Position numbers and translations under genes: made by a program. This document shows positions 1 through 64,000 of a stretch of DNA of 64,000 nucleotides, piece by piece (position 1 is the stretch's first letter; every line of letters starts with the position of its first letter). The notes beneath the pieces are model-generated. The model saw only the letters and a list, made by a program, of their open reading frames with translations. It was not told the origin of the DNA and searched no databases. The stretch comes from Trueperaceae bacterium. Lineage in GTDB: Bacteria; Deinococcota; Deinococci; Deinococcales; Trueperaceae. The stretch is taken from NCBI GenBank assembly GCA_965213705.1, contig OZ243913.1, positions 2,784,001-2,848,000 on the forward strand. Reading direction: 5' to 3'.

Positions 1-597
1 CAGTTCGTCTTCGATGGCGTCGATGTCGTCCTCGAAACCCTCGAGCAGCGTAAAGTACGTGTCCACTATCACGTCGACGAGCGAGTAAGCCAGGTAGTCC
101 GCGCCCTGTTTGCACACCCTCCCCACGCCCTTGCGGATGCGTTCACGCACGGGTTCGAACACGTCGCCGACGGTTTCTTGAAAGGTCAGTACAAAGTTCG
201 CGCCGAGCACGAGGCTCAGTTGCTCGTTGTTCACCTCGCCTTGGGCGTTCAAACTGAGCATCCGCAAGACGATGTAAATGTAGTCGTCGTAATACTCGAC
301 CTTGGGGCGCTGCTCGGTGTGGACAACGTCCTCCAACACGAGCGGGTGCAAGCCGAACGCCTCGCCGAGTTTGCTGATGAGCGCGGTGTCGTGCAGGCCG
401 TCCACGTTGAGCCAGGTCACTTTTTCAGGCGTGAGTTTGGCGAGGGCGGTCTCGAGCCCCACACCGACATCCTCGACGAACCCATTCCGGTCGTACTGAA
501 TCAAGTCCAAATTCACGTGTTCGACTTTGCGCTCGCCCGTGTAAACCACGCTGCCGGGCAGCATCCCGGCGCGGCTCGTCCTCGTTGGAAGGGTCAT
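1..597 (-). CDS. corA: Magnesium/cobalt transporter CorA (5' part; runs off window start)
   Basis: Manual translation from ATG at 597: MTLPTRTSRAGMLPGSVVYTGERK...TWLNVDGLHD...FGLHPLVLEDVVHTEQRPKVE...EQLSLVLG...GADYLAYSLVDVIVDTYF, classic CorA N-terminal motifs; GGAGG RBS upstream. Confidence 0.93.
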   Translation of the reverse strand, partial: MTLPTRTSRAGMLPGSVVYTGERKVEHVNLDLIQYDRNGFVEDVGVGLETALAKLTPEKVTWLNVDGLHDTALISKLGEAFGLHPLVLEDVVHTEQRPKVEYYDDYIYIVLRMLSLNAQGEVNNEQLSLVLGANFVLTFQETVGDVFEPVRERIRKGVGRVCKQGADYLAYSLVDVIVDTYFTLLEGFEDDIDAIEDEL

Positions 598-717
598 GCC
601 GTCCTCCTCGTCATGCGTCGAGTTTATGTAAAGAGAAGCTGAATTGAACACTTAAAAAAGCACACTCGTGACTGAGGTTGTTATGGCCCGCATAAACCAG
701 ATTCCGCCGGCTAGAGA

Positions 718-866
718 GGCCACCTCCGCTGGAATGGGAGGTAGGGTCAAAACCCGTTGGCCTCACCTGAGCGCGGAAAGGTTGAAAGCGAGTTGACCTA
801 CAAAGCTTTTGGCTTAGCTTTTCGCTCCCCTTTTAGGAAAGCTGGCGCGTAGCGACTGAGGGGTCT
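718..866. repeat. Two REP-like palindromic elements (718-766 and 825-866)
   Basis: GGCCACCTCC..GGGAGGTAGGGTCAAAACC and CTCCCCTTTTAGGAAAGCTGGCGCGTAGCGACTGAGGGGTC; related copies at ~22087, ~41010 and ~57484. Confidence 0.55.
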
Positions 867-869
867 GCC

Positions 870-2081
870 CTATTCCATCAAGTGTCCGAGCTTGGCGGCT
901 TTGGTAGCTAAGTATTTTTCGTTATACGGGTTTTCGCCGGCGCGCAAAGGAACGCGCTCGAGAATTTCGATGCCGTACCCCTCCAACCCCGCCACCTTGC
1001 GCGGGTTGTTGGTCAAGAGGCGCAACTTTTTGACGCCCAAACTGTGCAAAATCTGCGCGCCGATGCCGTAGTCGCGCAGGTCGGCGGCGAAGCCGAGCTG
1101 TTCGTTCGCCTCGACCGTGTCCGCGCCCTCGTCTTGCAGGTGGTAGGCCCGGATTTTGTTCAGTAAACCGATGCCGCGCCCTTCTTGGCGCAGGTAAACA
1201 AGGAGGCCGCGCCCTTCGTCGGCGATGGCTTTCAGGGCGGCGTCGCGCTGAAAACCGCAGTCGCAACGCAGCGAGTGGAGCGCGTCGCCGGTCAAACACT
1301 CCGAGTGCATCCGCACCAGGACCGGCTCGCCGTCGGAAATGTCGCCCAGTGAGAGAGCGACGTGTTCGTTGTCGCTCAGGGTGTCGCGGTAGCCGTGAAC
1401 CGTGAATTCGGCCCAGGGGGTCGGCAACCGCGCCGACTCGACGTGCTCGACGAAGCCATCGCTTTGCAAACGGTAGGCGATGAGGTCGGCGATAGTGCCG
1501 ACTTTGAGACCGTGTTGACGGGCGAACTCGAGAATAGCCGGCAGCCTCATCATCGTGCCGTCGTCGTGGATGAGTTCGCTGATGGCCCCGACCGGCTTGA
1601 AGCCAGCCAGGCGCGACAGGTCGACCGCCGCCTCGGTGTGCCCGGCGCGGCGCAGCACGCCGCCGTCGCGAGCCCGCAGCGGAAACACGTGGCCGGGCCG
1701 CGCCAAGTCGGCCGCGGTCACGCCGTCCTTGACCGTCGCCAAAATCGTCGTCGCGCGGTCTCGAGCGCTGATGCCGGTGTCGACGCCCTCTTTGGCCTCG
1801 ATGGACACGGTATAGGCCGTGCCGCGCCGCGCGGTGTTGTGCTGCACCATCGGCGGCAGCGCAAGGTGGTCGGCGAGCGCGTTCGGCATGGCGAGGCAGA
1901 TGACGCCGCCCGTGTAGCGAATCGTAAAGGCGATAAGTTCGGGCGTGACTTTCTCGGCCGGGATGATGAGGTCGCCCTCGTTCTCGCGCGCCTCGTCGTC
2001 GACGATGATGACGGGCTTTCCTGCCCGCAGGTCGGTTAGAAGTTCGGCGACCGTGGCGAGGGTTTGCGGTTCAGCGGACAT
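870..2081 (-). CDS. ribBA: Bifunctional DHBP synthase / GTP cyclohydrolase II
   Basis: [57 protein letters not shown] motifs; likely start MSAEP at 2081 overlapping the ribE stop. Confidence 0.97.
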
Positions 2082-2721
2082 GTTCAATCTCCCCTGCCTC
2101 TTTCTGCAGCAACGTGAGGCGTTCGACGTACTTGGCGACGAGGTCGGCTTCCAAGTTGACGGTGTCGCCCGGTTGCAACTCACCCAGGGTCGTCACAGAA
2201 AGCGTGTGCGGGATGAGCCAGAGGGTGAACTCTTCGGCGGCGAGCTTCGGGCTCGAGCCCCCCGGCCCGCCCACGTCGACGAGGGTCAAACTCACGCCGT
2301 CCACGGTGATGCTGCCCTTGGGGATGAGGTACTTGGCGATGTTGGGGTCGGCCCGAACCGTCATAATATAAGCGCCCGGCTCCGCCGTGACCGCCAAAAC
2401 TGTCCCTGTCGCCTCGACGTGGCCGCTGACGATGTGGCCGCCCAAACGGTCGCTCAAACGCATCGCCCGCTCCAAGTTGACGTTTTTTTCCTGTTCCCAG
2501 CGCGGCGCGGTTTTTTGAACAGTTTCTTTGGACAGCTCGACCTCGAAACCCTTTTCGCTTTTGGTGACGGCGGTCAAACAGCAGCCGCTCACCGCGACGG
2601 AATCGCCGATTTTCAAACCTTCCAAGACCGTCTTCGCGCCAACTGTCAGCCGCAGGTCGCCGCCCGTGTCCGTAACCTTCAAAATTTTGCCGACCTCTTC
2701 GACGATGCCGGTGAACATCAC
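2071..2721 (-). CDS. ribE: Riboflavin synthase (alpha type)
   Basis: MFTGIVEE N-terminus, [41 protein letters not shown]. Confidence 0.97.
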
Positions 2722-3911
2722 GCTACCTCCGCAGCGTCGTTGGGGGTGTTGTCGGTGTTCTCAACGTCTGGGTAACGGACGCGCCCGGTGATGAGGAGGT
2801 CGTCGTCCAGCTTTTCGGTCTGTATTTCCAAAAGGGTGATGGCCTCGGCCATGCTGGCGACGCCCAGGCCGCCCAAGGGGCTCGAGCCCCCCCCGCCGAG
2901 CAGCTTCGGCCCGATGAACCAGGCAACCCTGTCGACCGCCTGGGCTTCAAAAAAGGCCCAGGCGAGCGTGCCGCCGCCCTCCAACAAAAGGCTGCCGACT
3001 TCTCTGTTCCTGAGGTCTTGCAAGGCCGCGCCGACCTCGACGCGCTCGCGCCGGGTGGGCAGCGTGACGACAACTGCGCCCGCGTCTTTCAGGGTCTGCA
3101 CCCTCGCTTCGGAGGCTTTTTCGGTGGTGTAGACGACGACGTTGGGCGCGGCACCTGTTCCGTCAGGCTCGAACAGCCTGGCCGTCGGCGGCGTGCGCGC
3201 GACCGAGTCGAAGACGACCTTGACGGGGCTGCGGCCGGTTGCCAAGCGGCTTGTCAGCAACGGGTCGTCGAGGAGCACGGTGTTGACGCCGACCGCAACG
3301 GCGTCCATTTCGCTACGCCAGACGTGGACGAGTTCCCTCGCCCGCTCCCCGGTAATCCAGCGCGACTGACCGGTGCGGGTGGCGAGTTTGCCGTCTAAGG
3401 TCATCGCGGTTTTGTAGAGGACAGCAGGGCGGTTTGGGGAGGCTTCGGCTTCTTCGGTTTCGAACTTGGCCCGGAAGGCTTTGTTTTGCCGGTTCGCCTC
3501 CGCCTCCAGCACCCCGGTCACGACCTCCACGCCCGCCGCCTGCAGTCGTTTCGCGCCGCCCGCGGCTTGCGGGTTCGGGTCGAGCGCGGCGATGACGACG
3601 CGCCTGACCCCCGCTTTGACGAGCGCGTCCACACAGGGCGGCGTGCGGCCCGTGTGGTTGCAGGGTTCTAAAGTCACGTACAGGGTCGCGCCACGCGCCG
3701 CTTCGCCCGCGGCGCGCAGCGCGTAAACTTCGGCGTGCGGCTCGCCCGCGCGCTCGTGCCAGCCCTCACCGACGATTTCGTCGTCTTTCACCACGACGCA
3801 GCCGACCAGCGGATTCGGGGCGACGGTTCCGCGGCCGCGCTCGGCCAGCTCTACGGCACGCGCCATGTAACGTTCGTGCTCGGCGACGGGCTCGCCTCCG
3901 CCCGCGCTCAC
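2718..3911 (-). CDS. ribD: Riboflavin biosynthesis deaminase/reductase
   Basis: PNPLVGCV, HAE, TLEPCNHTGRTPPC zinc motif, TLDGK, DDPLLT, EGGG. Confidence 0.97.
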   Translation of the reverse strand: MSAGGGEPVAEHERYMARAVELAERGRGTVAPNPLVGCVVVKDDEIVGEGWHERAGEPHAEVYALRAAGEAARGATLYVTLEPCNHTGRTPPCVDALVKAGVRRVVIAALDPNPQAAGGAKRLQAAGVEVVTGVLEAEANRQNKAFRAKFETEEAEASPNRPAVLYKTAMTLDGKLATRTGQSRWITGERARELVHVWRSEMDAVAVGVNTVLLDDPLLTSRLATGRSPVKVVFDSVARTPPTARLFEPDGTGAAPNVVVYTTEKASEARVQTLKDAGAVVVTLPTRRERVEVGAALQDLRNREVGSLLLEGGGTLAWAFFEAQAVDRVAWFIGPKLLGGGGSSPLGGLGVASMAEAITLLEIQTEKLDDDLLITGRVRYPDVENTDNTPNDAAEVA

Positions 3912-3990
3912 GCGCTGACCTCACGGTTGTCCTGGACAAAAAAATGATGCACCCTGAATCCACGGCCGTGTCGACGGCCGCAGCTACCCT

Positions 3991-4132
3991 CCTTCTTTCA
4001 TCCGGACTGTCACCGTCGGTACCGGCTTCGCACCGGTTCGGGCGCTGGGTTTGTGACCCAGGCTTCGCGGACTCGGTTCAAGCTAGAACCCCACCGCCGG
4101 TCGGGAATTGCACCCTGCCCTGAAGGACTGTT
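3991..4132 (-). ncRNA. FMN riboswitch (RFN element)
   Basis: Minus strand reads TCTTCAGGGCAGGGTG-like start (CCTTCAGGGCAGGGTGCAATTCCCGACCGGCGGT)...AGTCCGCGA...GAACCGGTGCGAAGCCGGTACCGACGGTGACAGTCCGGATGAAAGAAGG, directly upstream of ribD. Confidence 0.96.
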
Positions 4133-4276
4133 TTGTGAACGAGACGTGTCTCGCTTTGCACCAGTATACAAAGTGTAGCGCGCTCGGCTGTAAGCCACGC
4201 AGCAGCACTTGAAACCGGTGGTGGAAAACCCTCGAGTTCGTTTTTTGTGACTGTGAACGGCAAGGCTTTTCTCGCT

Positions 4277-6016
4277 TCAGGCGCGGTGACTCCGCTTTGT
4301 TGGACTTGAGCCCTCGGCCCTGACCGGTTTGCGCGGGCGCGTCCTGGCGATGGCGACGCTCAAGACCAGCACCGGCAGCAGCCCGACCAGCACGATTGCC
4401 AGCGCGCCCCCCGAGGCCTCGAGCAGCCGCTCGTCCGAGGCCAGGCGGTACACGCGCACGGCGAGCGTGTCCAGGTTGAAAGGCCGCACGATGAGCGTCG
4501 CGGGAAGTTCTTTAATCACGTCGACGAAGACAAGCAGAGCCGCGGTGAGCAGGCTGCCGCGCAGCAGCGGTACGTGAACTTTGAACAGCCGCGCTACCGA
4601 ACGCTGCCCCAGGGTCAGGGCGGCGTCGTCCATCGTTTTGGTCACCCGGTTCAGACCGGTCTCCAAGGTGTTGAACGACGCGGTTAAAAAGCGCACCAGG
4701 TATGCGAAGACGAGACCCACAAACGTCCCGCTCAACAGCAAACCGGTCGACACGCCGAAAGTGGCGCGCATAAAGCCGTCGACGCCGTTGTCCGCCCACC
4801 CGAAACTCATCAAGATGCTTACCGCGATGACCGAGCCCGGCACCGCGTACCCTATCGCCGCGACGCGGGTCGCCAAGCGGTTGAGAAAGGTCGGGCGGAT
4901 GCGCACGCCGTAGGCCAGGACGAGCCCGACAACGACGGCCAGCACTGCGGCAGCGACGGCGAGCGTCAGGCTGTTGCGCGCGTAGTTCCAAAACTGCGGA
5001 TTAAAAGCGCGCTGCGCGTGGTTCAGGGTTAGGTTGGCGAGCAACCAGGCGGGCAGCAAAAAACCGACAAACACCGGCAAAAAACAGGCGACGAAAGCGA
5101 GTGCCGCGCGACCCCCGCGGAGCGGATAGCCGAGCAGCGCGCCGTGCCGGGTAGAACTGCTCGAGTGCCGCCATCTGCGGCGCGACCCCCGCTCCACGGC
5201 CACCAGCGCCAGCACGAACACCAGCAGCCACGCCGCCAGTTGCACCGCCGCCAAGTGTTCGCCCAAGCCGAACCAGGTGCGGTAAATCCCGGTCGTGAAG
5301 GTCTGAATGCCAAAGTAGTCGACCGTGCCGAAGTCGGACAGGGTTTCCATGAGCGCCAGACTTACCCCGGCGACGATGGCGGGCCGCGCCAGCGGCAGCG
5401 ACAACCGGAAAAAACTCGCCCAGGGGCTGCAGCGCAGGCACTGCGTAGCTTCCAACATCGTCGTGGACTGTTCCAAAAACGCGGTTCTAGCGAGGAGGTA
5501 CACGTACGGGTAGAGCGCCAGCGTCAGCAAGACGACCGCGCCTCCCAGACTCCTGATGTTCGGAAACCAGTAGTCGCGCGCCCCCCAGCCGGTCAGGTCG
5601 CGCAAAAAACTCTGCAGCGGCCCCGAAAACTGCAAAAAGTCGGTGTAGGTGTAGGCCAAAATATAGGCCGGAATCGCCATCGGCAAGAGCAGCGCCCACT
5701 CGAGCACGCGCCGTCCCGAAAACCGGCACATCGTCGTGAGCCAAGCCGTGCCCACGCCGACCAACAGCGTGCCGACCCCGACGCCGAGCACCAGCCACAG
5801 CGAGTTTGCCACGTACCGGGGCAGCACCGTCGAACTGAGGTGCCGCCACACCTCACCGGTCGGGACGGCCAAACTGCCCAGCACCACCAAGACGGGGGCG
5901 GCGACAAGCGCGGTCAGCGCCAGAATCGCCACCGTCCAACCGCTTAAGCGCAAGCCCCCACCCCGCCGCTGGACGGGGCGACGGGGCAGGGGGCGGGCGC
6001 GGGCGAGCTTGTTCAC
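4277..6016 (-). CDS. Fe3+ ABC transporter permease (FbpB/SfuB/FutB family)
   Basis: Duplicated permease halves, ALMETLSDFGTV and DVIKELPATL motifs; follows the iron-binding protein gene. Confidence 0.92.
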   Translation of the reverse strand: MNKLARARPLPRRPVQRRGGGLRLSGWTVAILALTALVAAPVLVVLGSLAVPTGEVWRHLSSTVLPRYVANSLWLVLGVGVGTLLVGVGTAWLTTMCRFSGRRVLEWALLLPMAIPAYILAYTYTDFLQFSGPLQSFLRDLTGWGARDYWFPNIRSLGGAVVLLTLALYPYVYLLARTAFLEQSTTMLEATQCLRCSPWASFFRLSLPLARPAIVAGVSLALMETLSDFGTVDYFGIQTFTTGIYRTWFGLGEHLAAVQLAAWLLVFVLALVAVERGSRRRWRHSSSSTRHGALLGYPLRGGRAALAFVACFLPVFVGFLLPAWLLANLTLNHAQRAFNPQFWNYARNSLTLAVAAAVLAVVVGLVLAYGVRIRPTFLNRLATRVAAIGYAVPGSVIAVSILMSFGWADNGVDGFMRATFGVSTGLLLSGTFVGLVFAYLVRFLTASFNTLETGLNRVTKTMDDAALTLGQRSVARLFKVHVPLLRGSLLTAALLVFVDVIKELPATLIVRPFNLDTLAVRVYRLASDERLLEASGGALAIVLVGLLPVLVLSVAIARTRPRKPVRAEGSSPTKRSHRA

Positions 6017-6033
6017 GTCAGCCGGGCCCGCGC

Positions 6034-7068
6034 TTAGCGCCAGCCCGCCCGGTCCATAATTCGCACCGCTTCGGGGTTGTTTTCGCCCAACACGGCGACG
6101 TTCAAGGTGTCTTCTTTGAAGTCGCCGAAGCCCTGGACGACCGCCGCAACGGGCACACCCGCAGCGACCGGGTACTCGAAGTTGCCCTCGGCAAAGATGT
6201 CTTGCGCCTCGGCAGTGGCGAGGAATTCTACAAAGCGCACGGCGTTCTCGGCGTGCGGCGCGTTCGCCAGCACGGCCGCCCCGCTGATGTTGACGTGGGT
6301 GCCTCGGCCCCCTTGGTTGGGGAAAAAGAGGCCCACGCGTGCCGCGATTTCGGTTTGGTCTTCACCGACCTGGTCATCGTCGTCTTCGGGACCCGCCGCG
6401 GCGACCATGCGGGCGTAATAGTAGTGGTTGACGATTGCCACGTCGCACTCGCCCGCCGCGACGGCCTCAATCTGGTCGGTGTCACCGCCTTGGGGGGGCC
6501 GCGCGAAGTTCGCGACCAGGCCTTCCGCCCAAGTTTCAGCCGCCTCGGCCCCGTCGGCCGCGATGATAGACGCCAACAGCGACTGGTTGTAGACGTTGCT
6601 CGAGCTGCGCACGCACACCCGGCCCCGCCACTCGGGGTCGGCCAAACTTTCGTAAGTCGAAAGTTCCGCGGGGTCGACGGTGTCTTTGTTGTAAACGATG
6701 ACGCGGGCGCGCTTGGTGAGGCCGAACCACTCCCCGCCGGGTTGGCGCAGGTTCTCGGGGACGGCTTGGGTGAGCGCCGCAGAGTCAACGCTTTGCAGCA
6801 AACCGTCCTCCTCGGCGCGCCACAAGCGCCCGGCGTCGGTGGTGATGAGGACGTCGGCGGGGCTGTTGACGCCCTCGCTGCGGATGCGTTCGATAAGTTC
6901 GTCGGCGTCGCCCTCTATCAAGTTGACCTCGATGCCCGTCTCTAGCGTGAAGGTGTTGAACAGCTCCACGTCGGTGTCGTAGTGGCGGGCCGAGTAAACA
7001 TTGACGGTTTCGCTTTGTGCAAAGGCGAGTCCGGTGAGCAGCGTTAGTGCGACGGCGAAGTGCTTCAC
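6034..7068 (-). CDS. Fe3+ ABC transporter substrate-binding protein (FbpA/FutA family)
   Basis: Signal peptide, VNVYSARHY, EGVNSPADVLITTDAGRL, NVYNQSL, NHYY, GTHVNISG; GTG at 7068 with AAAGGA RBS. Confidence 0.93.
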   Translation of the reverse strand: MKHFAVALTLLTGLAFAQSETVNVYSARHYDTDVELFNTFTLETGIEVNLIEGDADELIERIRSEGVNSPADVLITTDAGRLWRAEEDGLLQSVDSAALTQAVPENLRQPGGEWFGLTKRARVIVYNKDTVDPAELSTYESLADPEWRGRVCVRSSSNVYNQSLLASIIAADGAEAAETWAEGLVANFARPPQGGDTDQIEAVAAGECDVAIVNHYYYARMVAAAGPEDDDDQVGEDQTEIAARVGLFFPNQGGRGTHVNISGAAVLANAPHAENAVRFVEFLATAEAQDIFAEGNFEYPVAAGVPVAAVVQGFGDFKEDTLNVAVLGENNPEAVRIMDRAGWR

Positions 7069-7158
7069 GAGGTTTCCTTTCAAACTGAGACGCGCCAAGT
7101 CTCGGTGGTGGGGTTAAGTGCAATTCCACGCGTTCAACTTGGAATTGGCGACCCGCAT

Positions 7159-7195
7159 CATGGCAGGTTTAATCCCGAGTGTCAAGGTCGGGATT
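7159..7195 (-). promoter_or_regulatory. Sigma70-type promoter of the iron ABC operon with palindromic operator over the -35
   Basis: Minus strand TTGACA-17 nt-CATGAT; inverted repeat AATCCCGA-N9-TCGGGATT (7171-7195) brackets the -35. Confidence 0.65.
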
Positions 7196-7248
7196 GACAG
7201 TTTATGCGTCCAGCACATTGTTTCGGAATCATTCCGAGTTTGCAGCAC

Positions 7249-7316
7249 AGTAGCAAGTACCGAGTACCGAGTGCCGAGTAGAAAGTGTTTTTACTCGGCA
7301 CTCAGTCCTTGGTCCT
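7249..7316. repeat. Heptamer (AGTACCG-type) tandem repeats in inverted arrangement
   Basis: AGTAGCA AGTACCG AGTACCG AGTGCCG AGTA ... TACT CGGCACT CAGTCCT TGGTCCT. Confidence 0.75.
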
Positions 7317-7357
7317 TTTCGCTTTTCCTTGGGTATGATTATGACAAGGGAGAGCCT

Positions 7358-8626
7358 ATGCTTAAAGACACGTCTCCAAAAGAAGTTGAGTTGTCGTTCG
7401 AGGACAAGCTCTACGCCTTCGCCGACCTTGTGGTCCGCGTCGGCCTCAACTTGCAAAGGGGCCAACAACTCATAGTTCGGGCCGCCGTAGAAACCGCCCC
7501 CTTTACTCGCCAAGTCGTCGAGACGGCTTACCGGGCGGGCGCGCCCTTTGTCAACGTGCTGTGGAACGACGACGCGGTGACGCTGGCGCGGTTTAAGCAC
7601 GCCCCCAAGGACTCGTTCGAGCTTTTTCCCGAGTGGACGCGCGACGCGCTGCTCGCCGCCGCCGCGCGGGGCGACGCCGTGCTGACTATCTACGCCGCCG
7701 ACCCCGAACTCTTAAAAGACCAAGACCCCGAAAACGTCGCCACCGTCCAGCGCGTCACCCAGACCGAGATGCGGCCCTTTACCGAGCACATCATGAACAG
7801 CGACGTGAATTGGTGCATCGTCAGCGTGCCGATTCCGAGTTGGGCGGCCAAAGTTTTTCCGGACGCGACGCCCGAAGTCGCCGAGCGCAAACTTTGGAAT
7901 GCAATCTTTACAACCGTGCGCGCCGACCGGGCGGACCCGGTAGCCGCGTGGCAAACCCACCTGGCAAATTTGGAAGCGCGGCGCACCTACCTCACCGACA
8001 AGCAGTACCGCGCGCTCCACTACCGCGCGCCGGGCACCGACCTCACGGTGGGTCTGGCCGACGGCCACCTGTGGCTCGGCGGCACGCAGCCGACCAAGGA
8101 CGGCGTCGTTTACGTCGCCAACCTGCCGACCGAAGAGGTGTTCACCATGCCGCACCGGGGGCGTGTGGACGGCACGGTGCGCAACACCTTGCCGCTGAGC
8201 TATGCGGGCAACCTCATCGACGGGTTCGAACTCGTGTTCAAAGACGGTGAAGTCGTGGACTACCGCGCCGAGCGGGGCGCGGAGGTGTTGGAGCGTTTGC
8301 TGGACACCGACGAAGGCGCGCGCCGTTTGGGCGAGGTCGCGCTCGTCCCGCACTCGAGCCCGATTTCCCTGTCCCATATCCTCTACTACAACACCCTGTT
8401 CGACGAAAACGCCTCGTCGCACTTAGCCTTGGGCCGCGCTTACCGCTTCAACGTCGCGGGCGGCACCGAAATGTCGGAAGCGGAAATCACGGCAGCCGGG
8501 GCCAACGACAGCCTCACCCACGTCGACTTTATGGTCGGCTCTGAAAACATGGACATCGACGGTATAACGAGCCGAGGCGAGCGCGAGCCCGTCATGCGCG
8601 GCGGCGAATGGGCGTTTGCGGTCTAA
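7358..8626 (+). CDS. Aminopeptidase, M29 family (AmpS/aminopeptidase T)
   Basis: ANLPTEEVFT, ARRLGEVALV, YNTLFDENASSHLALG, NDSLTHVDFMVG; ATG 7358 after GGGAG. Confidence 0.95.
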   Translation: MLKDTSPKEVELSFEDKLYAFADLVVRVGLNLQRGQQLIVRAAVETAPFTRQVVETAYRAGAPFVNVLWNDDAVTLARFKHAPKDSFELFPEWTRDALLAAAARGDAVLTIYAADPELLKDQDPENVATVQRVTQTEMRPFTEHIMNSDVNWCIVSVPIPSWAAKVFPDATPEVAERKLWNAIFTTVRADRADPVAAWQTHLANLEARRTYLTDKQYRALHYRAPGTDLTVGLADGHLWLGGTQPTKDGVVYVANLPTEEVFTMPHRGRVDGTVRNTLPLSYAGNLIDGFELVFKDGEVVDYRAERGAEVLERLLDTDEGARRLGEVALVPHSSPISLSHILYYNTLFDENASSHLALGRAYRFNVAGGTEMSEAEITAAGANDSLTHVDFMVGSENMDIDGITSRGEREPVMRGGEWAFAV

Positions 8627-8705
8627 AGAGAGTACCGAGGACCGAGTTGAAAGTACCGAGTGAAAAATCCACTTTCAACTCGGTCCTCAGGACTCGGTAC
8701 TCTCT
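8627..8705. repeat. Heptamer-repeat hairpin, possibly acting as terminator
   Basis: AGAGAGTACCGAGGACCGAGTTGAAAGT...ACTTTCAACTCGGTCCTCAGGACTCGGTACTCTCT; same unit as 7249-7316. Confidence 0.75.
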
Positions 8706-8760
8706 TCAAACAACCTAAACCTCAACTCGAAAGTGAGACAATAGACGCTGTGATGACGCG

Positions 8761-10923
<2,163 letters not shown>

Positions 10924-10989
10924 GGTGAAAGCACAAACGACCGTTGAGTTTCAGGAAGATTGTGATAACGTTTGTGCTAACATGCGCTT

Positions 10990-11223
10990 ATGAACAACGT
11001 CGTAAAAACCAAACTTCGCGCCGTTGGGAACTCGACAGGGATTGTCCTCAGCAAAGAAGTTCTGTCCGACATGGCGCTAAAACAGGGCGACGAAGTGTTT
11101 TTGGTCAAGACCGAAGACGGCTACAAAATTACGCCCTACGATGCACAATTCGAGCAGCAGATGAAGGCGGCCGAGCAGGGGATGCAGCAGTACCGCAACG
11201 CGCTGAGAGAACTGGCTAAGTAA
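10990..11223 (+). CDS. AbrB/MazE-family antitoxin
   Basis: KLRAVGNSTGIVLSKE swapped-hairpin motif; YRNALRELAK C-terminus typical of Doc partners. Confidence 0.9.
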   Translation: MNNVVKTKLRAVGNSTGIVLSKEVLSDMALKQGDEVFLVKTEDGYKITPYDAQFEQQMKAAEQGMQQYRNALRELAK

Positions 11224-11227
11224 GCCT

Positions 11228-11620
11228 GTGGCAACGCCGGAGCCTCAGTGGCTGCTGCCGAACGTCGTCCTCGCCGCGCACGACGCGCAACTGGCGGAGC
11301 ACGGTGGACTGGCGGGTATCAGGGACGCGGGCGCGCTGGACTCGGCACTCGCTCGTCCTGAGAATCACTACCACTACGGCGAGCGCAACCTGTTCATGCT
11401 GGCGACGATGTACGCGAGCGGCATCGTCAAAAATCATCCTTTTGCAGACGGTAACAAGCGCACGGGTTTTTTGGCGGCGTTCATCTTTTTGACCGTCAAC
11501 GGCTACGCGCTGCAAGCCCCTGAAGCTGAGGCAGTCGTGATGACGCAGGGTCTGGCCTCGAGCGAAATCGACGAGCCGGGGTTTGCAAAGTGGCTCGAGG
11601 ACAACTCAGTGGCCGTGTGA
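11228..11620 (+). CDS. Death-on-curing (Doc/Fic) toxin
   Basis: HGGLAGIRDAGALDSALARP and HPFADGNKRT Fic/Doc motif. Confidence 0.93.
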   Translation: MATPEPQWLLPNVVLAAHDAQLAEHGGLAGIRDAGALDSALARPENHYHYGERNLFMLATMYASGIVKNHPFADGNKRTGFLAAFIFLTVNGYALQAPEAEAVVMTQGLASSEIDEPGFAKWLEDNSVAV

Positions 11621-11662
11621 GCGTACTGTAAGCTTCAACTTTAGAGCTATACTCGACACCCT

Positions 11663-12490
11663 ATGAAACTGACTTTATTGGGTACAGGAACGCCTGTTTT
11701 AGAGTCCACGCGGCAAGGCTCGGCGTTTCTCGTGCAAGTCGGAGAACAAAACCTTCTTTTCGATGCCGGGCGAGGCGTCAGTAGCCAACTTCTGCTCATT
11801 GGGCTGGTCCCCGAACACCTCGACTATCTTTTTATCACCCATCACCACGCCGACCACATCGGCGGCCTGGGCGATTTGCTGGTGTCTGCTTGGCACGCCG
11901 GTCGCCGGAAGCCTATCCGAGTTTTCGGGCCGCCTGGTACGAGAGAGATAGTCGATACGCTTTTGAACGTCGTCTACAAGCGTGACATCACCTTTGCCTT
12001 GACAGGTGAGGACAAACCCGACATCAACACGCTCATCGAGGTGCGAGAGGTCACGGCGGGCGCTTCAATTCGAGAAGCGTCCTGGCTCCTCTCGGTCGGG
12101 TCGGTCAAACATGGGAATAGGTTGAGCCAAGCCGAGTTTCCCTGCTTGGGCTACCGGCTCGAGGCCGATGGCAAAGTTATAGCCTTGACCGGCGACTCGG
12201 TTGCAAGTGACGGTTGGTACACCTTGGCACAAGATGCCGACGTGTTGATTCAAAGCTGCTACCTGGCAAAAGCCGAAGTCACAACACCCGAATTCGAATA
12301 CCTCGCCGAACACGTCATCGCGGACTCGTCTCAGGTTGGCAAAATGGCAACCAAGGCCGAGGTGAAAACACTGGTGCTGACGCATTTCAGAAGAAAGTCT
12401 CTGGCTCTGATGCACCTTTTGCAAGACGACGTGCAAAAAGACTTCAGCGGCAAATTTATACTGGGTGAAGACCTTAAAATCCCCGTTTAA
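11663..12490 (+). CDS. MBL-fold metallo-hydrolase (RNase Z/AtsA-like)
   Basis: LTLLGTGTP, LFDAGRG, THHHADHIGG, TGDS, LVLTHF. Confidence 0.88.
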   Translation: MKLTLLGTGTPVLESTRQGSAFLVQVGEQNLLFDAGRGVSSQLLLIGLVPEHLDYLFITHHHADHIGGLGDLLVSAWHAGRRKPIRVFGPPGTREIVDTLLNVVYKRDITFALTGEDKPDINTLIEVREVTAGASIREASWLLSVGSVKHGNRLSQAEFPCLGYRLEADGKVIALTGDSVASDGWYTLAQDADVLIQSCYLAKAEVTTPEFEYLAEHVIADSSQVGKMATKAEVKTLVLTHFRRKSLALMHLLQDDVQKDFSGKFILGEDLKIPV

Positions 12491-12896
12491 GCGGTAAATA
12501 TAAGTTTGTTTCTTGCCACCCGCATCATCGTGGCAACCGCTCTTTATTTGGGCTCGAGCCGTGCGACGTAGAACTGACGGCACAAGCGCTCTAGGTCGCT
12601 GTGTTTCTGGGTTACGAGCGCAAGCATCATCTGTGTACAGGATACTTCACAAACGTGGGGTACGGCAGAAAACCCTTGAAGAGCGAGCTTTTCTTGAGCA
12701 AGTTCTGAAACAAGAAGGTTGGGAATAGAGTAGGCTCGAGGTCGTTTCAACGGTCATAAAAGCTTGAGCGTGGTGGCTCGAGCCTCGTGACCAGAGATGA
12801 CAAGATTCATGCGTTTTCAGGAGTTGAAAGTGTTGGGTAGGCTTATGAAATTCAACAGAATTTTTAGGCTCGTAGAATTTCAAACTTCACAATCAC

Positions 12897-14711
12897 CTAT
12901 TGCCTAACGAGACTTACAAGCCTAGTTACAATTTCTGTCAGTGTCAAATCCGCAGAAACATTATTTGAATCTTGAAGCGAAAGCGATATGGCTCCCAAAA
13001 CGGGTTTGGCAGGTTGATTTGAAAATAGGTCATACTCCTCTGAGTGATAGCGGTTCCAAGAATCACCCGCCCCCCCTGATTGTTTAGGATATAAAAGTAT
13101 TAGAGCTTGGGTAGAAGGGAAACCTCCATTGACCGAACCAAGTCCATGAAGATATTTTAACGCCATTGAAGGTAATTCGTCCCCCCACGAATTTGGGTTT
13201 TTATACTTGGCATCCAGCACGATATACTGGTAGCTGTTAGAACCTCTACATTCCAAGACGAAGTCGGGACGATACGGATATTTTTGGTAAGAGCCATGTT
13301 TCACATCAATCAAACCGTCTACATCGGAGTTTGCACGACTAAGATTTGGCTCGTAATAGAGTGTAGCCCACTGGTTGTTTCGATTGCTAAAAACATATTT
13401 GTCATACGGATTTTCTATAGCCATCAGGCTGGCATTTTCTGAACTGAGATGGGTAGCCTCTTGTTTCTCAAAGCCAGCGCTTGTGACAGCCTCAACAAGT
13501 TTAAATAAGCAGAAAAACTCATAAAGTTTGTCAATCGTCCGTAAGCCCAAAAGGAATCTATCCAAACGCCTGTCCAAACCTCCCAGGGCATACCAAGCTC
13601 TAATACGTTCAAACAAGCTTCGGTAGTGTGGGTAGCTATGAAAACCCGAGGTGAGCTTGGGGGATTCTCGAAGCGGACGATGAACGGGAACTACTTCTTG
13701 CAGTTGATGTTGGCAGTATCTGCACAAGCTTTGTAAGGCTCGACATTGGGTTAGCAAGCGTTCGCAGTAAGCTTGCCCAAACTCCCTCCTGATAATGTTG
13801 AAACTTTGATAACCTATCGGAATATCGGTGGGGGTTTCTAGCTCCCACATAAACTCGAGTTGCTCCTGGTAGTATGCTTCAATTTGTTGAAGCTTGGCAG
13901 CAACGTCAACCAGATAACCATGAATAATTTGATTTTCGTAAACGTCTGTATCTTCTACTAATTCTTCGGTTTCGATGACTTGTGGCGTATAGCGGCGATT
14001 GCCTATAGCAACCGCTCTAGCATTTCCAGGCGAAGGTACAAGCGTGTCTAGGTGATTAGTCAACCAGTGGGTAGCATACTCGCCCACGTACCCCACTTGT
14101 GACCACGAGCGCAAAGAAGGCTGTGGAGTAAGACGACTTCTCTTTTTTTGGCGTAATCTCACCAAAGAGGCTTGCAAAAGGTCGAGTCCATAGCGAGCCT
14201 CTTCCATCAAAACTCGTGCGTGGCGGAAACCGCCTAGTTTTTGGTCAGTACCAGAACCCTGAGTAGTCAGACTAAAGCACGACTTTACAATGTCGTCAAA
14301 ATGCCTCTCGAGGTATTGTAGAAGTAGTTCCACTTGCTCGGCGTTGAATTTTCTTGCGTACACCTCTACAAATGTTTGAAAAGTTCTTGTCTCTCCACTT
14401 TGCTCGTGCAACTCGAGAACAATCCTGCTCGTACCGAAGTGATTTAAAAAGAATGAAGGCTTCTGATGCGGATACCACCGATATTCGGTAAAAACGTCGG
14501 CTGTACGCACCTCACTCGGTTCTATACTGGCGTCGCCAATCCACAGCCGAGGTCGAGACTCGTAACGCATTTTATCTACTAAAACAAATTCCACAGGCTC
14601 AGTTTCTGTAATGCTCACTGAAGCTACGTGTTCATAATCAGCAAATTTTAGAAGCTCTCGTGCGCCACCACGGACTATAAATAGCTGAGGTTGTGCGGCA
14701 GAAAGCGTCAT
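12897..14711 (-). CDS. McrC-like DUF2357 / PD-(D/E)xK nuclease
   Basis: DTDVYENQIIHGYL (DUF2357-like), KLYEFFCL, RPDFVL...LDAKYK; ATGA overlap with the upstream McrB-like gene; AT-rich. Confidence 0.82.
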   Translation of the reverse strand: MTLSAAQPQLFIVRGGARELLKFADYEHVASVSITETEPVEFVLVDKMRYESRPRLWIGDASIEPSEVRTADVFTEYRWYPHQKPSFFLNHFGTSRIVLELHEQSGETRTFQTFVEVYARKFNAEQVELLLQYLERHFDDIVKSCFSLTTQGSGTDQKLGGFRHARVLMEEARYGLDLLQASLVRLRQKKRSRLTPQPSLRSWSQVGYVGEYATHWLTNHLDTLVPSPGNARAVAIGNRRYTPQVIETEELVEDTDVYENQIIHGYLVDVAAKLQQIEAYYQEQLEFMWELETPTDIPIGYQSFNIIRREFGQAYCERLLTQCRALQSLCRYCQHQLQEVVPVHRPLRESPKLTSGFHSYPHYRSLFERIRAWYALGGLDRRLDRFLLGLRTIDKLYEFFCLFKLVEAVTSAGFEKQEATHLSSENASLMAIENPYDKYVFSNRNNQWATLYYEPNLSRANSDVDGLIDVKHGSYQKYPYRPDFVLECRGSNSYQYIVLDAKYKNPNSWGDELPSMALKYLHGLGSVNGGFPSTQALILLYPKQSGGAGDSWNRYHSEEYDLFSNQPAKPVLGAISLSLQDSNNVSADLTLTEIVTRLVSLVRQ

Positions 14712-16745
14712 ACGAAAAAGCGATAAAAGCCATGTTCATTTTCGCCAACCTCGAGGATGCTCGCTAGCACCTGCTTACTGTGATCAAGCTGATCAATAGT
14801 TGTAACTAGGTCGTTTAATCGTGCTCTATAGGTGTCGCCATAACCGTTAATCAATGGAAGGACATGCTGCGCTACTGCGTAATCAAGCGCACTAAGTTCA
14901 TAGTGTTCGCGCATGAGCGGTCTAGCCACGCTACAAAATCGCTTGATAGTTTGCTGCTTGCGAGGGCTTATTATGATAGGCAAGCCTTTACTCGAGTCAG
15001 GCTCGTGTAGCGCTTTGATAATTTTATCAAGCAAGTCAAGCTCATCGGCTTCTAACTCCTGTCCACGTTCATTATTGAATAACCTGCACGTATCTTTTTC
15101 AGTGAGCAAACTCTTTTGTTCACTCGTCACCTCTTCTTCAATGAACTGAAAACTTTGACTTTGGGGTGGGTTGATTCTGATGACAGGTACACGGTCAAGC
15201 ATACGAGGAGATAGAGGCTCAGTTGTAGAGTCATAATTTACGGTTCCGAGAAACCGCATCGAGCGAGGTACTTCCAACTTTGCCTTCGCTCCTTTGTCGC
15301 CAGTGAGCAGTTCACGGCCTACATAATCATCGCACATGCGCAGGAAAGTGCTGAAGTAATGTTCTAAAGGACTTAGGTTGGCCTCGTCAAGGAGCACCCA
15401 AGATGGAAACGCTTTGGCTTCATCATCCTGAACGGCACTTAAAAGCTCGAAAAGTCCCGTGGCCGATGGTTGAAAGTTGCCACTCAACGGGTTGTAGAAA
15501 CCGATAAGGTCACGAGGAGAGGTCCAGCCGCGTGCTGTAGCGATAGTAAGAAAACGGTCAGCGTGCTCGAGTCCTAAAACGCGCGCTAGATAAGTTACTA
15601 AAGAGGTTTTACCGACTCCAGGTAAGCCCGCGAAAATGGTAAAAAAACTTTGCTGTATTGACACCAGATAATTTGCGAGTTCATGAGTAGCTATTTCTCT
15701 TCCAGCGTCACGTAATTTTCCTTGAACTTCTTGGATTAACTCTTGCGCTGTCGCTGGTTTATCATCACGTTCGCTCGGAATAGCGGAAACCATTACAGAC
15801 TCTGCTCGTGAAGGTATGACGCCATTGAGCATATCAACAAACGGCTTAAAGTCACTCAATTTTTCTCGTAGCTTCTCGCGGTTATCTTGTATATGACGCC
15901 TTAATTGCTCACTTGCCTGTTCTAAGTCCTCTTTCTCCTTCTCTAGTGTTTCTACAGCATTTTTACAATCATTGATATTGTTTTCCAAAGTGCGCTTTTG
16001 GAATTTCAGTACCTCGATTGAATTGCCAACTCCAAGTTTCTCAACCAGTAGAGTAAGTTCGGCCTCTTTACTTTCTATATCTCTATTCAGAATTTCCAAC
16101 TCTTTAGTAGAGGCCGCTAGGTTTTCCTCCTGCTTTTGCTTTTGGGATTTTTCTATTTGTTTAGAGAGTTTTTTCTCCTCCTCACGCAAAGCTTCGATTT
16201 TTTCTTGCTTCCCCTGAATCTCTTTTTCAATCTCGCCATATTGACTTTCAAATTGCTTCTGATACTTCGCCTTTGCTTGCTCGAGATAGGAGTCCCTATT
16301 GATTTCGAGAAAGTTGTCAATCTGTTTTACGCCCTGTTCTGACTTCAAGTAGTCGTTGATTAAACTGGAGCGCTGAGTGTTCCAGGTTTGTGTCCTATCA
16401 ATCAACTTCATTAAACGCTCTTTGCGTTCAGAAAAGTAGGGGGCATCTTTTATCAGAGAACTTATCTCTTGTCGAAATGAGCGCAAATCAGACTTGTTCA
16501 ATTTAATAGAGGATGTATCTGCTAACAAGGAATTACCCCACTTGACAAGTTCTTCGTCAGATATAAAATCTATATGGTCTAGTTCTGCCTTTCCCAAATC
16601 GTAAGCAGTAGCAGTTAAAACTAGATCTTGTGTATTGTTGTATTTGTCCTTCAACTCTGTGATCTCAAAATCGTCGTCAGTAAAGGTAAAAACGCAGTTT
16701 TCAGGCAGATTTTTTATGTTATACGGAGGTTTGAGTTCAACGCTA

Positions 16746-17524
16746 GGTAGTGGTTTAGCAAAGACTGATAAGCTAAGGAATGGTCACCAAAGTTGTACGT
16801 TGCTGCCACTGCGAGAGCGAAGAGCTTGTCAAGAACGGTCATGCACCAAACGGCAAGCAAAAGTACCTGTGTCGAGCGTGCGGCAAGTCCAGTCGCGAGA
16901 ACGCGAGCACTAAAGGGTACAGCGAAGCGAAGAAAGATGAGATACTGAAGTCGTATCAGGAGCGCTCTAGTATGCGTGGGCTGACCAGAACATTCGGCGT
17001 GTCCCGCACCACAATAGCGAAATGGCTCAAAAAAAGCCGCGACGACACCGCCGCTTAGCGCCACACTGGTTACGCCCGAGAACCCTGAAGCGGTGCAACT
17101 CGAACTCGACGAGATGTGGTCATTTGTTCGATGTAGACGTAACAAACGGTGGGCCTGGATAGCGCTTTGTAAGCAGACACGCCAGGTGGTCGCTTGTGTT
17201 GTAGGTGGACGTGGCATTGCTACTTGTCAAAAACTTTGGCGTAACATCCCAGATGCTTATAAACAAGGCACGGTGTTTAGTGACTTCTGGGAAGCTTATC
17301 AGGCCGTCGTTCCCGATGAACAGCATCAAGCTGTTGGTAAAGACTCAGGGCTTACAGCACACGTCGAGCGCTTTAACAATACTATCCGCCAACGCCTAGC
17401 GCGCTTTGTCAGAAAGACCTTATCCTTCTCCAAGTCCGAACACATGCACCTCATTTGCTTGCATCTGTTCTTGGTCCGCTACAATCTTGAGCGTGCTGCT
17501 GTCAGTTGATGGTGGGCCACTACC
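16746..17524 (+). mobile_element. IS1-family insertion sequence, 779 bp
   Basis: Imperfect 23-bp TIRs GGTAGTGG..ACTGA at both ends; 8-bp target duplication CAACGCTA (16738-16745 and 17525-17532); insA/insB ORFs. Confidence 0.95.
16780..17509 (+). CDS. IS1-family transposase InsAB (predicted -1 frameshift at A7G, 17029-17036)
   Basis: InsA: CCHC..KNGH..GKQKYLCRAC zinc finger plus HTH; InsB: ELDEMWSFV, SDFWEAY, HVERFNNTIRQRLARFVRKTLSFSKS. Confidence 0.93.
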
Positions 17525-18125
17525 CAACGCTAAACAAACCTTCATTAGGTTGGGGTTTAACTGTGTAGGCAAAAGGACCATAAAGCCCCTTAGAACTTGA
17601 GTCTCGCAAAACGATGAGTCGTGAGGGTTTGAAGCGTAAGTTCTCGATAGTTCGCTGCGAAGGGTCAAAAGCGGCTTCCAGGACGTGAAAATACTCAGTC
17701 CTTTCAACAGGAGTTATGTCTTTATCTCTTGCGATGAATTTGGCCTTTGAAGGATTATACGGTTCGAACTGATCATTCTCGCTGTAAGAGACGCGAAACA
17801 AATCTATTTCAGAGTATCCAGATTCTATTGCCTCATAGTTGTAGGTAACAAAAATGGCGTTATCGTTTGGAAACTCGTTAGACATTACAGGTCTTGCGCC
17901 CGCGTCATTTTCGATCAACAGAGGGCGGACCAAACCAGATGTTTGTGACAATGTTTGCTCGAGTTTTGCAGCTACTACTTCCACGCATCCTCCAAAACTG
18001 CTTCTGTATTTTATTCAGTTAAGATTACCATTAGAGTCTGATGTGAGCAAACGAATCTGTTTCGAGAAGTTTTAGAAAGTTGACGGTTGACTCAAACCCT
18101 TGTCTTCTGTACACTCTCCCAAGAC

Positions 18126-19797
<1,672 letters not shown>

Positions 19798-19860
19798 GGG
19801 AGTTTTTCGTTTTTAGACCAATGACGAAATACGAAGAACGAACGACTTTTTAGGAGCGAA

Positions 19861-21147
19861 ATGCGAATAAAAATTAGTAACGCCCACCTCATCGACGCCG
19901 GCAAAGATTACGGCGTCGGCGACCTCTATTTGAACGATGGAATCATCGAAGGCATGAATTTGGGCGGCGAGACCGACGAGAGTTTCGACGCGCGCGGCAA
20001 CGTGGTCACGCCCGCCTTTATTGACCTGCACACGCACCTGCGCGAGCCGGGGGGTGAGACCAAAGAGGACTTGCGCAGCGGTCTCGCCGCCGCCGCCGCG
20101 GGTGGCTTCGGGACGGTCGTGAGCATGGCGAACACAACCCCGACGGTGGACGAGCCCGGTTTGGTTGCGGGCTTGATAGCCAAAGCGGAGCGCATCGGGC
20201 AAGCGCGGTTGCGGCCGGCGGCGGCGCTCAGCCACGGCCTCGGCGGCAAAACGCTGACCGACTTCGCCGCCTTGCAAGCGGCGGGCGCGGTGATGATCAC
20301 CGACGACGGGATTCCCGTGGCGGACGCGCACCTTATGCGGCGGGCTTGCGAGTACGCCGCAGAATTGGGCCTTGTGGTTCAAACACATTCAGAGGAGCCG
20401 AGTTTGCGGCAAGACGGCGTGATGAACGAAGGGCGCGTGTCACAGCGCCTCGGCTTGCCCGGCAACCCGGCGAGCGCCGAAGCGGTAATGATTTTCCGCG
20501 ACTACGAACTCGCACTGATGACGGGGGCGAGGGTCCATATCGCGCACGTGTCGTCCAAACGTGGGGCGCAGGTTGTTGAGTGGTTCAAGGAGCAGGGCGC
20601 GCCCGTCACCGCCGAGGTGACGCCGCATCACCTGACACTCACGGACGAAGCCCTCGAGACCTTCGACCCGGTCTATAAAGTCGCTCCGCCGTTGCGGACA
20701 CAAAAAGACGTCAACTACTTGCGGGACGCCCTAAAGCGCGGCGTGTTCGACAGCGTCGGCACCGACCACGCGCCGCACACCCGCGCCGAGAAAGAGCGCG
20801 ACCTGCTCACTGCGCCTTTCGGCATCGCCAACATCGAGGTGACGTTTCCGCTGCTTTATACCGAGTTGGTGAAGACGGGCGGCCTCGAGCTGCAAGCTCT
20901 CCTTCGCCTCTTGCAAACCGGCCCCGCACGAGTGATGGGTTGGGACGCGCCGAGGTTGAAACCGGGTAGCCCGGCCGACCTGGTGGTGCTCGAGCTGAAC
21001 ACGGCTCACGAAGTTGCGCCCAAGCTCTTCAAAACCAAGGCCAAGTTCAGTCCCTGGACGGGGCGCAGCTTGTGGGGCTGGCCCGTGGCGACGTGGGTTG
21101 GCGGCGACCGTGTTTACACGCGGGCGGGCGCGCTTGCCTCTATCTGA
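19861..21147 (+). CDS. pyrC: Dihydroorotase
   Basis: DLHTHLREPG, AAAAGGF, HIAHVS, EVTPHHL, KVAPPLR, TDHAPH. Confidence 0.95.
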   Translation: MRIKISNAHLIDAGKDYGVGDLYLNDGIIEGMNLGGETDESFDARGNVVTPAFIDLHTHLREPGGETKEDLRSGLAAAAAGGFGTVVSMANTTPTVDEPGLVAGLIAKAERIGQARLRPAAALSHGLGGKTLTDFAALQAAGAVMITDDGIPVADAHLMRRACEYAAELGLVVQTHSEEPSLRQDGVMNEGRVSQRLGLPGNPASAEAVMIFRDYELALMTGARVHIAHVSSKRGAQVVEWFKEQGAPVTAEVTPHHLTLTDEALETFDPVYKVAPPLRTQKDVNYLRDALKRGVFDSVGTDHAPHTRAEKERDLLTAPFGIANIEVTFPLLYTELVKTGGLELQALLRLLQTGPARVMGWDAPRLKPGSPADLVVLELNTAHEVAPKLFKTKAKFSPWTGRSLWGWPVATWVGGDRVYTRAGALASI

Positions 21148-21218
21148 ACGCCCAACGCAGTCCCGGAACGGTGATAGATGCGACAGACACCATCAAAAGA
21201 CTTGAGTACACTAGACTC

Positions 21219-21884
21219 ATGATGAATCCTGCTCTCACCCCCAGGCAGCCTCAGCATCCTCTACCGCCGCTGACGGCAGCGCGCGACTATCCGCGCCGCT
21301 TGCTCGGCAAGGGTGACATCCTCTACCGCGACGGCGACACGGCCGACACCGTGTTTCGCGTGGAAGAGGGGCTGCTCAAACTCAGCATCGACCTCGTCAC
21401 CGGCAAGGAGCGTATCACCGGCGTGGCAGGTCCCGGCGACTTTATCGGCGCGATTACCCCGTCGCACTTTTCTCAGCAGGAAACGGCCCAAGCGCTGAGC
21501 CCTCAGGTCGTCGTGCAGGTGATTCCGAGCAGCGATGTCGGCGAAGACTTGAAAGACGAAGTGTACGCCGCCGCTGGGGTCCAACTCGCGCGTATGCGGC
21601 AAACCCTGGAAGACAGCGAGTTGCCCGTACCCGCCCGTCTGGCCCGAACTTTCGTGCGCTTGGGCGAACGCTTCGGCAACGTCTCGGACACGCACAACGT
21701 TCACCTCGCGCTGCCCCTGACCCACGACAACTTCGCCGCGATGGTCGGTGCCGCCCGCGAAACGACGACCGCCGTGTTGGGCGAGATGCGCAACGGCGGG
21801 CTGGTCGAAGGTACCCGCGGGCGCTACCGGTTCAACCTTGACACCTTGAGCGACTACGCGGTCGAGGCGTCGTTCGCTTACTAG
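21219..21884 (+). CDS. Crp/Fnr-family transcriptional regulator
   Basis: Cyclic-nucleotide-binding-like N-domain (KGDILYRDGD..GLLKL) and HTH LTHDNFAAMVGAARETTT; TACACT 6 nt before ATG. Confidence 0.88.
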   Translation: MMNPALTPRQPQHPLPPLTAARDYPRRLLGKGDILYRDGDTADTVFRVEEGLLKLSIDLVTGKERITGVAGPGDFIGAITPSHFSQQETAQALSPQVVVQVIPSSDVGEDLKDEVYAAAGVQLARMRQTLEDSELPVPARLARTFVRLGERFGNVSDTHNVHLALPLTHDNFAAMVGAARETTTAVLGEMRNGGLVEGTRGRYRFNLDTLSDYAVEASFAY

Positions 21885-21908
21885 CAACGCCGGCGAAAAA
21901 GACGAATG

Positions 21909-21939
21909 CGCGGGAAGCTCACGAGCTTCCCGCCTTTTT
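21909..21939 (+). terminator. Rho-independent terminator
   Basis: GCGGGAAGCTC-AC-GAGCTTCCCGC followed by a T run. Confidence 0.8.
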
Positions 21940-22086
21940 ATATGGATTCCAATACTACAGCTCGTAAACCTTGGGAAAGTTGTTCGCTTCCCAATCGAAA
22001 TCCGTATCTTGTCCTCTCGCTCTGCTCGCATTTGATTCCGAGAGAGTGAACCGGAAAGGGTATGACGTTTTTTATCATGCCTTTTA

Positions 22087-22148
22087 CATGACGTTGAGAC
22101 GAGCCGGTTTTGACTTGTCCTCCTTTTCTGAGGGAGGTGGCCTTTGGG
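22087..22148 (-). repeat. REP-like dispersed repeat copy
   Basis: Reverse complement CCCAAAGGCCACCTCCCTCAGAAAAGGAGGACAAGTCAAAACCGGCTCGTCTCAACGTCATG aligns with 41010-41072. Confidence 0.65.
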
Positions 22149-22206
22149 ACCGGCCGCTTCCAACTTTACGTGTTGACACGCCCCAGCCACGTTTGGAAAC
22201 GCTGCA

Positions 22207-24600
22207 CTATTCTTCGACGATGTTTGCGGTGCCCGGCGCAAACAGCACCCAAGTTTTGAAGGGTGCCAGGTCGACCGGGTCGCCCAAGCTGGTCACGAAA
22301 CTCACGCCGCCGTCAGGGTCCCAGCGACCGGGGATGGCGCGGCCGCGTAGGTACAGGGTCGCTCTGCCGCCGCGCAACGGGATGTACAAACGGCCTTCGG
22401 GGTCGTCGGGAATGGGTCGCACGTCTATGTCCGCGACCAGCACCGCGTCGACGAAGACGGCTTCGCCGGAGGCGTCGGCGGCGTCCCGGCCGTTGCGCAC
22501 CCACCGGTAGAGGTTGAGGTCTTGAACGTAGCGAAACGCCGAGTCGTAAGTTGCCGAGTAACCTACCTGGACATAGTTTGTCGCCGTCGCCGTGTCCTCG
22601 GGCCGAAAGCGGGTGCCGCTCACGACTTGGTCACGCTCGAGCCTGAGCCGGTTCACGGCCTGGCGCAGCGAGGAACCGCTCGAGTACAGGTTGTAAGGCG
22701 CGTTGCGCCCGCCTAAGCGCTCGAACAAATTGCCGCTCGTGTAGGCGTTCAGCGTAGGTACCGGGCTCCGCGAAATCGCCGCCAGCGCGGCGGGCGAGCC
22801 GCCGTCGTGGACCAAAATTCCGTCTATGCTCTGCGCGAGCGCGTGAAAGTAGTCGCGCGCGCTGCGAACCGGCCCGACCTGCGCCGGGTCGACGCGGTCG
22901 TAAACGGTCATGAGTCGGGTCAGACCGCCCTCGACGGGCATCTCTACAATCGTCGAGGCTTCCGTTAAGCCCGCTTGCGGGTAACCGCCTACGTTGTCGA
23001 GCATCACGGCGAGCGGGCGGTCGCGGTTCTCGCGGTAAGGTTCTCGCGCTAGGGGAGCGCCGGTCGCTTCTGCTGCGCCCGTCGGCCCCGCAGCCGCGCC
23101 CAGGTTGGCCGGGCTCGCGTTGTCTTGGGCCGTCGTCTGACCGGAACGTTCAGCGTTGCCGCCGGGGTCGCGGTCCGTGCGCTGTCCGGGTGAGGCGGTG
23201 TCCCCAGGCGGCAGGTCCGCGAGGGTCTCTACCGGAAACGGGGTCTCACCCGGTTCAGAGGCGGGCGCCGTGACAGTAGCAGGCGCGGTAGCGGCCACCG
23301 TCGTAGCTACCGTCACCGCCGGGCGCGGCACGGCTTGGGGTGGCGTCACGCTTGTCAAAATTTGGGGTTGCGGGACGGCTTGCGCCGGGGCCACACTCAC
23401 CGCCGTTTGCGGCCGGGGCACGGGTTGCGACGCGGCGACGGCGGCCCGCACCTGCGGCTGTGGAACGGCTTGGGCGGCGCTCACCGCCACTTGCGGCGTG
23501 ACCGCGACCGGGCGCTGCGCTGCGACGGCCGCTCCGGCCGCAGGCGTCGGAATCGTTTGCGACGGCGCGACCGAGGCCTGCGCTTGCGGTCGCGGGACGG
23601 TCTGCGCCGGCGTTACTTGCGCCGCCACCTGGGGTCGGGGGGTGGCTCGAGCCGCGGCCACAGCTGCCGAAGTCTCGGGCCGGGGCACGGCTTGAGCGGG
23701 CGCGACCGCCGCCGACGCTTGGGGTCGCGGGACGGTTTGAGCCGCGGCGACGTTCGCCGACGCTTGCGGCTGCGGGACAGCTTGCTCCGCGGCGACCGCC
23801 GCGCTCGGGGTGGGTTGCGGGATGGCCCGTTCGGGCGCGACCTGCACGCTCGGCGTTGTCGCTACCGACTGCGCCGGGACGACCGCCGCCTCGGGTGCAG
23901 GCCTGGGGATGGGCAGGGCTTGGGCGAGCGGCTGCGGCGTCAGCTCGACCTGGTCGATGTCGGGCAGGGTCGTCGCGGTGGCCTCGGCGAGGGGCAAGTC
24001 GGTCTCGAGCGGGACAGCGGGCGTTTGCACCGCAGGCGTCGGCACGGTAGGTGTCGATACGGTGGGTGTCGACACGGTGGGAGTTGGCACTGTAAGGGTC
24101 GGCGCCGGTTCGGCCTCGGTGGGGGACGGGGGTGCGACTTCGGCCGGCGGCGGCTCTGCAACAGGTTCGGCCACGGGTTCCGCGACAGGCGCTTCGGCAG
24201 CCTCCGCGGGCGGTTGGGCCACCGGTTGGGCCACCGGTTCGACCCTCGCTTCGGCAGGCGGCCCTGCAGGAACGGGCTCTACAGGGACGGGCTCTGCAAC
24301 GGTTTCCGGCGGCGCGGACTCGGCAAGGGTGGGGGCGGGCGGCGTCGCGGCGACCGGCGTACCCGCTTCGGGCGCGGCGACGAGCGGCTCGGCGGCTTGC
24401 GGCGCCGGAGCGTCGGCGCTGGGCGCGTCGGTGGGGATTTCTGACAATTCCGGCGTGCCCACGTCGATGACGAGGTAGGTGTCGAGCGCCACGGGTTGCG
24501 GCCGCGTCCACAGCCAAAACAGCAGAAGCAGGGCGAGCAGGTGTAAAAACAGCGACAACAGCAGGGCGCGGCGGCGGTCTTTGTCTTGAACCAGGGTCAT
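22207..24600 (-). CDS. TonB/TolA-like membrane-anchored protein with Pro/Ala repeat stalk and C-terminal DUF3048-like domain
   Basis: N-terminal TM RRRALLLSLFLHLLALLLL (SxxxH); ~500 aa P/A-rich linker; C-domain RPLAVMLDN..PQAGL..VEGGLTRL..GPVRSAR..HDGGS..APYNLY. Confidence 0.8.
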   Translation of the reverse strand: MTLVQDKDRRRALLLSLFLHLLALLLLFWLWTRPQPVALDTYLVIDVGTPELSEIPTDAPSADAPAPQAAEPLVAAPEAGTPVAATPPAPTLAESAPPETVAEPVPVEPVPAGPPAEARVEPVAQPVAQPPAEAAEAPVAEPVAEPVAEPPPAEVAPPSPTEAEPAPTLTVPTPTVSTPTVSTPTVPTPAVQTPAVPLETDLPLAEATATTLPDIDQVELTPQPLAQALPIPRPAPEAAVVPAQSVATTPSVQVAPERAIPQPTPSAAVAAEQAVPQPQASANVAAAQTVPRPQASAAVAPAQAVPRPETSAAVAAARATPRPQVAAQVTPAQTVPRPQAQASVAPSQTIPTPAAGAAVAAQRPVAVTPQVAVSAAQAVPQPQVRAAVAASQPVPRPQTAVSVAPAQAVPQPQILTSVTPPQAVPRPAVTVATTVAATAPATVTAPASEPGETPFPVETLADLPPGDTASPGQRTDRDPGGNAERSGQTTAQDNASPANLGAAAGPTGAAEATGAPLAREPYRENRDRPLAVMLDNVGGYPQAGLTEASTIVEMPVEGGLTRLMTVYDRVDPAQVGPVRSARDYFHALAQSIDGILVHDGGSPAALAAISRSPVPTLNAYTSGNLFERLGGRNAPYNLYSSGSSLRQAVNRLRLERDQVVSGTRFRPEDTATATNYVQVGYSATYDSAFRYVQDLNLYRWVRNGRDAADASGEAVFVDAVLVADIDVRPIPDDPEGRLYIPLRGGRATLYLRGRAIPGRWDPDGGVSFVTSLGDPVDLAPFKTWVLFAPGTANIVEE

Positions 24601-24618
24601 GCGAAAAAAGTCATCCGC

Positions 24619-25032
24619 TCAGCTACCCCCGGTGGCAATCGCGATGCGCTGCGCCCCGGCTTGCTTCATCAGGTCCATTACCCGCACGACCAGGCCGTGG
24701 GGCACCGTCCTGTCGGCGCGGAGCGCGGCGGCGCTCAGGCCGGTCGTGTCGAAAGCCGTTCGCAAGGTGGCGACCAAGTCGGCTTCACTCACCGCCACAC
24801 CTGCGACAAATATTTCGTCCTCACGATTGATGGTCACGGTCGGTAAGTCAGAAATCGCGGTCTGCGGCGACTGGGCCTGCGGCAGGTCGACGGGTAAACC
24901 CGACTCCAGGGTGATGAACGTCGTCGAGACCATAAAGAAAATAACGAGCAAAAAGACCACGTCCACCATCGGCGTGAGGTCCAGACTGAGACCTTGGCGG
25001 GCGAATCTTCGCGAGCGGTAACCGTTTCTCAT
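24619..25032 (-). CDS. exbD: Biopolymer transporter ExbD/TolR family
   Basis: LDLTPMVDVVFLLVIFFMV TM with conserved Asp; LRADRTVPHGLVVRVMD; ATG at 25032. Confidence 0.92.
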   Translation of the reverse strand: MRNGYRSRRFARQGLSLDLTPMVDVVFLLVIFFMVSTTFITLESGLPVDLPQAQSPQTAISDLPTVTINREDEIFVAGVAVSEADLVATLRTAFDTTGLSAAALRADRTVPHGLVVRVMDLMKQAGAQRIAIATGGS

Positions 25033-25042
25033 AACGACCGGC

Positions 25043-25711
25043 CTACAGGTTCGGCGCGGCTTCGTAAGCGCGCGGCGCGGTGATGTCGACTTTGTCCTCG
25101 CGCCGCGCGGCGACGACCTGGGCGACGTTGCCCATGAGTTCTTCGCGGCGGCGGTCGATTTCCAACAAAATCGCGTCGACTTTGCTCGAGAGGTAGTTCT
25201 GCCCGATGAGCGTCGGAATCGCCACGACGAGCCCGGCGGCGGTGGTGACCAGGGCTTGGCCGATGCCGTCGGCGAGTGCCGCGGGGTTGCCGGTGCCCTG
25301 CTGGCTGATTTCACTAAACGCGATAATCATGCCCGTGACGGTGCCGAGCAAACCCAACAGCGGCGCGATTTGTGCGATGGTCGCCAGCGGCCTTAAGCCC
25401 CGCGACAGCCGCTGCTCTTCCAACAGCGACGCCTCTTGAAAGGCCGCGTCGACGGCGGAACGTCCGTAGGGTAGGCGCAGCAGCGCGGCCTTGAGCACCC
25501 TCGAGACCGGCCCGCCGTGCGCGTCGCAAGCGCCCAGCGCGCTCTCCAAGTCGCGGTCGCGCACCGCCGCGTTGACCTCCACCATCAGCGCGTCCGCTTC
25601 GACGGGCTCGCGCGACAGCTTAAAAAGTCGGGCAAAAAACAAGTAAACTGCGTAGACGGAAACCAAAATGATGGCGACCAAAACCGGTCCACCACTTGTC
25701 AATAGCTGCAT
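25043..25711 (-). CDS. exbB: MotA/TolQ/ExbB proton channel family protein
   Basis: IAPLLGLLGTVTGMIIAF and GIGQALVTTAAGLVVAIP. Confidence 0.92.
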   Translation of the reverse strand: MQLLTSGGPVLVAIILVSVYAVYLFFARLFKLSREPVEADALMVEVNAAVRDRDLESALGACDAHGGPVSRVLKAALLRLPYGRSAVDAAFQEASLLEEQRLSRGLRPLATIAQIAPLLGLLGTVTGMIIAFSEISQQGTGNPAALADGIGQALVTTAAGLVVAIPTLIGQNYLSSKVDAILLEIDRRREELMGNVAQVVAARREDKVDITAPRAYEAAPNL

Positions 25712-26053
25712 AAACCCACCCTATCAAAAAACACAAAGCTAGTCACACGACTTAAACACAGTCGCCGTCAACCGTCGCTGTTAACCACAGTCGCCGCCCA
25801 GGACGGAGCAGCAACGGTGCAAAAAGCTTAGCGGTCAGGCAGGTGAGAAAAACCGTTGCGAAGACACCTTGTAGAAGACACCTTGTAAGAGAGCCTTTTT
25901 GTGCCCGGAACTTTGCGCCCGGAACCGAGAAAAATAGGTGGAAAAGGCTTGTTCGGAGCGGGCCGACTGTTTCTCAAACCTTGCGCCGGCACGAACGTCT
26001 ATGCTTTAATGGGTGAGTTGTCAAGAAAGAAGTGAGGAAGGACCCCCTTAAAC

Positions 26054-28792
26054 ATGGATGATAAGTCAACCCAGGCTGCGGAAGCCCCTGTCCCAGCCGC
26101 CGACCAAGCCCCGAACGCGCCCTTAGACCAGGCCCCGAACGCGTCAGCCGAGCTGGGTGCAGATGACGCGACGGTAGCAGCGACGTCCCCCGAGCTTACC
26201 GCTACTTCCGACATGCCTACCGGCGACGAAGCGGACAGCGACGCAAACAGCCAGCCGACCCGCACCGACCTGAGCGGCGAAACGAGCCCCGAAGCTCCGA
26301 CACCGGACGCAGCCACAGCGGACACGGCTACAGCGGACAGGACCACACCGAACCAGGAAAGCGGCAGACCGGGTTTGGGCGCGGTTGCAGCCGTGGGTGC
26401 CGCCCTGGGTGCCGCTGCCCTGGGTGCCGCCGCGTTCAACGCGGTCAGACACCGCAACGACGATAACCGTGCCGAGGGTGACGACAGGGGTAGCGCCGCT
26501 GCCGAACCCGCTGAAAACGATTCGCACAACCAGGCCGAGGCTTTCGACACTGCTCGAGCGGACACCCAAGAAGAGGCCGAAACGCAAAACGCCGCGCCGC
26601 AGAACGAACCTTTAGAAACCAGGGTTGCGGAAACTGCCGTGATGAGCGCGCCCGCAATGGAAGCCCCCACAGTAGAAACGCCCACAGTGGAAACGTCCAT
26701 TACGGAAAGCAATGCGGCGGAAGTGTCAGGGCCGGAGGCTTCACCGCTGGAGACGTCGTCTAGTGTGGCGTCCAACGTGGCAGCAGACGACACCTCGGCG
26801 ATGGAAACCATGACGATGGAAGACGTGTTGGCCGCCAGCGACGAGCAGTTGGCGAAGCCGCCCGTCCACCGCGGCATGATTCTCACCGGCAGCGTCATCA
26901 TGTTGGCGCAAGACGGCATCATCGTCGACGTGGGCGCGAAAATCGAAGGGTTGTTGCCTTACAACCAACTGTTCGAGTTCGACACCAACGCCAAGGACGC
27001 CGCCAAATACTTTAAGTCCGGCGACGAGATTCAGGTTTACATCGTCCGTTCGGACATCCCGAACAACACGATTATCCTGTCCAAAAAGCGGGCCGACCAA
27101 GAACGCGCCTGGAACTTGTTGCAAGACATCCACGAGAAAAACCTGCCCGTCGAGGTCGAAATCGTCGACAAAGTTCGTGGCGGGCTCGTCGCCAACTTAG
27201 GCGTGCGGGCCTTTTTGCCGGCCAGCCAAGTCGATATTCGCCGCGTCAACGACCTCGCGCCGTATGTGGGCCAGCGCCTCAAGGTCAAAATCATCGAGCT
27301 CAACCGCAAGCGCAACCGCGTCATCGTGTCGCGCCGCGCGATTCTCGAGGAAGAGGTCGCGGGTCTTAAAGAAGAGACGCTTGCCAAGCTCGAGCCGGGT
27401 TTGCAAATCGAGGGCGAAGTTGTCGAAATCACCGACTTCGGCGTGTTCGTCAACTTGGGCGGCGTCGACGGACTGGTTCACCGCAGCGAACTGTCCCACG
27501 GCCGCTTCAACCACCCGCGCGAAGTCGTCAAGTTAGGTGACAAGCTCAAGGTCGAAGTCTTAGACATGGACTTAGAGCGCGAGCGCATCAACTTGTCCGC
27601 CAAAAAGCTCGCGCCCGACCCCTGGGAAAACGCGCTGCTCAACTACTCCATCGGCCAGCGGGTCGAGGGCAAGGTGACCAACCTGACGCCCTTCGGCGCG
27701 TTCGTCGAAATCGAGCCCGGTCTGGAAGGCCTCATCCACGTCTCCGAAATGAGCTGGACCAAGCGCATCCGCCACCCCAAGGAAGTGCTGACCGAGGGCG
27801 ACGACGTCGAGACGATGGTGCTCAAAATCGACACCGAGCAACAGCGCATCTCGCTCGGCTTGCGCCAGACCCAACCCGACCCCTGGAGCAGCTTGCCCGA
27901 CCGCTACCCGCCCGGCACCGAGGTCACCGGCCCGATTACCGGCATCACCGACTTCGGCGTGTTTATGGAAATCGAAGAGGGCATCGAGGGCCTGGTTCAC
28001 ATCAGCGAACTAGCCCACGAACACATCGAGACCATCGAGGAACACTTCAACAAAGGTGACGAAGTTACCGCCGTCATCCTCAACATCGACCCGGTCGAGC
28101 AGCGCGCCTCGTTGTCCCGCAAACGCCTGTTGCCATTCACCGCCGGCGAAGGCGACGCCGACATGACGCTGGGTGCGCCCGCCAGCCGTGGCGGAGGTCG
28201 CAAAGGTCGCCGCGGTGGCCGCCGTAGCCAAGTCATCGACTATGACTACAGCTACGCCGCCAGCGACACGAGCACCAAAGCGACAACCAAACTCGGGGAC
28301 GTTTACGCAGACTTATTCGCCCAGTTCGGGCTGACCGAAACTAAAAAAGACGCGGACAGCGACGAAACCGTCCAAGCCGACGCAGGCACCCGCGCGGCCA
28401 GCGAGCCTTCTTCCGCCGCAGGTGACTTGGGCCCCGACGCCGCACAGGGTGGGGCCGGTCAAGCCGAGTCCGAGCAACAAACGACTCGGACGGTTGAAAA
28501 GAACGAGCAGAAAGACGAGCCGCAACAGACCCAGGCGACCGAGCCCGAAGTCGACCCGGAAAACGCCATCGACGCCGCCGAAGCCGCCGCACTCCTCACC
28601 GCAGCTTTTCGTGAGGGCAAGCGCCCGGCCCCCGCGACGGAGGCCAACACCGCCGACCAAAGTAACAACCAAGGCGGTAATGTGGACGAGAAAGAAGACG
28701 ACGTAGTCGCCGCAGAAACCGTCCAGGAGAACGCTTCAGCGACGGCCACCAACGAAGAAGCCGCCGAAGAAGCTGAAAAAACAGAAGCGTAA
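26054..28792 (+). CDS. rpsA: 30S ribosomal protein S1 with long acidic N- and C-terminal extensions
   Basis: Five S1 domains ([39 protein letters not shown] etc.) and [14 protein letters not shown] tail motif. Confidence 0.92.
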
Positions 28793-28804
28793 ACTCACCA
28801 CAAG

Positions 28805-28834
28805 AAAGCCCGCCTCAGAGGCGGGCTTTTCTTT
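28805..28834 (+). terminator. Rho-independent terminator of rpsA
   Basis: AAAGCCCGCCTC/GAGGCGGGCTTT stem followed by T-rich tail. Confidence 0.85.
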
Positions 28835-29196
28835 GAAATCTTGCGGTTCATTCTGAGATTTTCCGGGTCTTGAAGGGAAACACCGGCTTTTCCAACAACA
28901 GCTCGGTAAAGGGACTTGTAGAGCAGGCCGGATTTTCCAACTACGTTTTAAGTATCTCCATGGTAAATTTGCTCCTGCAAGTTCACCCGAGTGGAGCGAG
29001 TACGGATAGGCCGACTAAGCATTCTGCAAAGTCACTATGGATTAGCTTGGGGCCACGAAGTTTCGGCTCATCATACTTTACCCGGTTGCTCGAGCGGTCT
29101 GTTGGGAAGAGCTGCTGGTCAAAAAAGTCGCAAAAGCTGAAAAAGCAAAGGCAGGCACTTTGTTCTGTCTATCCAGTTCTGTCTACCCAAAAGAAC

Positions 29197-29826
29197 TCAG
29201 CGTAGCCACACACCGTAGACGACCGCCACAAGGACGACAACCATGAGCACGGAGCCCACTACAACCCACGGGCCGCTTTTGGCGGGCTTGGTTTTTGTAT
29301 ACGGTGTGGCAGTTACGTTCGGTGTGGCAACTTCGGTAACGTCCTCGGTCTCTTTGGATGTCCCCTCTTCCGCCATCAACTTTTTGGTTTCTGGTTGCTG
29401 TGACCCAGCTTCTTCACCGGCCTCGGACGCGGTTGGCGGGTGTTGCGAGAAGCTCGAGACGGCGGGGTCGAAACGAGATTTGTCAGTTATAGTTGGTAGT
29501 GGCGGCGGGGTGACCACGTCCTCGGATACTTCGTCTTGGGACAAGGAGCTTCGGACACCTGCCTCACCCCAAACGTTTTCAGCCCCCACAGCGCTCACGA
29601 CAGCGCCGACGACAACGGCGTCGCCACCGGCCGCACGCAGGGTCTCGGCAACCTTTTCGGCGACGGGCTTGTTTACGCGTTTTGTCAACGGACCCGCACC
29701 GCGGCTCAAAAGTTTGCCGAGCTTGGGTTCGGTAAGGGCAAGCTCGCTCGCCACTTGCGAAGCCACGCGCGAGAGCTGCGGTTCAAACAAGGGAGATTGT
29801 AGTTCGACGACAAACTTGTGTTCCAC
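29197..29826 (-). CDS. Hypothetical protein with C-terminal TM anchor
   Basis: GAGG RBS before GTG 29826; compact N-domain (..AEKVAETLRAAGG..), low-complexity middle, hydrophobic C-terminal helix. Confidence 0.6.
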   Translation of the reverse strand: MEHKFVVELQSPLFEPQLSRVASQVASELALTEPKLGKLLSRGAGPLTKRVNKPVAEKVAETLRAAGGDAVVVGAVVSAVGAENVWGEAGVRSSLSQDEVSEDVVTPPPLPTITDKSRFDPAVSSFSQHPPTASEAGEEAGSQQPETKKLMAEEGTSKETEDVTEVATPNVTATPYTKTKPAKSGPWVVVGSVLMVVVLVAVVYGVWLR

Positions 29827-30192
29827 AAAAAACCTCACTAAGCTAAGGGGACGTGCGTCTAAAGACGACCCTGCGTTTCTAAAGTCTAACGGGTTCACAA
29901 CCACACGCACAGAAAAACTTTACACCTGCGGCCACGCGTCTTTCAAACACGCCCTGTGTGGTGCAACGTGCTAAACAGTTTTGTTCCGTTTTTATACAGT
30001 AAAAAAAGTGCCCGCTTGAGGCCGGGCGGTCACAGCGTCGCAAAAAAATCCGGGGTGGCTTCAGCCAGGAAGCGCAGGTGGTAGACTACAGCCTTTGTTG
30101 AGGTACCGCCTCACTGGGTAAGCAGTCGCTGAGCGCTTTGTTTTCCACGCTTTCGCGAACCACTCAGGAAACGAGCAAGATAAGGAGAAAGT

Positions 30193-30912
30193 ATGGACTC
30201 TAAAGAAATCTTTACCTGGCTTTATGTCGCGGGAATGGCGGCGGGTGTCCTGTTGTTTTGGGCTTGGAGCCGCAACCCGCGCGGCGTGCCGCAGTACGAG
30301 TACCTCATCGCCATGTTTATTCCCGTCTGGTCGGGTCTGGCGTACACCGCGATGGCGCTGGGTCAAGGGCAAGTAGAGATTGCGGGCCAAACGACCTACT
30401 TCGCGCGTTACATCGACTGGGTCGTGACGACGCCGCTTCTGCTGCTCGCCCTCGGCCTGACCGCGATGTTTTACGTCCCTAAAGACAAGCGGCAGGTTTC
30501 GCTGTTGGCGGGGTTGCTGGGTGCAGACGTCGTCATGATTCTTTGCGGTTTGGTCGCGGACCTCTCAGGTCGGCCCGAAGTGCGCCTCACCTGGTACGCG
30601 CTCGGCTGCGTGGCGCTCGTCGTCGTGCTGTGGGGCATCTGGGGGCCGCTACGAAACATCGCCGCCGCCCACGGCGAACGCTTGGCGAAGATTTACAACC
30701 GGCTCGCCCTCTACCTCACCGTGCTGTGGTTCGGTTACCCGACGGTGTGGCTGTTGGGGCCTTCGGGTTTGGGCGTTTTCGACCAGACGACGGACACGCT
30801 GCTGTTCGTCGTGCTGCCGTTCTTTTCCAAGGTCGTCTTCAGCATCATCGACCTGTCGTCCTTGCGAGGCCTCGAGAAAACAGCGGAACACCGGGCGATG
30901 GCGCATCCTTGA
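30193..30912 (+). CDS. Microbial rhodopsin, xenorhodopsin / Anabaena sensory rhodopsin-like clade
   Basis: 7 TM; RYIDWVVTTPLLLLA (D75-T79-A86); GYPTVW; LPFFSK213 with Pro at the BR D212 position; D220 and E36 on the cytoplasmic side; TAAGGAG RBS. Confidence 0.95.
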   Translation: MDSKEIFTWLYVAGMAAGVLLFWAWSRNPRGVPQYEYLIAMFIPVWSGLAYTAMALGQGQVEIAGQTTYFARYIDWVVTTPLLLLALGLTAMFYVPKDKRQVSLLAGLLGADVVMILCGLVADLSGRPEVRLTWYALGCVALVVVLWGIWGPLRNIAAAHGERLAKIYNRLALYLTVLWFGYPTVWLLGPSGLGVFDQTTDTLLFVVLPFFSKVVFSIIDLSSLRGLEKTAEHRAMAHP

Positions 30913-30950
30913 GCGTGTGATTTGACTTGTCGTTTCGCAGAAACGTTTGC

Positions 30951-30991
30951 AACGCGCGGCCCGTGACTAAAAAATCACGAGCCGCGCGTTT
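30951..30991. terminator. Hairpin between convergent rhodopsin and permease genes
   Basis: AACGCGCGGCCCGTGA..TCACGAGCCGCGCGTT. Confidence 0.65.
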
Positions 30992-30993
30992 GT

Positions 30994-31857
30994 TCACTTC
31001 ACCGCGCCCGACGTCAAGCCTCGGATGAGCTGCCTCGAGAACAGGACATACAGCACCACAATCGGAATCATCGCCAAAGTGAGCGACGCCAACACCGCGT
31101 TCCAATCATTCACATACTGCCCCAAAAAGGTCTGCGCGCCAAGGATGACCGTTTTGGACTTTTCCGACGACGCCAGAATCAGCGGAAACCACAGGTCGTT
31201 CCAAATCGGAATCATGTTGAACACCGCCACCGTGCCGAGCGCCGGGCGCACCAGCGGCAGCACGAGGAGGTAAATCCGGTACTCGCTCGCCCCGTCTATT
31301 CGGGCAGCCTCTTTCAGCGCGCCCGGCACCTGCCCCATAAACTGTGTGAGGATGAAGACCGCCAGCGGAATCCCCGCCGCGACGTACACGCACACCAGCG
31401 CCCAGAGCGTGTCGATGAGGCCGAGCGCTTTCATCAGCCTCAAAATAGAAACCGTGCCCAAACGAATCGGAATCATGATGCCGAGGGCGAAAAAAAGCCC
31501 CAAAAAGGCGTTGCCGACAAAGCGGTATTCAGCAAGGGCGAACGCCGCCATCGAGCTGAACAGCAAAATGAACACCAGCGACACCAGGGTGACGAACAGG
31601 CTGTTGAAAAAGTACAGCTCGAAGTTCGCGCCGCCCAGCACCGTCCGGTAACCGACCAGGTCCCAGGTTGCGGGCGTCGGCAGGGCGAAGGGCGTCCTGA
31701 AAATGGCCTGTCGGCTCTTGACCGAATTCACCAGGATGAGAAAAATAGGCGCGACCGCGACGGCGGTGCAAACCAGAAGCACCGCGTGAGCGCCGAGCGT
31801 TTGCCAGGCTCGAGCCCAGCCCCCCGCTCTTCTAACATCGCGAGTCAAAACCGCCAC
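30994..31857 (-). CDS. Carbohydrate ABC transporter permease
   Basis: YFFNSL, EAARIDGAS EAA loop, WNDLWFPLIL. Confidence 0.93.
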   Translation of the reverse strand: MAVLTRDVRRAGGWARAWQTLGAHAVLLVCTAVAVAPIFLILVNSVKSRQAIFRTPFALPTPATWDLVGYRTVLGGANFELYFFNSLFVTLVSLVFILLFSSMAAFALAEYRFVGNAFLGLFFALGIMIPIRLGTVSILRLMKALGLIDTLWALVCVYVAAGIPLAVFILTQFMGQVPGALKEAARIDGASEYRIYLLVLPLVRPALGTVAVFNMIPIWNDLWFPLILASSEKSKTVILGAQTFLGQYVNDWNAVLASLTLAMIPIVVLYVLFSRQLIRGLTSGAVK

Positions 31858-32775
31858 CTACAGCTCGATTCTCTGCAAGCGCCGCTGCCAGCCGAACAAG
31901 TACAGCAGCACGCCCGCCAGGATAATCAGAAACATCACCCCGGCGACCGTCGCGCCCATCGTCGGGTTGCCCGGCGCGAGCTGAAACCCGAAAAAGGTGC
32001 GAAAGAAAAACGTCCCTAAAATATCGGTTGCAAAGTTCGGCCCGGCCAGCGCGCCCTGCGACGAGTAGATGAGGTCGAAAGCGTTGAAGTTGCCCACAAA
32101 GGTCAGCACCGCGACGATGCCCACCGTCGGCAGGATGAGCGGGAACTTGATGCGCCAGAACACGTCCCAGGCGGTTGCGCCGTCTATGCGGGCGGCCTCT
32201 AGGAGCGTGTCAGGGATGGCGACAAGAGCGGCCAAAAAGAGCAGCATCGGAATCCCCACGTACTGCCACACCGACACCAGCCCGAGGGTAAAGAGGGCGG
32301 TGGACTCGAGACCCAGCCACGGTTTGTTCAAACTTGCCAATCCGACAAAGCCGAGCACGTCCTTGGAAATCCCCCAAATCGGGCTCAGGATGAGCCGCCA
32401 AATAAAACCGACCAGCACGATGGACAGCACCGTCGGCATGAACAGCAGCGTGCGGTAAACGCTGCTGCCGCGCACCCCGCTACTCAGGAGCGCCGCCAAC
32501 AGCAGTCCGATAGGATTTTGAAACGCCATGTGAATCGCAAAAAAGACGAAGTTGTTTCGAATCGCACTCCACAACCGCGGCGCGAGGTTCGCGTCGGTCA
32601 TCAGCCGAGCGTAATTCTGCAACCCGACGAACACGTTCTCCCCCGCCCCGCCAGGCGCGAACAAGCTGAGCCGCAGCGAGTCGGCGAGCGGGTAAATCAT
32701 AAAGACCACGTAGACGATAAAGGCGGGAGCCAAGAAAACCAAAATGTGGGTGGGGAAGCGTTTGCCTGGGGTCAT
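31858..32775 (-). CDS. Carbohydrate ABC transporter permease
   Basis: FVGLQNY, WQYVGIPM, LEAARIDGAT, FNAFDLIY. Confidence 0.93.
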   Translation of the reverse strand: MTPGKRFPTHILVFLAPAFIVYVVFMIYPLADSLRLSLFAPGGAGENVFVGLQNYARLMTDANLAPRLWSAIRNNFVFFAIHMAFQNPIGLLLAALLSSGVRGSSVYRTLLFMPTVLSIVLVGFIWRLILSPIWGISKDVLGFVGLASLNKPWLGLESTALFTLGLVSVWQYVGIPMLLFLAALVAIPDTLLEAARIDGATAWDVFWRIKFPLILPTVGIVAVLTFVGNFNAFDLIYSSQGALAGPNFATDILGTFFFRTFFGFQLAPGNPTMGATVAGVMFLIILAGVLLYLFGWQRRLQRIEL

Positions 32776-32847
32776 GGAGTCTGCTTTCAGGTTGAGCGGT
32801 TAAACGAGGGCAGGGACGGCTTGTACCGTCCCTGCAAACTCGTCTTT

Positions 32848-34099
32848 TTAGCGGTCTTGCTGCGGTTCGTACCAACTCGCTAAGCCTTGCTGGACTCGGT
32901 CGGCGGCTTCTTGCGGCGTTTGCGTGCCGTTCAAAATTTGCGCCGAGGCGTTCCAGAGGTCGTTTTCGTTGTTGGGCTCGCCACGCGAGAGAATTTGATA
33001 CGACGATCGGATGGTGGACTCGCACTCGCCGCGCCAACTGACAAACTCTTGCGCCAATGGGTCTTGCAGCGTGACCTCGTTGTCCGACAGCGAGAAAAAG
33101 CCGGGCAGCGCGTTCGAGTAGAGTTCGGCGAACTCGGGCGTGGTCAGCCACTCCAAAAACACCATTGCCGCTTCTTGGTTGGGGCTGTCAGCGTTCACAC
33201 CCATCGCGATGTCGGTGTGGTCGCTGATGTAGCAGGTGTCCTGACCAGCCGGGGGCGGCGGCTTGAACGCGCCCATCTCAAACGTCGCCTGGTCGTTGAA
33301 GCCGGAGATTTCCCAGGAGCCGGCGGGATAAATCGCACCCTGGCCGAGCGTGAACAGGTTTTGCGCGTCGGGGTAAGACACGGCCTGGTAACCGTCTTCC
33401 AAGTAGGGTTGCCACGCGACCAACGCCTCGAACGCCTGCAAAAAGCCGTCCTCGTTGTAGCCGACCGTCCCGTCGAGGAGTTCTTGCCGACCCTCTTCGC
33501 CCTGCCAATAGTTGGGGCCGATGTTTTGGTAACCCACCGTGGCGGCTTCCCACTGGTCAGCGGTGCCCATCACCAGCGGCGCGTAGTTGCCGTCTTCTTT
33601 GATAGTTTCCAACAGCGCCATAAACTCTTCGTAGGTTTGGGGCTCGCTCAGGCCGAGTTCGTCGAAGACGTCCTTGTTGTAGATGAAGCCGTGAATGACC
33701 GAGGCCATCGGTACGCAGAACACGTCCGAGTCATCGTCGGTTATCCAGGCGCTCTTGGCGACGTCCGAAAAGTTGTTGAGTCCGGGCAAGTCGTTCAGCG
33801 AAGCTAAGTGGCCCTCTTGAAACAGCGCGAGCGAGTTGTCGAAGGGGCGACAGGTAATGAGGTCGCCCGCGGTGCCTGCCTCGAGCTTCGACGCCAGCAC
33901 CGCGTTGTACTCGGCCGGGGCGCTCGGCGCAAAGGTAACTTGGATGTCAGGGTACTTTTCGTTGAAAGCCGGGATGATGGTGTCGCGCCAGATTGTCAGG
34001 TCGTCGTTACGCCAACTTTCAATCGTGAGTGAGCCCGACTGCGCGGCGGCGAACCCCAACAATGACGAGGGCGACGAGGGCGGCGGCGTACTTCTTCAT
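32848..34099 (-). CDS. Carbohydrate ABC substrate-binding protein; signal-peptide codons are out of frame (possible pseudogene or sequencing error)
   Basis: GGAGG+ATG at 34099 (MKKYAAALVAL) is one nt out of frame with the 404-aa ORF (LTIESWRNDD..AGDLITCRPF..). Confidence 0.85.
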
Positions 34100-34373
34100 G
34101 AGTTTACCTCCGTTGAAAAGGACTTTTGGACCGGTTACATGAAACGGGTTCGGCAACCTCCCTGATGTTGTTTGACGGCATTATAAACCGAACGGCTCGA
34201 GACCCAGCGCGGGCGGGGCTCGAGCCAGCACAGAGGAAGACTCGAGATGATGTATCGGCTTGAGGACAAAAAGTCGAGAAGGCCACAAAGAACCTGAGTT
34301 GGCAATCTCTGAAAGCCTAGCTTCTTTAGGTCGTGGCGCAACTGCACACGGTTGATGTGCTAGATTACGTAAC

Positions 34374-34613
34374 GTGGAAAACCCATTGAGAAAACACATT
34401 ACACTGCCTAGAACGGCTTATGACTTTCTTCGGGCTTATCAACGCCGTGAAGGTTTGGCAACCTTCAGCGCTACGGTCGAGGCGGCTGTTGAAGCGCTCA
34501 AAAAGCAAAGCCTCATCGCTGGCTACGAGCAGTTTGCCGCAGATTATGCGGCCTCTCGAGACATGCAAAAAGAAGCCGACACCTGGCTCGAGTTGCCAAT
34601 GGAAGAAAAGTGA
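34374..34613 (+). CDS. Putative ribbon-helix-helix antitoxin
   Basis: RKHITLP beta strand plus helices, acidic C-terminus, GTGA overlap with the MazF gene. Confidence 0.75.
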   Translation: MENPLRKHITLPRTAYDFLRAYQRREGLATFSATVEAAVEALKKQSLIAGYEQFAADYAASRDMQKEADTWLELPMEEK

Positions 34614-34942
34614 GGCGTGGCGACATTTACCGCGTGAATTGGGAACCCAGTATCGAGGGGGAACCCGCTTTCACCAGACCCGCTGTTGTCTTGACGAACA
34701 ACGAGGCCAACTATCACTTACCACATCTTGTGGTGGCCCCCATCACCAGCAATGTGATGCGACTTTATCCCTTCGACGTTTTGCTGCCGATAACTTGTTG
34801 TGGGCTCAAAGAAAACAGCAAAGTACAGCTCAACTACGTGCGCGGGCTCAACCGGACACGTTTGACCCGTTATTTGGGGGCTTTGTCCGAAACGCTTCTG
34901 CTCGAGCTTGACGAGAAACTAAGGGTTCACCTGGGTTTGTAA
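34610..34942 (+). CDS. PemK/MazF-family endoribonuclease toxin
   Basis: MRRGDIYRVNWEPSIEGE..TRPAVVL..VAPITS. Confidence 0.92.
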   Translation: MRRGDIYRVNWEPSIEGEPAFTRPAVVLTNNEANYHLPHLVVAPITSNVMRLYPFDVLLPITCCGLKENSKVQLNYVRGLNRTRLTRYLGALSETLLLELDEKLRVHLGL

Positions 34943-35022
34943 GAGTGTCGGGGAACCGGCCTCGCGCCCCCAAAGAAAAAGCCGAGAGAAGTCTCGGCTC
35001 CCGAACATCTTGAAAAGTACAA

Positions 35023-35643
35023 TTAGGCGGTCTGCAACATACCTTCTTTGAGGGCAGTAGCAATCTGCACAACCCGCTCGGCTTGGAACTTGGCGGCCTT
35101 GAGGGCGGTTTCGTCCGGGTCGAGTTCGCCGTTTTGACTGGTAAAGCTCGTGCCGTAGGGGTTGCCCGCCTCGAACTGGATGGGGTCCAGGTAGCCCGGC
35201 GCGACGATGATGGAACCCCAGTGGTAAAAGGTGTTGTTGAGCGCGACCAGCGTCGTTTCCTGACCACCATGCGAGGTCGCGGCGGTGGTGAACGAGGAGA
35301 CGATTTTGTTGCCGAGCTTGCCCGCGCCCCAGAGCGGCCCGGTGGTGTCGATAAACTGCTTGAGTTGCGCCGCGGGTAGTCCGTAGCGGGTCGGTGAGCC
35401 TAAAATAATCGCGTCGGCCCACTCCAGGTCGTCCAGACTCGCCTCGGGTACGTCCTGGGTCTCGAGCCGGTGCTGCGACCAGCCCTCGTTGGACTTGATA
35501 GCCTCTTCCGGCGCGAGTTCGCGCACCTTGCGAAACCGCACCTCGGCTCCTTTGTCCTGCGCGGCTTTCTCGATGGCTTTTGCCAACTGATAGGTCGTGC
35601 CGGTGGCGCTGTAGTAGATGACTGCAACTTTCGTGTTTGCCAT
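35023..35643 (-). CDS. wrbA: NAD(P)H:quinone oxidoreductase WrbA
   Basis: YYSATGTT, GSPTRYG, QLKQFID, HGGQETT, GNPYG. Confidence 0.92.
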   Translation of the reverse strand: MANTKVAVIYYSATGTTYQLAKAIEKAAQDKGAEVRFRKVRELAPEEAIKSNEGWSQHRLETQDVPEASLDDLEWADAIILGSPTRYGLPAAQLKQFIDTTGPLWGAGKLGNKIVSSFTTAATSHGGQETTLVALNNTFYHWGSIIVAPGYLDPIQFEAGNPYGTSFTSQNGELDPDETALKAAKFQAERVVQIATALKEGMLQTA

Positions 35644-35872
35644 AACATCCTGCCTTTCCAGGCAATTCTTTCAGGCTGCGCCCCGGCGCACGGCAAGCTG
35701 CGATACATAGTTTGTAGTGCTAGGCTTCTTGTACCGAAAAAGATGAAAGGTGCGCGTCGGTTTCCTAACGGAAGAGTTACGGGAGCGTGCTAAACTGGCG
35801 TGTTGTGAACCGGGAGGCGAGGCTTAGATTGCTCCGCCTCCCTAGCGTGCGTTAAAACGAGAAAGGTTCTCT

Positions 35873-38662
<2,790 letters not shown>

Positions 38663-38695
38663 GGAACTGCTTGTTTTAAAATTCGGTTTTAGTGA

Positions 38696-38737
38696 AGCGG
38701 GCCTGGGACAAAATTATCCAGGCCCGCTGGATTTTTT
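38696..38737. terminator. Terminator between convergent secA and ligA
   Basis: AGCGGGCCTGG..CCAGGCCCGCT then T run. Confidence 0.75.
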
Positions 38738-38886
38738 ACGAGAGAAGTTCGAGGCAAGGGAGCCGTTTGGCTTCCCTACTTGCTCAAAGTACGCCCTTTC
38801 CGTTTACAGAGGTTATATAACCTGACTGTTAAGTGATATTGTTCACAATAAGTCTATTCGTGAATTCTATGTTCCCATTTGTTCTT

Positions 38887-41072
<2,186 letters not shown>

Positions 41073-41244
41073 CGGAAAATCTAACCAAAAAGGTTTTGAC
41101 ATTCCTACTCCCCACCTCCCTTGCCCAACCCTTTTTCACCGTTTCTTCAGGCTCACCGCGCCAAGTTCTCTTAATCCCGGACGGCGTGGTACACTTTTTC
41201 CCAGGCAACTTTACTTGCCACACGCACAACCCCAAGGAGGAAAA

Positions 41245-42360
41245 ATGCGGAAATTCGCCCTGCTACTTTGCGCCCTCACCTTCGGTTTGACCTTCGCCCA
41301 AGACTACGTTATGGGCATCAACTTCGACGCGGGCGGCAAGTTCGACAAGTCGTTCAACGAAGGCACCTGGAACGGTTTCAACGAGGCCGTCACCGAACTT
41401 AAAAACAACTACGACGTCGAGACCATCGAATTCGAAGGAACACCCGAAACGTTTGCTCAGGGCTTGCGGCAAATGGCCTCGGCGGGCGCGGACCTCATCG
41501 TCGCGCCGGGTTTCTCGCAGTCGGACGCGGTCCACAACCTCTCGAGCGAGTTTCCCGACACCTTCTTTGTCAACTTGGACGGCGGCGTGGACAGCCCCAA
41601 CGCCAACGAACTCTACATCGGCTTCGCCGAGCACGAGGGCAGCTACCTCGTCGGTTACTTAGCGGGCACCTTGTCGCAGACCGGCGTGGTCGGTTTTGTC
41701 GGCGGCATGGACATTCCCCTCATCCACAAGTTCAACCTCGGCTACGAGGAAGGCGTGATGGCGGCCTGCCCCGACTGCACGGTCATCAGCAACTACGTGG
41801 GCGTGACCCCAGCCGCCTGGAACGACCCGGCCAAAGCCAAAGAACTCGCCACCACCCAGCAAGCCCAGGGCGCGGACATCATCTACGCCGCGGCGGGCGC
41901 GTCGGGCAACGGCGTCATCGACTTTGTGAACGAGACGATGTGCTACACCAGCGACAACCTGCGGGAGACGCCCCTCACCGCGGCCGTGGCCGACGTCGAG
42001 AAGAGCGCGGCTTATGAAAGCGCCTGTGGCGAGGACGCGCAACCGCTGTTTTTCATCGGCGTCGACTCGAACCAGAACTACCTCGGCGACACCGACGGCG
42101 ACCCCGCTACTCTCAACCACGGCCTGACCAGCATGGTCAAGCGGGTCGACGTGGCGGCCTACGACGAAATCATGAACGTCGTCGACGGCAACTTTGAGGG
42201 CGGTTACAAGACGCTCGACCTGTCGAACGACGGGGTTGCTTACTCGCTCGACGAGTACAACGAAGCCCTGCTGCCCCAGGACGTCTTGGACGGGGTCGAA
42301 GGGGTCAAGGAGCAAATCGTTTCGGGCGAGCTGAGCGTGACGGACTACACCGCGCAGTAA
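41245..42360 (+). CDS. BMP-family ABC substrate-binding protein (nucleoside-type)
   Basis: AAGGAGG RBS, signal peptide, GGKFDKSFNE, EHEGSYLVG, ADIIYAAAGASG, IGVDSNQ, TSMVKRVD. Confidence 0.92.
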   Translation: MRKFALLLCALTFGLTFAQDYVMGINFDAGGKFDKSFNEGTWNGFNEAVTELKNNYDVETIEFEGTPETFAQGLRQMASAGADLIVAPGFSQSDAVHNLSSEFPDTFFVNLDGGVDSPNANELYIGFAEHEGSYLVGYLAGTLSQTGVVGFVGGMDIPLIHKFNLGYEEGVMAACPDCTVISNYVGVTPAAWNDPAKAKELATTQQAQGADIIYAAAGASGNGVIDFVNETMCYTSDNLRETPLTAAVADVEKSAAYESACGEDAQPLFFIGVDSNQNYLGDTDGDPATLNHGLTSMVKRVDVAAYDEIMNVVDGNFEGGYKTLDLSNDGVAYSLDEYNEALLPQDVLDGVEGVKEQIVSGELSVTDYTAQ

Positions 42361-42380
42361 CTTCGGACACGAGTGTCTCG

Positions 42381-42408
42381 AGCGGGCCTTTGACAAGGCC
42401 CGCTTTTT
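42381..42408 (+). terminator. Rho-independent terminator
   Basis: AGCGGGCCTT-TGAC-AAGGCCCGCT-TTTTT. Confidence 0.85.
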
Positions 42409-42458
42409 TGGTGTCTATACGTTTTGGCTGAGACCTGCCGACCTGCTATACTCTTTAG

Positions 42459-42903
42459 TTGCAGTGAGGCGCGGCCAATCGGGGCGTTACAGGTATCATT
42501 CAGTAAACTTATAGATAATACCTATAATTTATAGATGATACTTGTAAGCTCAGGAAAGTCCGGGCTCCGCAGGGCAGGGTGCCAGCTAACGGCTGGGCGC
42601 GTAAGGCGACGGCAAGTGCAACAGAGAGTAGACCGCTAAAGGTATCATCTTTAGTTCTAAAGATGATACCTTTAGCAAGGCTGAAACGGTGGTGTAAGAG
42701 ACCACCAGCGCTTTTGGCAACAAGGGCGGCTAGGTAAACCCCACCCGGTGCAAGGTCCGAACGAGAGAGGGTCGGCCCGGCCCATTTGCATCTCAAAGAC
42801 GACCGCTCGAGGCGGCTGGCGACAGCCGTCCCAGATAGATGATTGGAAGTCTCAGTAATGATACCACTGAGACCACAGAACCCGGCTTACAGCCCTCCTG
42901 CAC
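42459..42903 (+). ncRNA. rnpB: RNase P RNA (bacterial type A)
   Basis: AGGAAAGTCCGGGCTCC, AGTGCAACAGAGAGTAGACCGC, GGTAAACCCCACCCGGTGCAAGG, AGATAGATGATT, ACAGAACCCGGCTTA; 5'/3' ends pair; TATACT -10 at 42447. Confidence 0.97.
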
Positions 42904-42933
42904 GGGCGTAGCGTAAAAGCTACGCCCGCTTTT
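42904..42933 (+). terminator. rnpB terminator
   Basis: GGGCGTAGC-GTAAAA-GCTACGCCC-GCTTTTT. Confidence 0.85.
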
Positions 42934-43060
42934 TGTGCTAAAGTCAGCGTCAGTAACGCCGTCCATTTCAACTTTTAACTCACGTGCCGTAACCCCAGCT
43001 TGCCCTCCAGCCTCAGAGTGGTGGGAGAGAAAACCGAAAAAGCGCCAATTTTGAAAACCT

Positions 43061-43095
43061 AGTGGGGGCTTGTGGGAAACCGTGGTAAAGTGTGT
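43061..43095 (+). promoter_or_regulatory. Putative MraZ-binding direct repeats
   Basis: GTGGG/GTGGG/GTGGT/GTGT at 10-nt spacing (43062, 43072, 43082, 43092) upstream of mraZ. Confidence 0.7.
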
Positions 43096-43191
43096 TACAC
43101 TCACTTTAGTGCGGGGACGGCGTGTGTCACGTATAGACGAAGCTCTAAGCTGTAACCGCGCAAATCGGTGGGAGTGGGAGCTGGGTGGGAG

Positions 43192-43629
43192 ATGCCCTTC
43201 GGCGAATTCCAATATTCGGTTGACGACAAAGGTCGCGTCATCATCCCTCCCTCTTTCCGGGACTTTGTGGACGACGGCATGGTCGTCACCAGGGGCATGG
43301 AAGGCTGCTTGTACGTGTTTCCGGTCGCCGCCTGGCGCAACATCGAAGAAAGGCTCTCCAAGTTGCCGCTGACCGACGCAAGCGCGCGCAGCTTTGTGCG
43401 CTTTTTTTACTCGGGCGCGTCCAAGGCGATGTTCGATTCGGCGTCGCGCGTGACCCTGCCCCAACCGCTCCGCACCTTTGCCGGCATCGACGACAACGAC
43501 AACAGCGTGGTGATTGCGGGCGCGCCCAACCGTTTGGAAATCTGGAACGAAGCGAGATGGCTCAGCAACCTCATGGAGGTTCAAAACCAACCTCCCGCGA
43601 GCGAACTTTTGAGAGAACTCGTCGGATGA
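43192..43629 (+). CDS. mraZ: Division/cell wall cluster transcriptional regulator MraZ
   Basis: MPFGEFQYSVDDKGRVIIP, RFFYSGA, RLEIW. Confidence 0.96.
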   Translation: MPFGEFQYSVDDKGRVIIPPSFRDFVDDGMVVTRGMEGCLYVFPVAAWRNIEERLSKLPLTDASARSFVRFFYSGASKAMFDSASRVTLPQPLRTFAGIDDNDNSVVIAGAPNRLEIWNEARWLSNLMEVQNQPPASELLRELVG

Positions 43630-44528
43630 CCGGCTCACCTCACCTGCCCGTCATGGTAGACGAGTGTTTGGAGGGTTTGTCCCTCCGAGAAAATCACTGG
43701 TACATAGACGCGACCTTCGGGGCGGGCGGACACACGCGAGCGCTTTTGGAACGCGGCGTGTGCGTACTCGCTATAGACCAAGACCCCCACACCACGGTTT
43801 ACCTGGACACCTTGCGAAAGGAGTTGCCACAAGCCATGAACAAGTTGCGCAACCACCAAGGAAACTTTCGCTTTTTAGACGAATTCGCTGCCGAAGCGGG
43901 CGTCGCGCCCGTCGCCGGGGTGCTCTTCGACCTGGGCGTGTCCTCGATGCAACTTGACGAGGGCGAGCGCGGCTTCGCGTTTCGCCAGGACGGCCCCCTC
44001 GACATGCGGATGAGCGAGACGGGCGAATCCGCAGCGGACGTTGTCAACACCCGGTCTCAAGAAGACCTGGCCGCGCTGCTTTACAAGTACGGCGAGGAGC
44101 GCCACAGCCGCCGCCTGGCGCGGGCCGTCGTCGAGGCTCGGGACACACGACCCATCACCACGACGCAAGACCTAGTGACCATCCTCCAAGATGCCTACCC
44201 CGGCGGCTACCGGCGCGAGCACCCCGCGCGGCGCACTTTTCAGGCGCTGCGAATTTACGTCAACGACGAACTCGGCGCGTTGGAAGACGCCCTCGCCGCC
44301 GCCGAACGCGCGCTTGTCACGGGCGGCCGGCTGGTCGTGCTGAGTTACCACTCACTCGAAGACCGCATCGTCAAGCACTTTATCAGGGGCTCGAGCACCT
44401 TGACCGCCCTTACCAAACGGCCCCTCACCGCCACCGAAACCGAGACTGAGCGCAACCCCCGCGCGCGCAGCGCCAAGCTGCGCGTCGCCGAGAAGGTTCT
44501 CGACCAGGTCGTGAAGGTGTCCGCGTGA
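43626..44528 (+). CDS. rsmH: 16S rRNA m4C1402 methyltransferase
   Basis: HLPVM, DATFGAGGHT, DLGVSSMQLD, PLDMRM, FQALRIYVN, SYHSLEDR, NPRARSAKLR. Confidence 0.97.
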   Translation: MTGSPHLPVMVDECLEGLSLRENHWYIDATFGAGGHTRALLERGVCVLAIDQDPHTTVYLDTLRKELPQAMNKLRNHQGNFRFLDEFAAEAGVAPVAGVLFDLGVSSMQLDEGERGFAFRQDGPLDMRMSETGESAADVVNTRSQEDLAALLYKYGEERHSRRLARAVVEARDTRPITTTQDLVTILQDAYPGGYRREHPARRTFQALRIYVNDELGALEDALAAAERALVTGGRLVVLSYHSLEDRIVKHFIRGSSTLTALTKRPLTATETETERNPRARSAKLRVAEKVLDQVVKVSA

Positions 44529-44538
44529 AGGTACCCGC

Positions 44539-44859
44539 GTGACCCCGTTTACGACGCGCGTCGTCACGCTCTACCTGGCGCTGTTGTTGGGGTTGACGGC
44601 GTTGGGCGCGTTCAACCAGGACTTGTATCAACAGCAGCGCGCGCTGCTCAAGACCAAGGCGGCGCTGCAGCTCGAGCTGACCGACGCCCGCAGCAGCGCG
44701 GCGCGGGTCAACGGCCACTTGGCCGTGCGGCGGTGGGCTTACGCGCGCGGCATGATACCCGCGACGAGCGCCCCACGCACCGAACAAGTCGCGCCGACCC
44801 CCGCGCCCAAAACCTCACAGACCCAAACCGGTTTGGAGATGCGTACCCTATGGCGCTGA
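44539..44859 (+). CDS. FtsL-like cell division protein
   Basis: Short TM plus coiled-coil at the ftsL position between rsmH and the PBP gene. Confidence 0.65.
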   Translation: MTPFTTRVVTLYLALLLGLTALGAFNQDLYQQQRALLKTKAALQLELTDARSSAARVNGHLAVRRWAYARGMIPATSAPRTEQVAPTPAPKTSQTQTGLEMRTLWR

Positions 44860-46430
44860 AAGCCCCGAGCAGGTTTTTTGCCAAACCCGTAGAGCCGAAG
44901 ACGACGGCGACCAAGCCGTCTGGACCCAAATCCTCCTACGGGTCGGGGCGTAAACCTGCCGTTCCCTACACGAGCGAATCCGACCGGAGGCCTCGCAAAC
45001 CGTCACGTTTGACCATTGCACCACCTGAGACCCCGCGCAACGCAACCCCACCGAACACCGCGTCTGCCGGCGTGTTGCGGTTGAAACGCCGCTACTTGCT
45101 GCTGGTTATACTGTTGGCCCCGCTGCTGCTCGCATTTTACGGTTTTGCCAAGCTGCAAAACGCGCAGCCGCTGTGGCCCGCGAGTCTCCAAGAAGCGCCG
45201 TTGCGGGGCCGCATCGTGGCGCGCGACGGCACCATTTTTGCCGAGGGCGGCGTCGAGCACCGCGAGTACCCGCAGGGCACCCTGGCGGCGCACGTCGTGG
45301 GGTTCAGCGGCGCGCTGCAAGACGACGGCCGCTACGGCCTGGAGGGTTTGGAGCTGAGTCAAGACGCGACCCTCGAGCGCGGCGACGACGTGATTCTCAC
45401 CCTCGACCCCAACTTGCAGGCGGTCGCCCAAGCCAAACTGCAAGAAACGATTGCCGCTTTCGAGGCTGAAAACGGCGCGGTGGTGATGTTGGAAGCGGGC
45501 AGCGGCCGCATCCTGGCCGCCGCAAGCTATCCCGACTTCGACCCGAACAGCCAAGGCGGGGTGGAGGACCGCGACCGCATCATCAACAAGGCGTTCGTGC
45601 GCCTGTTCGAGCCCGGCTCGGTGATGAAGCCGTTCGTCGTCGCTTCGCTGCTCGAGACGGGACGCTTGCGTTTGGACGAACCCGTCGACGCGCCCATGAC
45701 GCTGCGCATCGGCGACAAAACCTTTAGAGACGTCGTTCAACACGACCCGCAGCTCACGCCCTGGGACGTCCTGAGGTTCTCGAGCAACGCCGGGATGCTC
45801 AACCTTACCAAGCGGTTTAAGGACTTTGAACTGCACGACTGGTTGGGGCGTTTCGGCTTCGGGCAAGACCTCGACTTGGGTCCGACGTTTACGCGTACCG
45901 GCCAACTTCGTGACACGCCCTGGGTGCCGCAGGACCAGGCCTCCATTACCATCGGGCAGAGCGTGTCGACGACCGCGCTGCAACTCGCGGCGGCCTACAG
46001 CATCTTCGCCAACGACGGGCTTTACGTTCCTCCTTACTTAGTCGAAGGCGGACTGGCCGAGCCCACGCACCAGGTCGTCTCGCCCGAAGTCGCCATGACG
46101 ATGCGCACGCTTCTCCAGTACACCGCTGAAAACAGCGGCATCCACCGCTCGGCTATTCCCGGCGTGACGATGGCCGGCAAAACGGGCACCGCCGACATCT
46201 TCGACTTAGACACGGGCACCTATATCAAGGACGACTACACCCTCACCTTTGCCGGAATGATGCCCGCCGACCAGCCGCAGTTCGTTATGGTCGCGACCGT
46301 CCAAAAACCGCGGGCGGACGGAGCCAGCAGCACCTCGGTCGCCGTTCCCCTTTTTTCAGCCATCGCCAGCGAGGCGGTCGCACTGTGGCAGACGCCCGGC
46401 GCGGGGACGAGCTACGCCACCACCCCCTGA
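44850..46430 (+). CDS. ftsI: Class B penicillin-binding protein (FtsI-like)
   Basis: RGRIVARDG, EPGSVMKP (SxxK), SSN, GKTGTA; dcw position. Confidence 0.88.
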   Translation: MALKAPSRFFAKPVEPKTTATKPSGPKSSYGSGRKPAVPYTSESDRRPRKPSRLTIAPPETPRNATPPNTASAGVLRLKRRYLLLVILLAPLLLAFYGFAKLQNAQPLWPASLQEAPLRGRIVARDGTIFAEGGVEHREYPQGTLAAHVVGFSGALQDDGRYGLEGLELSQDATLERGDDVILTLDPNLQAVAQAKLQETIAAFEAENGAVVMLEAGSGRILAAASYPDFDPNSQGGVEDRDRIINKAFVRLFEPGSVMKPFVVASLLETGRLRLDEPVDAPMTLRIGDKTFRDVVQHDPQLTPWDVLRFSSNAGMLNLTKRFKDFELHDWLGRFGFGQDLDLGPTFTRTGQLRDTPWVPQDQASITIGQSVSTTALQLAAAYSIFANDGLYVPPYLVEGGLAEPTHQVVSPEVAMTMRTLLQYTAENSGIHRSAIPGVTMAGKTGTADIFDLDTGTYIKDDYTLTFAGMMPADQPQFVMVATVQKPRADGASSTSVAVPLFSAIASEAVALWQTPGAGTSYATTP

Positions 46431-46460
46431 CGGGTAGACTGTGGGTTTAGAGAGGACACC

Positions 46461-47759
46461 TTGCTGAGCGCGAACCACATCGCCGAAATTTTAAACGCCC
46501 CCCCGCCCCCGGCCGATTTTCCGGCGGTGCGGGGCGCGGCGTTCAACAGTGCGCGGGTGCGGCGCGGCGACGTGTTTTTCGCGCTGCCCGGTGCGGCGAC
46601 GCACGGGCTCAGGTTCGCGGACGCCGCGCTCGCCGAGGGCGCGGCTTTCGTGGTGTCGGACCAACCGCACGAACGCGGGCTGCAGGTCGCCGACCCGGCC
46701 GCGGCGCTGCTGACGCTCGGCCGCTGGGCGCGGGCGCGGCTGACCGGTCCGGTCGTCGGCGTGACCGGCTCGGTCGGCAAGACGACGACGAAAAGTTTTC
46801 TCGCCGCGGCCTTGAACGCGCCGAGCAGTCCGGGCAACTTCAACACGCCCTTGGCACTTGCCATGACCTTGTTCAATACTTACTTGGAAATGGGTAGCGA
46901 CATATCGCTCGTCCTCGAGCTTGGCATCGACCACGTCGGCGAGATGGCGCAACTCGTCGACGTGGTCGAGCCGAGCCACGGGGTACTGACCGCCGTAGCG
47001 GCAAGTCACTTGAAGGGTCTGGGCACGCTCGAGACGGTGGCTGCGGAAAAAAGCAAACTTCTTATAGCTGCGCAACATCGCTGGGCGAGCGTTCAGGCGG
47101 CCGAGTTCTTGAGCGATGGTTTGAGAAAGGGCGTCACCACCTACGGCGTAGAGCCCGAGACAGCCGACCAAAGCGGACGCGTCGTCGCCTCAAGCGCGGT
47201 GGGCCAGAGCGTCGAGTATCACGGCGTCACCTTCGAACTGCATTATCCCGGCGGGGCCGTCGCCCGCAACGCGGTCGCGGCGCTCGTCGTCGCGGAAGCG
47301 TTGGGATTTAACTTGCAAGAGGCCGCCGCCCGCCTCGAAGCGGTGAGGCTCGAGCCCGGCCGCTTGGCCCCCGTCCCCCTCGGCGGCGCGCTGCTGCTCG
47401 ACGACACTTACAACAGCAACCCGGCCTCGGCCGCCGAAGCCCTGGCGGTGTTGCGCGCCGCGAATCGGCCGCACACGGCAATTTTGGGCGACATGCTCGA
47501 GCTGGGCGCGGACTCCAAAACCCTGCACGAAGAGTTGGGACGGCGCACCCTCGGACTGGACCGCGTTGTCGCCATCGGCCCGGAGGCGGCGGCGCTCGCC
47601 GCGGGCAACCCGCAGACTGAAGTGTTCGCCTCGTTCGGCGAGGCGCTGTCGGTGTTGGCGGCGCTGCAACTGGAAGGCACGATTCTGGTTAAGGCTTCAC
47701 GGGGAATGCACTTCGAGCGCGTGGTTGAAGCCTTGCAAAAACAGCAGGTCCCGGCGTGA
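46461..47759 (+). CDS. murF: UDP-MurNAc-tripeptide:D-Ala-D-Ala ligase
   Basis: VTGSVGKTTTK, GNFNT, DDTYNSNP, LGDMLELG, VKASRG. Confidence 0.95.
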   Translation: MLSANHIAEILNAPPPPADFPAVRGAAFNSARVRRGDVFFALPGAATHGLRFADAALAEGAAFVVSDQPHERGLQVADPAAALLTLGRWARARLTGPVVGVTGSVGKTTTKSFLAAALNAPSSPGNFNTPLALAMTLFNTYLEMGSDISLVLELGIDHVGEMAQLVDVVEPSHGVLTAVAASHLKGLGTLETVAAEKSKLLIAAQHRWASVQAAEFLSDGLRKGVTTYGVEPETADQSGRVVASSAVGQSVEYHGVTFELHYPGGAVARNAVAALVVAEALGFNLQEAAARLEAVRLEPGRLAPVPLGGALLLDDTYNSNPASAAEALAVLRAANRPHTAILGDMLELGADSKTLHEELGRRTLGLDRVVAIGPEAAALAAGNPQTEVFASFGEALSVLAALQLEGTILVKASRGMHFERVVEALQKQQVPA

Positions 47760-48667
47760 CGCTGCTGCTAAGCGCACTCGTATCCCTGCTACTCGTCGGC
47801 GTGTTCGTGCAACTCGCAAAGCGCTTCGGACTCGGCAAGAGCGTCCGCCGCGACGGGCCGAGCAGTCACCTCGCCAAAGAAGGCACGCCGACGATGGGCG
47901 GCGTCGCGTTTTTGACGGCGGCCGTTGCCGTGTGGTTACTCGCCGACCTCAAAACGACGGACGGCTTGTCGCTCGTGCTGCTTACCCTGGCAGCCGGGTT
48001 GTTGGGGTTGTACGACGACCTGCTCGCCCTGCGGCGCAAACGGCAAACGGCCGCGGGCGAGGACGCCTCGACCGGCCTGTTGGCGCGCTACCGGCTCATC
48101 GGCCAAGCTTTGGTCGCCCTGCTTTTTTCCATTTACGCCGTCCAGGTGGGGCGCGCGCTGTTCGGCCCCGATATTTTGGATGTTTTAGGCTTTACCTTTA
48201 TTATTATGGGCTCTATCAACGCGGTCAACTTTTCGGACGGGCTCGACGGGCTCGCCGCGGGCATGGTCGCGATTATGCTGCTGCCCTTTTTGGCGTTGCC
48301 GTTTGTGAGCGCCCTCGTCGGGTCGCTGCTCGGGTTTCTTTGGTACAACGGCAAACCCGCGAGGGTGTTTATGGGCGGCGTCGGCTCGGAAGCTTTGGGT
48401 GCGGCGCTCGTCGGGACGGCTATCTTGGCGGGGTGGGTGTGGTATCTTCCGCTGTTGGCCCTCGTGCCTGTTTTAGAGGTGCTGTCCGTTATGATTCAAG
48501 TCGTTTATTTTCGCGCCACCGGCGGCAAACGTTTTTTCAAAATGAGCCCGCTCCACCACCACTTCGAACTCAGCGGTTGGTCGGAAGGGCAAGTCGTCAT
48601 GCGCTTTTGGCTCGTCACCGCGGCGTGCGTCGCCCTCGCCTGGGGCCTAAAGGGTGGAACAGTATGA
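47756..48667 (+). CDS. mraY: Phospho-N-acetylmuramoyl-pentapeptide transferase
   Basis: KEGTPTMGG, NAVNFSDGLDGL, PARVFMG, PLHHHFE. Confidence 0.96.
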   Translation: MTLLLSALVSLLLVGVFVQLAKRFGLGKSVRRDGPSSHLAKEGTPTMGGVAFLTAAVAVWLLADLKTTDGLSLVLLTLAAGLLGLYDDLLALRRKRQTAAGEDASTGLLARYRLIGQALVALLFSIYAVQVGRALFGPDILDVLGFTFIIMGSINAVNFSDGLDGLAAGMVAIMLLPFLALPFVSALVGSLLGFLWYNGKPARVFMGGVGSEALGAALVGTAILAGWVWYLPLLALVPVLEVLSVMIQVVYFRATGGKRFFKMSPLHHHFELSGWSEGQVVMRFWLVTAACVALAWGLKGGTV

Positions 48668-50097
48668 GAGCGCTCGTTTACGGACTCGGCCGGAGCGGTC
48701 TGGCAGTCAGTCGGTTGCTGGCGCGCCAAGGTCACGGCTTCGTCGCCTTTGACAACCGTTTAGCGGACGCCGACCGGACAGAGGTCGAGCGGCTGGGCGG
48801 CGAGGTCACTCAGCACCCTTTGGATGAAAACGTCGACATCTGCATCGCCGCGCCGGGTGTTCCCTACGACCATGCAGACTTGGTAGGTTTGCGGACGGGC
48901 GGGCTCGAGACCGTGGGCGAGGTCGAGTGGGTGTACCGCACGGTGGACGCGCCCATCGTCGGAATTACCGGGACGGCGGGCAAAACGTCGGCGACGCGCC
49001 TCCTCACCGACGTGTTGCAGGGGGCGGGCCTGGACGCCGTGGCGGGCGGCAACATCGACCCCGCCCTGGCGGAAGTTGCCGCGCCGGGCCGCACGCTCGT
49101 CACCGAACTGTCCTCGTTTCAGCTCGAGCGCTGCCCGACCCTCAAACCGCGCGTCGCCGTGGTGCTCAACTTAGGCGTCGACCACTTGGACCGGCACGGC
49201 AGCGTCGCGGCCTACCACGAGGCGAAGCGGGCCGTCACCCGCAACCAAACCGCCGCCGACCTGCTCGTCTACAACGCGGACGACCCGGTGTTGAGAGGGT
49301 GGGCCGCGCAGAGTGCGGCGCGCACGTCGGGGTTTTCGCTTACCGACACCGCCGCGGCGTGTCTCAAAAAAGACGCGCTCTGTCTGCACGGCGAGAAGCT
49401 GCTCGAGACCGCCGAGTTGTATTTGCAAGGCCGCCACCAATGGGGTAACGCGCTCGCCGTGGCGCTCGCGGCCATTGAACTCGGTGTGAACCGTGACGAG
49501 ATTGCCGACGGCCTCAAAAACTTTCAAGGTGTACCCGGTCGTTACGCACCTGCAGGTACGGTTGGCGGCGTGGGGTTCGTCGAAGACTCCATCGCGACGC
49601 GCACGCTCGCCGTTCGCGCGGCTTTAGAAGCGACGCCGGAACCGGTCGTGTGGATAGTTGGCGGCGTGGACAAGGGTGCGGACCTTGCCGACCTGCTCCC
49701 GCTCGTGCGGCAAAAAGTAAAGCTCGTCGTGGGCATAGGCGAAGCTGGGCCGGTGTTTACAGGGGCGTTTGCAGAAGTGACCGCCGCGGCCGTTTGCCGA
49801 CAGGCCGAGGGCGAGGCGGCCCTGGTGTGCGCTTGCCGGCGCGGGCTCGAGTTTTTGCGCTCAAACCACGGGGGCGCAGGTACTGTGTTGTTGGCTCCCC
49901 TAGGCGCGTCGTTCGACCAGTTCAAAGACTACCGCGAGCGCGCCGCCGTTTTCCGGCGTGTGGTCGCGTCTCTAAAAAACGAGTGGCACGCTGCAAAGTT
50001 GAAAAGTGAGTCAGAGGTGGCTGGGTCAGAGGTGGCTGGGTCAGAGGTGACTGGGTCGAAAAACATCGAGCTGGAGGACGCATGGACGTACCGCTGA
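48664..50097 (+). CDS. murD: UDP-MurNAc-L-Ala:D-Glu ligase
   Basis: MRALVYGLGRSG, ITGTAGKT, ELSSFQL, DHLDRH, SFDQFKDY; start at 48664, not 47566. Confidence 0.95.
   Translation: MRALVYGLGRSGLAVSRLLARQGHGFVAFDNRLADADRTEVERLGGEVTQHPLDENVDICIAAPGVPYDHADLVGLRTGGLETVGEVEWVYRTVDAPIVGITGTAGKTSATRLLTDVLQGAGLDAVAGGNIDPALAEVAAPGRTLVTELSSFQLERCPTLKPRVAVVLNLGVDHLDRHGSVAAYHEAKRAVTRNQTAADLLVYNADDPVLRGWAAQSAARTSGFSLTDTAAACLKKDALCLHGEKLLETAELYLQGRHQWGNALAVALAAIELGVNRDEIADGLKNFQGVPGRYAPAGTVGGVGFVEDSIATRTLAVRAALEATPEPVVWIVGGVDKGADLADLLPLVRQKVKLVVGIGEAGPVFTGAFAEVTAAAVCRQAEGEAALVCACRRGLEFLRSNHGGAGTVLLAPLGASFDQFKDYRERAAVFRRVVASLKNEWHAAKLKSESEVAGSEVAGSEVTGSKNIELEDAWTYR
50011..50055 (+). repeat. 15-bp tandem repeat x3 in murD 3' end (SEVAG SEVAG SEVTG)
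   Basis: TCAGAGGTGGCTGGG x2 + TCAGAGGTGACTGGG. Confidence 0.9.
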
Positions 50098-51134
50098 TTT
50101 TTGTCCAGCTCACGCTCGGCATGTTGGGCGTTCTCGGGGTGGCGGCGAGCCAGCCGGAGAGTTGGCTCGAGCAACTCCTGAACGTGGTTCTCGGGCTCAT
50201 GGTGGTGGTGGTGGTGTCCCGCTTCAAACCCAAAACGATCGTCAAACTCAGTCCTTACGGGTACGTGGGCGTGCTGCTGATGCTCGCGCTCGTGCTGGTC
50301 ATCGGCATTTCACCCGACGGCAGCGACAGCAAGCGCTGGCTTTCGCTCGGCTTCGGCACGGTTCAACCCTCGGAGTTTATGAAAGTAGCCGTCATCGCTT
50401 ACCTCAGCGCTTTTTTCCACAACCACTTGGGCAACTGGCAGATTTGGCGGCCGATGGTCGTCATCGGCATCGCTGCCGGTTTGATCGTCGCCGAGCCGAA
50501 CGTGAGCACGGCGCTGTTCGTCTTCGCGCTCGCTTTCGCCGTCATGATTGCCGCCGGGACGACGTTTTTGCGGCTGGCGAGTATCACCACCGCCGCCGCC
50601 ATCATCGCGACGCTGGTAGCGGGACCTTACTTGAGTCAGTACAGTTATATAAGCGACCGGTTCAAAGCCTACGCCGACATGCGCGGCGAACAGTCGCAGA
50701 CCGACACTATCAGCTATCAACCCCGGCAGGCGCAGCGCGCGCTCGTCAAGGCGGGTTTTTTCGGCATCGGGCCGGGTCGCCCCTTATCGGTCCCGGAAGC
50801 GGCCACCGACATGATAGCCATTTCGGTGGCTTATGCACTCGGGTTGAGCGGGGTGGCGGCACTGGTGGGTTTGTACCTCATCTTGGCGCTGCGCGGGTTG
50901 CGCGTCGCCGCGGCGCTGGCCGGGCCGGGCAGTTTGTTGGCGGCTGGGGCGACGACGTACATCTGCGCGCAAGCAGCGCTCAACCTGCTGGTCGCGTCGG
51001 GCTTGTTGCCGGTCACGGGCGTGGTGTTGCCGTTTGTAAGTCACGGGTTCAACAGTTTGATATCGGTGTCGGTGGCGATGGGTTTTTTGCACAGCGCCTA
51101 CCGCCAGGCGAGAGCCGAAGGGATAGCGGTATGA
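50082..51134 (+). CDS. ftsW: SEDS-family peptidoglycan glycosyltransferase FtsW
   Basis: KRWL, QPSEFMK, PEAATD, PVTGVVLPFVSHG; dcw position. Confidence 0.9.
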   Translation: MDVPLIFVQLTLGMLGVLGVAASQPESWLEQLLNVVLGLMVVVVVSRFKPKTIVKLSPYGYVGVLLMLALVLVIGISPDGSDSKRWLSLGFGTVQPSEFMKVAVIAYLSAFFHNHLGNWQIWRPMVVIGIAAGLIVAEPNVSTALFVFALAFAVMIAAGTTFLRLASITTAAAIIATLVAGPYLSQYSYISDRFKAYADMRGEQSQTDTISYQPRQAQRALVKAGFFGIGPGRPLSVPEAATDMIAISVAYALGLSGVAALVGLYLILALRGLRVAAALAGPGSLLAAGATTYICAQAALNLLVASGLLPVTGVVLPFVSHGFNSLISVSVAMGFLHSAYRQARAEGIAV

Positions 51135-52231
51135 CCCGCATCCTGTTTGCGACCGGCGGGACCGGGGGCCACATCTATCCGGCGTTGAGCGTCGCCAAAG
51201 AGGCGCAAGCCAGAGGCTATCAGCCCGTCTTTTTGGGCGGCGCGGACGGCATGGAGGCGCGCGTGGTACCCGAGGCGGGTTTTGAATTTCACGGCGTGGC
51301 GACCGGCAAGTGGGACCGCTCGCGCCCCGACCCGCGGCAAGCGCTCAAAGCTGCCAGAGGTCTGGCGCAGGCCGTTCAAATCGTGAGGCGGACAGGGCCC
51401 CGCGTCGTCATCGGCTTCGGCGGTTTCGCGAGCTTTCCCGGTCTGGCGGCGGCGCGGCTGTTGGGCGTGCCCTACGTCCTGCACGAGGGCAACGCCTACC
51501 CCGGCAAGGTCACGAGGTGGCTCTCTAGCGGGGCCGCGGCGGTCGCGGTGTCGCACCGGGCCGCTGCGCCGCACCTGCCACAGGCCAAAAACATCGTCGT
51601 GACCGGTTTCCCGGTACGCGAAGAACGTGTGGGTAAAACGGAGGCTCGAGCGCGCCTAAATTTACCCGCAACCGGCCCGCTCACCTTTGTGATGGGCGGC
51701 TCGCAGGGCTCGGTGGTGCTGAACGAGGCGGTGCCCGCGGCGTTTGTAAACCTCGAAGCAGCCGGAACCGTGTTGCACAGCACGGGCCGCCGCTGGGAAG
51801 CGCAGGTTGAGAAGCGGACTCGAGACCTTGAGACCTACCACACGACCGGCTTTGCCGACGCGGTGCTCGCCTGGTCGGCGGCGGACGTGGCGATTACGAG
51901 GGCCGGAATAAGCACACTCTCCGAGGCTGCTTTCCACGGCGTCCCGGTCGTCATGGTGCCGCTGCCGAGTTCGGCCGAAAATCATCAACTGCACAACGCC
52001 CAAAACGTCGCCGCGGCGGGGGCGGGCTGGGTCGTCGAGGAGAGAGACTTGGAAAGCTTGAGCGCCGTCTGGCAACACGCTTTGCAGCCGGAGGTGTTGG
52101 AGCGCGCTCGGGCCGCTCGCAGCCTCTCTCCCCAAGGCGCGCCCGCCGCGCTCGTCGACCTCCTAGACGTGGTCCTTCACTCGGCACACTTGGCAGACAC
52201 GCCACGCCCGCAACCCCAGAAGTCCCTATGA
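51131..52231 (+). CDS. murG: Lipid II GlcNAc transferase MurG
   Basis: TGGTGGHIYP, GFGGFAS, HEGNA, GGSQG, RAG, HQLHNA. Confidence 0.96.
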   Translation: MTRILFATGGTGGHIYPALSVAKEAQARGYQPVFLGGADGMEARVVPEAGFEFHGVATGKWDRSRPDPRQALKAARGLAQAVQIVRRTGPRVVIGFGGFASFPGLAAARLLGVPYVLHEGNAYPGKVTRWLSSGAAAVAVSHRAAAPHLPQAKNIVVTGFPVREERVGKTEARARLNLPATGPLTFVMGGSQGSVVLNEAVPAAFVNLEAAGTVLHSTGRRWEAQVEKRTRDLETYHTTGFADAVLAWSAADVAITRAGISTLSEAAFHGVPVVMVPLPSSAENHQLHNAQNVAAAGAGWVVEERDLESLSAVWQHALQPEVLERARAARSLSPQGAPAALVDLLDVVLHSAHLADTPRPQPQKSL

Positions 52232-53628
52232 AACCTCACCTGCACTTTATGGGCATCGGCGGCATCAGCATGAGCGGCCTGGCGCGCTGGTACCAGGCCG
52301 ACGGCCACCGCGTCTCCGGCTGCGACAGCGCCTTGGGGCCGAACGTCGAGCGGTTGCGCAACGAGGGTATTTCGGTCGCCGTCGGCCACTCGCCCGACCA
52401 CCTGACCGACGTCGACGTTTTGGTCAGCACGATGGCCGTACCCAACGAGGCGATTCTCAACAGTTTCGAGGAAATCGGCGCGGCGCAAACGCTGGGCGTC
52501 AGGAGCATCAAACGCATCGAGCTGTTGGCCGACCTGTTCGAAAAACGCCGCGCGGTCGCGGTCACGGGAACGCACGGCAAGAGCACGACCTCGGGGATGT
52601 TGGCGACGATTTTTGTGATGGCGAAGCTCGACCCGTCGGTGCAACTCGGCGCGACGCTGCCCATCTTAGAAGGCGTGATGCGCTACGGCGGCGGCCCGCA
52701 CCTCGTCGCCGAGGTCGACGAGTCCGACCCCGGCTTCGCGCACCTGCGAGCCGACGTCGCGGTCATTACCAACTTGGAAGACGACCACGTCGCGGGCGAC
52801 TACAGCGAGCGGCGCAACTACCACGCGAGCTTCGCCGACTTGGAGGCCGCGACGCTGAGCTTCGCCCAAAAAGCGCGGCAGGTCGTGTACTGCCGCGACT
52901 GGCCGGGGTTGCGAAGAATCGTCGGCGGGACGAACGCCGTGTCCTACGGCTTGGACGCAGAAGCGGACTACCGCGTTCGGGACCTGGTGCTGGCCCACGA
53001 CGCCAGCACCTTCACGCTCACCTCGCCGGAGGGGCACAGCGTGGCGGTCGAACTCGCTATTCCGGGCCGCTACAACGTGCAAAACGCGGCGGCGGCGCTC
53101 ACGGCCGCCCACCTCTCCGGCGTCGCCCTGGAAACGGCCGCCGCCGCCCTGGCGAGTTTCGGCGGCGTCGGGCGGCGCTGGCAGCGCTGGGGCAACGTGG
53201 CGGGCGCGCTCGTTATCGACGACTACGCCCACCACCCGACCGAAGTCGCGGCGACCCTCACCGCCGCCAAAAATACCGGGCGGCGGGTGCGCGCCGTGCT
53301 ACAGCCGCACCGCTGGATTCGCACCGCCCGCCTTTGGCCCGCGCTCGCCGACGCCGCGGCTCTAGCCGACGAAATTCTCGTGCTGGACATTTACGCCGCG
53401 GGCGAGGCGGAAATTCCGGGGGTGTCGCCCCACTTAATCGTCGAGCGCCTAAAGGCGGCGGGCAAGGCGGCGAGCTACCACAGTTTCGCCTCGGCGCAGA
53501 GTTACTTGCGAGGCTCGTTGCAAGAGGACGACCTCGTCATCACCTTGGGCGCGGGCGACGTGTGGCGCGTTGCGGCCGAACTCGTCTCCAATCCGCCAAT
53601 TGCGGAGGGTGTTCGTGCCCACCGCTGA
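52228..53628 (+). CDS. murC: UDP-MurNAc:L-Ala ligase
   Basis: HFMGIGGISMSGLA, GTHGKSTT, EVDESD, DDYAHHPTE, LGAGD. Confidence 0.97.
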   Translation: MKPHLHFMGIGGISMSGLARWYQADGHRVSGCDSALGPNVERLRNEGISVAVGHSPDHLTDVDVLVSTMAVPNEAILNSFEEIGAAQTLGVRSIKRIELLADLFEKRRAVAVTGTHGKSTTSGMLATIFVMAKLDPSVQLGATLPILEGVMRYGGGPHLVAEVDESDPGFAHLRADVAVITNLEDDHVAGDYSERRNYHASFADLEAATLSFAQKARQVVYCRDWPGLRRIVGGTNAVSYGLDAEADYRVRDLVLAHDASTFTLTSPEGHSVAVELAIPGRYNVQNAAAALTAAHLSGVALETAAAALASFGGVGRRWQRWGNVAGALVIDDYAHHPTEVAATLTAAKNTGRRVRAVLQPHRWIRTARLWPALADAAALADEILVLDIYAAGEAEIPGVSPHLIVERLKAAGKAASYHSFASAQSYLRGSLQEDDLVITLGAGDVWRVAAELVSNPPIAEGVRAHR

Positions 53629-54463
53629 CACCCCCACCCTCCAGCGCCGCGTCGACTTGGCGGCTTACACGACCCTGAGAGTCGGCGGCCCGACCGAGCT
53701 GTGGGAGGTTCAGGGTGAACGCGACTTGCGCGAGGCGACGCGCGAACCCTACCGTGTCCTCGGGGCCGGGTCGAACCTGCTCGTCGCCGACGCGGGCGTA
53801 CCCGAGCGCGTCGTGAAGTTAGGCCGGGCCTACAACAGCCTGGGTGACTTCGCCGGGCAAACCGACCTGTGGCTCGGCGCGGCCACACCGTTGCCGGGAC
53901 TGGTGCGGCGCGCGGCTCGAGCCGGACTCTCAGGATTGGAGGGCTTGTGGGGCGTGCCTGCCGTTTTGGGCGGGGCCGTCGCCATGAACGCAGGCACCCG
54001 CTACGGCGAGATGAGCGACACCTTGCAGGAGGTCGAGGTTTTCGTAGACGGTAAGGCAGAACGGCTACCGGCCGACGCTCTCGGTTTGCGCTACCGCCAC
54101 AGCGCCTTGCCGCCCGGCGCGATTGTCACGCGGGCGCGGCTCAAACTCACGCCGTCCAGCCCCGGAAAGGTCGCGGCCCGCCTCGCCGAGGTCGACGCGG
54201 CGCGCAAGAGTCAGCCCAAAGTCAAGTCGGCGGGCTGCGCGTTCAAAAACCCGCCCGGCGACAGCGCCGGGCGACTCATCGACCGGGCCGGACTCAAAGG
54301 CCTGCGCGTCGGCGACGCGCTGGTGGCCGAGGAGCACGGCAACTTCGTGGTGAACGCGGGCCGCGCGACCGCGCGAGACGTCCTGGAACTGACGAGGCTG
54401 GTCCAGGCGCAGGTCGAGGTGCCGCTGGAACTCGAGTGGCAGCTGTGGGGATTCGGGGCGTGA
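53615..54463 (+). CDS. murB: UDP-N-acetylenolpyruvoylglucosamine reductase
   Basis: TTLRVGG, LGAGSNLL, GGAVAMNAG, YRHS, SAGCAFKNP, HGNF. Confidence 0.95.
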   Translation: MPTADTPTLQRRVDLAAYTTLRVGGPTELWEVQGERDLREATREPYRVLGAGSNLLVADAGVPERVVKLGRAYNSLGDFAGQTDLWLGAATPLPGLVRRAARAGLSGLEGLWGVPAVLGGAVAMNAGTRYGEMSDTLQEVEVFVDGKAERLPADALGLRYRHSALPPGAIVTRARLKLTPSSPGKVAARLAEVDAARKSQPKVKSAGCAFKNPPGDSAGRLIDRAGLKGLRVGDALVAEEHGNFVVNAGRATARDVLELTRLVQAQVEVPLELEWQLWGFGA

Positions 54464-55083
54464 GGACGCGGCGAGCGAAAACGCGGCGCAGGTGGATGGT
54501 GGGCGCGCTCGCGCTGCTCATGGTAGTCGTCGCCGCCAGCCGTTTCTACCCCACCCTGAACCGGGTCGAAACTATCGGCAACCGCCACTACAGCGCCGCC
54601 GAGGTGATGACTTTGGCGAACACCGAGCCGGGCGACCCCTTTTTCTGGATTATCAAAAGTCGCGTCGCCAAGCTCGTCCAAGACCCGTGGATTGAGAGCG
54701 CCCGCGTCTACCGCCACTGGCCGGACACGGTTGCCATCACCGTGGTCGAGCGCCAGCCCGCCGTGACGGTCGACGGGGCCGTTTACGCCCTCGACGGAAC
54801 CTTGTTGCCGAACGCGGCGGAAGCCGAGCAGGACGGTCTTGTCACGATAACGGGCTGGGGTGAGGACCGTGTTGAGGAGGCTTTCGAACTCTTGCGTCAA
54901 CTGGCAGACTATCAGCCCAAGATGTTAAGCTACTCGCCAGCAGGATTCACGATTCAGCTTGCCACAACTGAAGTTTTTACACCCTCGGTTGACGCGTTGA
55001 GAGCGAACTGGGCGAGCTTTTTAAGTCAACAAGGGACGCGCGTCGCCGTTTATCCCTGGGGAGTGAGCGCAGCACATGACTGA
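54460..55083 (+). CDS. ftsQ: Cell division protein FtsQ/DivIB
   Basis: Basic N-terminus, TM, POTRA-like (GNRHYS..PWIESARVYRHWPDTVAITVVER); directly before ftsA. Confidence 0.85.
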   Translation: MRTRRAKTRRRWMVGALALLMVVVAASRFYPTLNRVETIGNRHYSAAEVMTLANTEPGDPFFWIIKSRVAKLVQDPWIESARVYRHWPDTVAITVVERQPAVTVDGAVYALDGTLLPNAAEAEQDGLVTITGWGEDRVEEAFELLRQLADYQPKMLSYSPAGFTIQLATTEVFTPSVDALRANWASFLSQQGTRVAVYPWGVSAAHD

Positions 55084-56323
55084 CGAACGCATCATCGTCG
55101 GACTCGACATCGGTACGACCAAAATCTGCACCGTCATCGGCGAAATCGCCAGTGACGGCGTGCTTGACATCATCGGCGAGGGCACGGTGCCGAGCGACGG
55201 CCTGCGCAAGGGCGTGGTCGTGAATTTGGAACGCACCATCGCCTCGGTGCGGCAGTCCATCGCCGCGGCCGAACGGGTCGCGGGCGTCGAGGTCGAGAGC
55301 GCCTGGCTCGGCGTGGCGGGCAGCCACCTCAAAGCCCTGACCAGTCACGGCATGGCCGCGATTCGGCGCGGTCAAGAAATCTTGCCCGGCGACGTGGAAC
55401 GCACCATCGAAAACGCTCGAGCCGTGCCCCTAGAAGCCAACATGGACATCATCCACGTCATCCCGCAAGAATACGTCGTAGACGGCAACGAGGGCATCAA
55501 AGACCCGGTCGGCATGTCGGGCGTGCGCCTGGAGGTCGACGTCCACATCATCGCCGGGGCACAAGGGCCGCTGCAAAACCTGAAACGCTGCGCGCGCGAC
55601 GCGGGCGTCGAGGTCGAGGGGATGGTCGTCCAGGCACTCGCCTCGGGCCTGGCCGTGCTCGACGAGGGCGAGGTCGAAGTCACCACGCTCCTCATCGACA
55701 TCGGCGGCGGCACCACGGACGTCGGCGTGTTTCGCCGCGGCACGCTGGCCCACTCGGCGGTCATTCCTTTAGGCGGCGACCACATTACCCAGGACATCTC
55801 GCAACTCTTGCGCATCCCCCCCGACGAAGCCGAGCGGGTCAAAAAACGCTACGGGGTCGCCATCCCCGACATGGCGGACAGAGAGGTCATATTGGAGGTC
55901 GCCAACCCGAACTTCACCACGTCTTTGACCACCTTTGAACTCGCCCAAGTGATTCGCCCGCGCGTCATCGAAATTTTGGACCTCGTCAAGCAAAACATCG
56001 AGCAGCGGATGGGGGCGTTGGAGCTGCTAGCGGGCAACGTGGTCATTACCGGCGGCGCGTCGCTCATGCCGGGGCTCGACCAGGTCGCCACCGACCGCTT
56101 CCGGCTGCCGGTGCGCACCGGCAAACCGCACGGCGTCTCGGGCCTCACCGACGTGGTGGCGAGTCCCGCGCACGCGACGGCCGTCGGCTTGGTCCGCTAC
56201 GGGATGCAGCACTGGCACCCGCAACCTGCGCGCCGCGCGCGCCCGACCGCGACGGGGCCGGCGGTCGAAAGTTTCAACACGCTTATTTCCAGGGCCCGCA
56301 ATCTTTTGAAGGATTTCTTTTAG
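55076..56323 (+). CDS. ftsA: Cell division protein FtsA
   Basis: VGLDIGTTKI, DIGGGTTD, GGDHITQDI, VITGG, amphipathic C-terminus. Confidence 0.97.
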   Translation: MTDERIIVGLDIGTTKICTVIGEIASDGVLDIIGEGTVPSDGLRKGVVVNLERTIASVRQSIAAAERVAGVEVESAWLGVAGSHLKALTSHGMAAIRRGQEILPGDVERTIENARAVPLEANMDIIHVIPQEYVVDGNEGIKDPVGMSGVRLEVDVHIIAGAQGPLQNLKRCARDAGVEVEGMVVQALASGLAVLDEGEVEVTTLLIDIGGGTTDVGVFRRGTLAHSAVIPLGGDHITQDISQLLRIPPDEAERVKKRYGVAIPDMADREVILEVANPNFTTSLTTFELAQVIRPRVIEILDLVKQNIEQRMGALELLAGNVVITGGASLMPGLDQVATDRFRLPVRTGKPHGVSGLTDVVASPAHATAVGLVRYGMQHWHPQPARRARPTATGPAVESFNTLISRARNLLKDFF

Positions 56324-56330
56324 TAGTTCA

Positions 56331-56366
56331 GAGGTATCATCTGTGATTTACTCACAGATGTTCCTC
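56331..56366. repeat. AGGTATCATCT-type hairpin between ftsA and ftsZ
   Basis: GAGGTATCATCTGTGA-TTTAC-TCACAGATGTTCCTC; same core as the hairpins inside rnpB. Confidence 0.7.
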
Positions 56367-56413
56367 GCATTCGTTTAGACCTCACGCCTCGAGACCGTAA
56401 AAAGGAGCACACC

Positions 56414-57478
56414 ATGAACCACACAGACAACGCCATCATCCGCGTCATCGGCTTGGGCGGCGGCGGCAACAACGCCGTCAACCGCATGATCGAGTCCAGC
56501 TTGCAGGGCGTCGAGTTTATCGCCGCCAACACCGACGCGCAGGTCCTGGCGACCAACCTCTCCGACACGCGCATCCAGCTCGGCGACCACATCACCAAGG
56601 GCTTGGGCGCGGGCGCGAATCCCGAAATCGGCGAAAAAGCAGCCCTCGAAGACCGTGACCGAATCGGCGAAACGTTGCGCGGCTCCGACCTCGTCTTTAT
56701 CACCGCCGGCATGGGCGGCGGCACCGGGACGGGCAGCGCGCCGGTCGTCGCCGAAGTGGCGCGCGAACTCGGCGCGCTCACGGTTGCAGTCGTCACCACG
56801 CCCTTCAAGTTCGAAGGCCCGCGCCGGATGCGCCAGGCCGAAGAGGGTTTGCGCAAGTTGGAAGACAAGGTCGACGCTTTAATCGTTGTCGAAAACGAAC
56901 GCTTGCTCTCGGCTTTGGAGAAAAAGTCCAAACTCACCGAAGCCTTCCGAATTGCCGACCGGGTGCTCTACCACGGCGTGCGCGGCATCAGCGACGTCAT
57001 CAACATGCCGGGCCTCATCAACGTGGACTTCGCCGACGTGCGGAGTCTCTTGTCAGGCGCGGGCACGGTACTGATGGGCATCGGCGCGGGTCGCGGCGAA
57101 AAGCTCGTCGAAGAGGCCGCCAACACCGCCACCCACAGCCCGCTGCTGGCGCGGGGCGTCGAGGGCGCGCGGCAACTCCTCATCAACATCACCGGCTCGG
57201 AAGAACTCACCCTGTTCGACGCCAACGAAATCGTCGAGCGCATTTGCGAAGCGACTGAAGTCGACGACGTCGAAGTGCTGTTCGGCGTCACCAACGACGA
57301 GGCCGCCGCCGACGAGGTGCGCGTGACCGTCATCGCCGCGGGCTTCGACCACCACCCACAGATGAAGGTGCTGCGCCCCAACCAACTCAAGGCCGTCGCG
57401 GGCGGCCGCACCTACGACCCGAGCAACTACGACATTCCCGCCTTCTTGCGCTACAACCCGGACGCGGACTCGAATTAG
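56414..57478 (+). CDS. ftsZ: Cell division protein FtsZ
   Basis: GLGGGGNNAV, GLGAGANP, GMGGGTGTG, INVDFAD, DIPAFLR. Confidence 0.99.
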   Translation: MNHTDNAIIRVIGLGGGGNNAVNRMIESSLQGVEFIAANTDAQVLATNLSDTRIQLGDHITKGLGAGANPEIGEKAALEDRDRIGETLRGSDLVFITAGMGGGTGTGSAPVVAEVARELGALTVAVVTTPFKFEGPRRMRQAEEGLRKLEDKVDALIVVENERLLSALEKKSKLTEAFRIADRVLYHGVRGISDVINMPGLINVDFADVRSLLSGAGTVLMGIGAGRGEKLVEEAANTATHSPLLARGVEGARQLLINITGSEELTLFDANEIVERICEATEVDDVEVLFGVTNDEAAADEVRVTVIAAGFDHHPQMKVLRPNQLKAVAGGRTYDPSNYDIPAFLRYNPDADSN

Positions 57479-57483
57479 ACCCC

Positions 57484-57591
57484 GACCCCCCTGGTTAGCG
57501 CTGCGCTCAACCGGTCCCCCCTAAAAGGGGGGTGGGCCTCGACTTATACCCCCTTTCAGGGGGCTGTCCAGCGCAGCGCCGACAGGGGGTC
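57484..57591. repeat. Inverted REP-like doublet (REPIN-like)
   Basis: GACCCCCCTG..GCGCTGCGCT..CCCCCCTAAAAGGGGG and its inverted partner CCCCCTTTCAGGGGG..AGCGCAGCGC..CAGGGGGTC. Confidence 0.75.
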
Positions 57592-57598
57592 CAACCTC

Positions 57599-58096
57599 AT
57601 GTCCAAACGAGACGTTATCTACGACGGCCACATCCTCACCCTCGTCAAGTTGGACGACCGGTGGGAAGTTGCCGAGCACGCCCCGGCGGTCGCGGTGCTG
57701 GCTCTGAGCGGTCGTGAAGTGCTGGGGGTCGAGCAGTACCGCCCCGCCATCGGTCGGCGCACTTGGGAAGTTCCGGCGGGCCTTGTCGACGAAGACGAGA
57801 CCCCCGAAGTGGCCGCGCGGCGCGAACTCGCCGAAGAAACGCAGTTGACGGGCGAGTTGGAATATCTTACCCAGGTCTACACCAGCCCCGGTTTCACGAA
57901 CGAGCGTATCCACCTGTTCCTCGCCCGCGACCTCTCCCCTGCCGAGGGTCGGCCAGACGACGGCGAAGACTTGTCCATCGTCTGGCGCGACGTGGACGAG
58001 GTTTGGGAAGGCGTAAAAAACGGCGCTATTGCCAGCAGCGGCCCGACGGTTTTGGCGCTCAGCATCGCCAAGCAACGTCTCGAGGACAAACCTTGA
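57599..58096 (+). CDS. NUDIX hydrolase (ADP-ribose pyrophosphatase-like)
   Basis: EQYRPA, EVPAGLVDEDETPEVAARRELAEET Nudix box, YTSPGF. Confidence 0.92.
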   Translation: MSKRDVIYDGHILTLVKLDDRWEVAEHAPAVAVLALSGREVLGVEQYRPAIGRRTWEVPAGLVDEDETPEVAARRELAEETQLTGELEYLTQVYTSPGFTNERIHLFLARDLSPAEGRPDDGEDLSIVWRDVDEVWEGVKNGAIASSGPTVLALSIAKQRLEDKP

Positions 58097-58986
58097 ACGT
58101 CGTCAGTTCACCGGACGCGCTCGAGCTGTCCCGTGTCGTCGTCTCCATCGGCAACTTCGACGGCGTGCATTTGGGCCACCAGATGCTGCTCGGTCACATG
58201 AGGGACGTGGCGCGGGCTTTGAGCGCTAAAAGCGTCGTCATCACTTTTTTCCCGCCCTCGCGCGTGCTGTTTCAGAACGGTAAATTTTTAAGTTCCGAAG
58301 AAGAAAAACTCGCGCTCCTCTCCTCTTTCGAACCCGACGCAATCGTGATGGTGCCGTTTACGCGCGAGTACACCCAAACACCGAAAGACGTTTTTTTGGG
58401 GCAGCTCGAGCGCCTGAACCCGCAACTCGTCATCGTCGGCGAGGACTTCCGCTTCGGCTACAAGCGTGAGGGCAGCCTCAACGACCTGAGCACCATCGCG
58501 GACAGGTTGGAGGTCTTCAACCTCAAACATTCGGGCGAAGCGCCCATCAGCTCGACGCGCATCCGCGAACTTTTACAACAGGGTGACGTGGAAAACGTCA
58601 AACCCCTCCTCGGCCGGAGCTACGCCGCGACGGGTACGGTCGTCCAGGGCGACCAGCGGGGCCGCACCATCGGCTACCCGACCGCCAACGTCGCCACTTC
58701 TCCGGACAAAGCCTTACCGCTGGGCGTCTTCGCCGTCATGGTGGACACCGAGGGGGGCCATTTTAACGGCATGGCGAACGTCGGCCCGCGTCCGAGCTAC
58801 CCGGACGGTGTGCCGTCGTTGGAAGTTCACTTGTTCGACTTCGGCGGCGCCCTGTACGGGCAGACCGTCACCGTCCACTTCGAACGGTTTTTGCGGGGTC
58901 AGGTCAAGTTTGCAGGCTTGGAGGAACTTAAAAAACAGCTCGCTGAAGATGAGGCGGGGGCTCGAGGGTTCCTAAGTAAGTTATGA
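58093..58986 (+). CDS. ribF: Bifunctional riboflavin kinase / FAD synthetase
   Basis: IGNFDGVHLGHQ, VGEDFRFG, ISSTRIR, GRTIGYPTAN, EVHLFDF. Confidence 0.96.
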   Translation: MNVVSSPDALELSRVVVSIGNFDGVHLGHQMLLGHMRDVARALSAKSVVITFFPPSRVLFQNGKFLSSEEEKLALLSSFEPDAIVMVPFTREYTQTPKDVFLGQLERLNPQLVIVGEDFRFGYKREGSLNDLSTIADRLEVFNLKHSGEAPISSTRIRELLQQGDVENVKPLLGRSYAATGTVVQGDQRGRTIGYPTANVATSPDKALPLGVFAVMVDTEGGHFNGMANVGPRPSYPDGVPSLEVHLFDFGGALYGQTVTVHFERFLRGQVKFAGLEELKKQLAEDEAGARGFLSKL

Positions 58987-59052
58987 TGGTCTCTTATTAA
59001 CGCTGAATACCGATGACTCAACGTAGCCAGTCAAAACTTAGAACGAGGAACT

Positions 59053-59676
59053 GTGATGTTCAGAAAGTTGTTGGGTAAATCAGAAAATGCTGATGTTGAT
59101 AAGCGTCTTATTCAAGAAATGACTGAAGGTTTAACTTTGATAGGTTTCCCAACGAACCAGTCAAAGGCCATGTCGCAGACTGTGTTGAAAAAATCAAAAG
59201 ATGAGTTGATTAAAGCTGGGCAACGTAATGATATGTATAGGACTGGTGATGGTGAGCATCTGCTTTTAAGTCAAGACGCCTACATACGTGAGCATTTAGA
59301 GGCGTGTAAGAAACATGGTGCTACGGATGAGGATATTCGCAACTGGCATAATCTTTGCCAGCTAGAACAGTCATTTTTACTCAACCAAGACGTTTTGATA
59401 GCAGCGTCATTGTACGAAACTGAGCAGGCCCGAGGCAAAACGAAAGCTGAAGCACGTGAGGCTGTAAAGCGGTCATTTGCCAAATACGCAACTTTAGCAG
59501 CTGAGATAGGAGAAGAGCCATCCGAAGACTCTCTACCTGTGGAGTTGAAACTAAGAATCAATAAATACCGTCTTTCTTTAATTCAAAATCACCCTGAAAA
59601 GTTCCGAAGAGAATTAGAGGAAGCAGAAAGTTTTAATAAGTGGGTGAGGAGTAAAATTTCTTTGGGTGAGTTGTGA
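59053..59676 (+). CDS. AT-rich hypothetical protein
   Basis: 207-aa ORF with GAGGA RBS, visibly lower GC than neighbours; no motif recognised. Confidence 0.7.
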   Translation: MMFRKLLGKSENADVDKRLIQEMTEGLTLIGFPTNQSKAMSQTVLKKSKDELIKAGQRNDMYRTGDGEHLLLSQDAYIREHLEACKKHGATDEDIRNWHNLCQLEQSFLLNQDVLIAASLYETEQARGKTKAEAREAVKRSFAKYATLAAEIGEEPSEDSLPVELKLRINKYRLSLIQNHPEKFRRELEEAESFNKWVRSKISLGEL

Positions 59677-60023
59677 AAGCAAGGTTGCCAACGTACCGAG
59701 TACCCACCCATCCCGGCGAGATTTTACGCGAGGACTTTCTCAAGCCTTACGGCCTTACCCAGACCGAACTTGCAGAGCGCATACACATGTCCTACGTGCG
59801 GCTGAACGAAATCGTCAACGGCAGGCGCGGCGTCACACCCGATACGGCCTTGCGGTTTGGCAGGCTGTTCGGCACGACGCCCGACTTTTGGCTGAAGGCG
59901 CAGCTTGCCTGTGACCTCTACGCAGCGCAACAAAAGTGGGGCGCAGAGGTAGAAGAGATAAAGCCGCTCGAGGGTTTCCCAAAAGTTTTCAGCAAGGAGT
60001 CCAACTCAAACCCTCAGCTTTAG
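59673..60023 (+). CDS. higA: HigA-family HTH antitoxin
   Basis: PTHPGEILREDFL, TQTELA, LNEIVNGRRGVTPDTALR, FWL..Q..DL. Confidence 0.9.
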   Translation: MKARLPTYRVPTHPGEILREDFLKPYGLTQTELAERIHMSYVRLNEIVNGRRGVTPDTALRFGRLFGTTPDFWLKAQLACDLYAAQQKWGAEVEEIKPLEGFPKVFSKESNSNPQL

Positions 60024-60033
60024 GAGACCCGTC

Positions 60034-60654
60034 ATGCCCACCCCGTCCTCTTTCGCCATTTTCTTCGTCGCCGCCCTTACCCTGGCGGTCATTCCCGGCC
60101 CCGGAATGCTGTACGTTCTCGCCCGGACACTCCGGGGCGGCAGGCGCGAGGGTATGTTGTCGACGCTCGGGACGGGAGTGGCAGGACTGCTGCACACCTT
60201 CGCCGCCGCGTTGGGCGTTTCGGCTATTTTAGCGACCTCAGCCGCGGCGTTCGCCGTCGTCAAGTGGTTGGGGGCGGCGTACCTCGTCTACCTCGGCGTG
60301 ACGACGCTCATGGCTAAAAACCATGTTGAGACCGACCTCGACCTTTCAAAAATCCCGCGCCGGGGCGCGCTAGGTCAGGGTGTCGTCACCGAGGTTCTCA
60401 ACCCCAAAACGGCCCTCTTCTTTCTCGCCTTTATCCCTCAGTTTGTAAACCCTGCAGGCAACGTGTTCTGGCAGTTCGTGCTGCTCGGAACTGTCACGAC
60501 GCTGTTGACCAGTGGGGCTGACCTGCTCGTTTCTTTGGCGGCGGGGCCGCTCAGCAACGCCTTGAAACGCAACCGCCGGTTGCAGCGCGTTCAGCGGGTG
60601 GGGTCGGGTGGTTTGCTGATTGGGCTCGGGGTTTATGTTGTGGTGGAGCGCTGA
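60034..60654 (+). CDS. LysE/RhtB-family translocator
   Basis: IPGPG, KWLGAAYLVYLG, LNPKTALFFLAFIPQF. Confidence 0.93.
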   Translation: MPTPSSFAIFFVAALTLAVIPGPGMLYVLARTLRGGRREGMLSTLGTGVAGLLHTFAAALGVSAILATSAAAFAVVKWLGAAYLVYLGVTTLMAKNHVETDLDLSKIPRRGALGQGVVTEVLNPKTALFFLAFIPQFVNPAGNVFWQFVLLGTVTTLLTSGADLLVSLAAGPLSNALKRNRRLQRVQRVGSGGLLIGLGVYVVVER

Positions 60655-60773
60655 GGGCGGGGCTGCTCGAGCTAAAACACCGTCGTCTCACTTTTTTACT
60701 TGACACGCCCCTTGTCTGCTACACTGATGTCAGAAAGTCAAACATTCTTACCCTTGTTTCGAGGGAGGTAACT

Positions 60774-61058
60774 ATGGCGCTCGTGACGGTCAAAACCAAG
60801 TATCAGGTCACCCTACCCCGCAAACTGCGCGAAGAGCTTGGTATCGACACCGGTGACCTGTTGGAAGCCGAAGTCCAAGACGGCAAAATCATCCTGACCC
60901 CAAAAGAGGTCGTTGACCGCAAAGCTGCTTTCGCTAGACTGCAGGAGATTGGTGAAGAAGCCCGCAAACGGTGGGAAGCGGACGGCCTTACGGACGACAA
61001 CATCGAAAAGATGATAGAAGAAGAAGTAGCTGCTGTACGCTACGGGACCGAGTCGTAA
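60774..61058 (+). CDS. AbrB/MazE/SpoVT-family antitoxin
   Basis: KYQVTLPRKLREELGIDTGD..GKIILTP. Confidence 0.88.
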   Translation: MALVTVKTKYQVTLPRKLREELGIDTGDLLEAEVQDGKIILTPKEVVDRKAAFARLQEIGEEARKRWEADGLTDDNIEKMIEEEVAAVRYGTES

Positions 61059-61065
61059 CGCCCAA

Positions 61066-61473
61066 GTGCGTGTTGTTCTCGACACGAACATTTATATAAG
61101 TTTCGCGTTGGACAGCGCAGCGTTGAGACCTCTGAGAAGCGCTTGGCTAGCCGGGCGTTTTAGGGTCTACGTCAGTACCTACCTGCTCGCCGAGGTCGGT
61201 AATGTGTTAACCCGCTCGAAATTCATACCTTACCTGACGCCCGGCAGCGCGGAAGAACTGACAGACCTCCTAGTCAGCCTGGGGCAACCCATGACGACCA
61301 GGTTGCCGCACTCGGACTTCAGCGACCCCAAAGACCGCTACCTGCTGGCGATGTTGCGCGACAGCGACGCCGAGTTACTGGTAACCGGAGATAAAATGCT
61401 GCTAGCTTTAGAGAGTTTCGACAACAAACCCATCTTGCCACCTGTGGAGTTTTTGGCTCGTTTGAAGGAATAA
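61066..61473 (+). CDS. PIN-domain (VapC-like) toxin
   Basis: MRVVLDTNIYIS, DPKDRYLL, LVTGDKMLL. Confidence 0.9.
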   Translation: MRVVLDTNIYISFALDSAALRPLRSAWLAGRFRVYVSTYLLAEVGNVLTRSKFIPYLTPGSAEELTDLLVSLGQPMTTRLPHSDFSDPKDRYLLAMLRDSDAELLVTGDKMLLALESFDNKPILPPVEFLARLKE

Positions 61474-61565
61474 CGAGGCAACCCTGCAGGGCTCGAGAGG
61501 CAACGAGCTAACCCGTTAAGCCCCACCTATCAGCATCCTTTTAGAAGAGCGGATATAGTGTCGTC

Positions 61566-62306
61566 ATGCTCATCTACGGAAAAAACGCAGTCATCGAAGC
61601 CCTACAAGAGGGCCAAGCCGTGCGAATTATGCTGGCGCAGGGCTTGCAAACCGGAACGGTCAAGGAGTTGGAGAAGCTGGCTCGAGCGCACGACGTTTCG
61701 GTCGAGCACGTCCCGCGCATCCAGCTCGACCAGAGCCTCAAGACGACGAACCACCAGGGCGTCGTCGCCGAACTCCCCGACCTGGAGTTCGCCGACCCCG
61801 AAGCGCCGTTTCAACTTGCCGAGAAGCGGGGCGAGCGGTTGCTCCTCGTCCTGCTCGACCAAATGAACGACCCGCGCAACTACGGCGCGATTATCCGCAG
61901 CGCCGAGGTGCTCGGCGCACACGGCGTGGTGACCGAGGAGCGCCGCAGCGCGCCGCTCTCAGCCGTCGCGGTCAAGGCGGCGGCCGGGGCGACGAGCTAC
62001 CTGCCGCTCGTCCAGGTAAAAAACTTGCCCCGCTACATCGACGGCTTGAAAAAGCGCAACGTGTGGGTTTACGGCGCGGCGGGCGAGGGGAAAAGCACGC
62101 CTACTCAAGTCGACTGGGACCGCGACGTGGCCCTCGTCATCGGCTCGGAGGGTACGGGGATGCGCCGACTGGTGGGTGAAAAGTGCGACGAGTGGGTGCG
62201 GATTCCCACGCGCGGCAACATCAATGCGCTCAACGCCTCGGTGGCGGCGGGCATCCTGATGTACAGCATCGTCTCGAGCCGGGAGCGGGCGCATGGCAAA
62301 GCTTAA
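61566..62306 (+). CDS. rlmB: 23S rRNA Gm2251 methyltransferase (SPOUT)
   Basis: IYGKNAVIEAL, HQGV, DPRNYGAIIRSA, GSEG.G, LNASVAAG. Confidence 0.93.
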   Translation: MLIYGKNAVIEALQEGQAVRIMLAQGLQTGTVKELEKLARAHDVSVEHVPRIQLDQSLKTTNHQGVVAELPDLEFADPEAPFQLAEKRGERLLLVLLDQMNDPRNYGAIIRSAEVLGAHGVVTEERRSAPLSAVAVKAAAGATSYLPLVQVKNLPRYIDGLKKRNVWVYGAAGEGKSTPTQVDWDRDVALVIGSEGTGMRRLVGEKCDEWVRIPTRGNINALNASVAAGILMYSIVSSRERAHGKA

Positions 62307-64000
62307 ACCCAAACACCTCTTCGAACTGGTCTTCGTCGCCGACCCGGCTTTGAGCCCGGACGGGACACGCGCCGCCGCCGTTCACACGAAAATCGTCCAG
62401 CCCGACGAGGACGAGCCACCGCGCTACCGGAGCAACATCTACCTGTACGATTTAGAAACCGGCCAAGAAACGCAGTTCACCCGCTCGGAGTTTTTGGACA
62501 CCCACCCGCGCTTCAGCCCCGACGGTGAACGCTTGGCGTTTTTGTCCAAGCGGGAGGAAGAGGGCAAGGCGCAGCTTTACGTCATGAACATCGCGGGCGG
62601 CGAGCCCGAACAGCTTACCCAGCTCGAGTCCGGCGTGAGCAGTTTTGCGTGGCACCCGAAGGGCTCGAGTCTCGCCTTCGTGTCTCGAGGTGACTGGGTT
62701 GACACGGTCGCCAAGAATAAGACCGCCCGCACGATTGACCGTTTGCACTACAAGATGAACGGCGTCGGCTTCCGCCCGACCGAGCCCGCGCAAGTTTACT
62801 TGTACAACCTCAAAAAAGGCGAGACCGACAAGCTGACCTCGCTGCGGAGCGACCCGAGCGGCCTCGCCTTCAGCCGCGACGGTAAAACGCTTTACTTCGC
62901 CGCCTCGGCGTCGGTAGAGGACGGTGACGAGTGGCGCAGCGACCTCTACGCGCTGACCCTGAAAAGCGGCAAGCTCAAAAAACTGTTGCCCGCCCCCGGC
63001 AACATTGCCGCGCCGAGCCCGAGCCCGGACGGGCGTCACGTCGCCTTTTTCGCGCCGACCGATTGGGACGTGTTCGCCAGCGCCAACGTAGCGTGGCTCG
63101 TGGACGCCAAAGGCGGCGAGCCCGAACGCTTGGGCGACATGGAAACGCCGCCCAGCGTCGGCGGGGACAGCCGTTACGGAAGCTATCCGAACACCGTAAA
63201 GTGGCTCGAGCCTACCCAACTCCTCCTCAATGTCAACCGCGCGGGCCGGAGTGGACTCGCCAGCCTCGACTTGAAAACCCGCGACCTCACGCCGCTGGTT
63301 GAGGGCGACCGGGCCGTAACGAGTTTTGACGCGGCGAACGGGACGATTTTGTTCACCGCCGAAACGCCGCAACAGCCCGGCGAGCTGTTCGTGTGGCGAG
63401 ACGGTGAAAAACGCAAATTGAGCGCGGCAAACAACGCCTTTATGAAGCGCTTCAAACTCGCCACAGCGGGCGAGCCCGTACTGCTCGAGACCTCCGTCGA
63501 TACAAGCTTGAGTTACTGGACGCTCTCCCCTACCAAACCTCGCAAGGACGGCGCAACAGTGCTGCAAGTCCACGGCGGGCCGCACACGAACTACGGCTAC
63601 GGGTTTTACTTAGAGTTTCAAATCCTCGCCGCGGCGGGCTACCGGGTCATCTACGGCAACCCTCGAGGCAGTTCAGGTTACGGCAGCGACTACGCCACGA
63701 CGCTGCTGACGCGCTACGGCACCGTCGACGCCGACGACGTGCTAGCTATGGCACGCCACGCGACGGCCGACCGCCCCGACGCCCCGGTTCACCTGACCGG
63801 CGGCAGCTACGGCGGCTTTATGACGAACTGGCTCGTCGCGCACACGGATATGTTTCGCTCAGCGGTGACGCAGCGAAGCATCTCGAACTGGCTGTCGTTT
63901 TACGGCACCGCCGACATCGGCTACCGCTTCACCGAAATCGAGCAGGGCGGCAACCCCTGGGAGGACACCACGGCACTGTGGGAACAGAGCCCCATCAAGT
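62293..64000 (+). CDS. S9-family (acylaminoacyl) peptidase; runs off window end
   Basis: Manual translation: MAKLKPKHLFELVFVADPALSPDG, PD40-like repeats (FSPDG), VHGGPH, NPRGSSGYG, GGSYGGFMTNW nucleophile elbow. Confidence 0.93.
   Translation, partial: MAKLKPKHLFELVFVADPALSPDGTRAAAVHTKIVQPDEDEPPRYRSNIYLYDLETGQETQFTRSEFLDTHPRFSPDGERLAFLSKREEEGKAQLYVMNIAGGEPEQLTQLESGVSSFAWHPKGSSLAFVSRGDWVDTVAKNKTARTIDRLHYKMNGVGFRPTEPAQVYLYNLKKGETDKLTSLRSDPSGLAFSRDGKTLYFAASASVEDGDEWRSDLYALTLKSGKLKKLLPAPGNIAAPSPSPDGRHVAFFAPTDWDVFASANVAWLVDAKGGEPERLGDMETPPSVGGDSRYGSYPNTVKWLEPTQLLLNVNRAGRSGLASLDLKTRDLTPLVEGDRAVTSFDAANGTILFTAETPQQPGELFVWRDGEKRKLSAANNAFMKRFKLATAGEPVLLETSVDTSLSYWTLSPTKPRKDGATVLQVHGGPHTNYGYGFYLEFQILAAAGYRVIYGNPRGSSGYGSDYATTLLTRYGTVDADDVLAMARHATADRPDAPVHLTGGSYGGFMTNWLVAHTDMFRSAVTQRSISNWLSFYGTADIGYRFTEIEQGGNPWEDTTALWEQSPIK

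Follow-up and report, generated by a model that had tools for sequence, protein, structure and literature searches.

Three adjoining genes in a Trueperaceae genome (98% complete) probably code for a 5:2 motor driven by protons and for the sole transducer of its force, a protein built like TonB or TolA and ending in a different tip. In the analysed window, a 64,000-nt stretch of this genome, they lay on the minus strand: an exbB/tolQ-family motor subunit gene (25043–25711, 222 aa; Pfam PF01618, E 3.5e-31), an exbD/tolR-family motor subunit gene (24619–25032, 137 aa from its ATG; PF02472, E 5e-29) and, recognized from its ORF and Pfam matches, a gene for a 797-aa putative force transducer (22207–24600) comprising a membrane anchor, a motor box, a stalk and a DUF3048 tip. 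Gaps of 10 nt (25033–25042) and 18 nt (24601–24618) separated them, and these coordinates agreed with the gene order and spacing given in a preliminary description. The genome had one ExbB, one ExbD and one DUF3048, all three encoded here. The 797-aa ORF had a GC3 of 0.78, and a scan for promoters and terminators gave no more than chance would (no promoter; 4 terminators where 5.8 were expected). Its product had 296 homologues of 438–1395 aa at E≤0.001, and protein records with the same architecture were found for Truepera radiovictrix (ADI15490.1), Atrimonas thermophila and Thermatribacter velox. Our best reading is a proton-motive-force transducer of non-canonical type, the effector tip of which can be swapped and whose motor binding and target are putative. 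Among machines that deliver energy to the outer envelope of the cell, the system seems to be a variant not described before; literature searches, covering mainly open-access papers, returned no description of ExbB/ExbD with a DUF3048-tipped stalk.

The adjoining PF01618 and PF02472 pair is a hallmark of the MotA/TolQ/ExbB–ExbD/TolR 5:2 proton motor. When mapped onto E. coli ExbB, the predicted ExbB kept the pore residues Thr124, Thr157, Pro117 and Pro166 and the TM1 Ser18, and ExbD carried the membrane Asp24. ExbD Asp24 and ExbB Thr124 and Thr157 were conserved in 55/55 aligned motor pairs, and the TM1 Ser, which together with Trp38 receives the transducer's Ser/His, in 52 of the 55 ExbB orthologues (Thr in two, a gap in one). 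Glu176 was replaced by Gln in 29/55. The position of E. coli ExbB Trp38, which contacts Ser16/His20 of the transducer (PMC12215075), was Val22 here and Trp in 0/55.

The 797-aa protein began with a lone transmembrane helix (aa 12–31, 24508–24567, minus strand), and the Ser-x3-His motif described earlier was present in the translation as Ser16 (codon 24553–24555) and His20 (codon 24541–24543), numbered identically to E. coli TonB. The helix also had Leu27; position 31 was Trp, not Ser, and this fourth SHLS position was not conserved among homologues. The Leu/Ser half is the less conserved part of the motif (PMC12215075). A hydrophobic beta-strand motif (aa 41–49, 24454–24480, minus strand), 23 residues past His20, lay where TonB and TolA have their ExbD-binding motor box, and may bind ExbD likewise. 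It was present in 93/108 homologues with an N-terminal helix, and five of the seven positions of the published D-box pattern (PMC10907165) matched by eye.

Conservation of Ser-x3-His had been expected across orthologues. This held for anchored Trueperaceae-type homologues (His in 97/99, Ser in 93/99) and not throughout: Atribacterota had Ser-x3-Asn, a natural His-to-Asn variant, and family f3, which kept synteny, the DUF3048 tip and a motor-box-like strand, had neither form in 4/4 loci. E. coli TonB His20Asn is functional, according to a preprint (bioRxiv 10.1101/2022.09.26.509584). Either Ser-x3-Asn or Ser-x3-His occurred in 65/73 long homologues vs 2/113 short YerB-like proteins, and both of the latter were cut-off Atribacterota-type sequences. 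An anchor profile made solely from families f2 and f4 ranked the 797-aa ORF first genome-wide (E 0.0045). The family anchor profile matched E. coli TolA weakly (E 0.19–0.26), yet above this genome's other ORFs, and did not pick up E. coli TonB; a PDB sequence search with the N-terminal 60 aa matched no TonB or TolA chain. No second anchor-plus-motor-box protein was detected among the genome's 17,326 ORFs.

The loss of Ser and His in f3, the Trp38 position that was never kept and the degenerate SHLS motif would also fit a static spacer or tether, that is, a stalk protein derived from a transducer, kept in the operon and no longer driven by the motor. We regard this as decidedly improbable. The proton-path residues were invariant in all aligned motors, the genome offers the motor no other client, and the anchor and box were about as conserved as the tip region (mean identity 54% vs 62%), with the stalk at 37–44%. 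Moreover, the ExbB TM1 Ser was changed to Thr in the same four f3 loci (4/4) alongside the anchor change, which fits a co-changed interface, counted as one event. The stalk protein is probably an energised transducer; f3 motif loss, the missing Trp38, the variable Glu176, the unconserved fourth SHLS position, the weak TolA likeness and the lack of a TonB match or a PDB match for the N-terminus were counted against the preferred reading.

The stalk (aa 32–520) measured 489 aa, with 116 Ala and 99 Pro. The Pro/Ala stalk of about 500 aa reported in the preliminary description was therefore borne out, with the refinement that its composition was not uniform and fell into three parts, all on the minus strand. 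The proximal part (aa 50–226, 23923–24453) was acidic and Pro/Ala-rich; counted from aa 32 to 226, the Pro fraction was 0.25 and the net charge −26. It was followed by about 14 tandem 15-residue repeats (aa 227–436, 23293–23922), recognized by lag-15 autocorrelation and a unit profile built from 436 units, with a consensus of roughly Q-A-V-P-x-P-Q-V/A-x-A-S-V-A-x-A. Self-identity of this region at lag 15 was 0.46 vs a maximum of 0.26 over 1000 shuffles, and the peak lag was 15 in 85/121 homologues and 29/30 in 21 more. A Gly/Ala/Thr linker with a partly conserved consensus (aa 437–520, 23041–23292) led to the tip. Stalk lengths in homologues ranged from 170 to 616 aa, and the stalk here exceeded the 335 aa of the longest TolA domain II in PMC12204202.

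The tip consisted of a DUF3048 N-terminal domain (aa 524–652, 22645–23031, minus strand; PF11258, E 1.1e-34, 120.2 bits) and a DUF3048_C domain (aa 677–785, 22246–22572, minus strand; PF17479, E 4.7e-10, 40.3 bits), both above the cut-off of 25. The five motifs quoted earlier (RPLAVMLDN, VEGGLTR, GPVRSAR, HDGGS and APYNLY) were all present in the translation, and the assignment as DUF3048 rather than TonB_C or TolA was upheld, neither of the latter giving a match at E≤0.1 in Pfam or NCBIfam. A vWA domain was not called, the two DUF3048 parts covering the tip entirely at the sequence level. The tip matched B. subtilis YerB (PDB 2PSB, E 2e-25), which was the one PDB entry that the tip profile hit significantly in sequence searches; an atlas search with DUF3048 clusters excluded gave no usable match. 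Free YerB proteins were lipoproteins or membrane-anchored surface proteins, found also in one-membrane bacteria, and their gene neighbours had no common theme by eye (12/23 gut-type loci).

A polar cluster (N536, E553, E557, R562, R579, S580, R582, H598 and N637) was invariant in motor-coupled and free forms. In a comparison of 120 proteins of Trueperaceae type, 67 of Atribacterota type and 118 free ones, 16 polar residues were at least 75% conserved (N536, Q542, E553, E557, T561, R562, R579, S580, R582, Y584, H598, S602, R628, N637, D733 and R737). Such conservation could mark an enzyme, namely a wall hydrolase, transferase or modifier, with the motor setting where or when it acts and doing no pulling. 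Free YerB works without a motor, and yerB appears among sporulation gene lists in PMC3416734 and PMC4433262, both in line with an enzyme. The 'yerB (COG1470)' of PMC10849945 was set aside, as the name seems to be used there for something else. We nevertheless hold it unlikely: Trueperaceae-type tips swapped three residues kept elsewhere (His636Tyr, Arg540Tyr and Arg700Trp), families f2 and f4 substituted an unrelated 115-aa domain, and fusions of DUF3048 to trypsin, RCC1, ankyrin and PEGA-type domains fit a binding module.

Synteny of the motor genes with the stalk gene, which the preliminary description put forward for checking, was conserved in 33/37 loci of Deinococcota relatives, and ExbD was directly upstream in 15/17 Atribacterota-type loci vs 0/23 free-YerB loci. 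The proposed tie to the Deinococcota envelope fell, since Atribacterota have the same system. Most Deinococcota (families f2 and f4) use another tip on the same motor and anchor. The earlier interpretation was supported in part: the DUF3048 tip and synteny agreed with it, and Ser-x3-His was conserved in Trueperaceae-type homologues but not throughout. The DUF3048 tip and the f2/f4 tip were mutually exclusive (0/201 Deinococcota genomes with both, by a family search that can give false negatives, as for Omp85 in this genome). The f2/f4 tip had a predicted-structure likeness to PF29205 (TM 0.71), no match in a PDB sequence search and nothing at E≤0.001 in a homologue search; f2/f4 loci also conserve, downstream, a gene for a secreted protein (~235 aa) that was missing from this genome. 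Because the f2/f4 anchor profile found the present ORF and the tips are unrelated and mutually exclusive, the anchor appears from sequence comparison to be the constant part and the tip the swappable one, a parallel to TonB/TolA chimeras (PMC12204202). As to a single origin of the DUF3048 fusion, in a quick motor tree (L066 and L067 left out), f1, f3 and Atribacterota fell on one side of a branch with SH-aLRT 99, subject to a long-branch warning. DUF3048 trees gave two motor-coupled clusters, and a single clade was not rejected (p-AU 0.0875).

No match to a TonB-dependent receptor was obtained in the genome with five receptor queries and a profile, nor to TonB_C, the TolA C-terminal domain, Pal (OmpA/Pal) or TolB (TolB_N). 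The absence of receptor, tolB and pal genes, first noted for the window, thus extended to the whole genome. Within the window, one TolB-like match alone turned up (62293 onward); it spanned just the propeller and is presumably an S9-type peptidase, so that the statement on tolB holds; TolB propeller matches were rejected as TolB and read as peptidases. A blank Omp85 search here had raised loss of the outer membrane in lineages with the DUF3048 tip, which was rejected because BamA was present (three POTRA domains; tblastn E 6e-89) and Omp85 was found in 37/40 f1 and 9/9 f3 genomes. Since the blank was a false negative of the family search, this genome's negatives were rechecked locally.

Ton-like uptake through a tip that opens or gates an OmpM/SlpA porin, a secretin or some other barrel in place of classical receptors appeared improbable. 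The Pro-rich stalk resembles TonB, the motor is annotated ExbB/ExbD, the genome has a secretin and an SLH-plus-barrel OmpM/SlpA-type protein, and an Atribacterota orthologue showed a weak, co-linear alignment to the first 100 positions of a TonB profile (E 0.035). Against this, receptor barrels occurred in 1/201 Deinococcota genomes (by the same family search, which can give false negatives) and none was found here, free DUF3048 exists in bacteria without an outer membrane, and no transporter gene was conserved beside the operon in Trueperaceae. Motility, adhesin and secretion genes were likewise not conserved there, nor was any candidate target gene kept on the same strand. The first of these absences counts against an AglRQS- or SiiAB-like motility or secretion motor with DUF3048 as adaptor. 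5:2 motors serve such systems (PMC12204202) and Atribacterota loci bring an additional TPR protein of 1207–1215 aa upstream, but the operon was single-copy and universal in f1 and f3 (49/49), which fits a housekeeping role, and we consider such a motor highly improbable.

The preferred reading, an energised transducer with a swappable tip, would work as follows. Protons would cross via ExbD Asp24 and the ExbB Thr ring, as in other members of the motor family. By analogy with E. coli structures, Ser16 and His20 would dock the stalk protein on ExbB TM1, and the ExbD periplasmic dimer would capture the aa 41–49 strand. The stalk of 489 aa, to which the 15-residue repeats probably lend stiffness, would take the tip off the membrane, and the tip would grip or process an envelope target through its conserved Arg/Glu/Asn/His site while the motor pulls, releases or repositions that target. 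That the motor moves DUF3048, and against what, we infer. The tip may act on the cell wall or an outer-membrane tether; the leading candidates for its target, though less likely than not, would be a wall polymer and that end of the OmpM/SlpA tether which binds the wall. Such a target would point to Tol-like envelope upkeep and not nutrient uptake, and upkeep, rather than uptake or motility, is on balance the favoured role. The very long stalk, the lack of a conserved neighbouring target and a motor that is dispensable in f4 (ExbB in 12/42) were also counted against this explanation. A broader and rather doubtful proposal is a third class of proton-driven envelope machine in Deinococcota and Atribacterota, which lack Pal: a counterpart of Tol-Pal for OmpM-tethered envelopes, in which one motor and one very long stalk with an evolution-swapped tip (DUF3048 in Trueperaceae, f3 and Atribacterota, PF29205-like in f2/f4) pull a wall polymer or the OmpM/SlpA tether, remodelling outer-membrane attachment during growth and division. 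In its boldest and most speculative form, the 15-residue Pro-flanked beta-strand repeats would be serial ExbD-binding sites along which the stalk is reeled like a rack. If the preferred reading holds, the job of an ExbB/ExbD motor that is near-universal in Deinococcota would be explained in a phylum with almost no TonB-dependent receptors and no Pal, and DUF3048/YerB, a widespread orphan family with a solved structure and no function, would gain a physical context and its first testable role.

Compared with known systems, the tip shares with YerB/DUF3048 lipoproteins (B. subtilis YerB, 2PSB) the full two-part domain and the invariant polar cluster. Free forms, some 350 aa long, are held by a lipid or a helix through a short linker right before the domain and have neither Ser-x3-His/Asn nor motor genes, whereas here a 489-aa stalk and a TonB-type anchor precede it. 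With the Ton system (PMC12215075, PMC10907165) the locus shares the motor families, proton-path residues, Ser16/His20, a Pro-rich spacer and a beta-strand about 23–25 residues past the His; it differs in lacking a TonB_C tip, TonB-dependent receptors and ExbB Trp38 and in its much longer stalk with 15-residue repeats. Tol-Pal (TolQ-TolR-TolA) has the same motor-motor-transducer order, single copy and likely envelope role, and TolA is the nearest likeness to the anchor, in which basic residues and then Ala precede Ser-x3-His, but a TolA C-domain, TolB, Pal and a CpoB-type operon partner are absent here and the stalk is non-helical. The lineage tethers its outer membrane with OmpM/SlpA, as stated in a preprint (bioRxiv 10.1101/2021.05.31.446380). 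For Deinococcus radiodurans, PMC8779699 gives DR_0456 as ExbB/TolQ-like and reports that it and the uncharacterised membrane protein DR_0458 were both found at the protein level and increase together in microgravity; DR_0458 may, from its locus number, be the stalk gene. Families f2 and f4 differ in their 115-aa unrelated tip and the ~235-aa secreted protein downstream. The species with protein records named above are cultured organisms, and a sister system is present in genetically tractable Deinococcus.

The closest parallel is the vWA-tipped motor-driven force transducers (Williams-Jones et al. 2025, Mol Biol Evol, PMC12204202). DUF3048, YerB, Deinococcus, Truepera and Thermus go unmentioned in the text and one supplement of that paper, whose Zenodo supplements may list such loci. 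Those proteins, also without a known function, likewise have a Ser-x3-His helix, a motor box, a Pro-rich or disordered linker and a tip other than TonB_C, are encoded beside tolQ/tolR-like genes and in some lineages have a TPR gene upstream, as here in Atribacterota. The present system differs in its DUF3048 tip, a stalk of about 490 vs about 100 aa, one exbD instead of a pair, and occurrence in Deinococcota and Atribacterota rather than Proteobacteria, PVC and Bacteroidetes. It would carry the concept of alternative force transducers, put forward in 2025, into two Terrabacterial phyla, and add natural examples of a swapped tip and of His replaced by Asn.

The genes exbB (25043–25711; Pfam MotA_ExbB, E 3.5e-31), exbD (24619–25032; Pfam ExbD, E 5e-29) and a 797-aa ORF (22207–24600) lay in this order on the minus strand of the window, with intergenic gaps of 10 and 18 nt, as the preliminary description had it. 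On Pfam scanning, the 797-aa protein contained DUF3048 (aa 524–652, E 1.1e-34) and DUF3048_C (aa 677–785, E 4.7e-10) and no match to TonB_C or TolA; its C-terminal domain had been rightly assigned. The sole hydrophobic helix, N-terminal as first read, carried Ser16-x3-His20 and Leu27; Ser16 and His20 are likewise present in E. coli TonB. The core of a hydrophobic strand at aa 41–49 (here called the motor box) began 23 residues past His20, and the E. coli D-box begins 25 residues past the His (PMC10907165). The stalk consisted of an acidic Pro-rich part, ~14 tandem 15-residue repeats (lag-15 identity 0.46 versus a shuffle maximum of 0.26) and a Gly/Ala linker; a Pro/Ala-type stalk had been recognized earlier, but the repeats and the motor box had been overlooked. 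Motors of the ExbB/ExbD type use proton flow to generate force, acting through a Ser/His helix that sits on ExbB and a strand gripped by ExbD. By its anatomy the window protein would work like a TonB/TolA transducer, and it is quite probable that the operon protein is an energised transducer.

The exbB-exbD-DUF3048 system is real and conserved. Among the Deinococcota families, DUF3048 was found in 40/40 genomes of f1 (Trueperaceae) and 9/9 of f3, with which a protein named Oceanithermus grouped, and in none of f2 (0/92), f4 (0/57) and f5 (0/2); we infer f2 and f4 to be Deinococcaceae and Thermaceae. Synteny was kept, exbB and exbD lying directly upstream in 33 of the 37 Deinococcota loci examined, a set in which two genomes were present twice and which excludes the partial match L041 and two hits at contig edges. 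The other four comprised one locus with exbD at a contig end, two without upstream DNA and a second DUF3048 copy (L060), fused to a trypsin domain. The N-terminal helix was present in 108 of 121 homologue proteins and the motor box in 93 of these 108, and the repeat period peaked at 15 in 85/121. ExbD Asp24 and ExbB Thr124/Thr157 were retained in 55/55 motor pairs. When homologues were anchored on the basic-Ala motif, His was retained in 97/99 and Ser in 93/99 (Thr in 4). Trueperaceae-type DUF3048 was also reused C-terminal to secreted trypsin-like protease, RCC1, ankyrin and PEGA-like domains (L060:2986–4794, minus strand; P0133, P0141, P0161 and P0232), and these proteins nested inside the motor-coupled clade. 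Fusions in other lineages joined DUF3048 to PF00144 peptidases (P0356, P0369) and a dockerin (P0155). The DUF3048 fusion may have arisen once, a single clade not being rejected (p-AU 0.0875).

Several results counted against a TonB/TolA-like coupling. The operon and tip were retained in f3, but Ser-x3-His was absent in 4/4 loci, no 15-residue repeats were found in the f3 stalk proteins, and the TM1 Ser of ExbB was replaced by Thr in 4/4 loci. Conservation of Ser-x3-His in orthologues was upheld for Trueperaceae-type proteins and failed in f3 (0/4) and in Atribacterota, where Ser-x3-Asn prevailed. In the structure solved by cryo-EM for E. coli, ExbB Trp38 touches Ser16/His20 (PMC12215075); Trp occupied this position in 0/55 orthologues, and Glu176 was replaced by Gln in 29/55. 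The window-type anchor showed a weak likeness to E. coli TolA (E 0.19–0.26) and, in a profile search, no detectable similarity to E. coli TonB. No conserved same-strand partner gene adjoined the operon in the Trueperaceae loci clustered; the genes facing it encoded a metallophosphoesterase in 19 and a LysM-M23 peptidase in 17 of these loci, neither facing it in the source genome. That the stalk protein serves as a static tether is very improbable.

The restriction to Deinococcota implied at first was not borne out. Among the best 150 of 5340 matches examined in a 50%-representative homologue search were DUF3048 proteins from a different lineage whose N-termini resemble that of TonB, one cluster being named Thermatribacter velox and Atrimonas thermophila. 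Seventeen of 40 metagenome loci matched over the full length, 15 with exbD directly upstream (exbB also being reached in 12) and two without upstream DNA. Motor genes were found at 0/23 loci matching in the domain only, many of these loci being short. A 1207–1215-aa protein, TPR-rich in the two scanned, was encoded upstream in four of the seven Atribacterota-type loci listed in full. The 73 long homologues carried Ser-x3-Asn (59), Ser-x3-His (6) or neither (8); of 113 short YerB-like proteins whose N-terminus is hydrophobic, only 2 carried either motif, both being cut-off Atribacterota-type sequences. Since Asn is reported as a full substitute for His20 of E. coli TonB (bioRxiv 10.1101/2022.09.26.509584), the natural His-to-Asn exchange is a change that the known mechanism tolerates. 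Six DUF3048 proteins (P0180, P0336, P0243 and P0273–P0275) that combine Ser-x3-His and a motor box with stalks rich in Lys and Glu clustered with the Atribacterota proteins.

The source genome, assembled as a single 4.25-Mb contig with 98% completeness, contained single copies of DUF3048, ExbB and ExbD. Family searches of it revealed no TonB-dependent barrel, plug, TonB_C, OmpA/Pal or TolB_N. The Omp85 family search was falsely negative for BamA, which lay at G000:C1:3587266–3589890; the absences were therefore rechecked with queries derived from E. coli and relatives, and again no TonB-dependent receptor (five queries and a profile), TonB_C, TolA_C or Pal was found in this genome. Two TolB propeller matches were rejected as TolB, the sequences reading as peptidases, which we take to be of S9 type. 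A propeller-plus-hydrolase peptidase in the window (62293–64000, plus strand) had a TolB-like match over its propeller only. The lack of a TonB-dependent receptor, tolB and pal, noted for the window, held genome-wide. Receptor barrels were detected in 1/201 genomes, on 4–6-kb contigs; L139 and L140 (G014 contigs C15 and C13), possibly mis-binned or recently transferred, carried the only TonB-dependent receptors found in the 201 phylum genomes. We consider receptor-free uptake improbable as the role of the system. BamA, a secretin and a 943-aa SLH-plus-barrel OmpM/SlpA-type protein were all present, and the source cell is therefore two-membraned. No second transducer was found with anchor profiles among 17,326 ORFs, so the motor has one visible client. 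That it drives motility or secretion is highly improbable.

ExbB was also found in 67/68 f2 and 12/42 f4 genomes. Eighteen of 20 loci around ExbB were from f2/f4 and had exbB-exbD followed by a His helix and a long stalk, with a box-like strand in most; of the remaining two, one ran off its contig and the second belonged to f1. Position −4 to the His was Thr (10), Ser (4) or Ala (4) in the 18 loci, and the stalk reading frame was broken or contained N-runs in four. An anchor profile built from f2/f4 alone ranked the window protein first in the source genome (E 0.0045). The f2/f4 tip was a 115-aa domain without a Pfam match, unrelated to DUF3048 (hhalign probability 0.2%) and likened to PF29205 by predicted structure (TM 0.71). 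It occurred in 89/92 f2, 11/57 f4 and 0/51 f1, f3 and f5 genomes, and 0/201 genomes had both tips; these kin count as one evolutionary swap and not as a statistic. Deinococcota thus hold motor and anchor constant and vary the tip, as would be expected were function set by the tip; in TonB/TolA chimeras the tip determines function (PMC12204202). Directly after the alternative-tip gene, a ~235-aa secreted protein was kept in f2/f4 (L071:4983–5705, plus strand; equivalents in L070–L088), with no Pfam match and not found in the source genome; it is a candidate target of that tip. ExbB of the f4 loci L087 and L088 was only ~120–130 aa, with three membrane helices kept and the cytoplasmic part mostly gone.

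The DUF3048 tip matched B. subtilis YerB (PDB 2PSB) with E 2e-25 and retained 16 polar residues common to free YerB, the short DUF3048 proteins without motor genes. That it is an enzyme positioned by the motor is unlikely. Free YerB is anchored at the cell surface; it is listed among lipoproteins of unknown function (PMC12055916, PMC13068155), and yerB also appears in sporulation gene lists (PMC3416734, PMC4433262). Because free YerB occurs in one-membrane cells, its target is more likely a wall polymer than an outer-membrane protein. OmpM/SlpA tie the outer membrane to the wall through a pyruvylated wall polymer in this lineage (bioRxiv 10.1101/2021.05.31.446380). The stalk would bring DUF3048 within reach of a target in the envelope, which the motor would then pull or reposition. 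Our best guess, which we favour modestly, is a motor-driven transducer for Tol-like upkeep of the attachment between wall and outer membrane.

Convergent on the operon were plus-strand genes at 18251–21884 for a Pfam-assigned Crp/Fnr regulator and what we take to be pyrR, pyrB and pyrC. A hairpin at 21910–21933, flanked by T-runs on both sides, may be a bidirectional transcription end (the terminator scan overall was not above chance). Divergent from the operon was the gene for a 912-aa ribosomal protein S1 (26054–28792, plus strand; Pfam S1 repeats) that is extended at either terminus by a long acidic stretch rich in Ala and Thr (about 270 aa at the N-terminus). A 239-aa microbial rhodopsin-like protein (30193–30912, plus strand) had Pro-Phe-Phe-Ser-Lys in helix G, presumably typical of xenorhodopsins. 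A low-GC island (12000–18000; 0.45–0.47 versus about 0.62) contained a coiled-coil AAA-type ATPase gene (14708–16654), presumably McrB-like, whose likely upstream part (17520–17984) was split off by two ORFs (16780–17509) that we take to be IS1-like.

No description of an exbB-exbD-DUF3048 system was found in the literature searched, a scope exclusive of subscription papers and Zenodo/bioRxiv supplements. PMC12204202 describes vWA-tipped transducers and expects further types; neither DUF3048 nor Deinococcota is named in the text and supplement searched. The window system differs from Ton in having neither TonB_C nor receptors, from Tol-Pal in having no TolA C-domain, TolB or Pal, and from the vWA class in that its transducer bears another tip, DUF3048.
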